Positions 1-34,979 of a stretch of 34,979 nt of DNA are shown here, in pieces; within the stretch, counting starts at the first letter, position 1, and each line of letters begins with the position of its first letter. The position numbers were made by a program, and so were the translations under genes. Under the pieces are notes generated by a model. The model was not told the DNA's origin and searched no databases. It worked only from the letters and a program-made list of their open reading frames with translations. This DNA is from a bacterium HR23 (GTDB taxonomy: Bacteria; Chloroflexota; Dehalococcoidia; Lucifugimonadales; HRBIN23): contig BEHZ01000001.1 of assembly GCA_002923335.1 (NCBI GenBank), forward strand, positions 1-34,979. The letters run 5' to 3'.

Positions 1-16
1 TGGAGGCTGAACACCC

Positions 17-1588
17 ATGAGCCAAGGCGTTACCCTTCTGGGAAAGGTCTCCCCCTCCGTTGCTCACATCCTGACGCCAGAGGCGCTGTCCTTCGTGGCC
101 GATATGGCCCGGGAGTTTGAGGGGGAGCGCCGTGCTCTCATGCAGGCCCGTGCCGTCCGCCAGACGGAGATAGACCAGGGCCGTCTCCCCGACTTCCGCC
201 CCGAGACACGGGGCATCCGGGAACGCCCCTGGCGCGTGGCACCCCCACCCAAAGACCTCCTGAACCGCCGTGTGGAGATCACCGGCCCTACCGACCGCAA
301 GATGTTCATCAACGCCCTCAACTCCGGCGCCAATGTGTATATGACCGATTTTGAGGACGCCCACTCCCCCGCCTGGGAGCCTACCCTGGAGGGGCAACGC
401 AATGTCTACGACGGCGTCCGCCGAACCATCTCCTTCCAGGAGGCCGACGGACGCCTCTACCGTCTCAACCCCGAGACCGCTACCCTTTGCGTGCGCCCCC
501 GGGGGATTCATCTCCTGGAGCGCCACCTGCTGGTGGACGGCCAGCCCATCGCCGGCTTCCTGTTTGACACGGGCCTCTTCCTTTTCCACAACGCCCACGC
601 CCTGCTGGAACGGGGGTCGGGGCCGTATCTGTATATCCCCAAACTCCAGGGGCACCTGGAGGCCCGCTGGGTGAACCAGGTGCTGGACTGGGCGGAGGAG
701 CGCCTGGGCCTCCCCAAAGGATGCGTTCGGGTTACGGTCCTCATTGAGCACATCTTGGCGACCTTTGAGATGGAGGAAATCCTCTACCAACTGCGCTCCC
801 GCATCACCGGGCTGAACCTGGGGCGTTGGGACTACATCTTCAGCGTCATCAAGACCTTCCGCGCCCACCCCTGGGCGCTTTTGCCCGACCGCTCCGCCGT
901 TACCATGACTACCCCCTTCCTCAAGTCGGCCGCCCAGTTCCTGGTGCACATATGCCACAAGAGGGGCGCCCACGCCCTGGGGGGCATGTCCGCCTATATC
1001 CCCCGGCGGGACGACCCCGTGGCCAACGAGCGGGCCCTGGCCCAGGTGCGGGCTGACAAGGAGCGGGAGGCATCCCAGGGGTTTGACGGGGCATGGGTGG
1101 CCCACCCCGGCCTGGTGGCCCTGGTGCGGGAGGTGTTCGACCGTGCCTTCCCCGGCCCCCATCAGGTAGAGCGCATCCCCGAGGTGCGGGTAACCGCCCG
1201 AGACCTGCTGGACCTGCCCAAGGGGGAGGTTACCGAGGCGGGCTTGCGCAACAACATCAGCGTCTCCCTGCAGTATCTGCAGGCGTGGATGCTGGGGCGG
1301 GGGGCTGTGGCCATCTTCAACCTCATGGAAGACACCGCCACCGCCGAGATAGCCCGCTCCCAAATCTGGCAGTGGATACGCTTTGGGGCACGCCTGGCCG
1401 ACGGGCGCACCGTCTCCCCCGCCCTCTACTTCCACCTGCGCACCGAAGAGGCGGAGAAGATCCTCCAGGCCCAGGGCAGTGCCCAGGCGGAAGCCCTGGC
1501 CAAAGCGGTGGACCTCCTGGACTACCTGGTAACCTCCCCCGAGTTCGTGGAGTTCCTCACACTCCCCGGCTATCGCTTCCTGGGATAA
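17..1588 (+). CDS. aceB: Malate synthase A
   Basis: 523-aa ORF with an ATG start preceded by GGAGG. The size and the sequence throughout (e.g. YMTDFEDAHSP, HLLERHLLVDG, YLYIPKLQGHLEARWVNQV, NLGRWDYIFS, GGMSAYIP) match A-type malate synthase. Confidence 0.9.
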   Translation: MSQGVTLLGKVSPSVAHILTPEALSFVADMAREFEGERRALMQARAVRQTEIDQGRLPDFRPETRGIRERPWRVAPPPKDLLNRRVEITGPTDRKMFINALNSGANVYMTDFEDAHSPAWEPTLEGQRNVYDGVRRTISFQEADGRLYRLNPETATLCVRPRGIHLLERHLLVDGQPIAGFLFDTGLFLFHNAHALLERGSGPYLYIPKLQGHLEARWVNQVLDWAEERLGLPKGCVRVTVLIEHILATFEMEEILYQLRSRITGLNLGRWDYIFSVIKTFRAHPWALLPDRSAVTMTTPFLKSAAQFLVHICHKRGAHALGGMSAYIPRRDDPVANERALAQVRADKEREASQGFDGAWVAHPGLVALVREVFDRAFPGPHQVERIPEVRVTARDLLDLPKGEVTEAGLRNNISVSLQYLQAWMLGRGAVAIFNLMEDTATAEIARSQIWQWIRFGARLADGRTVSPALYFHLRTEEAEKILQAQGSAQAEALAKAVDLLDYLVTSPEFVEFLTLPGYRFLG

Positions 1589-1673
1589 GACGCACCGCCC
1601 GGCAAACCCTGGGGTTTGCTGGGGGGAGCGGGAACGGGATATACTGCTCACAGAGCGGTTGCGAGGAGGATGT

Positions 1674-2753
1674 ATGCTACGGGCGCCCCGTTTCTGGCTG
1701 GGGGTGGGGGGGAGCCTGGTGTTCTTGGGCCTCTTCCTGTGGCGGGCCGACCCGCCCCAGATGCTCCACGCCCTTCTCCAGGCCAACTACTGGTATATCT
1801 TCCCCGGGGGCGCCCTCTACTTCCTGGCCCTCTGGTTCCGCACCCTGCGCTGGCGGGTTATCCTCTCCCCCCTGGGACATCCCCCACTGGCACGGCTGTG
1901 GACGGTGATGGCGGTGGGGTATATGGCCAACAACCTGCTCCCCGTGCGCCTGGGGGAACTGGTGCGAGCGTATTTTTTATGGGAGCGGGAGCGGATCAGC
2001 AAGACCTCTGCCCTGGCCACCATCCTGGTGGAGCGGGTGTTTGATGGCCTGGCCCTCCTCCTCCTGGCCCTGCTCATGTGGTCCTTTACGCCCATGTCCA
2101 CCATCCTCCAGTCCCTGGGGCAGGAGACGGGCATCAACTGGCTGGTGCTCACCCTGGGGCTGAGCATCCCTTTCTTCCTGGCGGTGGGGGTGCTGTTGGT
2201 GGTGGCGTGGTTCCCCAAGCCCACGGTGGGGATAATGCTGGGGGTAGCGCGGGTGCTCCCTGTGCGCCTGCGGGCGCCGGCCATTGACCTGGGGGTGCGC
2301 TTCCTCAACGGCCTGGCGGTGCTGAAGAGCCCGGGACGCCTGGGGGCCATCCTCCTCCTCTCGCTCCCGGTATGGCTGGCGGAGGCGGGGATGTTTGCGG
2401 TTATCGGCCTGGGGTTCGGGCTCCACCACGAACTGGGGGGGGCAAGCGCCCTTGGGGCGGCCATGGTGCTCACGGTGGTGGTGGCCAACTTGGGGACCTC
2501 CATCCCCTCCACCGGCGGGGGGGTTGGCCCCTTTGAGTTCTTCTCCTCGGCCACCCTGCAGACCCTGGGGGCATCCGCCAGTTCCGCATCCGCCTTTTCC
2601 ATTGTGGCCCATATGGCCCTGCTGGCCCCGGTAACCCTTCTCGGCCTGGCCTACCTGTGGGGCGACAACATCTCCCTGCTCCGCCTGGCCCGGGAGAGCC
2701 GACGCTCCGAGGTAGCGGTGGGGCACATGCACGGCACCGATGGAGGAGGGTAA
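1674..2753 (+). CDS. Flippase-like / lysylphosphatidylglycerol-synthase TM-region family membrane protein (UPF0104-like)
   Basis: Polytopic membrane protein with the N-terminal pattern LFLWRADPPQMLHALLQANYWYI...FRTLRWRVIL typical of this family. ATG at 1674 lies 4 nt after AGGAGG; the track start at 1659 is a TTG. Confidence 0.7.
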   Translation: MLRAPRFWLGVGGSLVFLGLFLWRADPPQMLHALLQANYWYIFPGGALYFLALWFRTLRWRVILSPLGHPPLARLWTVMAVGYMANNLLPVRLGELVRAYFLWERERISKTSALATILVERVFDGLALLLLALLMWSFTPMSTILQSLGQETGINWLVLTLGLSIPFFLAVGVLLVVAWFPKPTVGIMLGVARVLPVRLRAPAIDLGVRFLNGLAVLKSPGRLGAILLLSLPVWLAEAGMFAVIGLGFGLHHELGGASALGAAMVLTVVVANLGTSIPSTGGGVGPFEFFSSATLQTLGASASSASAFSIVAHMALLAPVTLLGLAYLWGDNISLLRLARESRRSEVAVGHMHGTDGGG

Positions 2754-2755
2754 CG

Positions 2756-4138
2756 GTGCGGGTGGGGATTATCGGCGGGGGGGCGGCGGGGCTAGCATCG
2801 GCCTACGAACTGGTGCGCCACGGCCATGGGGCGGTGGTGTATGAGCGGGCCACCTTCCTGGGGGGGCAGGCCAGCACCTTCACTGTAGGCGGGGCACGCC
2901 TGGAGCGGGGCTACCACCACCTCTTCACCAGCGATGTGGATATGGTGTGGCTCATTCGGGAGGTGGGCCTCGGCCAGCGCCTGGCGTGGCTCCCCTCCAA
3001 GGTGGGCCTCTTTTACGGCGGACGCATTTGGGATTTCACCACCCCCACCCATCTCCTCCGTTTCACCCCCCTTACCCTCCCCCAACGCCTGCGCCTGGGC
3101 CTGGCCACCTTATACCTGCAACGCTACCGCAACTGGCGTGCCCTGGAGTCTTCCACCGCCAGCCAGCGTCTCCCCCGCCTGGTGGGGCAACGCCCCTATG
3201 AAACGGTGTGGGAGCCCCTCCTGCGGGGCAAGTTTGGACGCCACTACCAAGAGGTGGGGATGGCCTGGTTCTGGGGGAAAATCGCCCTCCGCTTCGCCTC
3301 CCGGGGGCGCTGGATGACACGGGAGCGCCTGGGCTACCCCATGGGGAGTTTTGGGGAGGTGTTTGATATTGTGGGGGAGCGCATCCGCAAGCGGGGGGGA
3401 CAGGTGCACCTGGCCACGGCGGTGCGCCGTGTCCTGGTGGAGGAGGGGCGGGCAGTGGGCCTGGAGGTGGAATCCCCCGATGGGGTGCGCCAGGAGGCCT
3501 TTGATGCCGTTATCGCCACGGTGCCCTCCTTCATCTTCCCCCGCCTGGTGCCGGCCCTGCCGCCCTCCTACCTGGAACGCCTCACCGGGGTTACCTACCT
3601 CTCGGCGGTGCTCCTCGTCCTGGTGCTCCGTCGCCCCCTTTCCCCTATCTACTGGCTGAACATCGCCGACCGGAGCATCCCCTTCGTAGCGGTCATTGAG
3701 CACACCAACTACATCCCCCCGGAGCACTATGGGGGGAAGCACATCGTCTACCTCTCCAACTACCTGGACAGGGAGGACCCCCTGGCCCGAATGGGCCACC
3801 ACGCCCTGCTGGAGGTCTACCTGCCCCACCTGCGGCGCATCAACCCCGCCTTTGACCCCTCCTGGATTGAGGAGAGTTACTACCATCGGGAGGACGCTGC
3901 CCAGCCGGTCATCGGGACCGGCTACTCCCGCCGTATCCCGCACCACCGCACCCCCATCAAGGGCCTTTACCTGGCCAACACCACGCAGATTTACCCGGAA
4001 GACCGGGGCACCAACTACAGTGTGCGCCTGGGGAGGAAGGTGGCCCGCATGCTCCTGAAGGACTACGGCCTGCCGGTGGAGGGCTCCCTCCCTCGCCCCG
4101 CCATCCCCGACGGCATCACCTCGGCAGAGACCTGGTAG
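2756..4138 (+). CDS. NAD(P)/FAD-dependent oxidoreductase (amine oxidase / phytoene desaturase-like fold)
   Basis: Rossmann dinucleotide motif VGIIGGGAAGLASAYEL at the N-terminus. GTG at 2756 follows GGAGGAGGG and lies 2 nt after the upstream stop. The track's 33-codon upstream extension overlaps the previous gene. Confidence 0.8.
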   Translation: MRVGIIGGGAAGLASAYELVRHGHGAVVYERATFLGGQASTFTVGGARLERGYHHLFTSDVDMVWLIREVGLGQRLAWLPSKVGLFYGGRIWDFTTPTHLLRFTPLTLPQRLRLGLATLYLQRYRNWRALESSTASQRLPRLVGQRPYETVWEPLLRGKFGRHYQEVGMAWFWGKIALRFASRGRWMTRERLGYPMGSFGEVFDIVGERIRKRGGQVHLATAVRRVLVEEGRAVGLEVESPDGVRQEAFDAVIATVPSFIFPRLVPALPPSYLERLTGVTYLSAVLLVLVLRRPLSPIYWLNIADRSIPFVAVIEHTNYIPPEHYGGKHIVYLSNYLDREDPLARMGHHALLEVYLPHLRRINPAFDPSWIEESYYHREDAAQPVIGTGYSRRIPHHRTPIKGLYLANTTQIYPEDRGTNYSVRLGRKVARMLLKDYGLPVEGSLPRPAIPDGITSAETW

Positions 4139-4149
4139 GGGCGAGGGGC

Positions 4150-4163
4150 CTTCTCCGGAGAAG
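4150..4163. terminator. Perfect 14-nt palindrome CTTCTCCGGAGAAG between convergent genes (possible bidirectional terminator hairpin)
   Basis: Read directly in the 60-nt gap between the oxidoreductase stop (4138) and the dnaN stop (4199). There is no clear U-tract. Confidence 0.3.
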
Positions 4164-4198
4164 CGTTGGGCTGAGAGGGCTATCCCCCTGGGGGCACC

Positions 4199-5335
4199 CT
4201 ACGGCCACTGGACGAACATGGGCATCACGACATGGACATACTCGGGCGACGCCTCCCCCCCGATGGGGCGGAAGACCCCAGGGCTGGAGGGGGTGTTCAC
4301 ACCCATGCTGACTTTCTCCCCGCCGATGACCGAGAGGACATCCTGCAGATATCGGCTGTTGAAGGCGATGCGGGCCGGTTCCCCCTCTATGGACGCCTCC
4401 AGTTCCCCGCTGGCGCTCCCCTCCTCTTCCATCCCCGCCAGCACCGTAACCTTCCCCGGTGTCCCCGGCTCCAGAAGGATGCGCACGATGTTGCTCCCGG
4501 TGCGGGCGAAAGCAGAGCCTGCCTTCACTGTCTGGAGGAGACGCTGGCAGTCCAGAACCGCACGGGTCTGGCTGGACTGGGGGATCAACTGGCGGAAGTT
4601 GGGGAAGGTGCCCTGGAGCAGGTGGCTGTATACCTCTACTCCCTTCAGGCGGAAGAGGATGCCGGAGCCATCCCTGGCGATGTGGAGGGTTACCGGCTCC
4701 TCGCTGTCCTCCAGCAGGTTGGCCACCTCTTTCAGGGTTTTCGCCGGCACCACCACCCCCACAGGCGTCTCCACCGGTTGGGCCAAGGTGCCTGTGTGCA
4801 CCGCAAGACGGAAGCCGTCCGCCGCCGCCATGGTGAAGCGCTCCCCTTCCAGTTCGGTGCGGATGCCCGTCAGGATGGGGCGGGATTCGTCGGTGGCGGC
4901 GGCGAAGGCCACCTGCTCAATAGCCCTCCCCAGGGCCTTCTGGCTCACCAGGGCGGTGGTGCCCTCCTTCACGGTGGGCAGGGGGGGATAGGTTTCCGCC
5001 TCCACTCCCCTCAGCATGGCCTTCAGCCAGGCGCAGGAGACCTGTATCCCCAAGGGGCGCTGGACGCTGGATAGGTCCACCCGCTCGGGGGGGAGTTGGG
5101 CCACGAAGTCCCGCAGGCGCTGGGCGGGAACCGCAATGCCCCCCTCCTCCTCCACCTTCGCCCCCACCCACACGGTAATGGCCAGTTCCAGATTGGTGGC
5201 CGTGAGGCGAAGTCGGCCCTCCTCGGTCCGGAGGAGGATGTTCAGCAGAATGTCCTCGGAGGGACGGCTGGGGACCGCCCGTGCCACCGTGCTCAGGGCC
5301 TTGGCCAGGTTCTCTTGCAGGCAGGAGACCTTCAT
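4199..5335 (-). CDS. dnaN: DNA polymerase III beta subunit (sliding clamp)
   Basis: About 378 aa with a three-domain clamp-like sequence (MKVSCLQENLAKALSTVARAV..., LRLTATNLELAI, FNSRYLQDVL, PMFV). ATG at 5335 is preceded by GGGAG with 7-nt spacing; the ATG at 5350 lacks an SD. Confidence 0.9.
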   Translation of the reverse strand: MKVSCLQENLAKALSTVARAVPSRPSEDILLNILLRTEEGRLRLTATNLELAITVWVGAKVEEEGGIAVPAQRLRDFVAQLPPERVDLSSVQRPLGIQVSCAWLKAMLRGVEAETYPPLPTVKEGTTALVSQKALGRAIEQVAFAAATDESRPILTGIRTELEGERFTMAAADGFRLAVHTGTLAQPVETPVGVVVPAKTLKEVANLLEDSEEPVTLHIARDGSGILFRLKGVEVYSHLLQGTFPNFRQLIPQSSQTRAVLDCQRLLQTVKAGSAFARTGSNIVRILLEPGTPGKVTVLAGMEEEGSASGELEASIEGEPARIAFNSRYLQDVLSVIGGEKVSMGVNTPSSPGVFRPIGGEASPEYVHVVMPMFVQWP

Positions 5336-5431
5336 GCCCACGCTCCCCATTCTTTGGGAATAGTATAAAGGGTATGTTGACGGGAGGAAAGGGGCTCTCC
5401 CGCCGGCGTGGCGCAGGTCGCCCAGAGGGGC

Positions 5432-5959
5432 CTATGCCTGCGGAGGGGGCTCCACCTTGTCCCGACGGGTCAGGTAAGTGTCCCACCAGGGTTCAGTGGC
5501 CTCCCCCTCCTCGGGCGGGGCGTGGAGGATGCGCTGGACCTCCCGGACGGTGAAGTCCACCAACTCGGCGCACCGATAGACCCGCTGGGGGTTAGCGAAA
5601 TCCCGCTCCCAGGGGGCGGTGAGGGTCCCGCAGGTGATGGTGCCGAAGCGCTTCCGGAAGGCCTCCAGGAAGGCACGGGCGCGGGCATAGGCGGAACGGG
5701 GGGCGGTGCCGGTAGGCTCGGTGCTCCCGAAGGCCATCCCCAGGGCCATGGCCGCCGCACTCACACACCCGCACATCCCCTTGCTGAGGGCAACCCCGCC
5801 CCCGAAGGAGGTGGCCGCCCGCACCATCTCCTCCGGGATAGGAAGAACCTTCGCCTCCTTCAGACCAAGGAGGACCGCCTGGGCTCAGTTGTAATACCCC
5901 CGGACAAAGATGTCCACCGGATAGGTGCGCTTGGACGGGTCCCGGTAAGCCTCGGCCAT
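5432..5959 (-). CDS. C_GCAxxG_C_C family redox protein with an in-frame TGA (5885-5887) at the first conserved Cys; candidate selenoprotein (alternatively a nonsense pseudogene)
   Basis: The track ORF 5432..5827 starts at MVRAATSFGGG and lacks the family's first motif. The same frame continues upstream: ATG at 5959 (SD GGGAGG 5 nt upstream) gives MAEAYRDPSKRTYPVDIFVRGYYN-TGA-AQAVLLGLKEAKVLPIPEEMVRAATSFGGG. The remaining family motifs are present (GMCGCVSAAAMALG, ITCGTL, YRCAELV). Confidence 0.65.
5854..5887 (-). promoter_or_regulatory. Candidate bacterial SECIS element: UGA followed by a hairpin CCUCCUU-GGUCUG-AAGGAGG
   Basis: On the minus-strand RNA a perfect 7-bp stem (5867-5873 with 5854-5860) closes a 6-nt loop GGUCUG (5861-5866). 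The stem starts 11 nt after the UGA. Counting the U of UGA as 1, the loop GGU falls at positions 22-24. Confidence 0.55.
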
Positions 5960-6064
5960 TTTCCCCTCCCCATCTGGGACATGCCCTCCCCTGTGCAAGA
6001 GGATGGGCAAAAGCGGGGGGAAAGTCAAGGGCCATGTGGCCCATTGGGGGAGGCGGGTAGTCCC

Positions 6065-7030
6065 CTAAAGAGCCTGGGAGGGGCCAACGGCCTGGGGCGA
6101 GAGGGTGTCCGAGGGGCGCACCGTCACGGGGATACGTTTCAAGGCTTGGTCCCACATCCGGCAGAAGGCACACACCACCCCTGTGGTGGGCTGTCCGCAC
6201 CGCTGGCACTCCCCTACCGTTTGCCGGTCGGCCTGCGCCAGCAAGGGACGCAGGCGTTCCAGGAACCCCGCCACCAGTTGCTGTTTGCTCCCCGGGGAAT
6301 GGAGTTCAATCTGGTTCAGGGCGTCTTTATACAGCAGGGAGCGGGCGCCCTGGGCGTAGGGGCACTCATCGGGGATGTAGTCAATGCGCCGGAGGAGGGC
6401 GTAACTGACCGTCTCCTTCTCGGTCATCAGGAAGAGGGGCTTCACCCGCTTCACCAGACGGGGGTGGTCGGCCTCCAGCACGGGGCTTTGACGGGCCAGG
6501 GCATCCGTCTGCCAGTGGAGAAGGTTCCCCAGGAGAGTGGCCGCTTCGTCGTCCAGGTTATGGCCGGTGGCCACCACGGTGAAGCCGTTCTCCAGAGCAA
6601 CCCGGTTGGTGATGTAGCGCTTGGAAAGCCCACATCCCGAACAGGGCACACGGCGCAGGGCCTTGGCCAGTTGCGGCACCCCCAGTCCATAGGCCTCCTC
6701 CAGATTCACCACGAGGAGGGAGAGGCCGCGGGAGCGGGCGAAGGCCTCCGTTTTGGCCTGGGAGAGGTCCGAATAGGCACCAATGCCCAGGTGGATGTGC
6801 AGGCCGGTGGGGCGATACCCCAGGCGCAGGAGCACCTCCCACAGGGTAAGGCTGTCCTTCCCCCCGGAGACCGCCACCAGGATGCGGTCCTGGGGGGTGA
6901 ACATCCTCCAGCGCTCAATGGTGCGCTGGACCTGGCGCTCAAAGAACTCCAGGTAATGGACGGCGCAGAAGGCGGTGTTGTGCCGGCGCAGGTCCACCGA
7001 CGCCTTCTGCCCGCACTTCTGGCACTTCAC
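6065..7030 (-). CDS. ttuA: tRNA 2-thiolation protein, TtuA-like PP-loop ATPase with N- and C-terminal Cys fingers
   Basis: Contains CQKCG...FCAVHY, the PP-loop VAVSGGKDSL, CSGCGLSKRY, GHNLDDEA, and C-terminal CQRCG...CAFC. GTG at 7030 overlaps the upstream TGA (GTGA), indicating translational coupling. The track extension to 7087 overlaps ttuB. Confidence 0.8.
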   Translation of the reverse strand: MKCQKCGQKASVDLRRHNTAFCAVHYLEFFERQVQRTIERWRMFTPQDRILVAVSGGKDSLTLWEVLLRLGYRPTGLHIHLGIGAYSDLSQAKTEAFARSRGLSLLVVNLEEAYGLGVPQLAKALRRVPCSGCGLSKRYITNRVALENGFTVVATGHNLDDEAATLLGNLLHWQTDALARQSPVLEADHPRLVKRVKPLFLMTEKETVSYALLRRIDYIPDECPYAQGARSLLYKDALNQIELHSPGSKQQLVAGFLERLRPLLAQADRQTVGECQRCGQPTTGVVCAFCRMWDQALKRIPVTVRPSDTLSPQAVGPSQAL

Positions 7031-7230
7031 CCCTGCCCTCCCGAAATGGCCGAGACGACCTCCACCGTGTCCGTCTCCTGGAGCCACTCGTCGCTGGTGA
7101 GGAGGTCGTCGCCCCGGATGACCACGTGGGATTCGGGGTTGAGACCGAGTTCCCGCAGGAGGTCTGCCACACGGCGGCGGCCATGGACTTCCAGTTCCTG
7201 GCGCCGGGGGTTACGGATGATGACCTTCAT
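7027..7230 (-). CDS. ttuB: ThiS/MoaD-fold ubiquitin-like sulfur carrier (TtuB-like), C-terminus ...SAISGGQG
   Basis: 67 aa starting from ATG at 7230 (MKVIIRNPRRQELEV...). It has the small beta-grasp carrier pattern, sits immediately upstream of ttuA and is coupled to it. A Gly-Gly is present but is followed by Q-G before the TGA stop. Confidence 0.7.
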   Translation of the reverse strand: MKVIIRNPRRQELEVHGRRRVADLLRELGLNPESHVVIRGDDLLTSDEWLQETDTVEVVSAISGGQG

Positions 7231-7274
7231 AGTCTCGCACTGCCGGCCCAGGGGCGTGGGCACTGCCCCAGTCC

Positions 7275-7283
7275 ATCATACCA
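7275..7283 (-). promoter_or_regulatory. Candidate extended -10 promoter element TGGTATGAT upstream of ttuB
   Basis: The minus strand reads GTGTGGTATGAT, 4 nt after the MFS stop and about 45 nt upstream of the ttuB ATG. No convincing -35 was found. Confidence 0.3.
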
Positions 7284-7286
7284 CAC

Positions 7287-8576
7287 CTACCCCACCACCT
7301 TCCCTGCCTTCCAGCGCACCAGCAGGGCGAAGGTCAGCGCCAGCAGGGCGTTGACAGCAAACACCGGCCGCAGGCCCACCGCGCCGGCCACCAACCCCCC
7401 CACCAACGGCCCCAACCAGAAGCCCATGGAGTTGGCGCTCTGCAACAGGCCGTAGGCGGGGCCCATCCGCTCTCTCGGCACTACATACCCCATAAGGGCC
7501 GAGGTCTGGGCAACGCTGAGCCCCTGGCACGTCCCCACCACCACGATGGCGGTAAGCGCCTGCCACGGCTCCCGGGCCAGCAAAAGCCCCACAAACCCTA
7601 CAGCCGACACCAGCGGGGCCAGCACCAGCAGGCGGAGCACGCCTAGCCGTGCCCCCAGTGGCCCCGAAAGATACGCCCCCACCGCCCCCATCACACCCAG
7701 GAGGGCGAAGGCGATCCCCGCCAGGGACGCCTTGGACGCCGGGGCCAATGCCCCCATAAAGAGGGGCAACACCGGGAACATCACATTGGGCACAAACTGC
7801 ACCAGGAAGAGGAGCAGAAGCACCACCGGCATGCCCGGCATGGCCAGGAGGGAGCGGATGTTCTGTAGGATCCCCTGGCGTCCGTCCCGCGGGGGAGGGG
7901 TAAAGTGCTCATCCACCCCGAAGGTAACCACCAACCCCATCAGCGCCAGCACACCCCCCGCCACAAAGAAAGCCCCCCGATACCCCACTCCGTGCACCAG
8001 TAAGGCGCCCAGCAGCGGCCCCACCGTGTTCCCCAGGTTCATCATCCCCTGCAGAACACCTATGGCCATCCCCAGGCGCGGGCGGGGGGCAAGGGATGCC
8101 ACCAGCCCCATCATGGCCGGCACTGCCCCCGTCAACAGCCCCATCAAAAGACGCACCCCGACCAACTGGTAGACATTGGCAACGACCCCCGTGAGCACCA
8201 TCACCAGCGCCCCACCGAAGGTGCCCCGCAGCACATTCTTCTTCCGCCCGTAGCGGTCCCCTAGAGCACCCCAAATGGGGGCGGAGAAGAACATGCTGAT
8301 GCCCCCTACCCCCGCCGCCACGCCCGCCCACAGGGCCGCTTGCCGAGGGCCCTTCACCCCCAGTTCCTGGATGAACAAGGGGATGAAGGGGAAGACGAAA
8401 CTGAACCCCATCACCGTGATGCCCTGCACCAGGGCGGTGATGACCAGGGTGCGATGCCACGCCGACTCGCCCGATACCTTGACCGCCGTCTCCGTTTTGG
8501 CCACCGTGCTCCCCCAAAAGGGAAGGCCCGACACTTCGGCCGGGCCTATCCTTGGCTCGTCGCTCTTCTCTATCAT
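7287..8576 (-). CDS. MFS transporter
   Basis: 429 aa with about 12 hydrophobic segments and the MFS signature-like loop GALGDRYGRKK between TM2 and TM3. ATG start. Confidence 0.8.
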   Translation of the reverse strand: MIEKSDEPRIGPAEVSGLPFWGSTVAKTETAVKVSGESAWHRTLVITALVQGITVMGFSFVFPFIPLFIQELGVKGPRQAALWAGVAAGVGGISMFFSAPIWGALGDRYGRKKNVLRGTFGGALVMVLTGVVANVYQLVGVRLLMGLLTGAVPAMMGLVASLAPRPRLGMAIGVLQGMMNLGNTVGPLLGALLVHGVGYRGAFFVAGGVLALMGLVVTFGVDEHFTPPPRDGRQGILQNIRSLLAMPGMPVVLLLLFLVQFVPNVMFPVLPLFMGALAPASKASLAGIAFALLGVMGAVGAYLSGPLGARLGVLRLLVLAPLVSAVGFVGLLLAREPWQALTAIVVVGTCQGLSVAQTSALMGYVVPRERMGPAYGLLQSANSMGFWLGPLVGGLVAGAVGLRPVFAVNALLALTFALLVRWKAGKVVG

Positions 8577-8713
8577 AGTAGCACACCCCGCTGGAGGCGG
8601 GGGAGTGGCCGGGGCAGGCGCCCCCTTCGGGCGTCCCGCACCGCCCGCAGGGCTCCCCCTTTACTTCCCCACGCCCCCTTGCTAGCATGGATGTGCACGG
8701 GTGGAGGTGCTGT

Positions 8714-9061
8714 ATGACGACGCCCACCAAGCCCCTCACCATTACCATCACCGAAAAGGCGGCGGAGAAGGTGCGTTACTTCGCCCAGAAAGAGGGCCTC
8801 GCCGAGTTCGGCTTGCGGGTCGCCGTCAAGGGCGGGGGGTGCTCCGGCCTTATGTATACCCTCTCCCTGGAGAAGGAACCCCGCCCCGATGACAAGGTCA
8901 TTGAACAGCACGGCATCCGCCTCTTTGTGGACAAAAAGTCTTATGTCTTCCTGGCCGGCACGACCCTGGACTTCACCGATGGCCTGAACGGGAAGGGGTT
9001 CGTCTTCCACAACCCCAACGCCAAGAGCGTCTGCGGATGCGGGAACTCCTTCTCCGTCTAG
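8714..9061 (+). CDS. A-type iron-sulfur cluster carrier (IscA/SufA/ErpA, HesB family)
   Basis: Contains GGGCSG and the C-terminal CGCGNSFSV motif; 115 aa. ATG at 8714 lies 5 nt after GGAGGT. Confidence 0.85.
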   Translation: MTTPTKPLTITITEKAAEKVRYFAQKEGLAEFGLRVAVKGGGCSGLMYTLSLEKEPRPDDKVIEQHGIRLFVDKKSYVFLAGTTLDFTDGLNGKGFVFHNPNAKSVCGCGNSFSV

Positions 9062-9076
9062 CCCAGGGACGCCCCC

Positions 9077-10183
9077 GTGGCTTCCCGTAGCCCCCTTTAC
9101 TCCCTCCACGCCTCCTCGGGGGCGTCCTTTGCCCTGGCCGACGGTTGGGAGGTGCCCAGCACCTGGACATCCCCCCTGCAGGAGGCCCACACCGCCCGCC
9201 ACGCCTGCGCCCTCTGGGACCGCTCCCCCTGGGGACGCTTCCAGGCCACCGGCAAAGACGCCCTGGACCTCCTGAACCGCCTCTCCACCAACCGCCTGGA
9301 TGACCTTCCCCCCAGCCGGGGCCGGCAGACCGTCCTCACCACCAATAAGGGGCGGTGTCTTGACTGGCTCTGGGTCTTCCGCCTCTCCTCGGGCCTCCTG
9401 CTCCTCACCAGCCCCGGCGCAGAGGAGGCGGTCGCCTCCTGGATAGACACCTACACCATCCTAGAGGACGCCTCCCTCACCTCCCTCACCACCACCACCG
9501 CCCTGATAGGCGTTGTGGGGCCGGGGGCGGAGGGCACGCTGGGGGAGGTGGTGGGGCTGCCCCAGGGGATGGGGCGGGGCGACGCCTGGGAGGGACACTG
9601 GGAGGGGACGCCCCTCATCGCCCTGCGCACCGATGCCCTCGCCCTCCCCCAGTGGGACCTCCTGGCCCCTGCCCCCCACGCCCCCCGCCTCTGGAGCGCC
9701 CTCCGCCAGAGGGGCGCCCTACCCCTGGGGGAGTCGGCGGTGGAGGTGCTCCGTGTCGCCGCCGGCATCCCCCGCCGGGGGAAGGAGATAACCGACGCCT
9801 ATAACCCCCTGGAGGCGGGGCTGTGGGAGAGCGTCTCCTTCAACAAGGGGTGCTACATCGGGCAGGAGGTGCTGGCCCGCCTGAAGACTTACGGCAAAAT
9901 CCAGAAGGCCCTGGCCCGCCTGGCCTTCCCGCGCCCCGTCCCCGCAAGCACCCCCCTCTGGGCCGAGGGGAAGCGGGTAGGGGTGGTAACCTCCTCGGCG
10001 GTGGACGAGGACGGCCCCATCGCCCTGGGCTACCTGGACCGCCCCTTCCTGGAGGCGGACAGGGAGGTGGAGGCGGTGCTCCCCGCGGGGGCGCCGGTGC
10101 CCGGCCGGGTGGTGTGGGCGCCCTCCCTCCCCCCGGCCTATCAGGCCCCCCCGGGCGCAGGCGAGGACGAAGATTCCCCCTAA
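9077..10183 (+). CDS. ygfZ: YgfZ/CAF17-type folate-binding protein (GcvT fold)
   Basis: Aminomethyltransferase-like N-terminal region plus the signature FNKGCYIGQEVLARLKTYG (the K-G-C-Y-x-G-Q-E motif of the YgfZ/Iba57 family). GTG start 15 nt after the carrier gene stop. Confidence 0.7.
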   Translation: MASRSPLYSLHASSGASFALADGWEVPSTWTSPLQEAHTARHACALWDRSPWGRFQATGKDALDLLNRLSTNRLDDLPPSRGRQTVLTTNKGRCLDWLWVFRLSSGLLLLTSPGAEEAVASWIDTYTILEDASLTSLTTTTALIGVVGPGAEGTLGEVVGLPQGMGRGDAWEGHWEGTPLIALRTDALALPQWDLLAPAPHAPRLWSALRQRGALPLGESAVEVLRVAAGIPRRGKEITDAYNPLEAGLWESVSFNKGCYIGQEVLARLKTYGKIQKALARLAFPRPVPASTPLWAEGKRVGVVTSSAVDEDGPIALGYLDRPFLEADREVEAVLPAGAPVPGRVVWAPSLPPAYQAPPGAGEDEDSP

Positions 10184-10848
10184 ATAATCCCCCCACGGGT
10201 GGCCAGATAGACCGCCTGCGCCCTGTCCCCCACCCCCAGTTTGTCAAAGATGCGCCCGACGATGTTCTTCACCGTCCCCTCGGTGTAGTGGAGTTCCTGG
10301 GCGATCTGGGCGTTGGAGAGGCCCTGGGCCATGCGCCGCAGCACCTCCCGTTCGGTGGGGGTCAGGGTGGCGAAGCGCTCCCGCTCCTCCGGCGTGAGGG
10401 GCGGGCCGGCAGCCGAGAGGGCCTGCACCAGGGTCGGCCACAGGGCGCTGTCTATAATGCTTCCCCCGTCCATAATGGTGCGAATGTCCCGCAAGAGGCT
10501 CTCCGGGGAGACCCCCTTCAGGCGATAGCCCGCGGCGCCGGCCAGCAGGGCACGCTTCAGATACTCCGGGTCGTCAAACCCCGTCAGAATGACCACACGG
10601 GTCGTGGGCGCCACCTTCCGCACCCGGGTGGTCGCCTCCAGACCGTCCATATCCGGCAGGCGCACATCCATGAGCACCACATCGGGCTGGAGGGAACGGG
10701 CCAGTTCCACCCCCTCCTGCCCCGTGCCCGCTTCCCCCACCACCGTCATATCCGGCGCACTGCTCAGAACCGCCTTCAGCCCCTCCCGAAAGAGGGGGTG
10801 GTCGTCCACCAGAAGGATGGAGACAGGGCGCTTGCCCAGGCTCTCCAC
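10180..10848 (-). CDS. NarL/FixJ-family response regulator (REC + LuxR-type HTH)
   Basis: Receiver motifs ILLVDDHPLF and VVLMDVRLPDMDG; HTH region LTPTEREVLRRMAQGLSNAQIAQELHYTEGTVKNIV. GTG at 10848 lies 6 nt after GGGAGG; the track's 64-codon upstream extension has no support. Confidence 0.85.
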   Translation of the reverse strand: MESLGKRPVSILLVDDHPLFREGLKAVLSSAPDMTVVGEAGTGQEGVELARSLQPDVVLMDVRLPDMDGLEATTRVRKVAPTTRVVILTGFDDPEYLKRALLAGAAGYRLKGVSPESLLRDIRTIMDGGSIIDSALWPTLVQALSAAGPPLTPEERERFATLTPTEREVLRRMAQGLSNAQIAQELHYTEGTVKNIVGRIFDKLGVGDRAQAVYLATRGGII

Positions 10849-11030
10849 AGGCTTCCTCCCTTCTGCCGTGCTCGTCGTAAAGGCCACCACGGGACATCCT
10901 AGCCCTTGCCCCACAAGAGGCGAAGGGGCGAAGGCGAGCGGTTCGCACTTTTTTGAGGAAAATTGGGGGTTATCCCTCACCAGAGAAACGGCCCCTTCAT
11001 TATAATACCTTCTAGCGGTGAGGGACGGGT

Positions 11031-14000
11031 ATGACGGCACCGGGGCTGGATGACCTGTTGGCCAGCGGTGGGGCAGAGCGCCTCCTGCGTGCCATTGCAG
11101 AGGTGGCCTTCGTCAACCTCTCCCGTCTCCCCTCCCCGGCCGTTATGGAGCGCCTGGCGGGCATCGTGGGGGAGGGCCTGGGGGCACGGGCGGTGGTGGT
11201 CCGCCGATACGACCCCCACCGCCAGGTGCTGGAGGCGGTGGCCTCCTGGGGCATCCCCCTTGCCGACCTCCCCTACCCCGCCCTTCCGGTCCAGCGGGAG
11301 GAGCGTCTCTACTCGGTCAACACCGTAGCGGTTGTCTACACCGCCGACCTCCAGGATGACCCCATCGCCCACACCGTGCGGGAGCGCCTGGGGATAGAGA
11401 CCACTCTGGCGGTCCCCCTGCGCACAGCCGACACCTACCTGGGAACCCTGCGCCTGCACTTCCGGGAACGGCGCACCTTCACCCCTGAGGAGACGGCCCT
11501 GGTGCAGGCGGTAGGCGACCGCCTCGCCCTGGCCCTGCATCACCTGGAGGCGCTGGAGCGGGAGCAGGGCGCCCGCCGGCAGGCCGAGGCCCTCCTGGCG
11601 ATTGCACGGGCCGGCCTCGCCAACGCCCCACTGGAAGAGATATTGCAAGGCCTGGCGTCCGCCATCCGCCAAGCCCTCCGGGCCGACTCCACGGTCATCC
11701 GCCTCTGGGACGAGGAGAGCCAGGGGCTTGTCCTGGGCGCCTCCGACCCTCACGAGTTCCCCGGCTGGGGCAGACCCAGTGTCATCCTGCCGATGGAGTC
11801 CTTCTCCGGCCGTGTCTTCACTGAGAACCGCACCCTTATCCTGGCCGACATCCACAGCGACCCCACCGCCCACCCCAGGTTCCCTCCCCAGTTCCGCTCC
11901 ACTATGGGCACGCCCCTTCCTGGGGAGGAACGACCGGTGGGCGTCATCCACGTGGAGTGGAAGGAGCCCCATACCCCCACCCCCCAGGAGCAGGTCATTC
12001 TGGAGATGGCGGCAAGCCTGGCGGCTCAGGCGGTGCGCAAAACACAGGCGCTGGAGCGGGAGCAGGGCGCCCGCCGGCAGGCGGAGGCCCTCCTGGCGAT
12101 TGCACGGGCCGGCCTCGCCAACGCCCCACTGCAGGACATCCTCCAGGGCCTGAGCAGGGCCATCTACGCCGCCCTGGGGGCCGACCGGGTTGTTATACGC
12201 CTGTGGAACGAAGAGGAGCAGAGCCTGGACCTGGCGGCCTTCACCCCTGCCCTTCTGAGCCACCTCCTGCGCCCCCGCCACCGGAGCGGGGAGAAGACCT
12301 TCTCCCTGCGGGTCTTCCAGGAACGGCGCACCATCGCCCTGCCCGATATTGAATCGGACCCCGTCGCCCAGGCCACCTTCCATCCCAGCCTGGTCTCCAC
12401 CCTGGGGACGCCCATCCCCGATGTGGAGAAGCCACTGGGCGTCATTCACGCCGATTGGACGACCCGCCACGTGCCCACGCCCGCCGAGCAGGCCCTCCTG
12501 GAGATGGCGGCGGGCCTGGCGGGGCAAGCCATCCTGCGGGCACGGGCGCTGGAGCGGGAAGAGAGCGCCCGCCGCTGGGCCGAGGCCCTGGCCGACGTGC
12601 TGGAGCGTGCCACCCGCCCCGGACCCCTTCCCCAGGTCCTGCAGGGCATCCTGGAGGGCATGGCCCACTACTGGGACGCCCCGGGGGGCATCATCCGCCT
12701 GGTGGACAGGGATGCCAACTGCCTCAACGCCGTCGCCTGCATCGGCTACCGCCTGGAGGACCTGGCCCCCCAGCCCGTAGACGGCAGTGGAGGGGGATTC
12801 TCCCACCGCATCTTCACCACCGGCGCGACGGGCGTCTTCGGCTACTCGGAACTGGTCCAGGCCGGCTCCTTCATCCCCCGCTTCGGCTACCGGCAGATGC
12901 TGGGGGCAGTGCTGAGGGTGCGGGGGGAGGCGGTGGGTGTAATCCACCTGGACTGGAAGGAGGAGCGGATCTTTACCCCCCAGGACATAGAGCGCTTTAC
13001 CCTCATGGTGGGCCTCGCCTCCCAGGCGGTGGAGCGGGCGTGGCTGTATGAGGAGACCAGCCGGCAGGCCCAGGCCCTCCAGGAGAGCAACAGGGCCCTG
13101 CGCTTCCAGGCGGTTATCCTGGGGCAGGTGCAAGACGCCATCTGCGCCACCGATAGGGATGGGAAGGTGCGCTACTGGGGGCCGGGGGCGGAGGCCCTTC
13201 TAGGCGTCCCGGCCCCCAGCGCCCAGGGCAAGCCCCTCTACGCCCTCTTGGGATACACAGCCGAGGAGTGGGCGGAGTGCGTTCGCAGGGTGGAGCAGGG
13301 GGAGATCCCGGCCACCCGCTCGGTGCGCTACGCCCACCCCCAGGGGAAGGCCCTCTGGCTTGACCTGGCCATCTCCCCCTGGTATGGAGAGGGGGGCGGT
13401 TTGGATGGGTTCATCGTGGTGGGGCGAGATGTAACCCGGGTGCGCCAGATGGAGGTGCAGATGCTCCAACTGGAGAAGATGCGCGCCCTGGGGCAGATGG
13501 CCGCGGGCGTCGCCCACGACTTCAACAACTTCCTGGCGGTGATTATGGGCCAGGCGGAACTGGCCCTCATGGACAGAACCCTTTCCCCTCGCCTCCAGCA
13601 GGCCCTGGAGGCCATCCGGCGGGCGTCGGTGGATGGGGCGCAGGTGGTGCGCCGTCTGGCCACCCTGGCCCGCCTGCGGGCCGAAGGCCAGCCCGAGCCG
13701 GTGGACGCCCAGAAGGTCTGCCGGGACGCCCTGGAGAGCACCCGCTTCGCCTGGGAGGAGCGCTCTGCCCGCCAGGGCATCGCCATCCATCTGGACCTGG
13801 ACCTGCAGGAGGTGCCTCCGTTGGCCTGCACCGAGTCGGAACTACGAGAGGTGCTCATCAACCTCATCCTGAACGCCATTGACGCCATGCCCCAAGGGGG
13901 CACCCTGGGCCTCGCCTGCTTCCAGGACGGGGGGCAGGTGTGCATCGCCGTGAAGGATACGGGCATCGGCATCTCCCCCCAGGTGCGCCAGCACCTGTTT

Positions 14001-14594
14001 GAGCCGTTCTTCACCACCAAAGGCCCCCGGGGCACCGGCCTGGGCCTGGCCGTCTCCTACAGCATCGTGAAGCGCTATGGGGGCGACATCACCGTGGAGT
14101 CCGCGGTGGGGAAAGGCTCCACTTTCACCGTCCGCCTCCCCATCGCCCCGTCCCCGCGGGAAAAAGAGACGCCCAAAGGCGAGAGCATCCCCGCCGGGCG
14201 CAGTCTGCGCCTGCTGGTGGTGGAGGACGACCCCGCCGTGGCCGACCTGCTGGAGGACATGCTCCACACCCTCGGCCACCACCCCCAGGTCTTCCGGGAC
14301 CCCACCCAGGCCCTGGAGGCCATCGGCTCCGGCGAGTGGGATGCGGTGCTCACCGACCTGGCCATGCCCGGCGTCAGCGGTTGGGAGGTGGCCCAACACA
14401 GCAAGAAGGTCCGCCCCATGGTGCCCGTGCTCCTCCTCACCGGCTACGGGGACCACATTGACCCCCAGCAGGCCCGTGCCCACGGCGTAGACGGCATTCT
14501 GGGCAAACCCGTTTCGGCCAGGGACATGGCGATCGCCCTGCAGGCGTTAGTTGAGGGGGGGGGGGTGAGAGTATTCCGCCAGAAACTCGGCTAA
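11031..14594 (+). CDS. Hybrid sensor histidine kinase: four GAF-like modules, PAS, HisKA, HATPase_c, C-terminal receiver
   Basis: H-box MAAGVAHDFNNFL, N-box INLILNAIDAM, G-boxes DTGIGI and GTGLGLA, receiver LRLLVVEDDP...LTDLAMPGVSG...LLLTGY. The N-terminal half consists of repeated ~166-aa GAF-like units, each ending in ALERE. Confidence 0.85.
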   Translation: MTAPGLDDLLASGGAERLLRAIAEVAFVNLSRLPSPAVMERLAGIVGEGLGARAVVVRRYDPHRQVLEAVASWGIPLADLPYPALPVQREERLYSVNTVAVVYTADLQDDPIAHTVRERLGIETTLAVPLRTADTYLGTLRLHFRERRTFTPEETALVQAVGDRLALALHHLEALEREQGARRQAEALLAIARAGLANAPLEEILQGLASAIRQALRADSTVIRLWDEESQGLVLGASDPHEFPGWGRPSVILPMESFSGRVFTENRTLILADIHSDPTAHPRFPPQFRSTMGTPLPGEERPVGVIHVEWKEPHTPTPQEQVILEMAASLAAQAVRKTQALEREQGARRQAEALLAIARAGLANAPLQDILQGLSRAIYAALGADRVVIRLWNEEEQSLDLAAFTPALLSHLLRPRHRSGEKTFSLRVFQERRTIALPDIESDPVAQATFHPSLVSTLGTPIPDVEKPLGVIHADWTTRHVPTPAEQALLEMAAGLAGQAILRARALEREESARRWAEALADVLERATRPGPLPQVLQGILEGMAHYWDAPGGIIRLVDRDANCLNAVACIGYRLEDLAPQPVDGSGGGFSHRIFTTGATGVFGYSELVQAGSFIPRFGYRQMLGAVLRVRGEAVGVIHLDWKEERIFTPQDIERFTLMVGLASQAVERAWLYEETSRQAQALQESNRALRFQAVILGQVQDAICATDRDGKVRYWGPGAEALLGVPAPSAQGKPLYALLGYTAEEWAECVRRVEQGEIPATRSVRYAHPQGKALWLDLAISPWYGEGGGLDGFIVVGRDVTRVRQMEVQMLQLEKMRALGQMAAGVAHDFNNFLAVIMGQAELALMDRTLSPRLQQALEAIRRASVDGAQVVRRLATLARLRAEGQPEPVDAQKVCRDALESTRFAWEERSARQGIAIHLDLDLQEVPPLACTESELREVLINLILNAIDAMPQGGTLGLACFQDGGQVCIAVKDTGIGISPQVRQHLFEPFFTTKGPRGTGLGLAVSYSIVKRYGGDITVESAVGKGSTFTVRLPIAPSPREKETPKGESIPAGRSLRLLVVEDDPAVADLLEDMLHTLGHHPQVFRDPTQALEAIGSGEWDAVLTDLAMPGVSGWEVAQHSKKVRPMVPVLLLTGYGDHIDPQQARAHGVDGILGKPVSARDMAIALQALVEGGGVRVFRQKLG
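11549..11633 (+). repeat. 85-nt intragenic direct repeat, copy 1 (encodes ALEREQGARRQAEALLAIARAGLANAPL)
   Basis: Aligned by eye to 12047-12131, with 84 of 85 bases identical. Confidence 0.9.
12047..12131 (+). repeat. 85-nt intragenic direct repeat, copy 2; a degenerate third copy starts at 12545
   Basis: It starts exactly 498 nt after copy 1. A third, diverged copy (ALEREESARRWAEAL) starts exactly 498 nt further on. Confidence 0.9.
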
Positions 14595-14597
14595 TAA

Positions 14598-14612
14598 AGA
14601 CGACCTCCGTCT
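14598..14612 (-). terminator. Hairpin AGACG-ACCTC-CGTCT followed on the minus strand by TTTATT; likely folB terminator
   Basis: A 5-bp stem read directly, lying between the kinase stop (14594) and the folB stop (14626). A T-rich tract is present only on the minus-strand side. Confidence 0.4.
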
Positions 14613-14625
14613 GGAAATACCCGCC

Positions 14626-15009
14626 CTATCTGCCCCGCTGACGGAGCACCTGCACCCCCGCCGAGGCCAGCACCGCCCCCTTGATGGGTGGGGGGGCTTT
14701 GCGCACCACCACCCGCACCCCCTCCACCTGGGGGAAGCGCCCCAGCACCCGCTCCGCTATGGCCTGCGCCAGAGACTCCAGCAGGGCCTGGGGTGGCCCC
14801 AGCACCACCTCTTGCACCAGACGGTAGAGGGCGGAATAGTCCACCGTGTCCTCCAGACGGTCCCTGGCGCCGGCGCTCCCCAGAGGGAGGCGCACCTCCA
14901 GGTCCACCAGGTAACGCCCCCCCAGGCGTCGCTCCTCCTCGGAGACCCCGTGGAAGGCGTAGAAGGCCATCCCCTCCAGGAGGATGCAGTCGCCCTCGTA
15001 GGCGCTCAT
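14626..15009 (-). CDS. folB: Dihydroneopterin aldolase
   Basis: 127 aa with the family pattern ILLEGMAFYAFHGVSEEERRLGGRYLVDLEV...DTVDYSALY. The ATG overlaps the upstream stop (ATGA). Confidence 0.85.
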   Translation of the reverse strand: MSAYEGDCILLEGMAFYAFHGVSEEERRLGGRYLVDLEVRLPLGSAGARDRLEDTVDYSALYRLVQEVVLGPPQALLESLAQAIAERVLGRFPQVEGVRVVVRKAPPPIKGAVLASAGVQVLRQRGR

Positions 15010-15698
15010 GGGAAAGGGGTCTCCTCCAGCAGGGCGTAGCGCCCCATATCCACCAGGCGCGTCTCCAGAAAGGCGCCGGAGGGGCGATAGGTGGTTACCA
15101 GCAGTTGCCAGCGCCCCTGCTCCTCCCGGTAGCGGGCCAGCAGGAGGCGGGCGGGCTCAGGGGGAGGGCCCTCCAGGCCGGCCAGGGGCACCCTCAGCAC
15201 CCACGGACGGCGCAGAAGGGGCACATAGGGCCGTCCCTCGGCGTCGAAGGCCTCCAGGGCGAAGACACGGCGCAGGCGGTAGCCCTCGGGGGGTGGGGGG
15301 ACCTGGGCGGGGTCTAGGGGGCGGTAGAGGAGTTGGGTAGTGGCGGGGAGGCTCTCCCATTCCAGCCAGAGGGCGATGCGCCGGGCAGGGTCGGTTTCCC
15401 CCGAGGCGAGGGTGGTGCTGGGGAGGGGGTTTATGCGTGGCAGGAAGCCGCGAGGGAAGGGTTGCAGAAGCCACACCTGCGCCCCCTCTACCGGCGGAAG
15501 GGGCACCCTCTTCACCTGGTTGGCGGGGACGATGAGGGGCGGGGGCACCGAGAGGTGGGGCGGAGGGGTGGGCCAGGGGGGTTGGGCCAGAACGGGAAGC
15601 GCCCCGCCCGCCCAGCGGGAGAGCCACACCCCCACACCCACCGCCCCCAACACCGCCACCAGGAGCATCACCCCTTTGCCCAGGGCCAGACGCCTCAT
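15006..15698 (-). CDS. Hypothetical signal-anchored, proline-rich protein
   Basis: Starts at ATG 15698 (MRRLALGKGVMLLVAVLGAVGVGVWL), with one N-terminal hydrophobic segment followed by a Pro-rich linker and a soluble domain. No family was recognised. Its stop overlaps the folB start. Confidence 0.5.
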   Translation of the reverse strand: MRRLALGKGVMLLVAVLGAVGVGVWLSRWAGGALPVLAQPPWPTPPPHLSVPPPLIVPANQVKRVPLPPVEGAQVWLLQPFPRGFLPRINPLPSTTLASGETDPARRIALWLEWESLPATTQLLYRPLDPAQVPPPPEGYRLRRVFALEAFDAEGRPYVPLLRRPWVLRVPLAGLEGPPPEPARLLLARYREEQGRWQLLVTTYRPSGAFLETRLVDMGRYALLEETPFP

Positions 15699-15736
15699 CA
15701 CAGATGCTAGTATAGAGGGATAGCAGGCACAGGACA

Positions 15737-18253
15737 ATGGCCTCTATGAGCAGAACCCTCCTCCTCGCCCTCCTGGGGGCGCTTGCGCTGGGGCTGGTGG
15801 GGGTTGGAGCGTGGGCCGGTCTGCGGGTGCGGAGTGGACTGGCCTACGCCTCCCAGGCCCGGCAGGCGGTCTCCGCCATGGAGGGGGATGTGCAGGCCCT
15901 CCTGGAAGGGAGCCAGGGCCAGCGCCGGGCCCTGGCGTCTCTGCGCACCCACGCCCAAGAGGTGGAAACCGCCAGCGCCCAGGCCCTGGCCCGCTTGGGG
16001 TGGCTGGGGATGCTCCGCCCTTTGCCCTGGGTGGGGCCGAGGGTGCAGGGGGGCTTGGCCCTCCTGGAGGCGGGACGCACCGGCGGGCGCATTGCCCAAC
16101 GCCTGGCCGACGCCCTGGACAAGGTAGCCCTGATGGGGCTGGGCGAGGAGACCCCGGGGGCCGACCCCGCCACCCGCCTGCGCCTCGCCCTGCAGGAGGC
16201 CTCCCCCGCCCTGCGCCAGGCCCAGGAGGACCTCCCCACCCTGGCCCGTGCCCTGGAGACCGCCCGTGGCACCCCCATGGGTCAGGGGGTCTCCGCCCGC
16301 CTGGAGGCCCTCCTGCCGGTGGTGCAGACCCTCTCGGCCCTGGCCCAGGCCAGCCCCCAGGCCCTGGAGCACGCCGTCGCCCTCTCCGGCGGGCTGGAGG
16401 TCCTGCACCGGTGGAGCGCCGACCCCCTTCACACCCTCACCAACCCCACCGCCCTCACCCCCCTCCTGGCCCAGGTGCGGGAGGAGGCGTCGGCCCTGGC
16501 CCAGGCCCTGGAGGTGGCCCGGCGCACCCTCCAGAACGACCCCCAGCAAAGGGAAGCCCTCCGCCTGCTGATGCAAACCAGCCTCCTCCTGCAGCGCACC
16601 CTCACCGCCTTGGAGGGGGTGAGCGCCCTCGCCGAGACCGCCTGGAGCCTGGGCCCCCTCTCGGAAGGCTTCGCCCGCCAGACAGAGGAGCGCCTGCGGA
16701 CCGCCCGGGACGCCCTGGACAGCGCCCAAAAGGAGGCCCTCTCCCTCCGCCTCCTCCTGGAGGAGCAGAAGGGGCGGGGAGAGGCCTCCATCGCCCGCAT
16801 GCTCGCCCAGGCGCTGGAGGGGAGCGCCTTCTCCCTGGAACGACTGGAAACCAGCCTTGCCTCGGCCCAGCAGGTGGTGGACTTCCTGTGGGGCTTTCTG
16901 GGCTACGACTACCCCCGCACCTACCTGGTTATCGCCCAGAACCAGAACGAAATCCGTGCCACGGGGGGCTTTATCGGCTATGTGGCCCGCTTCACCCTGG
17001 ACAAGGGCATCCTGAAGGACCTGGTGCTCCACGACAGCACCGAGATAGACCCCGAGCCGAGCCTGAAGAACCCCCCGCCCCCCGACTTCATCTACTGGTA
17101 TCTCTGGATGGAGCGCCTCCTCTTTCGGGACGCCAACTGGAACCCTCACTTCCCCGCCTCGGCCGCCGCCGTGGCGGAGATTTACGCCCAGTGGACAGGG
17201 GTGCAGGTAGACGGGGTCATCGCCCTCACCAAAGCCCTAACTCTGGACGTGACGGGCATCCTGGGGGATGTGCAGGTGCCGGGGCATTCCGGCCCCCTCA
17301 CCCGTTCGGTGGCCGAGGAGTATACCGAGGGCCAGCGCCCCTACATTGGCCGGGGGCGCCCCACCCGCTCCTATGCCCCCTGCGAGGGGAAGCGGTGCTT
17401 TGACGAAGACCTCTTCTTCGCCCTCATGGAGCGTTTACGCCAGGGGATGCCCGCCACCGTCCGTCAGCGCCTCCTGGACCTGTTGGCGGAGCAGGTGCGC
17501 CGTCGCAACCTCCTCCTGCACCTGTTTGACCCCAACCTGGCCCCCCTGGTGTGGGAGATGGGGTGGAACGGGGCCGTCCGCCAGGTGGACCACGACTACC
17601 TTATGGTGATAGACAACGCCCTCCCCGGCCACGAACGCAAGTGGGCCCGCCGGTCGTGGGAGTATCGGGTCGCCCTGGCGGTGGACCGCCCCCTGGAGGC
17701 ATCCCTCCGCCTGCGCTACACCCATGGGGGTGCCCCGCTCGCAGAGACCTGTCGCCAGGCCGACTGGAAGGCCTCCACCTGCTACTGGAACTTCTTCCAG
17801 GTCTTCCTCTCCCGCTGGGCTATAGATATTGACGCCCCCCCGGTCCTGCTCCACGAGGGCACCGAGAAACTGGCCTGGGGCTACACCGACGCCGAGACCC
17901 TCCGCATCCTGCGCCACACCGGGGAGGGGCTAACGGGGCTGACGGAGGTAGGGGGCTACCTGACGGTGGAATCGGGCACGGTGGTAACGGTGCCCCTGCG
18001 CTACCGCCTTTCGCCCCAGGTGCTCCTCCCCCTGGGAGAGGGGCGCTACGCCTATCGCCTGTTGGTGCAGAAGCAATCCGCAGTGGACGACGACCAGATA
18101 GCCGTTGCGGTGCGCTTGCCGGAGGGGGCGGGCCTGCTCCAGGCTACCCCCCAACCCACCCAACGCCAGGGCCAGTGGCTGGTGTGGCGCACCACCCTCC
18201 TGGCCGACACTACTTTCCTGGTGGTCTTCGCCGCCCCAACCCCGAGGGGCTAG
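15737..18253 (+). CDS. Large membrane-anchored protein, DUF4012-like
   Basis: 838 aa with an N-terminal TM segment, a roughly 380-aa Ala/Leu/Gln-rich helical region, and a C-terminal domain containing AQNQNEIRATGGFIGY. I recall that motif as characteristic of DUF4012, from memory only. Confidence 0.6.
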   Translation: MASMSRTLLLALLGALALGLVGVGAWAGLRVRSGLAYASQARQAVSAMEGDVQALLEGSQGQRRALASLRTHAQEVETASAQALARLGWLGMLRPLPWVGPRVQGGLALLEAGRTGGRIAQRLADALDKVALMGLGEETPGADPATRLRLALQEASPALRQAQEDLPTLARALETARGTPMGQGVSARLEALLPVVQTLSALAQASPQALEHAVALSGGLEVLHRWSADPLHTLTNPTALTPLLAQVREEASALAQALEVARRTLQNDPQQREALRLLMQTSLLLQRTLTALEGVSALAETAWSLGPLSEGFARQTEERLRTARDALDSAQKEALSLRLLLEEQKGRGEASIARMLAQALEGSAFSLERLETSLASAQQVVDFLWGFLGYDYPRTYLVIAQNQNEIRATGGFIGYVARFTLDKGILKDLVLHDSTEIDPEPSLKNPPPPDFIYWYLWMERLLFRDANWNPHFPASAAAVAEIYAQWTGVQVDGVIALTKALTLDVTGILGDVQVPGHSGPLTRSVAEEYTEGQRPYIGRGRPTRSYAPCEGKRCFDEDLFFALMERLRQGMPATVRQRLLDLLAEQVRRRNLLLHLFDPNLAPLVWEMGWNGAVRQVDHDYLMVIDNALPGHERKWARRSWEYRVALAVDRPLEASLRLRYTHGGAPLAETCRQADWKASTCYWNFFQVFLSRWAIDIDAPPVLLHEGTEKLAWGYTDAETLRILRHTGEGLTGLTEVGGYLTVESGTVVTVPLRYRLSPQVLLPLGEGRYAYRLLVQKQSAVDDDQIAVAVRLPEGAGLLQATPQPTQRQGQWLVWRTTLLADTTFLVVFAAPTPRG

Positions 18254-18269
18254 CGCCCTCTTTGCGCCT

Positions 18270-18755
18270 CTATCGGCGGGTTGAGGCCCCCTTACGCCAC
18301 TGGGCGATGCCCTCCTCCAGGGTCATCCACCCCAGGAGGGCGCACTTGATGCGCACCGGGAACTTGCTGACGCCTCGCAGGGCCTCCAGGTCGCCCAACT
18401 CCTCCAACTCCTGAGGCGAAAGGGCCTTCCCCTGCAGCATCTCCCGCACCCGTCGGGAGAGGCCCAGGGCCTCCCCTACCGTCTTCCCCTTGAGCAGTTC
18501 CCCCATCATGGAGGCCGACGCCTGGGAGATGGAGCACCCCCGCCCCTGCACGCCCACCTGGACGATGCGCTCCCCCTCCAGCCGTATCTGCACCGCCACC
18601 TCGTCCCCACAGAAGGGGTTCTGCCCCTCACTGGCGATGTCCGCATGGGGCACCGGCGAGCGGTTCCGGGGGTTGCGGTAATGGTCCAGGATCACCTCCC
18701 GATACAGTTCGTCCAGTTCGTCCATGGGGAAGGCGGGGGAGGTGTCCTGGGCCAT
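18270..18755 (-). CDS. sufU: SufU (NifU-like) Fe-S cluster scaffold / sulfur acceptor
   Basis: Contains LDHYRNPRN, NPFCGDE, GRGCSISQASASMM and KFPVRIKCALL. Confidence 0.9.
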   Translation of the reverse strand: MAQDTSPAFPMDELDELYREVILDHYRNPRNRSPVPHADIASEGQNPFCGDEVAVQIRLEGERIVQVGVQGRGCSISQASASMMGELLKGKTVGEALGLSRRVREMLQGKALSPQELEELGDLEALRGVSKFPVRIKCALLGWMTLEEGIAQWRKGASTRR

Positions 18756-18761
18756 GGCCGC

Positions 18762-20003
18762 CTACCGTGGAGTGCCCACCCGCCCAAAGAAGCGGATGGC
18801 CTTGCGGAGGGCGTCAATGAGGGCGTCTACCTCTTCCTCGGTGTTGTAGAGGTAGAAACTGGCACGGGCGGTGGCCACCACCCCTAGGGAGCGCACCAGG
18901 GGCATAGCGCAATGGTGCCCGGCACGGATGGCGATGCCCTCCCGGTCCAGGAAGGTGCCCAGGTCGTGGGGGTGGATGTCGGGGTGGTGGAAGGAGATAA
19001 CCCCGCCCCTCTGCTCCGCCCGGGGGGGGCCAAAGACCTGCACCTCCTCCAACTCGGCGAAGCGTTGGAGGGCGTAGCGGGTGAGGGCGATTTCGTGCTG
19101 GCGGATGGCGGACATGCCGATGGCCTTCAGGTAGTCAATGGCCACCCCGAAGGCGATGGCGTCGGCGATGTTGGGCGTGCCCGCCTCATAGCGGAAGGGA
19201 GGAGCCTTCCAGGTGGCCCGCTCATAGGTAACCTCCCGCACCATCTCCCCACCCATCAGGAAGGGCTCCATCTCCTCCAGCAGGGGGAGTTTGCCGTAGA
19301 GCACCCCGATGCCCGTTGGCCCCAGCATCTTGTGGGCCGAGAAGGCCAGGAAGTCGCAGTCCAGGGCCTGCACATCCACCGGCATATGGGGGACGCTCTG
19401 GGCGCCGTCCACCAGCACCAGAGCACCCACGCCGTGGGCCAGGCGCACCACCTCCTCCACCGGCACGATGCTCCCCAGCACATTAGACATATGGGTGATG
19501 GCGACCAGGCGCACCCGTGGCGAAAGCAAACGCCGGAAGGCGTCCATATCCAGGAGGCCCTCCGGCGTAAGGGGGGCGATGCGTAGGGTCGCACCCGTTT
19601 CGGCACAGACCCTCTGCCAGGGCACCAGGTTAGAGTGGTGCTCCATAGCGCTGGTGAGCACCTCCTCCCCAGGTTTCAAGTGGTGGCGCGCCCAGGCGGA
19701 GGCCACCAGGTTGATGGCCTCGGTGGTGTTGCGGGTCCAGATAATGCACTCCAGGGAAGGTGCGTTGATGAAGTCCGCTACCTTCTGGCGTGCCTCTTCG
19801 TAGCGCTGGGTGGCCTCCTCCCCCAGGGTGTGCACCGCACGGTGCACATTGGCGTTGTAGCCCTCGTAATACGCCACCAGGGCCTGGATGACCTGGCGCG
19901 GCTTCTGGGAGGTGGCAGCGTTGTCTAGGTAGACCAGGGGCTTGCCGTGCACCTTGCGCTGGAGCACGGGGAAGTCTTGGCGGATGGTGTGGACATCCAG
20001 CAT
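18762..20003 (-). CDS. sufS: Cysteine desulfurase SufS
   Basis: 413 aa with FPVL...VYLDNAATSQKP, the PLP lysine region FSAHKMLGPTGIG, and the active-site loop RAGHHCAMP. Confidence 0.9.
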   Translation of the reverse strand: MLDVHTIRQDFPVLQRKVHGKPLVYLDNAATSQKPRQVIQALVAYYEGYNANVHRAVHTLGEEATQRYEEARQKVADFINAPSLECIIWTRNTTEAINLVASAWARHHLKPGEEVLTSAMEHHSNLVPWQRVCAETGATLRIAPLTPEGLLDMDAFRRLLSPRVRLVAITHMSNVLGSIVPVEEVVRLAHGVGALVLVDGAQSVPHMPVDVQALDCDFLAFSAHKMLGPTGIGVLYGKLPLLEEMEPFLMGGEMVREVTYERATWKAPPFRYEAGTPNIADAIAFGVAIDYLKAIGMSAIRQHEIALTRYALQRFAELEEVQVFGPPRAEQRGGVISFHHPDIHPHDLGTFLDREGIAIRAGHHCAMPLVRSLGVVATARASFYLYNTEEEVDALIDALRKAIRFFGRVGTPR

Positions 20004-20011
20004 GTTGCCCC

Positions 20012-20329
20012 CTAGTCGGGAAGGGCTACCTCTATCTTATCCCCCTGGATGCGGGTCTTGAAGGTCTGGATGGGGCGCACGGCGGGAAGGGCCAGCACCG
20101 CCCCGGTGCGCACATCAAACCGTGCCCCGTGGCGGGGGCATTCTATCGCATAGCCGAAGAGCACCCCCTCCCCCAGGGGGCCACCGTCGTGGGTGCAGAG
20201 GTTCTGGACGGCGAAGAACTGCCCATCCACATTGCATACCGCCAGGGACCTCCCCCCCGCCTGCACCACCCGGGCGGTGCCAGGGGGGATATCACGAGGG
20301 GAGGCGACGGCTATCCACCGCTCGGCCAT
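20012..20329 (-). CDS. Rieske [2Fe-2S] ferredoxin-like protein embedded in the suf operon
   Basis: Rieske ligand motifs CTHDGGPL and CPRHGARF; 105 aa. Confidence 0.85.
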   Translation of the reverse strand: MAERWIAVASPRDIPPGTARVVQAGGRSLAVCNVDGQFFAVQNLCTHDGGPLGEGVLFGYAIECPRHGARFDVRTGAVLALPAVRPIQTFKTRIQGDKIEVALPD

Positions 20330-20332
20330 AGG

Positions 20333-21679
20333 CTACCCTCCCTTGGAGGCGTCGGGAGTCTGCATCTTCCGGTGGATAAAGGCCCAAATGCGCTCCCTCA
20401 GCCAGGGGGTAGGAATGCGCTGGGCCAGGGGGTCAAAGAAGCCCTCCACCAGAATGCGCCTGGCCTCTGGCAAGGGGATGCCCCGGCTCTGGAGGTAGAA
20501 GAGGTGCTCCTCATCCACAGGGCCGACGCTGGCAGCGTGGGAGCACCGCAGGTCGTCCGCCTCTATCTCCAGGACGGGGATGGAGTCGGCCTTGGGGCGC
20601 CCCCCCAGCAGGAGGTTCTTGTTGGTCTGGAAGGCGTCGGTCTTCACCGCCCCCCGGCGCACCTTCACCGTGCCGTAGTAAACGGCACGGGCAGTATCCT
20701 TCAGGGCGGATTTGTAAAGTAAGTCGCTGGTGGTGGAGGGGGAGTGATGGTCCTGCAGGGTTACCTGGTCAAAGACCTGTTCCCCGTCTCCGAAGAGGAC
20801 CCCCAGGAGGTCGGACCTGCTCCCCTGGCCCTCCAGGTGGTTCTCCAGCACCGTCTTCACGAACCGGCTCCCGAAGTGAATCTGGTAGGTGAGCAGGGAA
20901 GCATCCCGCCCCAGGATGCGACTGCGCTGGAAGGAGAGGAAGAGGGCCTGGGGGCCGAGGCACTGGACACCCGTGTAGCGCACCTGGGAGGCGCTGTCCA
21001 GCAGGAGTTCCACCACGGGGAGCGCCAGAGCCGGCCCCTCCCCCTCCTGCCAGTAGTCCTCCACGATGGTGGCCGACGCCCCCTCCTCAGCCACGATGAG
21101 GGTGTGGGGGAAGAGGGCCCCCTGGGGTCGGGCGAGGATGTGGAGGAGGTGGATGGGCCGTTCCACCTGGGCGTTGCGGGGCAGGTAGATGAACACCCCC
21201 CCATTGCGGAAGGCGGACGCCATAGCGGTGAAGCGGTTCTCGGTGGGGGCAATGGCCTTGCCGAGGTAGGTCTGCACCAGGGAGGGGCGCTGGCGCAGGG
21301 CCTCCTCCAGGGGCATCACCACCACCCCCGCCCTCTCCACTGCCGGGGAGAGGAGATGGCGAAGGGTGTGCCCCTCGGCCTGCACCAATAGGGCATCATA
21401 CTCTTTGCCGGGGCGCAGGAGGGTGCGGGCGGTGCCCAGGGTGCGCCGACGGGGGGCGTCCCCGTCGGGCTGGAAGGCTTCGTAGGGCAAGGAGGCCACA
21501 TCGGTCCGACGCCACCACTCGTGGGAAGGAGGCGGGAAGGGGGTCTGCTGGTATGCGTGGAAAGCGTCTAAACGGGCGTGAAGCGCCCAGCCCGGCTCTC
21601 CCCAGCGGGCAGACAGCCGTCGCACCGCCTCTTCGGTGAGGCGGGAGAGAGGGCGCTGGGTAAGGGCGACATCGCTCAT
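20333..21679 (-). CDS. sufD: Fe-S cluster assembly protein SufD
   Basis: 448 aa and SufB/D-fold (e.g. FQTNKNLLL...ADSIPVLEIEADDLRCSHAASVGPVDEE.LFYLQSRGI). It sits immediately downstream of sufB. Confidence 0.85.
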   Translation of the reverse strand: MSDVALTQRPLSRLTEEAVRRLSARWGEPGWALHARLDAFHAYQQTPFPPPSHEWWRRTDVASLPYEAFQPDGDAPRRRTLGTARTLLRPGKEYDALLVQAEGHTLRHLLSPAVERAGVVVMPLEEALRQRPSLVQTYLGKAIAPTENRFTAMASAFRNGGVFIYLPRNAQVERPIHLLHILARPQGALFPHTLIVAEEGASATIVEDYWQEGEGPALALPVVELLLDSASQVRYTGVQCLGPQALFLSFQRSRILGRDASLLTYQIHFGSRFVKTVLENHLEGQGSRSDLLGVLFGDGEQVFDQVTLQDHHSPSTTSDLLYKSALKDTARAVYYGTVKVRRGAVKTDAFQTNKNLLLGGRPKADSIPVLEIEADDLRCSHAASVGPVDEEHLFYLQSRGIPLPEARRILVEGFFDPLAQRIPTPWLRERIWAFIHRKMQTPDASKGG

Positions 21680-21709
21680 AACGGGTGTGCTCCTGTGAGG
21701 AATGAAGGG

Positions 21710-23113
21710 TTAGCCGACCGCCCCTGAGAGTTGCAGTTCAATGAGGCGGTTCATCTCCACGGCGTATTCCATGGGCAGGGTTTTGGTAAACGGCTCAATG
21801 AAGCCGTTGACCACCATGGCCATGGCCTCCGTCTCGGTGAGGCCACGGCTCATGAGGTAGAAGAGTTGTTCCTCGCTGATCTTGGCCACCACCGCCTCGT
21901 GGCCGATGGACACATCCTCCTCCGCCACCTCAATGTAGGGATAGGTGTCGGAGCGGGAGTAGGGGTCCAGGATGAGGGCATCGCACCGCACCATAGACTT
22001 GGCGCCCTTGGCCCCCTCGTAAATCTTCAGGAGGCCCCGGTAGGAGGTGCGCCCCCCGCCCTTGGAGATAGACTTGCTGAGGATGGTAGAGGAGGTGTAG
22101 GGGGCCACATGGATGGCCTTGCCCCCGGCGTCCTGGTGCTGGCCGGTGTTGGCGAAGGCAACGGAAAGGATATCCCCCCGTGCCCCCTTGCCCATCAGGA
22201 AGACGGAGGGGTATTTCATGGTAACTTTGGAGCCCAGGTTGGCGTCTATCCACTCCACCACCGCCTCTTCGTAGGCCACCGCGCGCTTGGTAACCAGGTT
22301 ATAAACATTGAGGGACCAGTTCTGGATGGTGGTGTAGCGCAGGCGTGCCCCCCGCATGGAGATGAGTTCCACCACCGCGCTGTGAAGGGAGTCTTTGGAG
22401 TAGACGGGGGCGGTGCACCCCTCCACATAGTGGACGAAGGAGCCCTCGTCGGCGATGATGAGGGTGCGCTCAAACTGCCCCATGGCCTCGGCGTTGATAC
22501 GGAAGTAGGCCTGGAGGGGGATCTCCACCCGCACCCCGGGGGGCACATAGATGAAGGAGCCTCCGCTCCACACGGCGCTGTTGAGGGCGGCGAACTTGTT
22601 GTCGGCGGGGGGGATAACGGTGCCGAAGAAACGACGCACCAGGTCGGGATACTCCCGCACCGCCGTGTCGGTATCCACGAAGATAACGCCCTTCTTCTTC
22701 AGGTCCTCCCGGAGGGAGTGGTAGACCACCTCGGATTCATACTGGGCACCTACCCCGGCCAGGAACTTGCGCTCCGCCTCGGGGATACCCAGTCGGTCAA
22801 AGGTCTTCTTGATGTAGTCGGGGACCTCGTCCCAGGAGTGCCCCTGGCGCTCTGTGGGCTTCACATAGTAGTGGATCTCGTCGAAGTTGATGGCGGAGAG
22901 GTCGGCCCCCCAGGTGGGCATGGGCTTCTGGAAGAAGACCTCCAGGGCACGGAGGCGGAAGTCCCGCATCCACTGGGGCTCCCCCTTCATATCGGAGATC
23001 TCCTCCACCACCCGGCGGGAGAGGCCGGGCTTGGCCTTGTAGACATACAGTTCGGGGTCCCGGAAGCCGTATTTATAAGGGCCGAGGTCAATCTGTGGGC
23101 GTGCGGTGGTCAT
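21710..23113 (-). CDS. sufB: Fe-S cluster assembly protein SufB
   Basis: 467 aa from ATG 23113 (SD AGGAG upstream), starting [17 protein letters not shown]... and containing [14 protein letters not shown] and [31 protein letters not shown]. The track's 88-codon upstream extension overlaps sufC and is rejected. Confidence 0.9.
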
Positions 23114-23126
23114 GGCTCTCTCCTTT

Positions 23127-23891
23127 CTATGCCTGGGAGCGCACCTGCTGAAGGACCTGTTCGTAGCCCCGTGCCTCCAGTTCCTCGGCCAGTTCGGGGC
23201 CGCCGGAGCGGACGATGCGCCCCTCCGCCAGGATGTGCACGAAACGGGGGCGCACATAGCGCAGGATGCGCTGGTAGTGGGTGATGAGCAGGATGGCGTT
23301 GGCCGGGGAGGCGAAGGCGTTGATGCCCTCGGCCACCACCCGGAGAGCGTCAATATCCAGACCCGAATCCGTTTCATCCAGCACGGCGACGGTCGGCTGG
23401 AGGACGGTGAGTTGCAGGATCTCGGCCCGCTTCTTCTCGCCCCCCGAGAAGCCCTCGTTCACATAGCGCTGGAGGAAGGACTCGTCCATCTTCAGCAGGT
23501 TGGCCTGTTCCCGAATGCGCCGGCGGAACTGGACCACAGGGAGGTCCTGGCCACGAAGGGCCCGGCCGGCCGTGCGCAGGAGGTTGAACAAGGTAACCCC
23601 CGGCACCGCCACAGGATACTGGAAGGCCAGGAAGAGGCCTTTGCGTGCCCGTTCATCGGCGGTTGCCGAGGTGATGTCCTCCCCCTTCAGAAGGATGCGC
23701 CCCTGGGTAACCTGATACTTGGGGTGGCCCATAATGGCGTAGGCCAGGGTGCTCTTGCCGGAGCCGTTGGGCCCCATGAGGGCGTGCACCTCGCCGGGGT
23801 AAAGGGCCAGGGAAACGCCCCTGAGAATCTCCTTGCCTTCCACCGCCACATGGAGGTCTTCTATCTGCAGGAGGGGAGACAGAGTGGTCAT
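23127..23891 (-). CDS. sufC: SufC ABC-type ATPase
   Basis: Walker [13 protein letters not shown] signature FSGGEKKR, Walker [13 protein letters not shown]. Confidence 0.9.
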
Positions 23892-23932
23892 GGCACCCTT
23901 TCTTTTGTCGTCTTTGGAGATAGCCTAAGTCA

Positions 23933-23961
23933 ACATTACCACGCTCCCCTGCCCCTGTCAA
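23933..23961 (-). promoter_or_regulatory. Sigma-70-type promoter of the suf operon: TTGACA - 17 nt - TAATGT, with TG at the extended -10 position
   Basis: The minus strand reads TTGACA (23961-23956), a 17-nt spacer, then TAATGT (23938-23933). This is about 40 nt upstream of the sufC ATG. Confidence 0.6.
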
Positions 23962-24024
23962 GGGCGGGAGGGGCCAGGGCACCGCCCTTCTCGGAGGGGG
24001 AAGCGGGCACACGCCCTATCCCCG

Positions 24025-24420
24025 CTAGAGGGCGTTCCCACTGATGTGCTCGGGGGCGATGACCAGAATAACCCTCTGCTCCCCAGGGCGTAGGGGATAG
24101 GGCTGGCCCCGATATTTGTAGGATAACTTGTGGATATGCTCCGTGGCCCCCTCGGTGCGAATTTCCACCACCCGCCCCCGAATCTGCAGGCGCCGGTAGG
24201 GGTCCTGGGGGTCCGTTACCGAGAGGGCGATACGGGGGTCCCTGCGCACATTCCGCTCTTTCACACGCCCCAGGGCGGTGTTGACCAGAATATAGGTGCC
24301 GTCGGTGTCTATCCACACGGGGGTTACCTGGGGCGAGCCGTTGCGCATGAGCGTCGCCAGGTGAGCAAAAACGGGCTTCTCCAAGAGCGCGCGGGCACCC
24401 GCCGAAAGTGGCACAGGCAC
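24025..24420 (-). CDS. Pyridoxamine 5'-phosphate oxidase (PPOX) family protein, possibly F420-dependent class
   Basis: Pattern FAHLATLMRNGSPQVTPVWID.DGTYILVNT...RNVRRDPRIALSV.D...YRRLQIRGRV. GTG at 24420 lies 6 nt after GGGAGG. Confidence 0.7.
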   Translation of the reverse strand: MPVPLSAGARALLEKPVFAHLATLMRNGSPQVTPVWIDTDGTYILVNTALGRVKERNVRRDPRIALSVTDPQDPYRRLQIRGRVVEIRTEGATEHIHKLSYKYRGQPYPLRPGEQRVILVIAPEHISGNAL

Positions 24421-24529
24421 AGGGCACCTCCCACGGCGGTGTCTATGCCATAATGCAAGGGTAACCCCAAAAGGCGACGGGGGCAAGAGGGGAGCCACCT
24501 CCCCTTATCCATAGGGTAACGAGCAGAGT

Positions 24530-25006
24530 ATGGAGAGCCCCATCCCCCCTGCCCTCCCGCAGGGGAGGCGCTGGCCTCCCCTGCTGGCCCTGGTCCTTTG
24601 GCTGGGGGTTATCCTGGGCGTCTCCTCCTGGCCACGCCCTGCCCTGCCGGTAGAGCCTCCCTCTTTCCTGCGCCAGGCCCTGGCCCCTACGGTGCACTTC
24701 CTTCTCTACGGCGTCCTGGGGCTGTTGGCCTCCTGGGCCCTGAAACGGGGGGGGCCTCAGCGGATTCCGCCCCTTCTCACCGTCGCCGGCGTGGGGCTGT
24801 TCGGGTTCCTGTGGGGGATGCTGGACGAGTGGTATCAGGGCTTTATCCCGGGGCGGGATTCCTCGTGGGGGGACGTGGCGGTGGATGTGGTGGGGGCCAT
24901 CGCTGGGGGCGTGGCCTTCGCCTGGCTCGTGGCCCGTGGGGGGCGAGGCCACCTCTCCCCCCAACGGTCAGCGCAGGAGCAGGAGCACCACCACCGCCGT
25001 GGCTAG
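24530..25006 (+). CDS. VanZ family membrane protein
   Basis: 158 aa with four hydrophobic segments and the pattern HFLLYGVLGLL...DEWYQGFIPGRDSSWGDVAVDVVGA. Confidence 0.7.
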   Translation: MESPIPPALPQGRRWPPLLALVLWLGVILGVSSWPRPALPVEPPSFLRQALAPTVHFLLYGVLGLLASWALKRGGPQRIPPLLTVAGVGLFGFLWGMLDEWYQGFIPGRDSSWGDVAVDVVGAIAGGVAFAWLVARGGRGHLSPQRSAQEQEHHHRRG

Positions 25007-25933
25007 CCAGAGCCCCCCTGCCACCAGAAGGGGCTTGTCGGTGAAGAGCACCTCCTCTGGGGCCTCCCCCAGGTTGCGGACGTGCACCAGATACAGATAG
25101 CGGAAGAGGCCGAAGAGGACAAAGGGGATGGTGAGCATCATGGCGTGGTTGCGGGGGACATTGGGGGCGGTGAAGGTGTAAAGGGTGTAGGCAATGAGGG
25201 TAGAGGGGGCCACCACCGCCAGGAGTTGGTCCAGCAGGGGGAGGGTGTATTCCCCCAGCACGGGACGCTGCGCGGAGGCGGAGCCCCCCGCCAGGGCCAG
25301 TTCGTTGCGCCGTTTCCCCAGACCGATGAGCAGGGCACCCAGCCCCGTTACCACATACAGCCACGGCGATATGGGAGCCTCCACGGCCACGGCCCCCGCC
25401 ACCGCCCGCAGGATATACCCCACACTCAGCGCCAGCACATCCAGGATGACCAGGCGTTTCAGAACGAAGGTATAGGCGGAGGTGGAGGCCAGGTAGAGGA
25501 GGGCTACCCCGCCGAACCACACCCCCAGGGCGAAGGAGCCGGCTAGCCCTAGAGCAGTCAGCACCAGCACCACCCCATACGCTACCCCCACGGGCAGGGC
25601 ACCCGAGGCGATGGGACGGGAGCGCTTCCGGGGGTGCAAGCGGTCCCGGGGGGCATCCACCGCATCGTTCACCAGGTAGACGGCCGAGGAGAGGAGGCAG
25701 AAGAGGAGAAAGGCCAGAAACGCCCTCCCCAGCAAGAGGCCTGCCTCCCCGGGGGCGGAGGGGGTCCACCGCTCGTGAACGCTGAAGGCCAAGGGGAGGA
25801 AGACCAGGATGTTCTTGGCCCACTGCTTGGGGCGCAAGGACCGCACCAGCGCCCGCGCCACGGCCCCCACCCCCCGCCCAGGGGCGGACGGTAAAAGGGC
25901 ATCGGCCGAGAGATGCGTATCCCCGGTGCGCAT
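24968..25933 (-). CDS. UbiA-family prenyltransferase, decaprenyl-phosphate phosphoribosyltransferase-like
   Basis: Contains LRPKQWAKNILVFLPL and the Asp-rich motif YLVNDAVDAPRDRLHPRKRSRPIASG; polytopic. Its 3' end overlaps the convergent VanZ gene by 39 nt. Confidence 0.75.
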   Translation of the reverse strand: MRTGDTHLSADALLPSAPGRGVGAVARALVRSLRPKQWAKNILVFLPLAFSVHERWTPSAPGEAGLLLGRAFLAFLLFCLLSSAVYLVNDAVDAPRDRLHPRKRSRPIASGALPVGVAYGVVLVLTALGLAGSFALGVWFGGVALLYLASTSAYTFVLKRLVILDVLALSVGYILRAVAGAVAVEAPISPWLYVVTGLGALLIGLGKRRNELALAGGSASAQRPVLGEYTLPLLDQLLAVVAPSTLIAYTLYTFTAPNVPRNHAMMLTIPFVLFGLFRYLYLVHVRNLGEAPEEVLFTDKPLLVAGGLWLATAVVVLLLLR

Positions 25934-25954
25934 AGCCCCTCCCCTGGGGGCACT

Positions 25955-26560
25955 TTAGGGCAAGGGGATAGGGCTGTCAAGCGGGGCGCTGTTCTTCCGG
26001 GCAGGGGTTGCCCCTGTCCGCCTTCGGGCGAAGGCCAGGGGCTTCAGGGGCTTAGGGACGCCGTTCTCCGGACGCACCAGGCTCTTGGTCAGCCACACAT
26101 GGCTGGTGGGCCGACGGAACCCGTTCTTTCGGAAGAAGGCCAGGGCCTTGGCGTTGTCCCCCTCGGTGTCTACGATGAGCATTCGCACCCCCTCCTCCTT
26201 CATCCGCTTCTCAAACTCGTGGAGGAGGCGTTGGGCGACGCCCAAGCCCTGGAACTCCTCCTTGACCCCCAGCCACGCCAGGTAGCCGTAGCGCCAAGAG
26301 GAGCCCTCTTTCTCCACCGTGCTCCCTAGGGCAAACCCCACGATGTTCCCCCTGCCGTCCTCGGCCACCAGGCAGAACTCCGGGTCGGTGGTGAAGGCGG
26401 AGGTTACCTCGTAGGGGTCCCAGGTGCGGTAAAGGGCAGGAAGAGCGGTGCGGGTGAAGAGGCTTTCCCCCAGATGGTAAACAGGTGCCAGGTCATCTAT
26501 CTCCATCTCACGGATGGAGATGCGCGGCCGGGATAAGTTGTCCTCTCGTCTTGAGGGCAT
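25955..26560 (-). CDS. GNAT family N-acetyltransferase
   Basis: Acetyl-CoA binding pattern LGVKEEFQGLGVAQRLLHEFEKRM plus NAKALAFFRKNGF. Confidence 0.8.
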   Translation of the reverse strand: MPSRREDNLSRPRISIREMEIDDLAPVYHLGESLFTRTALPALYRTWDPYEVTSAFTTDPEFCLVAEDGRGNIVGFALGSTVEKEGSSWRYGYLAWLGVKEEFQGLGVAQRLLHEFEKRMKEEGVRMLIVDTEGDNAKALAFFRKNGFRRPTSHVWLTKSLVRPENGVPKPLKPLAFARRRTGATPARKNSAPLDSPIPLP

Positions 26561-26614
26561 AGGTTATAAGGGTTTCCCTCCTATGGGCGCGTTCGCAGTG
26601 GTGCCCACAGCCTA

Positions 26615-26623
26615 ATTATACCA
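26615..26623 (-). promoter_or_regulatory. Candidate extended -10 promoter TGGTATAAT upstream of the GNAT gene
   Basis: The minus strand reads GGTGTGGTATAAT about 55 nt upstream of the GNAT ATG. It shares the GTGTGGTAT core with the site upstream of ttuB. Confidence 0.4.
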
Positions 26624-26628
26624 CACCA

Positions 26629-26644
26629 GCGCCCCATAGGGCGC
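26629..26644 (-). terminator. Hairpin GCGCCC-N4-GGGCGC, 4 nt after the last gene of the copper operon
   Basis: Perfect 6-bp GC stem with a 4-nt loop, read directly. The U-tract is weak. Confidence 0.4.
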
Positions 26645-26647
26645 CTA

Positions 26648-27160
26648 CTACCTGGCGGTTCCCCAGCGGAGGATGCGCTCTGGCACACCCGCCAGGCCTT
26701 TGATGACCAGGGCCAGTTCGCCACGCCCCGTAAGGCCCTTCTCCCCAGGATAGGCAAAGACGAGAACGCCCTCCCGATGGTGTGCAGACTCCTGGAGAGG
26801 CACCCACGCCGTGGACGGAAGCCTCCCCTGGGTATCCCATTGAAGGGCGCTCAGGGCGACCAGGTTATACCGACCCAGGTCAACGCTGTGGGTGTCCACC
26901 TTCACGTGAAAGAGCAGGTATTCCCCCAAGGGGAACTTCTCCAGGGCCGGCTTGCCCATTGCCCGCAGGTGTTCGGGGGTAACCAGCGTCGCCTCGACGG
27001 TAACACCGCCCTGGGCCCTATCGGTTCGGGTCAGCAGGGCAGTATCCCCCTCTGCGGGCGTGGCAGGGGTGAACAAACCAGGGGTTGGTGTCGCCTTGCG
27101 TTGGAAGGCACAGCCCCCGACAACGAGCAGGAGGAAGACTACCGGCAGGAGACGCCCCAA
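26648..27160 (-). CDS. Hypothetical lipoprotein (last gene of the copper locus)
   Basis: Signal peptide with lipobox LLVVGGC, then a roughly 150-aa soluble domain with VKVDTHSVDL and ESAHHREG. It has a TTG start with no well-spaced SD, 14 nt after the upstream stop. Confidence 0.5.
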   Translation of the reverse strand: MGRLLPVVFLLLVVGGCAFQRKATPTPGLFTPATPAEGDTALLTRTDRAQGGVTVEATLVTPEHLRAMGKPALEKFPLGEYLLFHVKVDTHSVDLGRYNLVALSALQWDTQGRLPSTAWVPLQESAHHREGVLVFAYPGEKGLTGRGELALVIKGLAGVPERILRWGTAR

Positions 27161-27174
27161 GGGTAGGAACGTAT

Positions 27175-27726
27175 CTACCCCTCCTTGGGGAGGGGCCTGG
27201 CGGCCACCCTGTCAGAGACCGGCAGGTGCCGTCGCCCCTGATGCACCAGGCGGAGCATGAGAACCACCCCTATAATGTTTACAGCGATGCCTGCCACCAT
27301 AAGGGGGACACGAAACTGGTTCAAAAAAATGGCGGCCCCCGAGAGGCCCATCAGGGGGAGCACATCTGTAATATGGTGGGCACAGCATGCCACCATAGCC
27401 ACCGACGAGGTCCCCGTGCCTGTGGCGGCCGCCGCCGTAGGGGCGTGGAGGGGCTTGGCACGGGGAATGCCCAGGCGCAGGTAGGTGTAGAGGCCTATCT
27501 GGACGCCAAAACCGGTGGCGATCGCAGCCACGAAATACCAGTCCTGCCCCAGGAGAGTCAAGGCGTGGCGCAGGCCCTGGGCCCACGAAACGACACCTAT
27601 GTAAAGGAGGATGAGGAGGCCAGCACTGGCCACGCCCGAAGAAAACCCCAGAAGGAGCCTGCGACGGCTCACCTTTGTTTGTAGCGCGTTGGCCGCCTCG
27701 TTGTGGCATACCATTCGCCGTTCCAT
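27175..27726 (-). CDS. Four-TM membrane protein with an intramembrane CCAHH motif
   Basis: 183 aa with an ATG start. The N-terminus contains SRRRLLLGFSSGVASAG, and predicted TM3 contains VAMVACCAHHITDVLP. No family name was recognised. Confidence 0.5.
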   Translation of the reverse strand: MERRMVCHNEAANALQTKVSRRRLLLGFSSGVASAGLLILLYIGVVSWAQGLRHALTLLGQDWYFVAAIATGFGVQIGLYTYLRLGIPRAKPLHAPTAAAATGTGTSSVAMVACCAHHITDVLPLMGLSGAAIFLNQFRVPLMVAGIAVNIIGVVLMLRLVHQGRRHLPVSDRVAARPLPKEG

Positions 27727-27783
27727 CCGACCCCCTTCTGACGCAATGGTATTGCGCTGTCAACACCCTAACGGTGAAGAAAA

Positions 27784-28605
27784 CTACACAGTTGCCAGAA
27801 TAGCCAGGCCTAGAGCCACCACGCCGGCCCCCAGGCCCAATCGCACCCGCTCCCTGTAGTGCAAGTTCCAGTGGGCCAAACGGTTCAAAACAGGACGGGC
27901 CGATGCGGCTACCAGGAGAGCCACTAGGGGAATCACAAAGACAACATTATAGAGCACCAAATATAGGTAAGCGAGAACAAAACTCTGCTGAAGCGCTAGC
28001 ATACTCAGGATAGCCAGATACACAGCGCCACTACACGGCACGGTGCAGAGGCCTACCAGGACACCCAGTCCCAACATAGACATCAGGGATGCACGCCTCC
28101 CCCACCGTTGCACAAGGTTCCCTACCGAGCGGGGTGCGCCAAGCCTGGGACCCCACCCCGGCATGAAGAAGTCTTTCATCATCCATAGCCCCAGAAAGAC
28201 GGCCACTAGCGCCCCCAGTCGGGCCCCTAGATGGTTCTGCGTCAAGGCGGTAGAAACCCGCATAAGCCCTGCCCCTATGCTCAGATAGGTGGCAAAGATG
28301 GCCAGGATAAAGGCACCACCGTAGAGGAAGAGCCTGTCCCGCATAGCCCCCGTCCCACCCACCCCCCCATACAGGGAGGCAACAGTCGCCACAAAAAGGA
28401 GGAGCACCGTGAAGGCGCAGGGGTTGAGGCCGTCCAGCAGCCCTGCCAGCGCTACCGTCGGCAGGGCAACAGGAGCAGAAGACAGCGGCGTTGAAAAGGC
28501 AGAGGTGAAACGGGCCTGGGTCTTCCACCCCCAGGATGCCAGCCCGATCGCCAGCACCAGCACGAAAGGGATGGCTACCCCTACAAGCAAGCGACCGTTG
28601 CGCAC
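27784..28605 (-). CDS. DsbD_2 / CcdA-like thiol-disulfide (or metal) transmembrane protein
   Basis: Polytopic, with two membrane-embedded Cys motifs, LDGLNPCAF and CTVPCSGAVY. GTG at 28605 lies 2 nt after the cupredoxin stop; the start is uncertain and the track begins at 28674. Confidence 0.6.
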   Translation of the reverse strand: MRNGRLLVGVAIPFVLVLAIGLASWGWKTQARFTSAFSTPLSSAPVALPTVALAGLLDGLNPCAFTVLLLFVATVASLYGGVGGTGAMRDRLFLYGGAFILAIFATYLSIGAGLMRVSTALTQNHLGARLGALVAVFLGLWMMKDFFMPGWGPRLGAPRSVGNLVQRWGRRASLMSMLGLGVLVGLCTVPCSGAVYLAILSMLALQQSFVLAYLYLVLYNVVFVIPLVALLVAASARPVLNRLAHWNLHYRERVRLGLGAGVVALGLAILATV

Positions 28606-28607
28606 AC

Positions 28608-29084
28608 CTACCCCCGAACTACGAGGACACCCTGCATAAAGGGGCTCTCCCGCCCGCCACAGCACACATCGCAATAGAACACAAAGGCCCCCGCCTGGGA
28701 AGGTGTAAAGGTGAAGTTTTGTGCCGTGAGGGGAGGGACCTTGATATTGATCCCCAACTCGTCCACCGCGAACTGGTGCCAGCCACCTCCATCGGTATGA
28801 AACTGGTTGTCTTTGTTGACCAGACGCAAGGTCACCGGTTCCCCAGCCCGCACCTCGACGAGCGAGGGGCTAAATCCCCCCATGCTCAGCGAGACTGTTA
28901 CCGTGCCCGGTGCCCCTCGTCCCACCGGCTCGAGGGCTCGCCACAAGAAAAAGGTTGCGGTGGCCAGGATGGCCAGCGTTATCCCTCCAAAGAGCACGAA
29001 GCGCCCCCCTCTTCCCGGCGCCCCGGTGCTTCCTTTCTTCCCCTCGTTTCGCCCTGGCAGGTGCAGTGCAGACCGTAGTGCCAT
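28608..29084 (-). CDS. Membrane-anchored cupredoxin-like domain protein with a Cys-rich C-terminal site
   Basis: ATG at 29084 with AAGGAGG upstream. It has one TM segment and then the beta-sandwich pattern F.PS.VEVRAGEPVTLRLVNKD...H.F.VDELG....V.P....FTFTP...G.F.FYCDVCCGG....M.G.LVV. Confidence 0.65.
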   Translation of the reverse strand: MALRSALHLPGRNEGKKGSTGAPGRGGRFVLFGGITLAILATATFFLWRALEPVGRGAPGTVTVSLSMGGFSPSLVEVRAGEPVTLRLVNKDNQFHTDGGGWHQFAVDELGINIKVPPLTAQNFTFTPSQAGAFVFYCDVCCGGRESPFMQGVLVVRG

Positions 29085-29143
29085 GCCTCTACCCCTCCTT
29101 TGCCCTGCCGGAGGGAGCACACACCCCGGCCCGGGACGGCCTG

Positions 29144-29341
29144 CTAGTGGTGCCCCATAGGCTGGGGACCACCCTTCAGGTATTTCTCGGGGTCCTTTTG
29201 GAAGGAGACCCTGCACCCAGGACTGCAGAAGTAGTAGGTCTTCCCCTGGTAGTCGTAGGTGGCCGCCGCCTTCTTGGGGTCCACCTGCATCCCGCAGACG
29301 GGGTCAACCTCCATCGCCTTCCTGCGCAGGAAGAACGCCAT
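29144..29341 (-). CDS. YHS (TRASH-like) domain metal-binding protein
   Basis: 65 aa containing DPVCGMQV...YYFCSPGC...F..DPEKY and ending in MGHH. SD GGAAGGAGGTGCC directly upstream of the ATG. Confidence 0.8.
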   Translation of the reverse strand: MAFFLRRKAMEVDPVCGMQVDPKKAAATYDYQGKTYYFCSPGCRVSFQKDPEKYLKGGPQPMGHH

Positions 29342-29406
29342 GGCACCTCCTTCCTCTGGCTACCGGGGGGACGTGCCCCCTCGGATAGAGACCGGGTGGT
29401 GGGCGG

Positions 29407-29637
29407 TTAAAAGCCCATCATTCGGCCGTGCATGCCGTCCATCATGCTGTGAGACCCCATCATAGCCAGGCACTGCTCGTGCCCCTGCATCATTTGCACG
29501 CAGGCCTCGTGGCCGGCGGGCTGGCGCAGGCGGGACGCCCACGCTGTAGAGACCGCTCTCCCACCCCACAGGCTCCCCGCCAGAAAGGCGAGGCCCAGCA
29601 GGGCGAGAACAGCCAGCACCAGAAGAGAGCGCTTCAT
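29407..29637 (-). CDS. Secreted Met/His/Cys-rich small protein (putative periplasmic Cu(I) binder)
   Basis: Signal peptide MKRSLLVLAVLALLGLAFLAG, then GHEACVQMMQGHEQCLAMMGSHSMMDGMHGRMMGF. SD GGAAGGAGGTGCC, and the ATG overlaps the upstream TGA. Confidence 0.65.
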   Translation of the reverse strand: MKRSLLVLAVLALLGLAFLAGSLWGGRAVSTAWASRLRQPAGHEACVQMMQGHEQCLAMMGSHSMMDGMHGRMMGF

Positions 29638-29879
29638 AGGGCACCTCCTTCCTTACTGTTGCCCTGGGGAGGGGTGCGCTGGCGAAGCCCCCTCACCCGG
29701 GGGATGACCACCGGCATCAGGATGATGGTGGTGAGCAGGAAGACCCACCCCGCCCCTATGGACCGGCTGGCCCAGGAGGCCTCTCCCTTCCCGGTGGCCA
29801 GGCCGATGAAGGTCAGAGCGGCCGCCAGGGCCAGGCCGAGGTAGATGCAGGCGCCGAGGATTGCAGGGGAAAGGCGCAT
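29634..29879 (-). CDS. Small two-TM hypothetical membrane protein
   Basis: 81 aa with ATG 5 nt after the copA stop and GGGAGG 9 nt upstream. Two hydrophobic segments, and its stop overlaps the next start. No family was recognised. Confidence 0.45.
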   Translation of the reverse strand: MRLSPAILGACIYLGLALAAALTFIGLATGKGEASWASRSIGAGWVFLLTTIILMPVVIPRVRGLRQRTPPQGNSKEGGAL

Positions 29880-29884
29880 GCCCC

Positions 29885-32455
29885 TTACCTCCCGGCGGGG
29901 ACGGGGGCGGGCGCCTCGGGGCGCACCGCCACCGCACCGCCCTTGTAGCGTCGGCGCACCGGGGGCACAAACCCCCGCATGCGTTGGGTGTTCAGGGTAA
30001 CGGAGAGGGAACTGGTGGCCATCAACAGGGCAGCCAGTTCGGGGCTGACCACCTGGCCCAGGAAGGGGTAGAGCAGGCCCATGGCCAGGGGGATGGCCAG
30101 GGTGTTGTAGGCGAAGGCCCAGAAGAGGTTCTGCTTCACCAGGCGCATGGTGGCCCGTGCCACCTGCAGGGCGGAGACCACATCCAGGGGGTCATCCCGC
30201 ACCAGGATGATGTGGCCCGTCTCCTTGGCCACATCGGTGCCGGCGCCCATGGCTATCCCCACATCCGCCTGGGCCAGGGCGGGGGCGTCGTTGATGCCGT
30301 CCCCCACCATAGCCACCCGGTAGCCCTGCTCCTGCAGGCGCTGGATTTCCCGTGCCTTGTCGCCGGGGAGCACCTCGGCCAGCACCCGCTGGATGCCCAG
30401 TTTCTGGGCAATAGCCTGGGCGGTCCGGCGGTTGTCGCCCGTGAGCATGGCCACCTGGATACCCATGCGCTGGAGTTCCCGCACCGCCAGGGGAGCGGTC
30501 TCCCGCAAGGTATCCGCCACAGCGATGACCCCCACCGCCTTCCCATCCACCGCCAGGAACATCACCGTCTTTCCCTCCCCTTCCAGGCGCTCGGCATCGG
30601 CCAGTAAGGGGTCGCAGGCGATGCCCCGCTCGTGCAGGAGCCGGCGGTTGCCCAGGAGGACGACGCGCCCCTCTATACGAGCCTCCACCCCTCGGCCGGG
30701 GAGAGCCTGGAAACCTTCGGGGTCGGGCAGGGCGAGGCCCCTCTCCTGGGCACGGCGCACGATGGCCTCCCCCAGGGGGTGCTCGGAGCGCCGTTCCGCC
30801 GACCCCGCCAGGCGGAGGGCCTCCGCTTCGGCGATTCCGTGGGTTACCACATCGGTAACCTCCGGCACCCCCTTGGTGAGGGTGCCCGTCTTGTCAAACA
30901 CGACCACCTGCACCTTGGTGGCCGACTCCACCGCATCGCCCCCCTTGAAGAGGACGCCGAACTCGGCCCCTTTGCCGGTGCCGGCCATAATGGCAGCCGG
31001 GGTGGCCAACCCTACGGCGCAGGGGCAGGAGATGACCAGCACGGCGATGGAGACCAGCACCGCGAACCCCACGGCGCTGGCCGAGGCCAGGGTGTAGGGG
31101 GTGAGCATCAGACGGCTGGCGGGGGTGAACCACAGGTCGTAGCCGATGAAATACCAGAAGAGGAAGGTGGCCAGGGCCAGGACATGCACCCAGAAGATAA
31201 ACTGCCCCGCCACCGCATCGGCCAGGCGCTGGAGGGGGGGCTTGGAGGTCTGGGCTTCCTCCACCAGGCGGATGATCTGGGCCAGGGCGGTCTCCCGCCC
31301 CACACGGGTCGCCCGGAAGGTGAAGGCGCCTGTCCTGTTCAGGGTGCCCCCTATCACCTCGTCCCCCGGCCTCTTCTCCACCGGGATGCTCTCGCCGGTG
31401 AGCATGGACTGGTCTACTGCCGAGTAGCCCTCCACCACCACGCCGTCCACCGGCACCTGCTCCCCGGGGCGCACCACCAGCAGGTCGCCCGCCTCCACCT
31501 CCTCCACCGGCACCTCCACCTCCTGGCCGTTGCGGAGCACACGGGCACGGCGGGGCTGAAGGCGCATCAGCCGTCGGATGGCCTCGGAGGCACGCCCACG
31601 GGTAACCGCCTCCAGATAGCGCCCCAGGAGGATGAACCAGGTGAGGAGCGCGGCCGCCTCGTAGAAGGTCGCCATGCGCCCCCCGAAGCCGGCCTCGGGC
31701 CAGAAGGTATTGATAACGGCGATGAGATAGGCTGCGCCGATGCCCGTAGCGTAGAGGAGGTTCATATCGGTAACGCCGTGGCGCAGGCCGTTGAAGGAGT
31801 TGACGAAGAACTGCCGTCCCGGGCCCAGCACCATGGGCGTGGTCAGCAGGAAGAGGACCACTTTGTTATGCAGGACCTCGGGGATGATGCGGGAGAGGCC
31901 CCAGTAGGGCTGGAAGGTGCCCAGCATCACCGCCAGGGCCAGGGGGGTGGCCAGGAGGAGGTTCAGCCTCTGCCGACGCATCTCCTTCTGACGGGCCTCC
32001 CGCTCCCGGTCCACCAGGGGCGCCTCCTCCTCGGGGGCAACGGAAAGGCCCAGGGCCTCCAGGGTCTGCCGGAGGTCGGCCAGGGGGGTGAGGTCGGGGG
32101 CGAACTCCACCTGCACCCGCCCCCCCGAGGCGTGCACCTTCACCTGGGCGACGCCGGGGAGGGCCAGCAGGGCCGGGACGATGCGCCCCTCCTCCTGGGG
32201 CGAGAGGGGGTGGGGCAGGCGAAAGCGGGCGGTCTCCAGCACCACCCCGTAGCCTATCTCCTCCACCGCCTGCCTCATGCTGCGGATGCTGGCGGTGGCG
32301 GGGTCGTATTCCAGATAGGCACGGTTGGTGGCCAGGTTGACGGTAACCCGTGCCACACCCGGGACGCCCTGCAGGGCCTCGGTTACGTGGGCGACGCACG
32401 AGGCACAGGTCATCCCCTGGATGGGCAAGGTAGCCTTGCGGTAGGTTCTCGCCAT
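29885..32455 (-). CDS. copA: Copper-translocating P1B-type ATPase
   Basis: N-terminal HMA domain with GMTCASC and a second HMA-like domain lacking CxxC. TM CPC motif ([11 protein letters not shown]), phosphorylation site DKTGTLT, and hinge GDGINDAP. Confidence 0.9.
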
Positions 32456-32464
32456 CCTGTCCCC

Positions 32465-32734
32465 CTAGGAGCGGTTGGCCAGGGCGTAAATCTCCGACAG
32501 TTCCCTGAGCACCTGCTGGGTGCGGTCGCCCCGAATCCCCTCCACCACACAGGTCTTGAGGTGGCCGTCCAGGATGACCTGCTCAATCTTGTCCAGCGCC
32601 CGCTGGACGGCGAAGACCTGTTTGAGAACATCCACGCAGTAGGCGTCCTGCTCCACCATACGGCGCACGCCCTCCAGGTGCCCCTGAACGGACGCCAGCC
32701 GCTTGAGCACCTCCTCCCGCACTTCGGCCAGCAT
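32465..32734 (-). CDS. csoR: CsoR-family copper-sensing transcriptional repressor
   Basis: 89 aa with RL.S..GHL.GV.RMVE....C.DVL.Q..AV..AL and the C-H-C ligand set (YC...GH..TC). It lies 9 nt upstream of copA. Confidence 0.85.
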   Translation of the reverse strand: MLAEVREEVLKRLASVQGHLEGVRRMVEQDAYCVDVLKQVFAVQRALDKIEQVILDGHLKTCVVEGIRGDRTQQVLRELSEIYALANRS

Positions 32735-32776
32735 GCTGTCCCTCCCCTCCCCCCTGGGTGGGGGTCTTCTGAAATC

Positions 32777-32805
32777 AGAATAGCGCTATCCCCATGGGGT
32801 GTCAA
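32777..32805 (-). promoter_or_regulatory. Promoter of the csoR-copA operon (TTGACA - 17 nt - TATTCT) with an embedded CCCCATGGGG palindrome (candidate CsoR operator)
   Basis: The minus strand reads TTGACA CCCCATGGGGATAGCGC TATTCT. The 10-bp perfect palindrome (32790-32799) directly abuts the -35 hexamer. Confidence 0.55.
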
Positions 32806-32862
32806 GGGGGAGGCACCCCGACAGGGGACAAGGGCGGAAGGCCCCTTCGGGGGAGCGCCGGC

Positions 32863-33885
32863 CTATCCGCCGTATTTCTGGCGGAAGTAGGGGATGATGT
32901 GGAGACCGAAGAGTTCAATGACCCGCAGGGCGTGGTAGTTCTCCATGCCCGGCCACTGGATGCGGAAGAGGAAAAAGTTGGCGCCCAGGCGCTGGTGGTA
33001 GCGCTCTATCTCGGCGATGGCGTCTTCGGGGGTGCCGATGATGAAGCGGTCTCTGGCCAACTCCTCAAAGGGCACCCGGAAGGACTCCTGCCCCGGCAGG
33101 GCACGGTCTTGCCCCCATGCGGCGTAGGCCTGGTATTTCCCCTCCAGGTAGGGGCGGGCGATGCGCCACGCCTCCTCCCGTGTGGGGGCGATGAACAGTT
33201 CCCGGGCCAAGGGGATGTCGGCGGGCGGGGGGTGGCCGGCCTGCTCCCGCTCCTGGCGGTAGAGGTGCATCTGGCGCTCTACGGTGGGGAGGGAGGCGTG
33301 GGGGTTCACAAACCAGGCGTGTCCCAGGCGTGCGGCACGCACAACGGCCCCGTCGTTGTTGGCGGCGATCCAGATGGGCGGATGGGGCTTCTGGAGAGGG
33401 CGCACCGTGCACACCGCCTCCCGCAGGCGGAAGTGCTGGCCCTCAAAGGTTACCCGGGGCTGAGTCCAGAGGCGCTGGACCAGTTCCAGGGCCTCCAGGA
33501 AGCGCCCCACCCGCTGACGGCGCTCCACTCCAAAGGCCTCGTATTCAATCTCCCGATAGCCTAGCCCCACACCGAACACCACCCGCCCCTCGCTGATAAC
33601 ATCCAGGGTGGCCACACTCTCGGCCACCTCCACGGGGTTCAGCATGGAGAGAAGGAGCACCCCCGTTACCAGGCGCATCTCCCCCGCCTCGGCGGAGAGG
33701 CGCGCCAAATAGGGGATGGTCTGGAGGCTCTGATAGGGCGGAGAGAGGAAGTGCTGTCCGCTGGCGATGGCATGGAAGCCGGCGTCCAGGGCCAGGCGCA
33801 CCTGGTGGAGGGCCTCCCGGAAACGGCGCACGGGGGAATCGGTGATGGGGTGCTGGGGGATGGTGTAAAGGCCGAAGCGGAGCAT
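32863..33885 (-). CDS. LLM-class (luciferase-like) flavin/F420-dependent oxidoreductase
   Basis: Contains LRFGLY, EVAESVATLDVISEGRVVFGVGLGYR..E and KPHPPIW. ATG at 33885 lies 5 nt after GGAGG; the track start at 33891 is a GTG abutting the SD. Confidence 0.8.
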   Translation of the reverse strand: MLRFGLYTIPQHPITDSPVRRFREALHQVRLALDAGFHAIASGQHFLSPPYQSLQTIPYLARLSAEAGEMRLVTGVLLLSMLNPVEVAESVATLDVISEGRVVFGVGLGYREIEYEAFGVERRQRVGRFLEALELVQRLWTQPRVTFEGQHFRLREAVCTVRPLQKPHPPIWIAANNDGAVVRAARLGHAWFVNPHASLPTVERQMHLYRQEREQAGHPPPADIPLARELFIAPTREEAWRIARPYLEGKYQAYAAWGQDRALPGQESFRVPFEELARDRFIIGTPEDAIAEIERYHQRLGANFFLFRIQWPGMENYHALRVIELFGLHIIPYFRQKYGG

Positions 33886-33899
33886 GGGCACCTCCTCAT

Positions 33900-34373
33900 T
33901 TAGAGGGTAAAGGGCAAAAGGGCCTCGTCTATCTTCACCTGAGGCGCTAAGGTGCGCAGCGCAGTGAGGAACCCCCTCTCATCGGCGGGACTAATCACCA
34001 CCTCCCGCCACCACGCATGGGCGGTCTCCAGCACCAGGTTGCGGGGGGAGAAGGCGGCCCGCAGACGCACCACCCGGAAGGAGGAGACCATAGGGCCCCA
34101 TCCCCCTCGCCGTATCCGTTGCACACTGCCCAAAGGGATGCTCCACCGCAGGAGGCCCACCTGCACCACCAGCCTTTCCCCCTCCAGGCGGTAGCCGGAG
34201 GAGAGGAGGAAACCAACGGTTACCGCCAGCGCTCCCGCCACCACCAGAGCACCCATCGTCCTGTCCTCCCCCTGCTCGGTCAGGAGAACGAGGGCCAGAG
34301 CGATTGCCCCTGGCCCCACCAGAAGGGCCGGGAGCCACCACTCTATGCGAGGACGAAACCAGCGTGCGGGCAT
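33900..34373 (-). CDS. Membrane-flanked PH-like (bPH/YdbS-like) domain protein
   Basis: ATG at 34373, two N-terminal TM segments, then YRLEGERLVVQVGLLRWSIPLGSVQRI. The family call is tentative. Confidence 0.45.
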   Translation of the reverse strand: MPARWFRPRIEWWLPALLVGPGAIALALVLLTEQGEDRTMGALVVAGALAVTVGFLLSSGYRLEGERLVVQVGLLRWSIPLGSVQRIRRGGWGPMVSSFRVVRLRAAFSPRNLVLETAHAWWREVVISPADERGFLTALRTLAPQVKIDEALLPFTL

Positions 34374-34383
34374 CCTGGTGTGG

Positions 34384-34979
34384 CTACAGCAGCCCCTCCC
34401 GCTCAAAGATGCTGGCCAGGAGGTGCACTCCTTCGTGTATCTCGTGGGGCTTGGGGTAGGCGTAGCAGAGGCGCAGGCAGTTCTTCCCCTTCCCATCCGG
34501 CGAGAAGAGGCTCCCGTTGTAGTAACTCACGCCGGCGTGGAGGGCCTTCTCCTGGACGGCAGCGGTGTCGGCCCCTTCGGGGAGGCGGAGCCAGATATAC
34601 ATACTGCCTCGGGGGTGGCTCCACTGGGCACGGGGGCCGAAGGCCTCCCCCAGGGCGGAGAGCATGGCATCCCGTTTCCGTCGCAGGCCCTGGATCAGGT
34701 CCGCCACGTGGGCCTTGCGGTGCTCCCGCAGGTAGCGGTAAACGGCCATGGCGGCGAAGTGGTTGGTGCCGCCGTCGATCTTGATGGTGGTGAGGCGCTC
34801 CATCACCTCTGTGGGGGCGACCACCCATCCCAGGCGCACACCGGGGGCCACGATCTTGGAGAAGGAACTGGCGTAGAGCACCGCCCCCTCGGCCCCGTCC
34901 AGGCCGGCGATGGCGGGGATGTTCTCCCCCTCTATGCGCAGGTCCACATAACAGTCGTCTTCCAGGATGGGGACGCCAT
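34384..34979 (-). CDS. PLP-dependent aminotransferase, class I/II (C-terminal part; 5' end lies beyond the window)
   Basis: Contains YASSFSKIVAPGVRLGW (PLP lysine region), GGTNHF and P.GSMYIWL. The frame stays open to the window edge (GVPILEDDCYVDLRIE...); the track's M at 34947 is an internal GTG. Confidence 0.75.
   Translation of the reverse strand, partial: GVPILEDDCYVDLRIEGENIPAIAGLDGAEGAVLYASSFSKIVAPGVRLGWVVAPTEVMERLTTIKIDGGTNHFAAMAVYRYLREHRKAHVADLIQGLRRKRDAMLSALGEAFGPRAQWSHPRGSMYIWLRLPEGADTAAVQEKALHAGVSYYNGSLFSPDGKGKNCLRLCYAYPKPHEIHEGVHLLASIFEREGLL

Follow-up and report, generated by a model that had tools for sequence, protein, structure and literature searches.

The gene on the minus strand at positions 5432 to 5959 of the window (the whole stretch of 34,979 nt analysed here, from the hot-spring Chloroflexi genome of bacterium HR23) very probably encodes a 175-residue protein of the C-GCAxxG-C-C family, putatively redox active, in which selenocysteine (Sec) occupies the first of the four conserved Cys positions. 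Comparison of orthologous DNA demonstrates, at the level of sequence, that an in-frame UGA stands at this Cys column and is kept by the orthologues, that the stretch before it is translated, and that a conserved hairpin follows it. Sec at the first conserved Cys, which the first-pass annotation had proposed, is strongly supported by the presence of TGA in 15/16 distinct orthologues and by a SECIS-type hairpin with an fdhF-like GGUCUG at +18.

The gene starts at the ATG at 5959-5957, preceded with a 5-nt spacer by the Shine-Dalgarno-like sequence GGGAGG (5965..5970, minus strand), which is read directly in the sequence. The ATG and 23 further codons, together reading MAEAYRDPSKRTYPVDIFVRGYYN, lead to the in-frame TGA at 5885..5887 on the minus strand, the proposed codon of Sec25 in the first conserved Cys column. 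Past the TGA the same frame continues as AQAVLLGLKEAKVLPIPEEMVRAATSFGGG... (AQAVLLGLKE...) for 150 more codons up to the TAG at 5434-5432, giving 175 codons including Sec25, plus the stop. Both this path, from ATG 5959 through TGA 5887-5885 to TAG 5434-5432, and the GGGAGG (5970-5965) at 5-nt spacing had been put forward in the first-pass annotation, and both are recovered by direct translation and inspection of the DNA. In the closest relative (L010), the start context and the N-terminus, MAPDYRDPSKRSYPVDIFVRGYYN, are the same as in the window gene.

A shorter version of the gene is what the annotations contain. The mechanical ORF list gives a truncated ORF of 131 aa (5432..5827, minus strand) starting MVRAATSF, and HRbin23_00005 in GenBank is a 130-aa truncation that starts one codon after it. 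The ORF at 5432..5827 is an annotation artefact without the Sec motif. Because the domain match described below begins at residue 23 of the full-length protein, the annotated fragment lacks the domain start, in keeping with the earlier observation that an ORF beginning MVRAATSF is devoid of the N-terminal motif of its family. The closest 14 database proteins (55-65% identical) are 125-141 aa long and cover 71-81% of the query, P0002 excepted, and several of them start with V/M-LLGLKEQ, which is the first possible start past the Sec column. The internal starts picked by gene callers differ among the orthologues, falling at residues 29, 38-39, 41 or 46 in the numbering of the window protein.

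When U is read as C, the 175-aa conceptual protein matches PF09719 with 88.7 bits (cut-off 27) over profile positions 1-117 of 118, from residue 23, and TIGR01909 with 87.4 bits (cut-off 47.4) over profile positions 1-114 of 120, so that the profile searches bear out the family membership assigned at first pass. The domain comprises residues 23-143 and is followed by a clade-specific C-terminal extension. Members of the C-GCAxxG-C-C family are small stand-alone proteins of ~140-150 residues, a description that the window protein, with its 175 aa, fits. The four-Cys signature C ... CG(A)xxG ... C ... C is found with the TGA at position 25 and with C63-G64, C110 and C130 invariant in a 29-sequence alignment. 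The three Cys codons, each a TGC on the minus strand, lie at 5771..5773 (Cys63, the second conserved Cys, in the C-G motif of MCGCVSAAAMALG), 5630..5632 (Cys110, the third, in ITCGTL) and 5570..5572 (Cys130, the fourth, in YRCAELV). Cys is present at the TGA column in all 14 distant homologues that have the N-terminus, within the motif [YCSF]NCAQAV, and YN-U-AQAV of the window protein aligns with [YCSF]N-C-AQAV of these homologues. The claim that the TGA falls exactly on the first conserved Cys, between conserved flanks, is thus sustained by all 14. As read from the alignment, the predicted Sec/Cys pair at the first conserved Cys of the family is a textbook case. The C-terminal extension (...EPWWDTYLTRRDKV..., 5435..5500, minus strand) is conserved in the Dehalococcoidia orthologues, in whose alignment W158, W159, Y162, L163, R165, R166 and D167 are invariant, and it is absent from the other family members of the 29-sequence alignment (P0016-P0029).

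Orthologous DNA was obtained from a metagenome scan (L002-L009), a scan of species-representative genomes (L010-L018) and one exact look-up (L001), and 16 distinct orthologues, 54-89% identical, were left once two duplicates had been removed. Wherever the source is named it is a Dehalococcoidia or Chloroflexi MAG; the others are metagenome contigs. Fifteen other distinct orthologues share the full-length architecture of the window gene, and neither a frameshift nor an extra internal stop occurs in any of the 16. TGA stands at the Sec column in 15/16 and TGG in the remaining one (L001, a contig with 3.3x coverage), a retention at one alignment column that is far beyond chance. The first-pass annotation had left it to such an alignment whether relatives carry Cys or TGA here, and had regarded close relatives that all carry Cys, together with signs of decay such as frameshifts, as speaking against Sec; TGA and not Cys is what 15 of the 16 carry, and no frameshift is seen in the set. 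For P0002, which shows 'W' at the Sec column, translation of a TGA under genetic code 4 was considered and rejected, as the DNA has a genuine TGG. L010 (MAG 21I_052.bin.40), at 89% identity, shares the gene order of the window, MFS, TtuA, selenoprotein gene, DnaN; comparison of gene neighbourhoods revealed no conserved operon partner across the clade, synteny being confined to L010.

The segment upstream of the TGA behaves as a coding sequence. F, G, Y and N of this segment never change in the aligned orthologues, whereas their codons do so freely: F is TTC 11 times and TTT 5 times, G is GGC (5), GGG (5), GGT (4) or GGA (2), Y is TAC (12) or TAT (3), and N is AAC (11) or AAT (4). Set against L010, the window gene has 6 synonymous and 3 non-synonymous differences in its 24 upstream codons, and 40 and 15, respectively, in the 145 downstream codons compared. 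Judged by these substitutions, the upstream stretch changes in the manner of coding sequence under purifying selection. As the residues are kept with free codon choice and the 6:3 ratio resembles 40:15, it follows that the N-terminal segment is translated and that it shares its frame with the remainder of the protein.

Downstream of the TGA lies a SECIS-type hairpin (5854..5873, minus strand), with a 7-bp stem of CCUCCUU (5873-5867) and AAGGAGG (5860-5854) and an apical loop, GGUCUG (5866-5861), that begins 18 nt after the UGA. The hairpin is seen as the centroid fold of the window sequence, and the same helix is predicted independently in an RNAalifold consensus of the 16 orthologues. Its pairing is register specific: 92% of cells pair in the predicted register, and shifting the partners by 1-3 columns lowers this to 41-61%. 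With six or seven core pairs nearly invariant, there is little classical covariation: the closing pair, which alternates (GC 7, CG 3, GU 1, unpaired 5), is the sole covarying pair, and the observed covariation score is reached by 36/500 shuffles. The single-sequence minimum free energy is no more stable than that of shuffles (z = 0.28).

Support for the hairpin comes mainly from synonymous-site constraint and from resemblance to the fdhF element. The stem codons, Leu-Leu-(Gly)-Leu-Lys-Glu, are nearly frozen (CTC 15/16, CTT 14/16, CTC 13/15, AAG 16/16, GAG 14/14); the Gly codon of the loop is free, with GGC, GGT, GGA and GGG all used, and Leu, Lys and Glu columns elsewhere in the gene vary freely. 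The CTT in the stem is a codon unfavoured by GC content, yet is the one used in 14 of the 16. Mean normalized synonymous codon entropy is 0.13 for the stem columns versus 0.70 for 95 other columns, and not one of 100,000 random five-column sets has an entropy as low as that of the stem. In L018 the codons differ (CTT CTA GGC TTG AAG GAT), and by reading of the sequence a 6-bp hairpin is rebuilt with its register shifted by 1 nt.

The SECIS of Escherichia coli fdhF, which is experimentally defined, shares with the window hairpin the hexamer GGUCUG, the 18-nt offset after the UGA and the position immediately 3' of the UGA within the coding sequence. The two differ in that the window stem is unrelated in sequence (CCUCCUU/AAGGAGG), its helix is shorter, at 7-8 bp, and its predicted fold lacks the fdhF-type bulged U. 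The bSECIS model that Zhang and Gladyshev are said to have set out in 2005 reportedly describes a stem-loop soon after the UGA with a conserved apical-loop G ~16-37 nt from the UGA. The window element agrees with bSECIS spacing, as its stem starts 11-12 nt after the UGA, with the hairpin placed 14-33 nt downstream, and GG at +19/+20 after the UGA is invariant in 16/16 orthologues. With GGUCUG at +18 as in fdhF and the GG invariant, the element therefore answers to the usual description of a bacterial SECIS. Rfam gave no match in the window at gathering thresholds, and a permissive scan of the hairpin region gave noise only, which is unsurprising because bacterial SECIS elements are short and embedded in coding sequence.

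The use of TGA elsewhere in the window has a bearing on how this codon is to be read. The 31 genes called by a gene caller trained on codon usage end in TAG (21), TAA (7) or TGA (3), and the 18 checked ORFs (17 with Pfam support and the selenoprotein gene) in TAG (10), TAA (7) or TGA (1). The window has 67% GC, and a preference for TAG is highly unusual for such a GC content. L010 is alike (TAG 9, TAA 3, TGA 3), and TGA is the main stop, at 10/16, in L007, another orthologue-bearing genome. The called genes ended by TGA are one with an ATGA stop-start overlap at 15006-15009, UbiA (24968) and a gene for a small membrane protein (29634). A TtuB-like ORF, not called by the gene caller, also ends in TGA (7027), as does its L010 orthologue at the same position, and the frames of the two beyond this codon diverge after five residues. 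The first-pass annotation had described TGA as an ordinary stop in neighbouring genes: that it is a real stop is upheld by the ATGA overlap, UbiA and the TtuB-like ORF, but 'ordinary' is too strong for a codon that ends just 3/31 genes. Its statement that the code is not reassigned stands. None of ~30 other window genes, 17 of them full length against Pfam models, has an in-frame TGA, and a calibrated codon-model scan of the window finds coding signal on both sides of TGA 5887 alone, a single TGA-interrupted coding frame in a window where TGA terminates other genes. The genetic code of the window is standard, and the TGA at 5887-5885 therefore needs a dedicated mechanism. Six further selenoprotein candidates from a GC3 scan were dismissed, five lying by their coordinates antisense to the three largest genes and the sixth antisense to a SufU-like gene, and additional Sec candidates in the loci of relatives turned out to be ordinary gene ends followed by the start of the next gene.

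During translation the hairpin with its apical GGUCUG probably acts as a bacterial SECIS; it would recruit SelB·GTP·Sec-tRNA(Sec) to the ribosome, so that the UGA would be read as Sec and not be terminated by RF2. As to the machinery such decoding calls upon, no tRNA was found in the 35-kb window and no tRNA-Sec in 18 related loci, and no selA, selB or selD among the 20 window ORFs scanned against Pfam. A tblastn search of the related loci with E. coli SelA, SelB and SelD returned only a match of the SelB probe in L018, which was set aside as a probable EF-Tu adjoining a tRNA-Thr/Tyr cluster. Among Dehalococcoidia MAGs, counts of 46 and 49 selenoprotein genes are given in PMC13326102 (BSepDB), and Mukai et al. 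2017 contains nothing relevant to UGA-to-Cys recoding in Dehalococcoidia.

Several other readings of the same TGA can be weighed against Sec insertion. Were the gene a pseudogene, with a nonsense mutation of TGC or TGT to TGA and a crippled C-terminal fragment or nothing made, a single base change would suffice, and the public annotation does have the 130-aa fragment only. The same TGA nevertheless recurs in 15/16 distinct orthologues that differ at ~40% of residues, no orthologue has a frameshift or extra stop, the upstream segment is under purifying selection, and a dedicated hairpin after the TGA is conserved; the 54-89% spread of identity excludes that the orthologues are assembly chimeras of one sequence. 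Because the orthologues keep the TGA, intact frames and selected upstream codons, decay of the gene is effectively refuted, and its probability is vanishingly small. Scarcely more probable is that TGA is reassigned or unassigned genome-wide, for example by loss of RF2, with TGA 5887 being one sense codon among many. The stop usage of the window (TAG 21, TAA 7, TGA 3), odd for 67% GC and alike in L010, would be in line with this, but the absence of in-frame TGA from ~30 window genes, 17 of them full length versus Pfam, the single TGA-interrupted coding frame found by the codon-model scan, the genes that TGA does end (including the ATGA overlap and the TtuB-like gene with the same TGA in L010) and the role of TGA as main stop in other orthologue-bearing genomes (10/16 in L007) all speak for a local exception.

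Two readings accept a special fate of the UGA at this site and differ from Sec insertion in its outcome. In one of them the codon is recoded to another amino acid, either Cys, through a Sec-like tRNA charged with cysteine, or Trp, through read-through by near-cognate tRNA-Trp that the hairpin stimulates. L001, with TGG (Trp) at the column yet with the hairpin kept, could be taken as a trace of this, as could the lack of visible Sec machinery in the window and 18 related loci, and the under-use of TGA as a stop (3/31) could go with weak UGA termination. Against it, L001 is covered at 3.3x, so that an error or a secondary loss could account for its TGG; apical sequence and spacing of the hairpin are those of the fdhF SECIS, to which SelB binds; both the family and the class Dehalococcoidia are documented users of Sec; and all distant homologues have Cys in this column, so that the motif would be lost with Trp. 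We consider such recoding to have a slim chance, and the same slight weight is due to the other reading, that translation terminates at the UGA after a 24-residue peptide and the domain is made separately from the ATG at 5827, working with three Cys. An ATG is indeed present there, and in every orthologue the gene callers settle on an internal start. When selenium is limiting, any bacterial selenoprotein gene is expected to show some termination at its UGA. However, the positions of the internal starts differ between orthologues and so reflect the first available start codons, with no conserved start; the stretch from the TGA to the internal starts (AQAVLLGLKEQGW...) is conserved in frame; and the truncated product would be without the helix that bears the first conserved Cys motif of the family. 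Sec insertion at position 25 is accordingly left as by far the most probable fate of this codon.

The structural prediction offers a possible lead on what a Sec-containing protein of this kind might do. The AlphaFold2 model of P0002, a full-length orthologue, is all-helical and of good confidence (pLDDT 85.5, pTM 0.85), and in a Foldseek search against the PDB it matches 1H21 with probability 1.00 and a TM score of 0.63 over 171 columns (E 0.19), every other match being noise. The entry 1H21 is the split-Soret cytochrome c of Desulfovibrio desulfuricans ATCC 27774, and its title refers to 'a novel iron centre'. The predicted fold is like the N-terminal domain of 1H21 that holds the non-haem iron centre; 1H21 has an additional di-haem cytochrome c domain, which the window protein does not have. 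The family profile also gives a weak match to 1H21 (E 0.13), in which GG...CGAxxG is aligned to GGISDWGTICGALYGAA and the third and fourth Cys to SVLCH...RSERCGRL, so that the alignment covers Cys 2, 3 and 4. The iron centre of 1H21 is, in what Abreu et al. are said to have reported in 2003, a Cys-ligated [2Fe-2S] cluster. Matches to TAL-effector repeats in PDB sequence searches were discarded as an artefact of summing many repeats, each below 5 bits.

Taken with the conserved positions, the model suggests that the four Cys/Sec positions may ligate a metal centre. Sec25, Cys63, Cys110 and Cys130 could thus come together in a redox or metal centre, which would be either a selenosulfide/thiol redox site or, by analogy with split-Soret cytochrome c, a set of ligands of a non-haem iron or Fe-S centre. 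It could further be speculated from this analogy that the four positions bind a centre of the non-haem iron or [2Fe-2S] type, that the Dehalococcoidia clade, with its distinct C-terminal module, is an obligately Sec-containing lineage, and that its Sec supplies a selenolate ligand and is no thiol/selenol redox catalyst, the clade perhaps being a third Sec form of the family that is not yet catalogued; in this full form the proposal is rather unlikely.

Whether Sec forms of the family had already been catalogued was left undecided at first pass; in fact they have been. The NCBIfam name of TIGR01909 is 'C-GCAxxG-C-C family (seleno)protein', a 2022 review (PMC9312934) includes the family among the selenoproteins, and a 2026 review (PMC13188914) gives it with two Sec forms. 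The first selenoprotein of the family to be described, in PMC1976440 (Zhang & Gladyshev 2007), came from the Olavius algarvensis delta-1 symbiont and was called a 'putative redox protein'; it is the Sec-containing 'form 1'. The Sec-containing 'form 2' is WP_012158890.1 (GOS study 2008), and both forms appear in PMC9312934 and PMC13188914. No function has been established for the family, and the other literature found merely lists it by name. The window protein has in common with the catalogued forms the domain, the four-Cys signature with one Cys replaced by TGA, a SECIS-like hairpin directly downstream and a function presumed to be redox. It belongs to a separate clade, with 27-35% identity to the nearest Cys forms recovered, whose members all come from Dehalococcoidia/Chloroflexi MAGs and metagenome contigs and which carries a conserved C-terminal extension of ~35 residues (WWxxYLxRRDK). 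Since Sec forms of the family are already catalogued, the window clade is not a new kind of thing; it adds a new clade, mis-annotated throughout, to a selenoprotein family already known, and it reveals no new mechanism.

For the databases, the consequence is that HRbin23_00005 and the 14 close homologues found in public protein collections, which are truncated and without the Sec motif, need correcting, as does the annotation of the Dehalococcoidia clade as a whole, and that MAGs of this clade are to be counted as Sec users. For the family, the analysis adds a clade in which Sec is apparently fixed (15/16) at the first conserved Cys, and the structural link to a known iron-centre domain provides a concrete hypothesis and a modest lead on the cofactor that these proteins may hold.

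The codon proposed to encode selenocysteine is TGA in 15 of the 16 distinct orthologues, and the exception is found in L001, an orthologue-bearing locus on ENA contig NODE_18957 (3.3x coverage, 72% GC), where TGG (Trp) occupies this column at positions 1528-1530. The Asn immediately before the column is replaced there by His, and the hairpin 3' of the codon is retained. Either the assembly is wrong at this codon, or tryptophan has replaced selenocysteine, as could for example follow from loss of selenocysteine decoding. Variation of another kind is seen in the orthologue at locus L018, in which the codons of the SECIS region (10070-10117) deviate and read CTT CTA GGC TTG AAG GAT. Read by eye, they contain a putative 6-bp hairpin (UCCUUC/GAAGGA, loop UAGGCUU) displaced by one nucleotide, and the structure may thus have been preserved through a change of register and not through pairwise compensation.

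At the other end of the protein, a C-terminal extension with the pattern PEWxExWWxxYLxRRDKV (5435-5500, minus strand) is conserved across the Dehalococcoidia clade, with W158, W159, Y162, L163, R165, R166, and D167 invariant, whereas members of the PF09719 family outside this clade lack it. The extension is a helix in the predicted structure. Residues about 25 to 55 (5795-5887, minus strand) form a helix-loop-helix, CAQAVLxxxxxxxGxxxEExxxxASxFGGG, similar to a TAL-effector repeat (TVQRLLPVLCQAHGLTPEQVVAIASNIGG), and this resemblance inflates the matches to PDB entries. Single repeats score below 5 bits each, and we judged the likeness to be due to chance or composition.

Among the 31 called genes of the window, 21 end in TAG, 7 in TAA, and 3 in TGA, which is very unusual usage for a genome of 67% GC. 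The same leaning is found in the closest relative, L010 (TAG 9, TAA 3, TGA 3), in L008 (TAG 10, TGA 3), and in L018 (TAG 11, TAA 6, TGA 6); L007 differs, with TGA as the stop in 10 of 16 genes. Despite its rarity in the window, TGA is still functional as a stop codon. Possible causes of the skew are the level of RF2 and mutational history. One open reading frame ending in TGA encodes a TtuB/ThiS-like sulfur carrier (7027-7263, minus strand) that overlaps the start region of TtuA (6065-7087). Its C terminus, AISGGQG, and that of its L010 orthologue, SGGCG, each carry two residues after Gly-Gly, which suggests that exposure of this motif would require C-terminal processing. On the same strand as the selenoprotein gene, about 12 kb away, lies a SUF iron-sulfur assembly cluster (18270-24000, minus strand), comprising two SufBD-family genes (21710-23377 and 20333-21679), SufS (18762-20003), and a SufU-like gene (18270-18755).

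In public protein collections, the homologues P0001 and P0003 to P0015 are each annotated as a fragment of 125 to 141 amino acids starting 3' of the TGA, including NCBI entries titled "C_GCAxxG_C_C family protein [Chloroflexi bacterium]". The misannotation is systematic and clade-wide, affecting all close homologues in these collections.

Follow-up and report, generated by a model that had tools for sequence, protein, structure and literature searches.

Bacterium HR23, a Dehalococcoidia-related Chloroflexi bacterium, carries a minus-strand gene of the C-GCAxxG-C-C family whose reading frame is interrupted by a TGA triplet, and a short hairpin lies directly downstream of this triplet. The question raised by the locus is whether the TGA is decoded as selenocysteine (Sec) with the hairpin acting as the SECIS, or whether the gene is broken and the hairpin has another origin. 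The whole 34,979-nt stretch of DNA that was analyzed is referred to here as the window, and its sequence was compared with that of related loci. On this comparison we assign a probability of about 0.88 to the reading that the hairpin is a bacterial SECIS (bSECIS) serving the Sec-UGA just upstream of it in a C-GCAxxG-C-C selenoprotein gene.

The gene and its hairpin

The full gene extends over 5432–5959 (minus strand), from an ATG at 5959–5957, which is preceded by GGGAGGGG, to a TAG stop at 5434–5432, and comprises 175 sense codons including the Sec codon 25. Translation across the TGA gives a full-length C-GCAxxG-C-C protein, scoring 88.7 bits with PF09719 (cutoff 27) and 87.4 bits with TIGR01909 (cutoff 47.4), a family that NCBIfam names 'C-GCAxxG-C-C family (seleno)protein'. 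The four family Cys positions (C ... GC[GA]xxG ... C ... C) correspond to U25, C63, C110 and C130. Within the clade, C63, C110 and C130 do not vary, and the first position, encoded by the UGA at 5885–5887, holds Sec in this gene and Cys in distant homologues (N-U-AQAV versus N-C-AQAV). Forms 1 and 2 of C-GCAxxG-C-C are listed as selenoproteins in two reviews (PMC13188914, PMC9312934); published members of these two forms are MGD8741185.1 and WP_012158890.1. The present clade shares with them the protein family and the Sec at a conserved Cys, and differs in its occurrence in Dehalococcoidia/Chloroflexi and in a C-terminal WWxDYLxRRDK extension. Searching 1.84 billion representative proteins yielded just two clusters (50% identity) at E 1e-30 or better.

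The deposited gene HRbin23_00005 encodes 130 aa and starts at ATG 5827, i.e., after the TGA, and most database entries for the orthologues likewise begin after the TGA. Thus, the truncated HRbin23_00005 and nearly all entries for the clade would be missing 44 N-terminal residues, among them the predicted, probably catalytic selenocysteine. Because the family is already known to include selenoproteins, the finding is an annotation correction rather than new biology, and no principle of Sec decoding is changed by it. In the related locus L001, from genome JBKBKV01, the start is identical and the N-terminus is conserved in frame. The gene order MFS, TtuA-like, C-GCAxxG-C-C gene, dnaN is common to the window and L001 only, so the gene context is silent on function. 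None of selA, selB, selD and tRNA(Sec) was found within the 35-kb window; in Chloroflexi, both Sec decoding and tRNA(Sec) have been documented (PMC1794560, PMC5389517). An 8/4 acceptor/T-stem form of tRNA(Sec) has been reported from this phylum.

In the window, UbiA ends at a genuine TGA, no internal TGA occurs in the frames of confident genes, and Trp is always encoded by TGG. TGA is therefore a normal stop here, and the TGA of the C-GCAxxG-C-C gene is a special case. The use of TGA as the stop of just 1 of 21 confident genes (UbiA), together with an in-frame ORF after UbiA, had prompted the consideration of TGA as a general sense codon. This was rejected, as the sequence that follows UbiA in frame is Pro/Gly/Arg-rich junk, internal TGA is absent and related loci use TGA stops. 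A second selenoprotein candidate, in which TGA 27214 (minus strand) joins two ORFs, was also discarded, its upstream part being low-complexity junk.

The minus-strand RNA has the arrangement that the original prediction described, UGA GCCCAGGCGGU CCUCCUU GGUCUG AAGGAGG C, with a perfect 7-bp stem starting 11 nt after the UGA and a 6-nt loop at positions 22–27, the U of UGA being counted as 1. The 11-nt spacer (5874–5884) encodes Ala-Gln-Ala and ends two bases into the Val codon, and its synonymous sites vary freely. The 5' arm of the upper helix, CCUCCUU (5867–5873), takes in the third base of this Val codon and continues with Leu CUC and Leu CUU; the apical loop GGUCUG (5861–5866) consists of Gly GGU and Leu CUG; and the 3' arm AAGGAGG (5854–5860) is made up of Lys AAG, Glu GAG and the first base of Ala. 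The closing C35 at 5853, one base beyond the predicted range of 5854–5887, is able to pair with G13, which leaves U14 bulged, and is a feature of the window and L001 that is not conserved.

The 7-bp stem is present in the minimum-energy structure (RNAfold), with -10.2 kcal/mol for the bare hairpin and -11.5 kcal/mol when the G13-C35 pair is formed and U14 is bulged. In longer contexts the base folds as C11-G36/G12-C35 instead, with G13 and U14 both unpaired, so that the bulged U is only one of two near-equivalent options. The stem has a base-pair probability of 0.5–0.99 in contexts of up to 450 nt, and it dominates once the 12 nt covered by the ribosome are left out (median probability at least 0.9 among the orthologues). 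A hairpin outcompeted by alternative structures, one way in which the prediction might have failed, was thus not what folding gave. No conserved lower helix was found, since RNAalifold retained the upper hairpin only and the lower pairings of single sequences vary among the orthologues. Rfam gave no match at the gathering threshold, and its E-value scan of 5780–5960 returned chance microRNA-like matches only (E > 0.9), the source of which is a second hairpin at 5836–5800 that is restricted to the window and L001.

Compared with shuffled sequences, the folding energy has z = -0.5 to -1.0, which is not unusual for a GC-rich sequence; the authentic Escherichia coli fdhF element reaches only z = -1.56, so z-scores are non-discriminating for fdhF as well. 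A chance scan covered the 553 TGA triplets of the window, in any frame and on both strands. A hairpin passing a loose bSECIS model follows about 10% of them, and a 7-bp Watson-Crick stem with a G early in the loop follows about 2%. Only two of the triplets have a stem of this kind whose loop opens with GG, namely the present one and one antisense inside dnaN. Given the ordinary energy and these frequencies, the hairpin alone is mildly improbable, and it is the comparative sequence evidence that we take as decisive for a SECIS.

Codon choice in the stem

Fifteen distinct orthologues, taken from genomes and metagenomes of Dehalococcoidia/Chloroflexi, make up the comparison set, with 55–89% protein identity and a locus GC of 0.48–0.68. 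All 15 have a TGA at the homologous codon and a stable hairpin at the same place, 11–12 nt further downstream, with loops of 4–8 nt and stems of 7–9 bp. The 12–24 codons upstream of the TGA show in-frame protein conservation together with synonymous variation, which argues that translation passes through the TGA. The pairs 16-33 to 20-29 are formed in 14–15 of the 15 orthologues. In one of them (L011) an E-to-G replacement retains the pairing as U-G, and in another (L009) the register is shifted, yet an 8-bp hairpin is formed with GG at positions 22–23, which are then loop positions 3–4.

It could be argued that the peptide Leu-Leu-Gly-Leu-Lys-Glu yields the hairpin as a mere by-product with no role at the RNA level, however the TGA is read. 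All orthologues share this peptide, G22 and G23, invariant in 15/15, are fixed by the conserved Gly codon, and the folding z-score is unremarkable. Classical covariation, as assessed by RNAalifold and pair counting in the 15 orthologues, is almost absent because the stem is near-invariant rather than covarying; G-C/C-G swaps occur at pair 15-34 only, and this pair is unpaired in 5/15. The argument for pairing must therefore come from constraint on synonymous sites, and it is this constraint that a by-product would leave unexplained.

Among the 144 synonymous Leu-Leu..Lys-Glu combinations, CUC CUU..AAG GAG is the only one that yields six Watson-Crick pairs, and it is found in 12 of the 15 orthologues against a background expectation of about 1% per sequence. 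The stem Leu codons are CTC in 14/15 and CTT in 13/15, although CTT accounts for 7% of the Leu codons elsewhere in the same genes. The stem Lys is AAG in every orthologue, and GAG is used in all 13 that carry Glu. The two Leu columns of the stem have codon entropies of 0.35 and 0.70 bits, compared with 1.64–2.28 bits at other conserved Leu columns, which use 4–6 codons, and for Lys and Glu in the stem the entropy is 0 bits, compared with 0.57–0.98 bits elsewhere. No constraint is seen at the loop Gly (1.89 bits) or at the spacer Ala (1.81 bits), and the spacer Val has 1.3 bits. These frozen third positions point to selection on the RNA pairing itself.

Cys-containing homologues provide a further control, as the same hairpin in such genes would make it a consequence of the peptide. 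Ten of them, three with a similar peptide, were found to have no hairpin at the site. Seven distant ones contain no hairpin that would qualify at -7.5 kcal/mol or lower. The other three (P0034-type), which came from the exhaustive representative-protein search and whose DNA was examined, carry the peptide C-SEAILLSL(K/Q/R)E, and they encode it with other codons (CTC TTG, CTC CTT or TTG TTA with AAG GAA, CAG GAA or CGC GAG) and have no hairpin at the site. All these controls lie outside the clade, with at most 45% identity and in genomes of lower GC. One of the three has a -7.7 kcal/mol hairpin elsewhere, at a spacing of 35. An N-terminal short-profile search for Cys proteins with the same peptide in a 5.8-billion protein set retrieved one fragment only.

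The by-product explanation is thus already largely refuted, and we consider it very improbable. A SECIS embedded in the codons for VLLGLKE(A), as had been proposed, agrees with the joint conservation of TGA and hairpin in 15/15, with the frozen stem codons and with the absence of the hairpin from the Cys homologues. The locus would then be a clean example of SECIS-restricted codon choice, in which one of 144 combinations is near-universal, and a possible test case for SECIS predictors. The whole Dehalococcoidia/Chloroflexi clade, which includes marine, groundwater and hot-spring members, apparently makes this redox protein as a selenoprotein only.

Other readings of the TGA

A different explanation takes the TGA as a true stop that arose by nonsense mutation or splitting of the gene; only the downstream part would be made, from ATG 5827, with AAGGAGG as the Shine-Dalgarno (SD) sequence for re-initiation. 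The deposited annotation and most orthologue entries do start after the TGA, AAGGAGG is a perfect SD consensus, and in UbiA the TGA does function as a stop. However, a pseudogene would decay, whereas the TGA is kept in 15/15 and the 12–24 codons ahead of it are conserved as protein. The orthologues also have no conserved restart codon, the Val codon being GTG in only 7/15 and ATG 5827 being Leu in most of them, and no start codon lies 5–10 nt past AAGGAGG in the window. Furthermore, the short product would be deprived of the first of the four conserved family Cys, and an SD function leaves the constraint on the complementary 5' arm unexplained. A true stop is accordingly very unlikely.

The least probable explanation is the reading of the UGA by a non-Sec tRNA, e.g., for Trp by a local code change or near-cognate suppression, with the hairpin as a generic readthrough stimulator: it draws on the rarity of TGA as a stop in the window, on a related contig (L018) with TGG at the Sec codon and an intact hairpin and on a protein (P0043) that also has W at this position, but, given the 3.3x coverage of the contig, the TGG of L018 may result from a sequencing error or from a recent lesion, Trp would predict alternation of TGA and TGG whereas TGA is kept at 15/15 loci of the comparison set, the position is that of a conserved redox Cys (a classic Cys/Sec pair) in a family already catalogued as selenoproteins, and neither the TGG-only Trp codons nor the TGA stop of UbiA and the TGA-free confident frames fit a changed code.

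Sec decoding in preference to a nonsense mutation, the original claim, is therefore upheld by the TGA in 15/15, the frozen stem codons and the catalogued selenoprotein family. Judged from these sequences, the element is almost certainly a genuine and ordinary bacterial SECIS, and the clade almost certainly a new member of the catalogued selenoprotein family.

Relation to known SECIS elements

The bSECIS model (Zhang and Gladyshev, 2005) has four criteria, as restated in PMC13188914 (Fig. 2A). These include a loop of 3–9 nt on an upper stem of 4–16 bp, a hairpin energy at or below -7.5 kcal/mol, and a G at one or both of the first two places of the loop, commonly as GG or GU (PMC13188914); the spacing between UGA and loop is also considered. 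The window hairpin has a 6-nt loop that opens with GG, a 7-bp stem, an energy of -10.2 to -11.5 kcal/mol (-8.8 to -13.8 kcal/mol in 14 orthologues) and a spacing of 18 nt from UGA to loop (17–19 nt in the orthologues), and all four features are found together in the window and in 14 of the 15 orthologues. The in-frame UGA is aligned with the Cys of homologues and is conserved along with the hairpin, and pairing is under selection, with strong synonymous constraint and weak classical covariation. The hairpin is thus like the bSECIS consensus in all essentials, placed within the ORF immediately after the Sec-UGA.

The likeness to the fdhF element of E. coli is of a different kind. In fdhF, the SelB-binding upper hairpin spans nt 15–31, with U17, G23 and U24 as determinants (PMC8659212). 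The fdhF sequence on which the original prediction relied is correct, positions 22–27 being GGTCTG in the 45-mer TGACACGGCCCATCGGTTGCAGGTCTGCACC..., which is found under fdhF at 100% identity in 5419 of 5426 E. coli genomes. The window hairpin resembles it in starting 11 nt after the UGA (position 15), in the GGUCUG at 22–27 and in a G23 within the apical loop. In contrast, fdhF has a 3-bp apical helix (G19-C28, C20-G27, A21-U26) with a GGUC tetraloop and the bulged U17/U18 just below, whereas the window helix is uninterrupted over 7 bp and its sole candidate for a bulged U, U14, lies below the helix and not inside it. 

Moreover, G23 and U24 are both present in the window, but base 24 is free across the orthologues (U in 6, A in 4, C in 3, G in 2). 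Base 27 is a C in the majority of orthologues, where its pairing with G22 gives a GNCU tetraloop. The bulged U that had been predicted can indeed be folded in the window; it is, however, one of two options there, and the G13-C35 pair on which it depends is possible in only 3/15 orthologues. The conserved core of the clade is a 6-bp helix, CUCCUU/AAGGAG, that carries G22 G23 N C U C/G as its cap, with neither the bulged U nor U24. Because U24 and the bulged U are not conserved, U14 lies below the helix and the loop is mostly a tetraloop, the GGUCUG match is largely a coincidence of the Gly-Leu codons and is not evidence of shared SelB determinants, and the weight given to this match in the original prediction is not supported. 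With unmodified E. coli SelB, the element would presumably not function.

A further parallel is the SECIS of Moorella thermoacetica fdhA; in the crystal structure of its complex with the winged-helix domain of SelB, a G-U dinucleotide in the loop is reportedly read. This element likewise has an uninterrupted helix and a small GGUC loop, its flipped-out bases are recognized and no bulged U is needed. It differs from the present clade, in which the base after G23 is any nucleotide. It is conceivable, though on present comparisons rather unlikely, that the SelB of this clade has a recognition mode differing from those of both E. coli and Moorella, reading one G in a G-N-C-U tetraloop on an uninterrupted helix of 6–9 bp. 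If this were true, recognition without a bulged U or a conserved U after the G would define a distinct and very compact class of bSECIS.

By analogy with the mechanism in E. coli and Moorella, the hairpin would stand at the mRNA entrance once the ribosome meets the UGA. SelB, loaded with GTP and Sec-tRNA(Sec), would bind the apical loop through its C-terminal winged-helix domain, and the ternary complex, tethered to the A site, would outcompete release factor 2. Codon 25 would then be read as selenocysteine, which would replace the redox motif's first conserved Cys, and the ribosome would afterwards melt the hairpin while decoding Val-Leu-Leu-Gly-Leu-Lys-Glu. As a separate observation, the CCUCCUU/AAGGAGG helix is an exact copy of the Shine-Dalgarno/anti-Shine-Dalgarno duplex.

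Hairpin downstream of the in-frame TGA

Reading through the TGA at 5887-5885 (minus strand) gives a 175-residue protein, whose gene starts at an ATG (5959-5957, minus strand) preceded by GGGAGGGG and stops at a TAG (5434-5432, minus strand). The read-through protein matches PF09719 (C_GCAxxG_C_C) with 88.7 bits (cutoff 27), and NCBIfam TIGR01909, currently named 'C-GCAxxG-C-C family (seleno)protein', with 87.4 bits (cutoff 47.4). Forms 1 and 2 of the C-GCAxxG-C-C family are among the known prokaryotic selenoproteins (PMC9312934, PMC13188914). The TGA takes the place of the first of four conserved cysteines (N-U-AQAV in the window vs N-C-AQAV in Cys homologues), and the other three (C63, C110 and C130) are invariant within the clade of Dehalococcoidia/Chloroflexi orthologues. 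The deposited protein HRbin23_00005 (P0001, 130 aa; 5432-5827, minus strand) begins at the internal ATG 5827; therefore, the annotation is truncated and leaves out 44 N-terminal codons, including that of selenocysteine (Sec). Most database entries of the clade also begin at M/VLLGLKE or further downstream.

The minus-strand RNA reads UGA GCCCAGGCGGU CCUCCUU GGUCUG AAGGAGG C, which confirms the sequence and positions of the hairpin. The 5' arm CCUCCUU (5873-5867), the loop GGUCUG (5866-5861) and the 3' arm AAGGAGG (5860-5854) are followed by a C at 5853, one base beyond the range of the original prediction, that is able to close a G13-C35 pair (U of UGA = 1). In RNAfold the 7-bp stem is part of the minimum-energy structure, and the bare hairpin has an energy of -10.2 kcal/mol, or -11.5 kcal/mol with the G13-C35 pair and a bulged U14. 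Longer contexts instead give C11-G36/G12-C35 at the stem base, leaving both G13 and U14 unpaired; the two folds are nearly equivalent, so that the bulged U14 is only one of two options. Stem pair probability in the window is 0.5-0.99 over seven contexts of up to 450 nt, and across the orthologues the median is at least 0.9, with a few lower values in particular contexts, when the first 12 nt are removed to mimic a ribosome positioned on the UGA. Competing folds in some orthologues engage the UGA, a codon buried in the ribosome at the time that matters. By these probabilities, the stem is not outcompeted in the window or in the orthologues.

The hairpin fits the published bacterial SECIS (bSECIS) model on all four counts (loop 3-9 nt; stem 4-16 bp; G among the first two loop bases; UGA-loop distance 16-37 nt, with energy < -7.5 kcal/mol; PMC13188914 Fig. 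2A), with a 6-nt loop opened by GG, a 7-bp stem, 18 nt between UGA and loop and an energy below -7.5 kcal/mol. Taken alone, it is a mildly improbable structure at most: the folding z-score lies between -0.5 and -1.0, and the genuine fdhF element reaches just -1.56. A scan of 553 TGA triplets in the window put a match to this loose model downstream of about 10% and a 7-bp Watson-Crick stem with G early in its loop downstream of about 2%; a 7-bp stem whose loop opens with GG follows only two, namely the Sec TGA and a look-alike on the plus strand (5203-5240). The latter (stem CCCTCCT/GGAGGAG..., 7 bp; loop GGTCCG; 19-nt spacing from the TGA) lies antisense within the solid gene dnaN (4199-5350, minus strand) and is thus a chance resemblance, illustrating the false positives of hairpin-only SECIS calls in the GC-rich DNA of the window.

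Conservation of the UGA and constraint on the helix

Scans of representative genomes and metagenomes gave 17 loci, of which 15 cover the Sec codon; L017 is incomplete and does not cover it, and L015 and L016 are duplicates of L005 and L004. The resulting 14 distinct orthologues, or 15 sequences including the window, come from Dehalococcoidia/Chloroflexi of groundwater, marine and other sources, with protein identities of 55-89% and a GC content of 0.48-0.68 at the locus. All 15 carry TGA at the identical codon. The 12 codons before it are conserved in frame as protein (F6, G9 and N12 are invariant) and vary synonymously, which argues that translation passes through the TGA. In the CUCCUU/AAGGAG helix, each of the five inner pairs is present in 14-15 of the 15 sequences. 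A Glu to Gly change in L011 (GAG to GGG) retains the pair as U-G, L008 loses the loop-closing pair and keeps the rest of the helix, and L009 uses other codons (CUU CUA GGC UUG AAG GAU) that shift the register and yet form an 8-bp stem, still with GG at 22-23. Base 27 is C in 13/15 and pairs with G22, giving a G-N-C-U tetraloop. A second, very stable hairpin at 5800-5836 (minus strand; CCCGGAGGAGAUGGUG...CCACCUCCUUCGGG, within the stretch encoding PEEMVRAATSFG) is the source of chance microRNA-like Rfam matches; it is shared by the window and L001, the closest relative, is absent from the other orthologues and so lies outside the conserved element.

That the hairpin is a mere by-product of the conserved peptide Leu-Leu-Gly-Leu-Lys-Glu is very improbable, since codon choice in the stem is restricted beyond what the peptide needs. 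Among conserved columns of the orthologues, codon entropy is 0.35 and 0.70 bits for the two stem Leu vs 1.64-2.28 bits for other Leu, and 0 bits for the stem Lys and Glu vs 0.57-0.98 bits for other Lys and Glu; the loop Gly (1.89 bits) and the spacer Ala (1.81 bits) and Val (1.3 bits) vary. The second stem Leu is CTT in 13/15, a codon that makes up 7% of Leu codons elsewhere in the same genes. CUC CUU..AAG GAG is the sole one of 144 synonymous Leu-Leu..Lys-Glu spellings with six Watson-Crick pairs and is used by 12 of the 15, against a background expectation of about 1% per sequence; because no other spelling pairs perfectly, the stem stays constant instead of covarying. The arms (5854-5873, minus strand) also spell a Shine-Dalgarno pair: the 3' arm matches the Shine-Dalgarno sequence perfectly, and the 5' arm equals the 16S rRNA anti-Shine-Dalgarno core. 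Both matches are fully explained by pairing together with the codon constraints of Leu-Leu/Lys-Glu. Ribosome pausing, once the hairpin has melted, may be a side effect.

The Cys-containing homologues, proposed as a control in the original prediction, also speak for an RNA element. None of seven distant ones (peptide CAQAVLxAFxD) has a hairpin that qualifies; the strongest reaches -6.7 kcal/mol. The nearest Cys-containing relatives, found by an exhaustive profile search, have the similar peptide C-SEAILLSL(K/Q/R)E, encoded by CTC TTG, CTC CTT or TTG TTA with AAG GAA, CAG GAA or CGC GAG, and no hairpin at the homologous site in their DNA. No Cys orthologue within the clade was found by profile search of 1.84 billion representative proteins, in which just two 50%-identity clusters match at E 1e-30 or better, both truncated after the TGA. 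Two more distant family members, P0036 and P0038, start at 'MRENAVLDIPDD' and 'LREEGLLEVSDE', just past the position of the hairpin peptide, like truncated Sec forms. The Cys proteins P0034, P0181 and P0182 may thus have Sec-containing relatives in these two.

Relation to the fdhF element and Sec decoding

Co-conservation of UGA and hairpin across the orthologues, with selection on the pairing, supports the predicted SECIS in the VLLGLKE codons. On this comparative evidence, the hairpin is a genuine and apparently functional bacterial SECIS, in a member of an already catalogued selenoprotein family. Its newness is modest: a further clade member with a compact SECIS, and the correction of truncated annotations. 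For Chloroflexi, both Sec decoding and tRNA(Sec) are on record; the 35-kb window holds no tRNA, and no sel genes were found among the window ORFs scanned. As in E. coli and Moorella, SelB with GTP and Sec-tRNA(Sec) would attach to the apical loop as the ribosome stands on the UGA and would deliver Sec in competition with RF2, after which the ribosome would melt the hairpin and read VLLGLKE.

The likeness to E. coli fdhF fared less well. GGUCUG at positions 22-27 of fdhF is confirmed: the 45-mer from the UGA is found at 100% identity under fdhF in 5419/5426 complete E. coli genomes, with GGTCTG at 22-27. However, fdhF has a 3-bp apical helix on a GGUC tetraloop with the bulged U17/U18 immediately below (PMC8659212), whereas the helix in the window is uninterrupted and its sole possible bulged U lies beneath it, with the flanking pair in 3/15 orthologues. 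Base 24, U in the window, is variable across the clade (U6/A4/C3/G2). Thus, the fdhF-specific determinants U24 and bulged U do not hold across the orthologues and, strictly speaking, the hairpin is not of the fdhF type. Given the variable base 24, the G22-C27 pairing and the non-conserved bulge, the literal GGUCUG match is largely a coincidence of GGU CUG codons in one genome. The SelB of this clade may need the loop G alone, on an unbulged helix.

Variants, stop codons and gene context

In L018 (ENA ERZ4756919 NODE_18957, coverage 3.3x), the Sec codon of a related gene (P0002) is TGG (Trp; 1528-1530) and the hairpin GUGCUCCUUGGCCUCAAGGAGCAG is intact; P0043, seen as protein sequence alone, likewise has W there. 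The Trp could stem from an error in sequencing, from recent mutational inactivation or from the use of genetic code 4. The stops of 21 Pfam-supported window genes (12 TAG, 8 TAA, 1 TGA) are unusual, as TGA is normally dominant at about 66% GC. The lone TGA stop, of UbiA (24968-25933, minus strand), is genuine, and 11 of 13 orthologous C-GCAxxG genes end in TAG. The rarity of TGA stops may reflect a weakly active RF2 or, in a lineage that decodes Sec, selection against ending genes with UGA.

The gene is flanked upstream by a TtuA-like PP-loop ATPase and an MFS transporter (6065-8576) and downstream by dnaN (4199-5350). This order is common only to the window and L001, at 78-84% protein identity; other orthologues have differing contexts, such as L018, which adjoins an FmdE-domain gene. 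The minus-strand regions 18270-23377 and 29885-32455 hold a SUF iron-sulfur cluster assembly operon (NifU-like, SufS, SufD, SufB) and a copper P-type ATPase with a nearby cupredoxin-domain gene, which are ordinary housekeeping content.

Follow-up and report, generated by a model that had tools for sequence, protein, structure and literature searches.

A nine-gene bacterial locus read as a probable copper-stress cluster of independently conserved modules

The locus described here raises the question of what a copper sensor and a copper pump do in the company of a long run of mostly unnamed genes, and whether all of them serve one response. In the window (the whole stretch of DNA analysed, 35 kb) the cluster occupies the minus strand at 26648–32734 and reads, 5′ to 3′, csoR, copA, g3, g4, g5, g6, g7, g8 and g9. 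All nine open reading frames were found at the positions and in the order given by the earlier note, and the intergenic gaps recomputed from the coordinates are identical to those it listed (from csoR to g9: 9, 5, −4, 65, 59, 2, 57 and 14 nt, g3 and g4 overlapping by 4 nt). A G-rich Shine–Dalgarno-like sequence precedes eight of the nine start codons, and the g9 start lies 14 nt past the g8 stop, suggesting translational coupling. With a confidence slightly above even, we read the locus as a chromosomal copper-stress cluster: nine closely spaced genes that share a strand and follow a single promoter, composed of modules that are conserved independently of each other.

Upstream of csoR, on the minus strand at 32777..32805, lies a sigma-70-like promoter, TTGACA-17-TATTCT. 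A promoter scan of 26000–33400 returned it as the sole sigma-70-like site, in agreement with the one good promoter claimed before; chance alone would yield some 0.8 such sites over that length, so the promoter draws its weight from its position. Two elements are candidate CsoR operators: the 10-bp palindrome CCCCATGGGG (32790–32799), inside the promoter spacer, and CCCCCACCCAGGGGGGAGGGG, a C-tract/G-tract element in the 5′ leader. A typical CsoR operator is a GC-rich pseudo-palindrome that overlaps the repressor's own promoter and is vacated when Cu(I) binds, and an operator role is proposed for both elements because they resemble such boxes; CsoR would then control transcription from this promoter. 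Motifs like CCCCATGGGG are not enriched in the window (17 found, 12 expected), and in the compared loci csoR homologues are never the first gene of the cluster. At the other end, directly after the g9 stop, the minus strand carries the GC hairpin GGCGCCC-uaug-GGGCGCU, with a 7-bp stem and a 4-nt loop (~26628–26645; element 26625..26647) and a centroid energy of −13.3 kcal/mol. Compared with shuffled sequence the hairpin shows no extra stability (z = 0.25); it lacks a U tract and was not called by the terminator scan; its z-score and missing U tract make it weak evidence of termination. Next on the minus strand comes TGGTATAAT (26615–26623), a promoter candidate for the following gene, a GNAT gene, so that the hairpin and promoter-like element previously described after the last gene are both in place.

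The first gene, csoR (32465–32734, minus strand), encodes a copper-sensing repressor of 89 aa which matches PF02583 (Trns_repr_metal) with 85.5 bits against a cutoff of 22.8 (E = 3.3e-24). The Cu(I) triad C33/H58/C62 is read in its sequence with the spacing C-x24-H-x3-C and Y32 just before C33, giving the copper-sensing x-C-H-C fingerprint of the CsoR/RcnR family; we take these residues to be Cys36/His61/Cys65 in M. tuberculosis CsoR numbering. The product of copA (29885–32455, minus strand; 856 aa) is clearly, by its motifs, a P1B-1 Cu(I)-exporting ATPase. It matches TIGR01511 (8e-179; 596 bits, cutoff 397) and TIGR01525 (7e-196; 652 bits, cutoff 346), and carries CPC in TM6, YN in TM7, MxxSS in TM8, DKTGT and an N-terminal CxxC HMA domain; one of its HMA domains is intact (GMTCxxC) and one degenerate. 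CsoR would sense cytoplasmic Cu(I) and CopA would export it. The small membrane protein g3 (29634–29879, minus strand; 81 aa, two TM segments) has no Pfam or NCBIfam family. Among 11 distinct loci its relatives immediately follow copA in seven and come one gene later in an eighth; they share the core Y..L.AA..F....G.Y..VAR.GG..WV..L..I..MP.V.; g3 may be a CopA-linked accessory protein.

This first part of the cluster resembles the csoR–copZ–copA operons (Bacillus subtilis, Thermus thermophilus, Mycobacterium tuberculosis CsoR/RicR regulons) in the CsoR C-H-C triad, the adjacent P1B-1 CopA and a promoter with GC-rich palindromes, which here are candidate operators. It differs from them in having no CopZ gene, a YHS/TRASH protein standing in the place of the chaperone, and in its seven further same-strand genes, which include two conserved pairs without a family. 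The previously noted lack of a CopZ-type chaperone gene extends to the whole 35-kb window, where no stand-alone HMA/CopZ ORF was found. The YHS/TRASH protein is g5 (29144–29341, minus strand; 65 aa), a cytoplasmic protein with no signal peptide and a C-terminal MGHH tail. It matches YHS (PF04945) at 2e-19, with 69.7 bits against a cutoff of 30.3, and its cysteines, C16-x22-C39-x3-C43, fit the YHS/TRASH pattern C-x19-22-C-x3-C. Because relatives show the YHS domain joined to CopA in L010, to an ABC ATPase in L003 and to g8 in P0340 and P0426, g5 is a likely substitute for CopZ, in whose stead it would handle cytoplasmic copper. Just upstream, g4 (29407–29637, minus strand) encodes a secreted peptide of 76 aa rich in Met, His and Cys, in which a signal-peptide-like N-terminus is followed by HEACVQMMQGHEQCLAMMGSHSMMDGMHGRMMGF. 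It belongs to no Pfam or NCBIfam family and resembles, at motif level only (E = 0.039), a secreted protein of 78 aa with CVAMM..AAMMG whose gene lies beside YHS in locus L001; g4 would bind copper outside the cell.

When the locus was compared with 80 other species-level loci, the nine-gene order was conserved in none of them (0/80). What is conserved are the pairs copA–g3, g6–g7 and g8–g9, and the locus is a mosaic because these pairs alone, not the full order, recur. Two of the three pairs are widespread yet unnamed and uncharacterised. At least one other family of the operon (copA/HMA, cupredoxin, YHS, g7, g3 or csoR) lies within 10 kb of g8 in 66 loci, with a cupredoxin in 41/80, full-length copA in 34/80, YHS in 33/80 and g7 in 13/80; in the other 14 no profiled metal gene is nearby, many of these contigs being short. 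Six or seven of eight families share one strand in L085, L051, L030, L041, L016 and L014. The earlier note had taken the distal genes to be copper-linked and had named, as a sign to the contrary, their occurrence in other genomes without metal-related neighbours; the neighbours found in 66/80 loci, the recurring gene sets in Chloroflexota and the fusions of g8 to HMA and YHS domains all bear out the link, and copper is presumably the metal concerned.

The first gene of the g6–g7 pair, g6 (28608–29084, minus strand; ATG start), encodes an N-terminally anchored cupredoxin, its fold assigned by a match to Cupredoxin_1 (PF13473; 1.6e-13, 51 bits against 27). The predicted metal site comprises H96, H103, C138, C141, C142 and M150, which are identical in 14/14 aligned sequences, and the motifs H-x-DGGG-x-HQ and FYCDxCCGG..NPxM are kept in 13 aligned g7-adjacent homologues, with one Gly-for-Asp replacement (L008). 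Weak sequence matches were obtained to CuA domains, 4hcf and CupA. A true CuA cupredoxin, as in CoxB/NosZ, was rejected on the ligand set H-x34-C-x3-C-x3-H-x2-M: H103-x34-C138-x3-C142 is kept, but E146/S147 stand where the second His belongs, the Met lies one residue off (M150), and two residues, C141 and H96, come in addition. The putative site of g6 is an altered CuA-like site with the ligands Cys3/His2/Met. From a positive-inside count g6 is predicted to face outward from its N-terminal anchor, so placed that it would bind copper outside the cell as a membrane-anchored cupredoxin. Streptococcus pneumoniae CupA, a Cu(I) chaperone that is likewise a membrane-anchored cupredoxin, also has its anchor at the N-terminus, is encoded in a cop operon and carries Cys and Met ligands (g6 weakly matches CupA 2mry, E = 0.05), whereas g6 has a predicted outward orientation, a CcdA-like partner and the ligand set HxDGGGxH + CxxCC...M.

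That partner, g7 (27784–28605, minus strand; GTG start), is also 273 aa long in its public database entry, and a cupredoxin gene lies immediately upstream of it in 15 of 18 loci from several lineages, including Limnochorda pilosa and an Anaerolineae MAG. It has seven hydrophobic segments, read as one N-terminal anchor and six TM helices. The first core TM holds NPC63 and a later one C187-TVP-C191; N61-P62-C63 and V189-P190-C191 show little or no variation among 32 relatives. CcdA/DsbD proteins are characterised by a six-TM core in which each of two helices has one essential Cys after a Pro, and g7 shares the core and the Pro-Cys signature, a cysteine preceded by proline occurring in two of its helices. 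No PDB chain was matched by sequence, and the thresholds for DsbD_TM (PF02683) and DsbD_2 (PF13386) were not reached; SfLAP alone was matched, at 22.8 bits against a cutoff of 35, a family which we place with DsbD in one Pfam clan. Among the 32 relatives, seven match DsbD_TM (best 6.6e-9), four DsbD_2 and 14 SfLAP, and public sources call them CcdA or DsbD. Judged by sequence, g7 is a divergent subfamily within the CcdA/DsbD superfamily: the earlier label of DsbD_2/CcdA-like stands at the level of the superfamily, through relatives that match DsbD_TM and DsbD_2, but g7 itself falls below the DsbD_2 threshold.

In this pair, g7 would carry reducing equivalents across the membrane and would keep the cysteines of g6 reduced during copper-driven thiol oxidation. 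CcdA/DsbD transporters draw electrons from cytoplasmic thioredoxin and deliver them to an outer-face acceptor, a thioredoxin-fold or other CxxC protein; the constant neighbour of g7 is the CxxCC cupredoxin g6. Shared with the CcdA/DsbD→TlpA/ResA/ScsC pathways, including Salmonella ScsABCD and the reduction of apo-CuA (CoxB) that precedes its metallation, are a membrane protein whose Pro-Cys motifs lie in two TM helices and, as its partner, a copper protein of CuA-like fold that is exported and bears cysteines. The pair differs from these in having no thioredoxin-like intermediary, in the position of g7 below the Pfam DsbD thresholds, and in a partner whose Cys3/His2/Met site is without the second CuA histidine. 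The ScsABCD system consists of ScsA, two thioredoxin-like proteins (ScsC and ScsD) and ScsB, which is DsbD-like and has its N-terminal domain in the periplasm. The locus was rejected as such a system: homologues of ScsA, ScsC and ScsD, or thioredoxin-fold proteins, were not found among the nine genes or near flanks, and g7 has no large periplasmic domain.

The last two genes, g8 (27175–27726, minus strand) and g9 (26648–27160, minus strand; TTG start), encode a CCAHH four-helix membrane protein and a lipoprotein. Neither has a Pfam or NCBIfam match at E ≤ 0.1, nor a significant PDB neighbour by Foldseek (AF2 model pLDDT 79 for g8 and 83 for g9). In 68 of the 80 loci they are same-strand neighbours (39 as g8–g9, 27 as g9–g8 and two as one ORF). 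For g8, four TM helices with cytoplasmic N- and C-termini are predicted. C114-C115-x-H117-H118-x2-D121 in TM3 is invariant, as are H54 and D62 in the outer loop, M111, N150 and M157, and the N-terminus bears a Cys-His motif. The g8 family forms 1021 clusters at 50% identity, with relatives in at least 482 species genomes, and CCxHH is retained in 144 of the best 150 cluster representatives. Among these 150 there are 29 g8–g9 fusions, and an HMA domain is found N-terminally in 27 and C-terminally in two; an N-terminal YHS domain occurs in three, accompanied by HMBD in both that were Pfam-scanned. One protein, P0378, has the architecture HMA-HMA-g8-g9. The g8–g9 fusions have an additional TM helix between both parts, needed because the C-terminus of g8 would be cytoplasmic and g9 outward-facing. 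For g9, the signal peptide MGRLLPVVFLLLVVGGC17 ends in a lipobox, VGGC17, which fits [LVI][ASTVIG][GAS]C and by which g9 is predicted to be a lipoprotein; most relatives have a Cys at this position, and an lgt gene lies near g8–g9 in 10/80 loci. In its beta-sandwich domain H91 and H128 are invariant and H127 nearly so, within the motifs DTHSVDL and GHHR.G., and Met-rich inserts or linkers occur in some relatives (P0250, P0251).

Our preferred reading makes the g8–g9 pair a route for copper across the membrane, flanked on either face by metal-binding domains. This model is built on topology, conserved ligands and fusions, since no relative of known function was detected for g8 or g9. The pair looks like a metal relay and not a thiol-redox system because it has no conserved extracytoplasmic cysteines, and the envelope thiol-redox module proposed earlier therefore suits g6–g7 but does not extend to g8–g9. 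Copper would move across the membrane without ATP, which is the least certain step of the scheme. Inside, the relay would start or end at the N-terminal Cys-His motif of g8, or at the HMA or YHS domains of its relatives; a soft intramembrane site would be formed by M111, C114, C115 and M157, with harder ligands further out (H117, H118, D121, H54 and D62) and the tri-His beta-sandwich lipoprotein g9 as the outer partner. The operon context favours outward movement, for detoxification or for loading extracytoplasmic copper proteins. The Mer transporters MerT/MerF/MerC/MerE with MerP share with g8 a vicinal Cys pair in a TM helix, and share with the proposed relay the passing of metal between soluble binding domains on either side of the membrane; in MerE a histidine contributes (PMC5715351). 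In g8, by contrast, the context is copper, not mercury, and the HMA domain, where relatives have one, is part of the membrane protein itself and lies in the cytoplasm, whereas MerP is periplasmic; no NCBIfam or Pfam mer model was matched, and g8 was rejected as a member of the MerT, MerC, MerF and MerE families.

Each of the two pairs admits another function. For g8–g9, and perhaps g6–g7, this would be copper acquisition or cuproenzyme maturation, the placement in a resistance operon being secondary; copper would be imported, as proposed for CopC/CopD, or loaded into multicopper oxidases or cupredoxins. We hold this to be rather improbable. The analogy to CopC/CopD and fused YcnJ, drawn from general knowledge, is a formal one: an extracytoplasmic His beta-sandwich and a small polytopic membrane protein stand side by side and are sometimes fused, but homology to CopC and CopD is undetectable (no similarity to PF04234/PF05425), so g8/g9 were rejected as that pair, and g8 has four helices, an intramembrane CCxHH and frequent fusion to cytoplasmic HMA or YHS domains. 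Acquisition or maturation would also fit the multicopper oxidase near g8 in L001, where it is one gene upstream, and in L006, where a UbiB-like kinase gene lies between the two, as well as the cupredoxin genes within 10 kb in 41 loci, the Mer-type importers that pass metal to a cytoplasmic HMA domain, and the lack of an energy-coupling domain in g8–g9. Yet these genes stand behind a CsoR-type promoter beside an efflux ATPase, which implies expression at copper excess; exporters typically carry cytoplasmic HMA and YHS domains, and resistance proteins Met-rich inserts. For g7, the alternative is transport: it would belong with the metal and small-molecule transporters of the LysE/DsbD clan, such as NicO, MntP and CadD, and its TM cysteines would ferry Cu(I) to or from g6 with no electron transfer. 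Its best Pfam match is to SfLAP rather than DsbD, in a clan that presumably also includes metal transporters, an extra Cys creates a CxxxC pattern in its later core TM, and no gene for a thioredoxin-like partner was found in the window. We nevertheless find this alternative unlikely, given the six-TM core and Pro-Cys helices that recall CcdA/DsbD, the relatives that match DsbD_TM and DsbD_2, and the three invariant cysteines of g6 that would have to stay reduced. Copper binding by ScsB- and DsbD-like proteins, discussed in published work (PMC7785015), would accommodate a transporter; the fusion of a g7-type TM domain to an exported CxxC domain (CADCWPY) in L058 and L061 is as in DsbD-type electron relays and argues for electron transfer.

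The locus might also consist of two or more independent units: a native CsoR operon, csoR–copA–g3–g4–YHS, and a later-inserted g6–g9 outside the CsoR regulon, transcribed or regulated apart, for instance with a transcription start between g5 and g6 or between g7 and g8. GC3 falls from 0.81–0.89 in g1–g5 and the flanking genes to 0.68–0.74 in g6–g9; these four genes may have been inserted later and be regulated on their own. The 59- and 57-nt gaps are roomy enough for promoters, and the latter, between g7 and g8, contains a perfect TTGACA 31 nt before the g8 start and, beside it, an inverted repeat. This TTGACA could conceivably mark an internal promoter, but it has no usable −10 and no internal promoter was called within the cluster by the scan of 26000–33400. 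Elsewhere, two-component regulators are near the modules in 13/80 loci, against five for csoR. We consider a divided locus doubtful and prefer the single nine-gene cluster, for which co-transcription would be expected from the one-strand arrangement, the short gaps, the strong Shine–Dalgarno sites at the g5 and g6 starts and a terminator scan that found no U-tract terminator in any intergenic gap. Two other Chloroflexota likewise carry csoR–copA–g3 and g8–g9 on one strand, in the gene sets g6 g7 csoR copA g3 g8 g9 (L085) and YHS csoR copA g3 g8 g9 (L041).

We rate the locus as a CsoR-type copper operon extended by conserved, uncharacterised modules. All nine minus-strand genes that the earlier note had described (g1–g9 in order of transcription) appear in the ORF list where it had placed them. 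The intergenic gaps of 9, 5, −4, 65, 59, 2, 57 and 14 nt are reproduced with an ATG start at 29084 for the cupredoxin gene g6 and a GTG start at 28605 for the CcdA/DsbD-like gene g7; the latter is supported by the public protein database, which also has g7 as 273 aa. G-rich Shine–Dalgarno-like sequence precedes eight of the nine starts. The lipoprotein gene, g9, begins with TTG 14 nt past the stop of g8, a spacing which suggests translational coupling of g9 to g8.

The cluster opens with a textbook csoR–copA unit. CsoR (g1, 32465–32734; PF02583, 3e-24) has canonically spaced C33, H58 and C62, and the P1B-1 Cu(I) ATPase CopA (g2, 29885–32455; TIGR01511/TIGR01525) carries the CPC, YN, MxxSS and DKTGT motifs and one intact GMTCxxC domain. 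Two small genes without a family follow: g3 (29634–29879), encoding an 81-aa two-TM protein, and g4 (29407–29637), encoding a secreted Met/His/Cys-rich peptide. Relatives of g3 directly follow copA in seven of 11 distinct loci and lie one gene further on in an eighth, while phmmer detected no homologue of g4, for which a single motif-level similarity was seen. The next gene, g5 (29144–29341), encodes a YHS/TRASH protein with its Cys pattern intact (PF04945, 2e-19). A 752-aa plus-strand ORF (30632–32890) lies antisense to copA and csoR; this and many other long ORFs that overlap genes were dismissed as high-GC artefacts, the periodic GC3 signal backing only the minus-strand genes.

No stand-alone HMA/CopZ ORF is present in the window, in agreement with the earlier note. 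As g5 lacks a signal peptide it is taken to be cytoplasmic, and this stand-alone YHS protein is the leading candidate for the cytoplasmic chaperone that the cluster lacks. In other genomes YHS is found fused to CopA (locus L010), to an ABC ATPase (L003) and to relatives of the four-helix membrane protein g8. Literature searches for a chaperone role of YHS proteins turned up no account of such a module; these data suggest that CopZ can be replaced by a YHS/TRASH protein that stands alone.

A promoter scan of 26000–33400 returned one sigma-70-like site, TTGACA-17-TATTCT at 32805..32777, some 40 nt upstream of the csoR ATG, which bears out the single good promoter described in the earlier note. 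Candidate CsoR operators, plausible by resemblance only, are CCCCATGGGG and a C/G element in the leader. The operator motif is not enriched in the window, and in the other loci the csoR homologues lie within their clusters, not at the start. The spacer of the csoR promoter contains the palindrome ACCCCATGGGGA, of which a second exact copy occurs at 3336–3347, inside a long plus-strand ORF (2657–4138), probably by chance, the genome being GC-rich. At the other end, the expected GC hairpin lies directly 3' of the g9 stop, with a 7-bp stem, and is followed by TGGTATAAT and a GNAT gene. It marks the end of the cluster only weakly, since it lacks a U tract and its stability does not exceed that of shuffled sequences. 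No Rfam family matched in the window.

The last two genes, g8 (27175–27726), for a four-helix membrane protein with the motif CCAHH, and g9 (26648–27160), have no Pfam or NCBIfam match at E ≤ 0.1. In an alignment of 25 relatives, C114, C115, H117, H118, D121 and P124 of the third helix of g8 are invariant, as are M111 and the G103-T-G motif at the cytoplasmic end of that helix, H54 and D62 in a short outer helix between TM1 and TM2, and Q76 (TM2), R84, R139, N150 and M157 (TM4). The AF2 model of g8 (pLDDT 79) places helices at 20–50, 52–61, 63–86, 95–126, 129–137 and 139–175, and both termini are predicted to lie inside the cell because positive charges cluster there. A terminator-like hairpin followed by AUUUUUU occurs within the g8 coding sequence (27334–27348, minus strand), probably as a coding by-product, since it overlies codons of the strongly conserved GLSGAAIFLN segment.

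In g9 the lipobox precedes a domain of about 110 residues, for which AF2 gives a confident beta-sandwich model (pLDDT 83, core above 90). Three of its histidines stand out in the motifs DTHSVDL and GHHR.G: H91 and H128, which are invariant, and H127, which is nearly so. Met-rich linkers occur in some relatives; in two of these, P0250 and P0251, the insert MMGPQMMGPGHGMMQGMMGQGMG separates the signal sequence from the conserved domain and resembles methionine motifs of periplasmic copper-resistance proteins. Sequence profiles found no relative of either g8 or g9 in the PDB. Foldseek gave no match to the g8 model (best E about 1), and for the g9 model it gave generic Ig-like matches (best E = 6e-3) and no significant PDB neighbour.

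Members of the g8 family are widespread among Chloroflexota and occur here and there in other phyla. A word-indexed search returned 321 relatives, all hypothetical, without Pfam domains and mostly from Chloroflexota MAGs; when each species was represented by a single genome, at least 482 genomes proved to encode a relative, again mainly Chloroflexota, and an exhaustive profile search gave 1021 clusters at 50% identity. Carriers outside the phylum are MAGs labelled Rubrobacter, Thermincola, Sphingomonadaceae, Lentisphaeria, Spirochaetales, Roizmanbacteria and Methanosarcinales. The exact g8 sequence was not found in public contigs, and tblastn gave no g8 match in the plasmid collection.

Linkage of g8 to g9 was examined in the best 80 loci, whose six-frame ORFs were searched with iterated profiles of the window proteins. 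In 68 of the 80, g9 adjoins g8 on the same strand: g8 precedes g9 in 39, g9 precedes g8 in 27, and the two form a single ORF in two. In four further loci g9 lies within 1–5 kb. That the linkage is kept despite inverted gene order argues for a functional tie, not merely an inherited operon. Among the 150 best family representatives, 90 are g8 alone, 28 are g8–g9 fusions, 26 have an N-terminal HMA domain (one with a split g8 match), three an N-terminal YHS domain and two a C-terminal HMA domain, and one, P0378, is an HMA–HMA–g8–g9 protein; HMA fusions were counted by Pfam checks and a tally that excluded overlapping matches. An HMBD domain follows YHS in both YHS–g8 fusions scanned against Pfam, and the CCxHH motif is kept in 144 of the 150. 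In the g8–g9 fusions of loci L049 and L055 a fifth hydrophobic helix joins the cytoplasmic g8 C-terminus to the g9 domain, in agreement with the predicted topology, in which these two parts need a linking helix.

Within 10 kb of g8 in the 80 loci there is a cupredoxin gene in 41, full-length copA in 34, YHS in 33, g7 in 13, g3 in 10 and csoR in five, and at least one of these families is present in 66, HMA-only matches to the copA profile included; in most of these loci, then, the distal genes have metal-related neighbours, contrary to the finding which the earlier note had named as telling against its proposal. In several genomes six or seven of the eight families profiled recur, in shuffled order, on a single strand within 10 kb, as in L085 (g6, g7, csoR, copA, g3, g8, g9), L041 (YHS, csoR, copA, g3, g8, g9, YHS) and the Thermoflexus locus L030 (g8, g3, YHS, copA, g9, g6, g7). 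These comparisons show the cluster to be a mosaic of linked pairs: g8–g9, g6–g7 and copA–g3. The single copper transcription unit proposed in the earlier note, combining export with a copper-binding and redox module, is partly supported: the metal context of the distal genes has stood, the nine genes may be transcribed together, and their order is not conserved in the loci compared.

Composition also sets the distal block apart. GC3 is 0.70, 0.68, 0.74 and 0.74 in g6 to g9 (26648–29084), compared with 0.81–0.89 in g1–g5 (29144–32734) and 0.82–0.86 in flanking housekeeping genes, a difference in composition which suggests that the distal block may have been acquired later and separately; overall GC dips to 0.61–0.635 across 26–29 kb. 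The gaps of 65, 59 and 57 nt hold GC hairpins without U tracts. The g7/g8 gap (27727–27783, minus strand) contains a perfect TTGACA (27763–27758), after which no usable −10 hexamer was found, and then the inverted repeat GCGCAAT-acc-ATTGCGT; its RNA folds slightly more stably than shuffled versions (z = −1.8), and the element could be an internal regulatory site. A luciferase-like monooxygenase gene flanks the cluster on one side and GNAT, UbiA, VanZ, PNPOx and SUF genes on the other. No mobility genes were seen among the flanking genes examined, and the setting is chromosomal.

The pair g6–g7 forms a second module. The cupredoxin g6 (28608–29084; PF13473, 1.6e-13) has an N-terminal anchor and is predicted to face outward. 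Its site, H103-x34-C138-x3-C142 followed by M150, is like that of CuA, from which it differs in the absence of the second histidine and the addition of C141 and H96; the motifs H-x-DGGG-x-HQ and FYCDxCCGG..NPxM are common to g6 and 13 aligned homologues, the sole exception being one Gly for Asp. The product of g7 (27784–28605) is a divergent CcdA/DsbD-superfamily protein whose own match is a sub-threshold one to SfLAP. Among 32 close relatives, publicly named CcdA or DsbD, DsbD_TM is matched by seven (best 6.6e-9), DsbD_2 by four and SfLAP by 14, and the invariant N-P-C63 and C187-T-V-P-C191 form a Pro-Cys pattern in two TM helices; a sequence profile of g7 matched nothing in the PDB. In 15 of the 18 loci with a g7 relative, the gene directly upstream of it encodes a cupredoxin; among these are loci of Limnochorda pilosa, an Anaerolineae MAG and an unclassified MAG. 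In L058 (5755–6984) and L061 (11050–12273), directly downstream of g8–g9, a g7-like TM domain carries an N-terminal exported domain with CADCWPY (CxxC) and lacks the usual cupredoxin partner; this fusion is a different way of pairing a CcdA-like conduit with a thiol domain.

The reducing pathway from CcdA through TlpA to apo-CuA is established. The g6–g7 pair parallels it, but without a thioredoxin-fold intermediary. As a DsbD-type electron conduit, g7 would directly keep the thiolate copper site of g6 reduced, its three invariant thiols remaining metal-competent during copper-catalysed oxidation; this is the simplest explanation of the constant pairing with an outward-facing cupredoxin bearing three invariant cysteines. 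Alternatively, g7 may move metal and not electrons: copper binding by ScsB- and DsbD-like proteins has been discussed in print, as have DsbD-family proteins in archaeal copper responses (PMC7785015). We found no description in the literature of a cupredoxin paired with CcdA or DsbD in copper operons. The g6–g7 pair suggests that a copper-thiolate cupredoxin is tied directly to reducing power of the DsbD type, and bears on the protection or loading of cysteine-ligated copper sites during copper stress.

For g8–g9, the domain fusions put metal-binding modules on both membrane faces, which leads to the specific hypothesis of a passive or proton-coupled copper relay. Through its intramembrane CCxHH site, g8 would exchange copper on the cytoplasmic face with an HMA, YHS or Cys-His module and on the outer face with a dedicated tri-His beta-sandwich lipoprotein, g9, and would work alongside P-type ATPases in envelope copper handling; ATP-free transfer is inferred from these modules together with a soft-to-hard ligand ladder through the membrane. 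A DsbB/VKOR-like role for g8 was rejected, its cysteines being intramembrane and g9 having no conserved cysteine except that of the lipobox. Nor does the locus belong to an island for mercury or another metal: it has no merR or merA, and the context is one of CsoR, CopA, cupredoxins and multicopper oxidases (genes for the last lie nearby in L001 and L006). We favour outward transfer by g8–g9, for detoxification or for loading extracytoplasmic copper proteins, because the promoter would be of the CsoR type and an efflux pump is adjacent.

The g8–g9 pair is the part of the locus that could prove a new class. No literature description of the CCxHH family or its lipoprotein partner was found, and the rest of the cluster resembles CcdA-dependent thiol reduction, Scs, CopC/CopD–YcnJ, Mer transporters and CupA while being a member of none. 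That g8–g9 is a new ATP-free class of small copper-transfer systems, with a second new module, g6–g7, whose electron conduit would act directly on a thiolate copper site to keep it reduced, is put forward tentatively, at rather less than an even chance. Were the distal genes unrelated to copper, the finding would shrink to an ordinary csoR–copA operon with passenger genes. To our knowledge copper handling is poorly mapped outside Proteobacteria, Firmicutes and Actinobacteria; for Chloroflexota and others a specific list of parts can be drawn from this locus and its relatives, and the relay hypothesis is directly testable with two small proteins or one natural fusion.

Other recurrent neighbours of g8–g9 are SAM methyltransferases, OmpR-type two-component systems, PCYCGC (PF13798), SHOCT, ICMT/PEMT, DUF2933, MacB/FtsX and lgt. 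The last, encoding prolipoprotein diacylglyceryl transferase, lies within about 4.5 kb in 10 of the 80 loci (for example L013, 11972–12799), an unusual place for a housekeeping gene and one that fits g9 as a lipoprotein. An unannotated family of about 154 aa without a Pfam match is near g8–g9 in 17 of the 80 (for example L081, 11334–11798). A small HesB/IscA-like protein, without a counterpart in the window, adjoins the pair in L003 (9154–9468), where it matches Fe-S_biosyn, and in L001 (7661–7990), where the similarity is by sequence reading only and the protein ends in HGGGCHH. Elsewhere in the window, a hybrid histidine kinase of 1187 aa (11031–14594; GAF, PAS, HisKA, HATPase and receiver domains) has no evident link to the copper cluster. 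Fe–S clusters are a main target of copper toxicity, and SUF Fe–S assembly genes (sufB-like, sufD-like and sufS; 18762–23377) share its strand and begin about 3 kb past the copper cluster.
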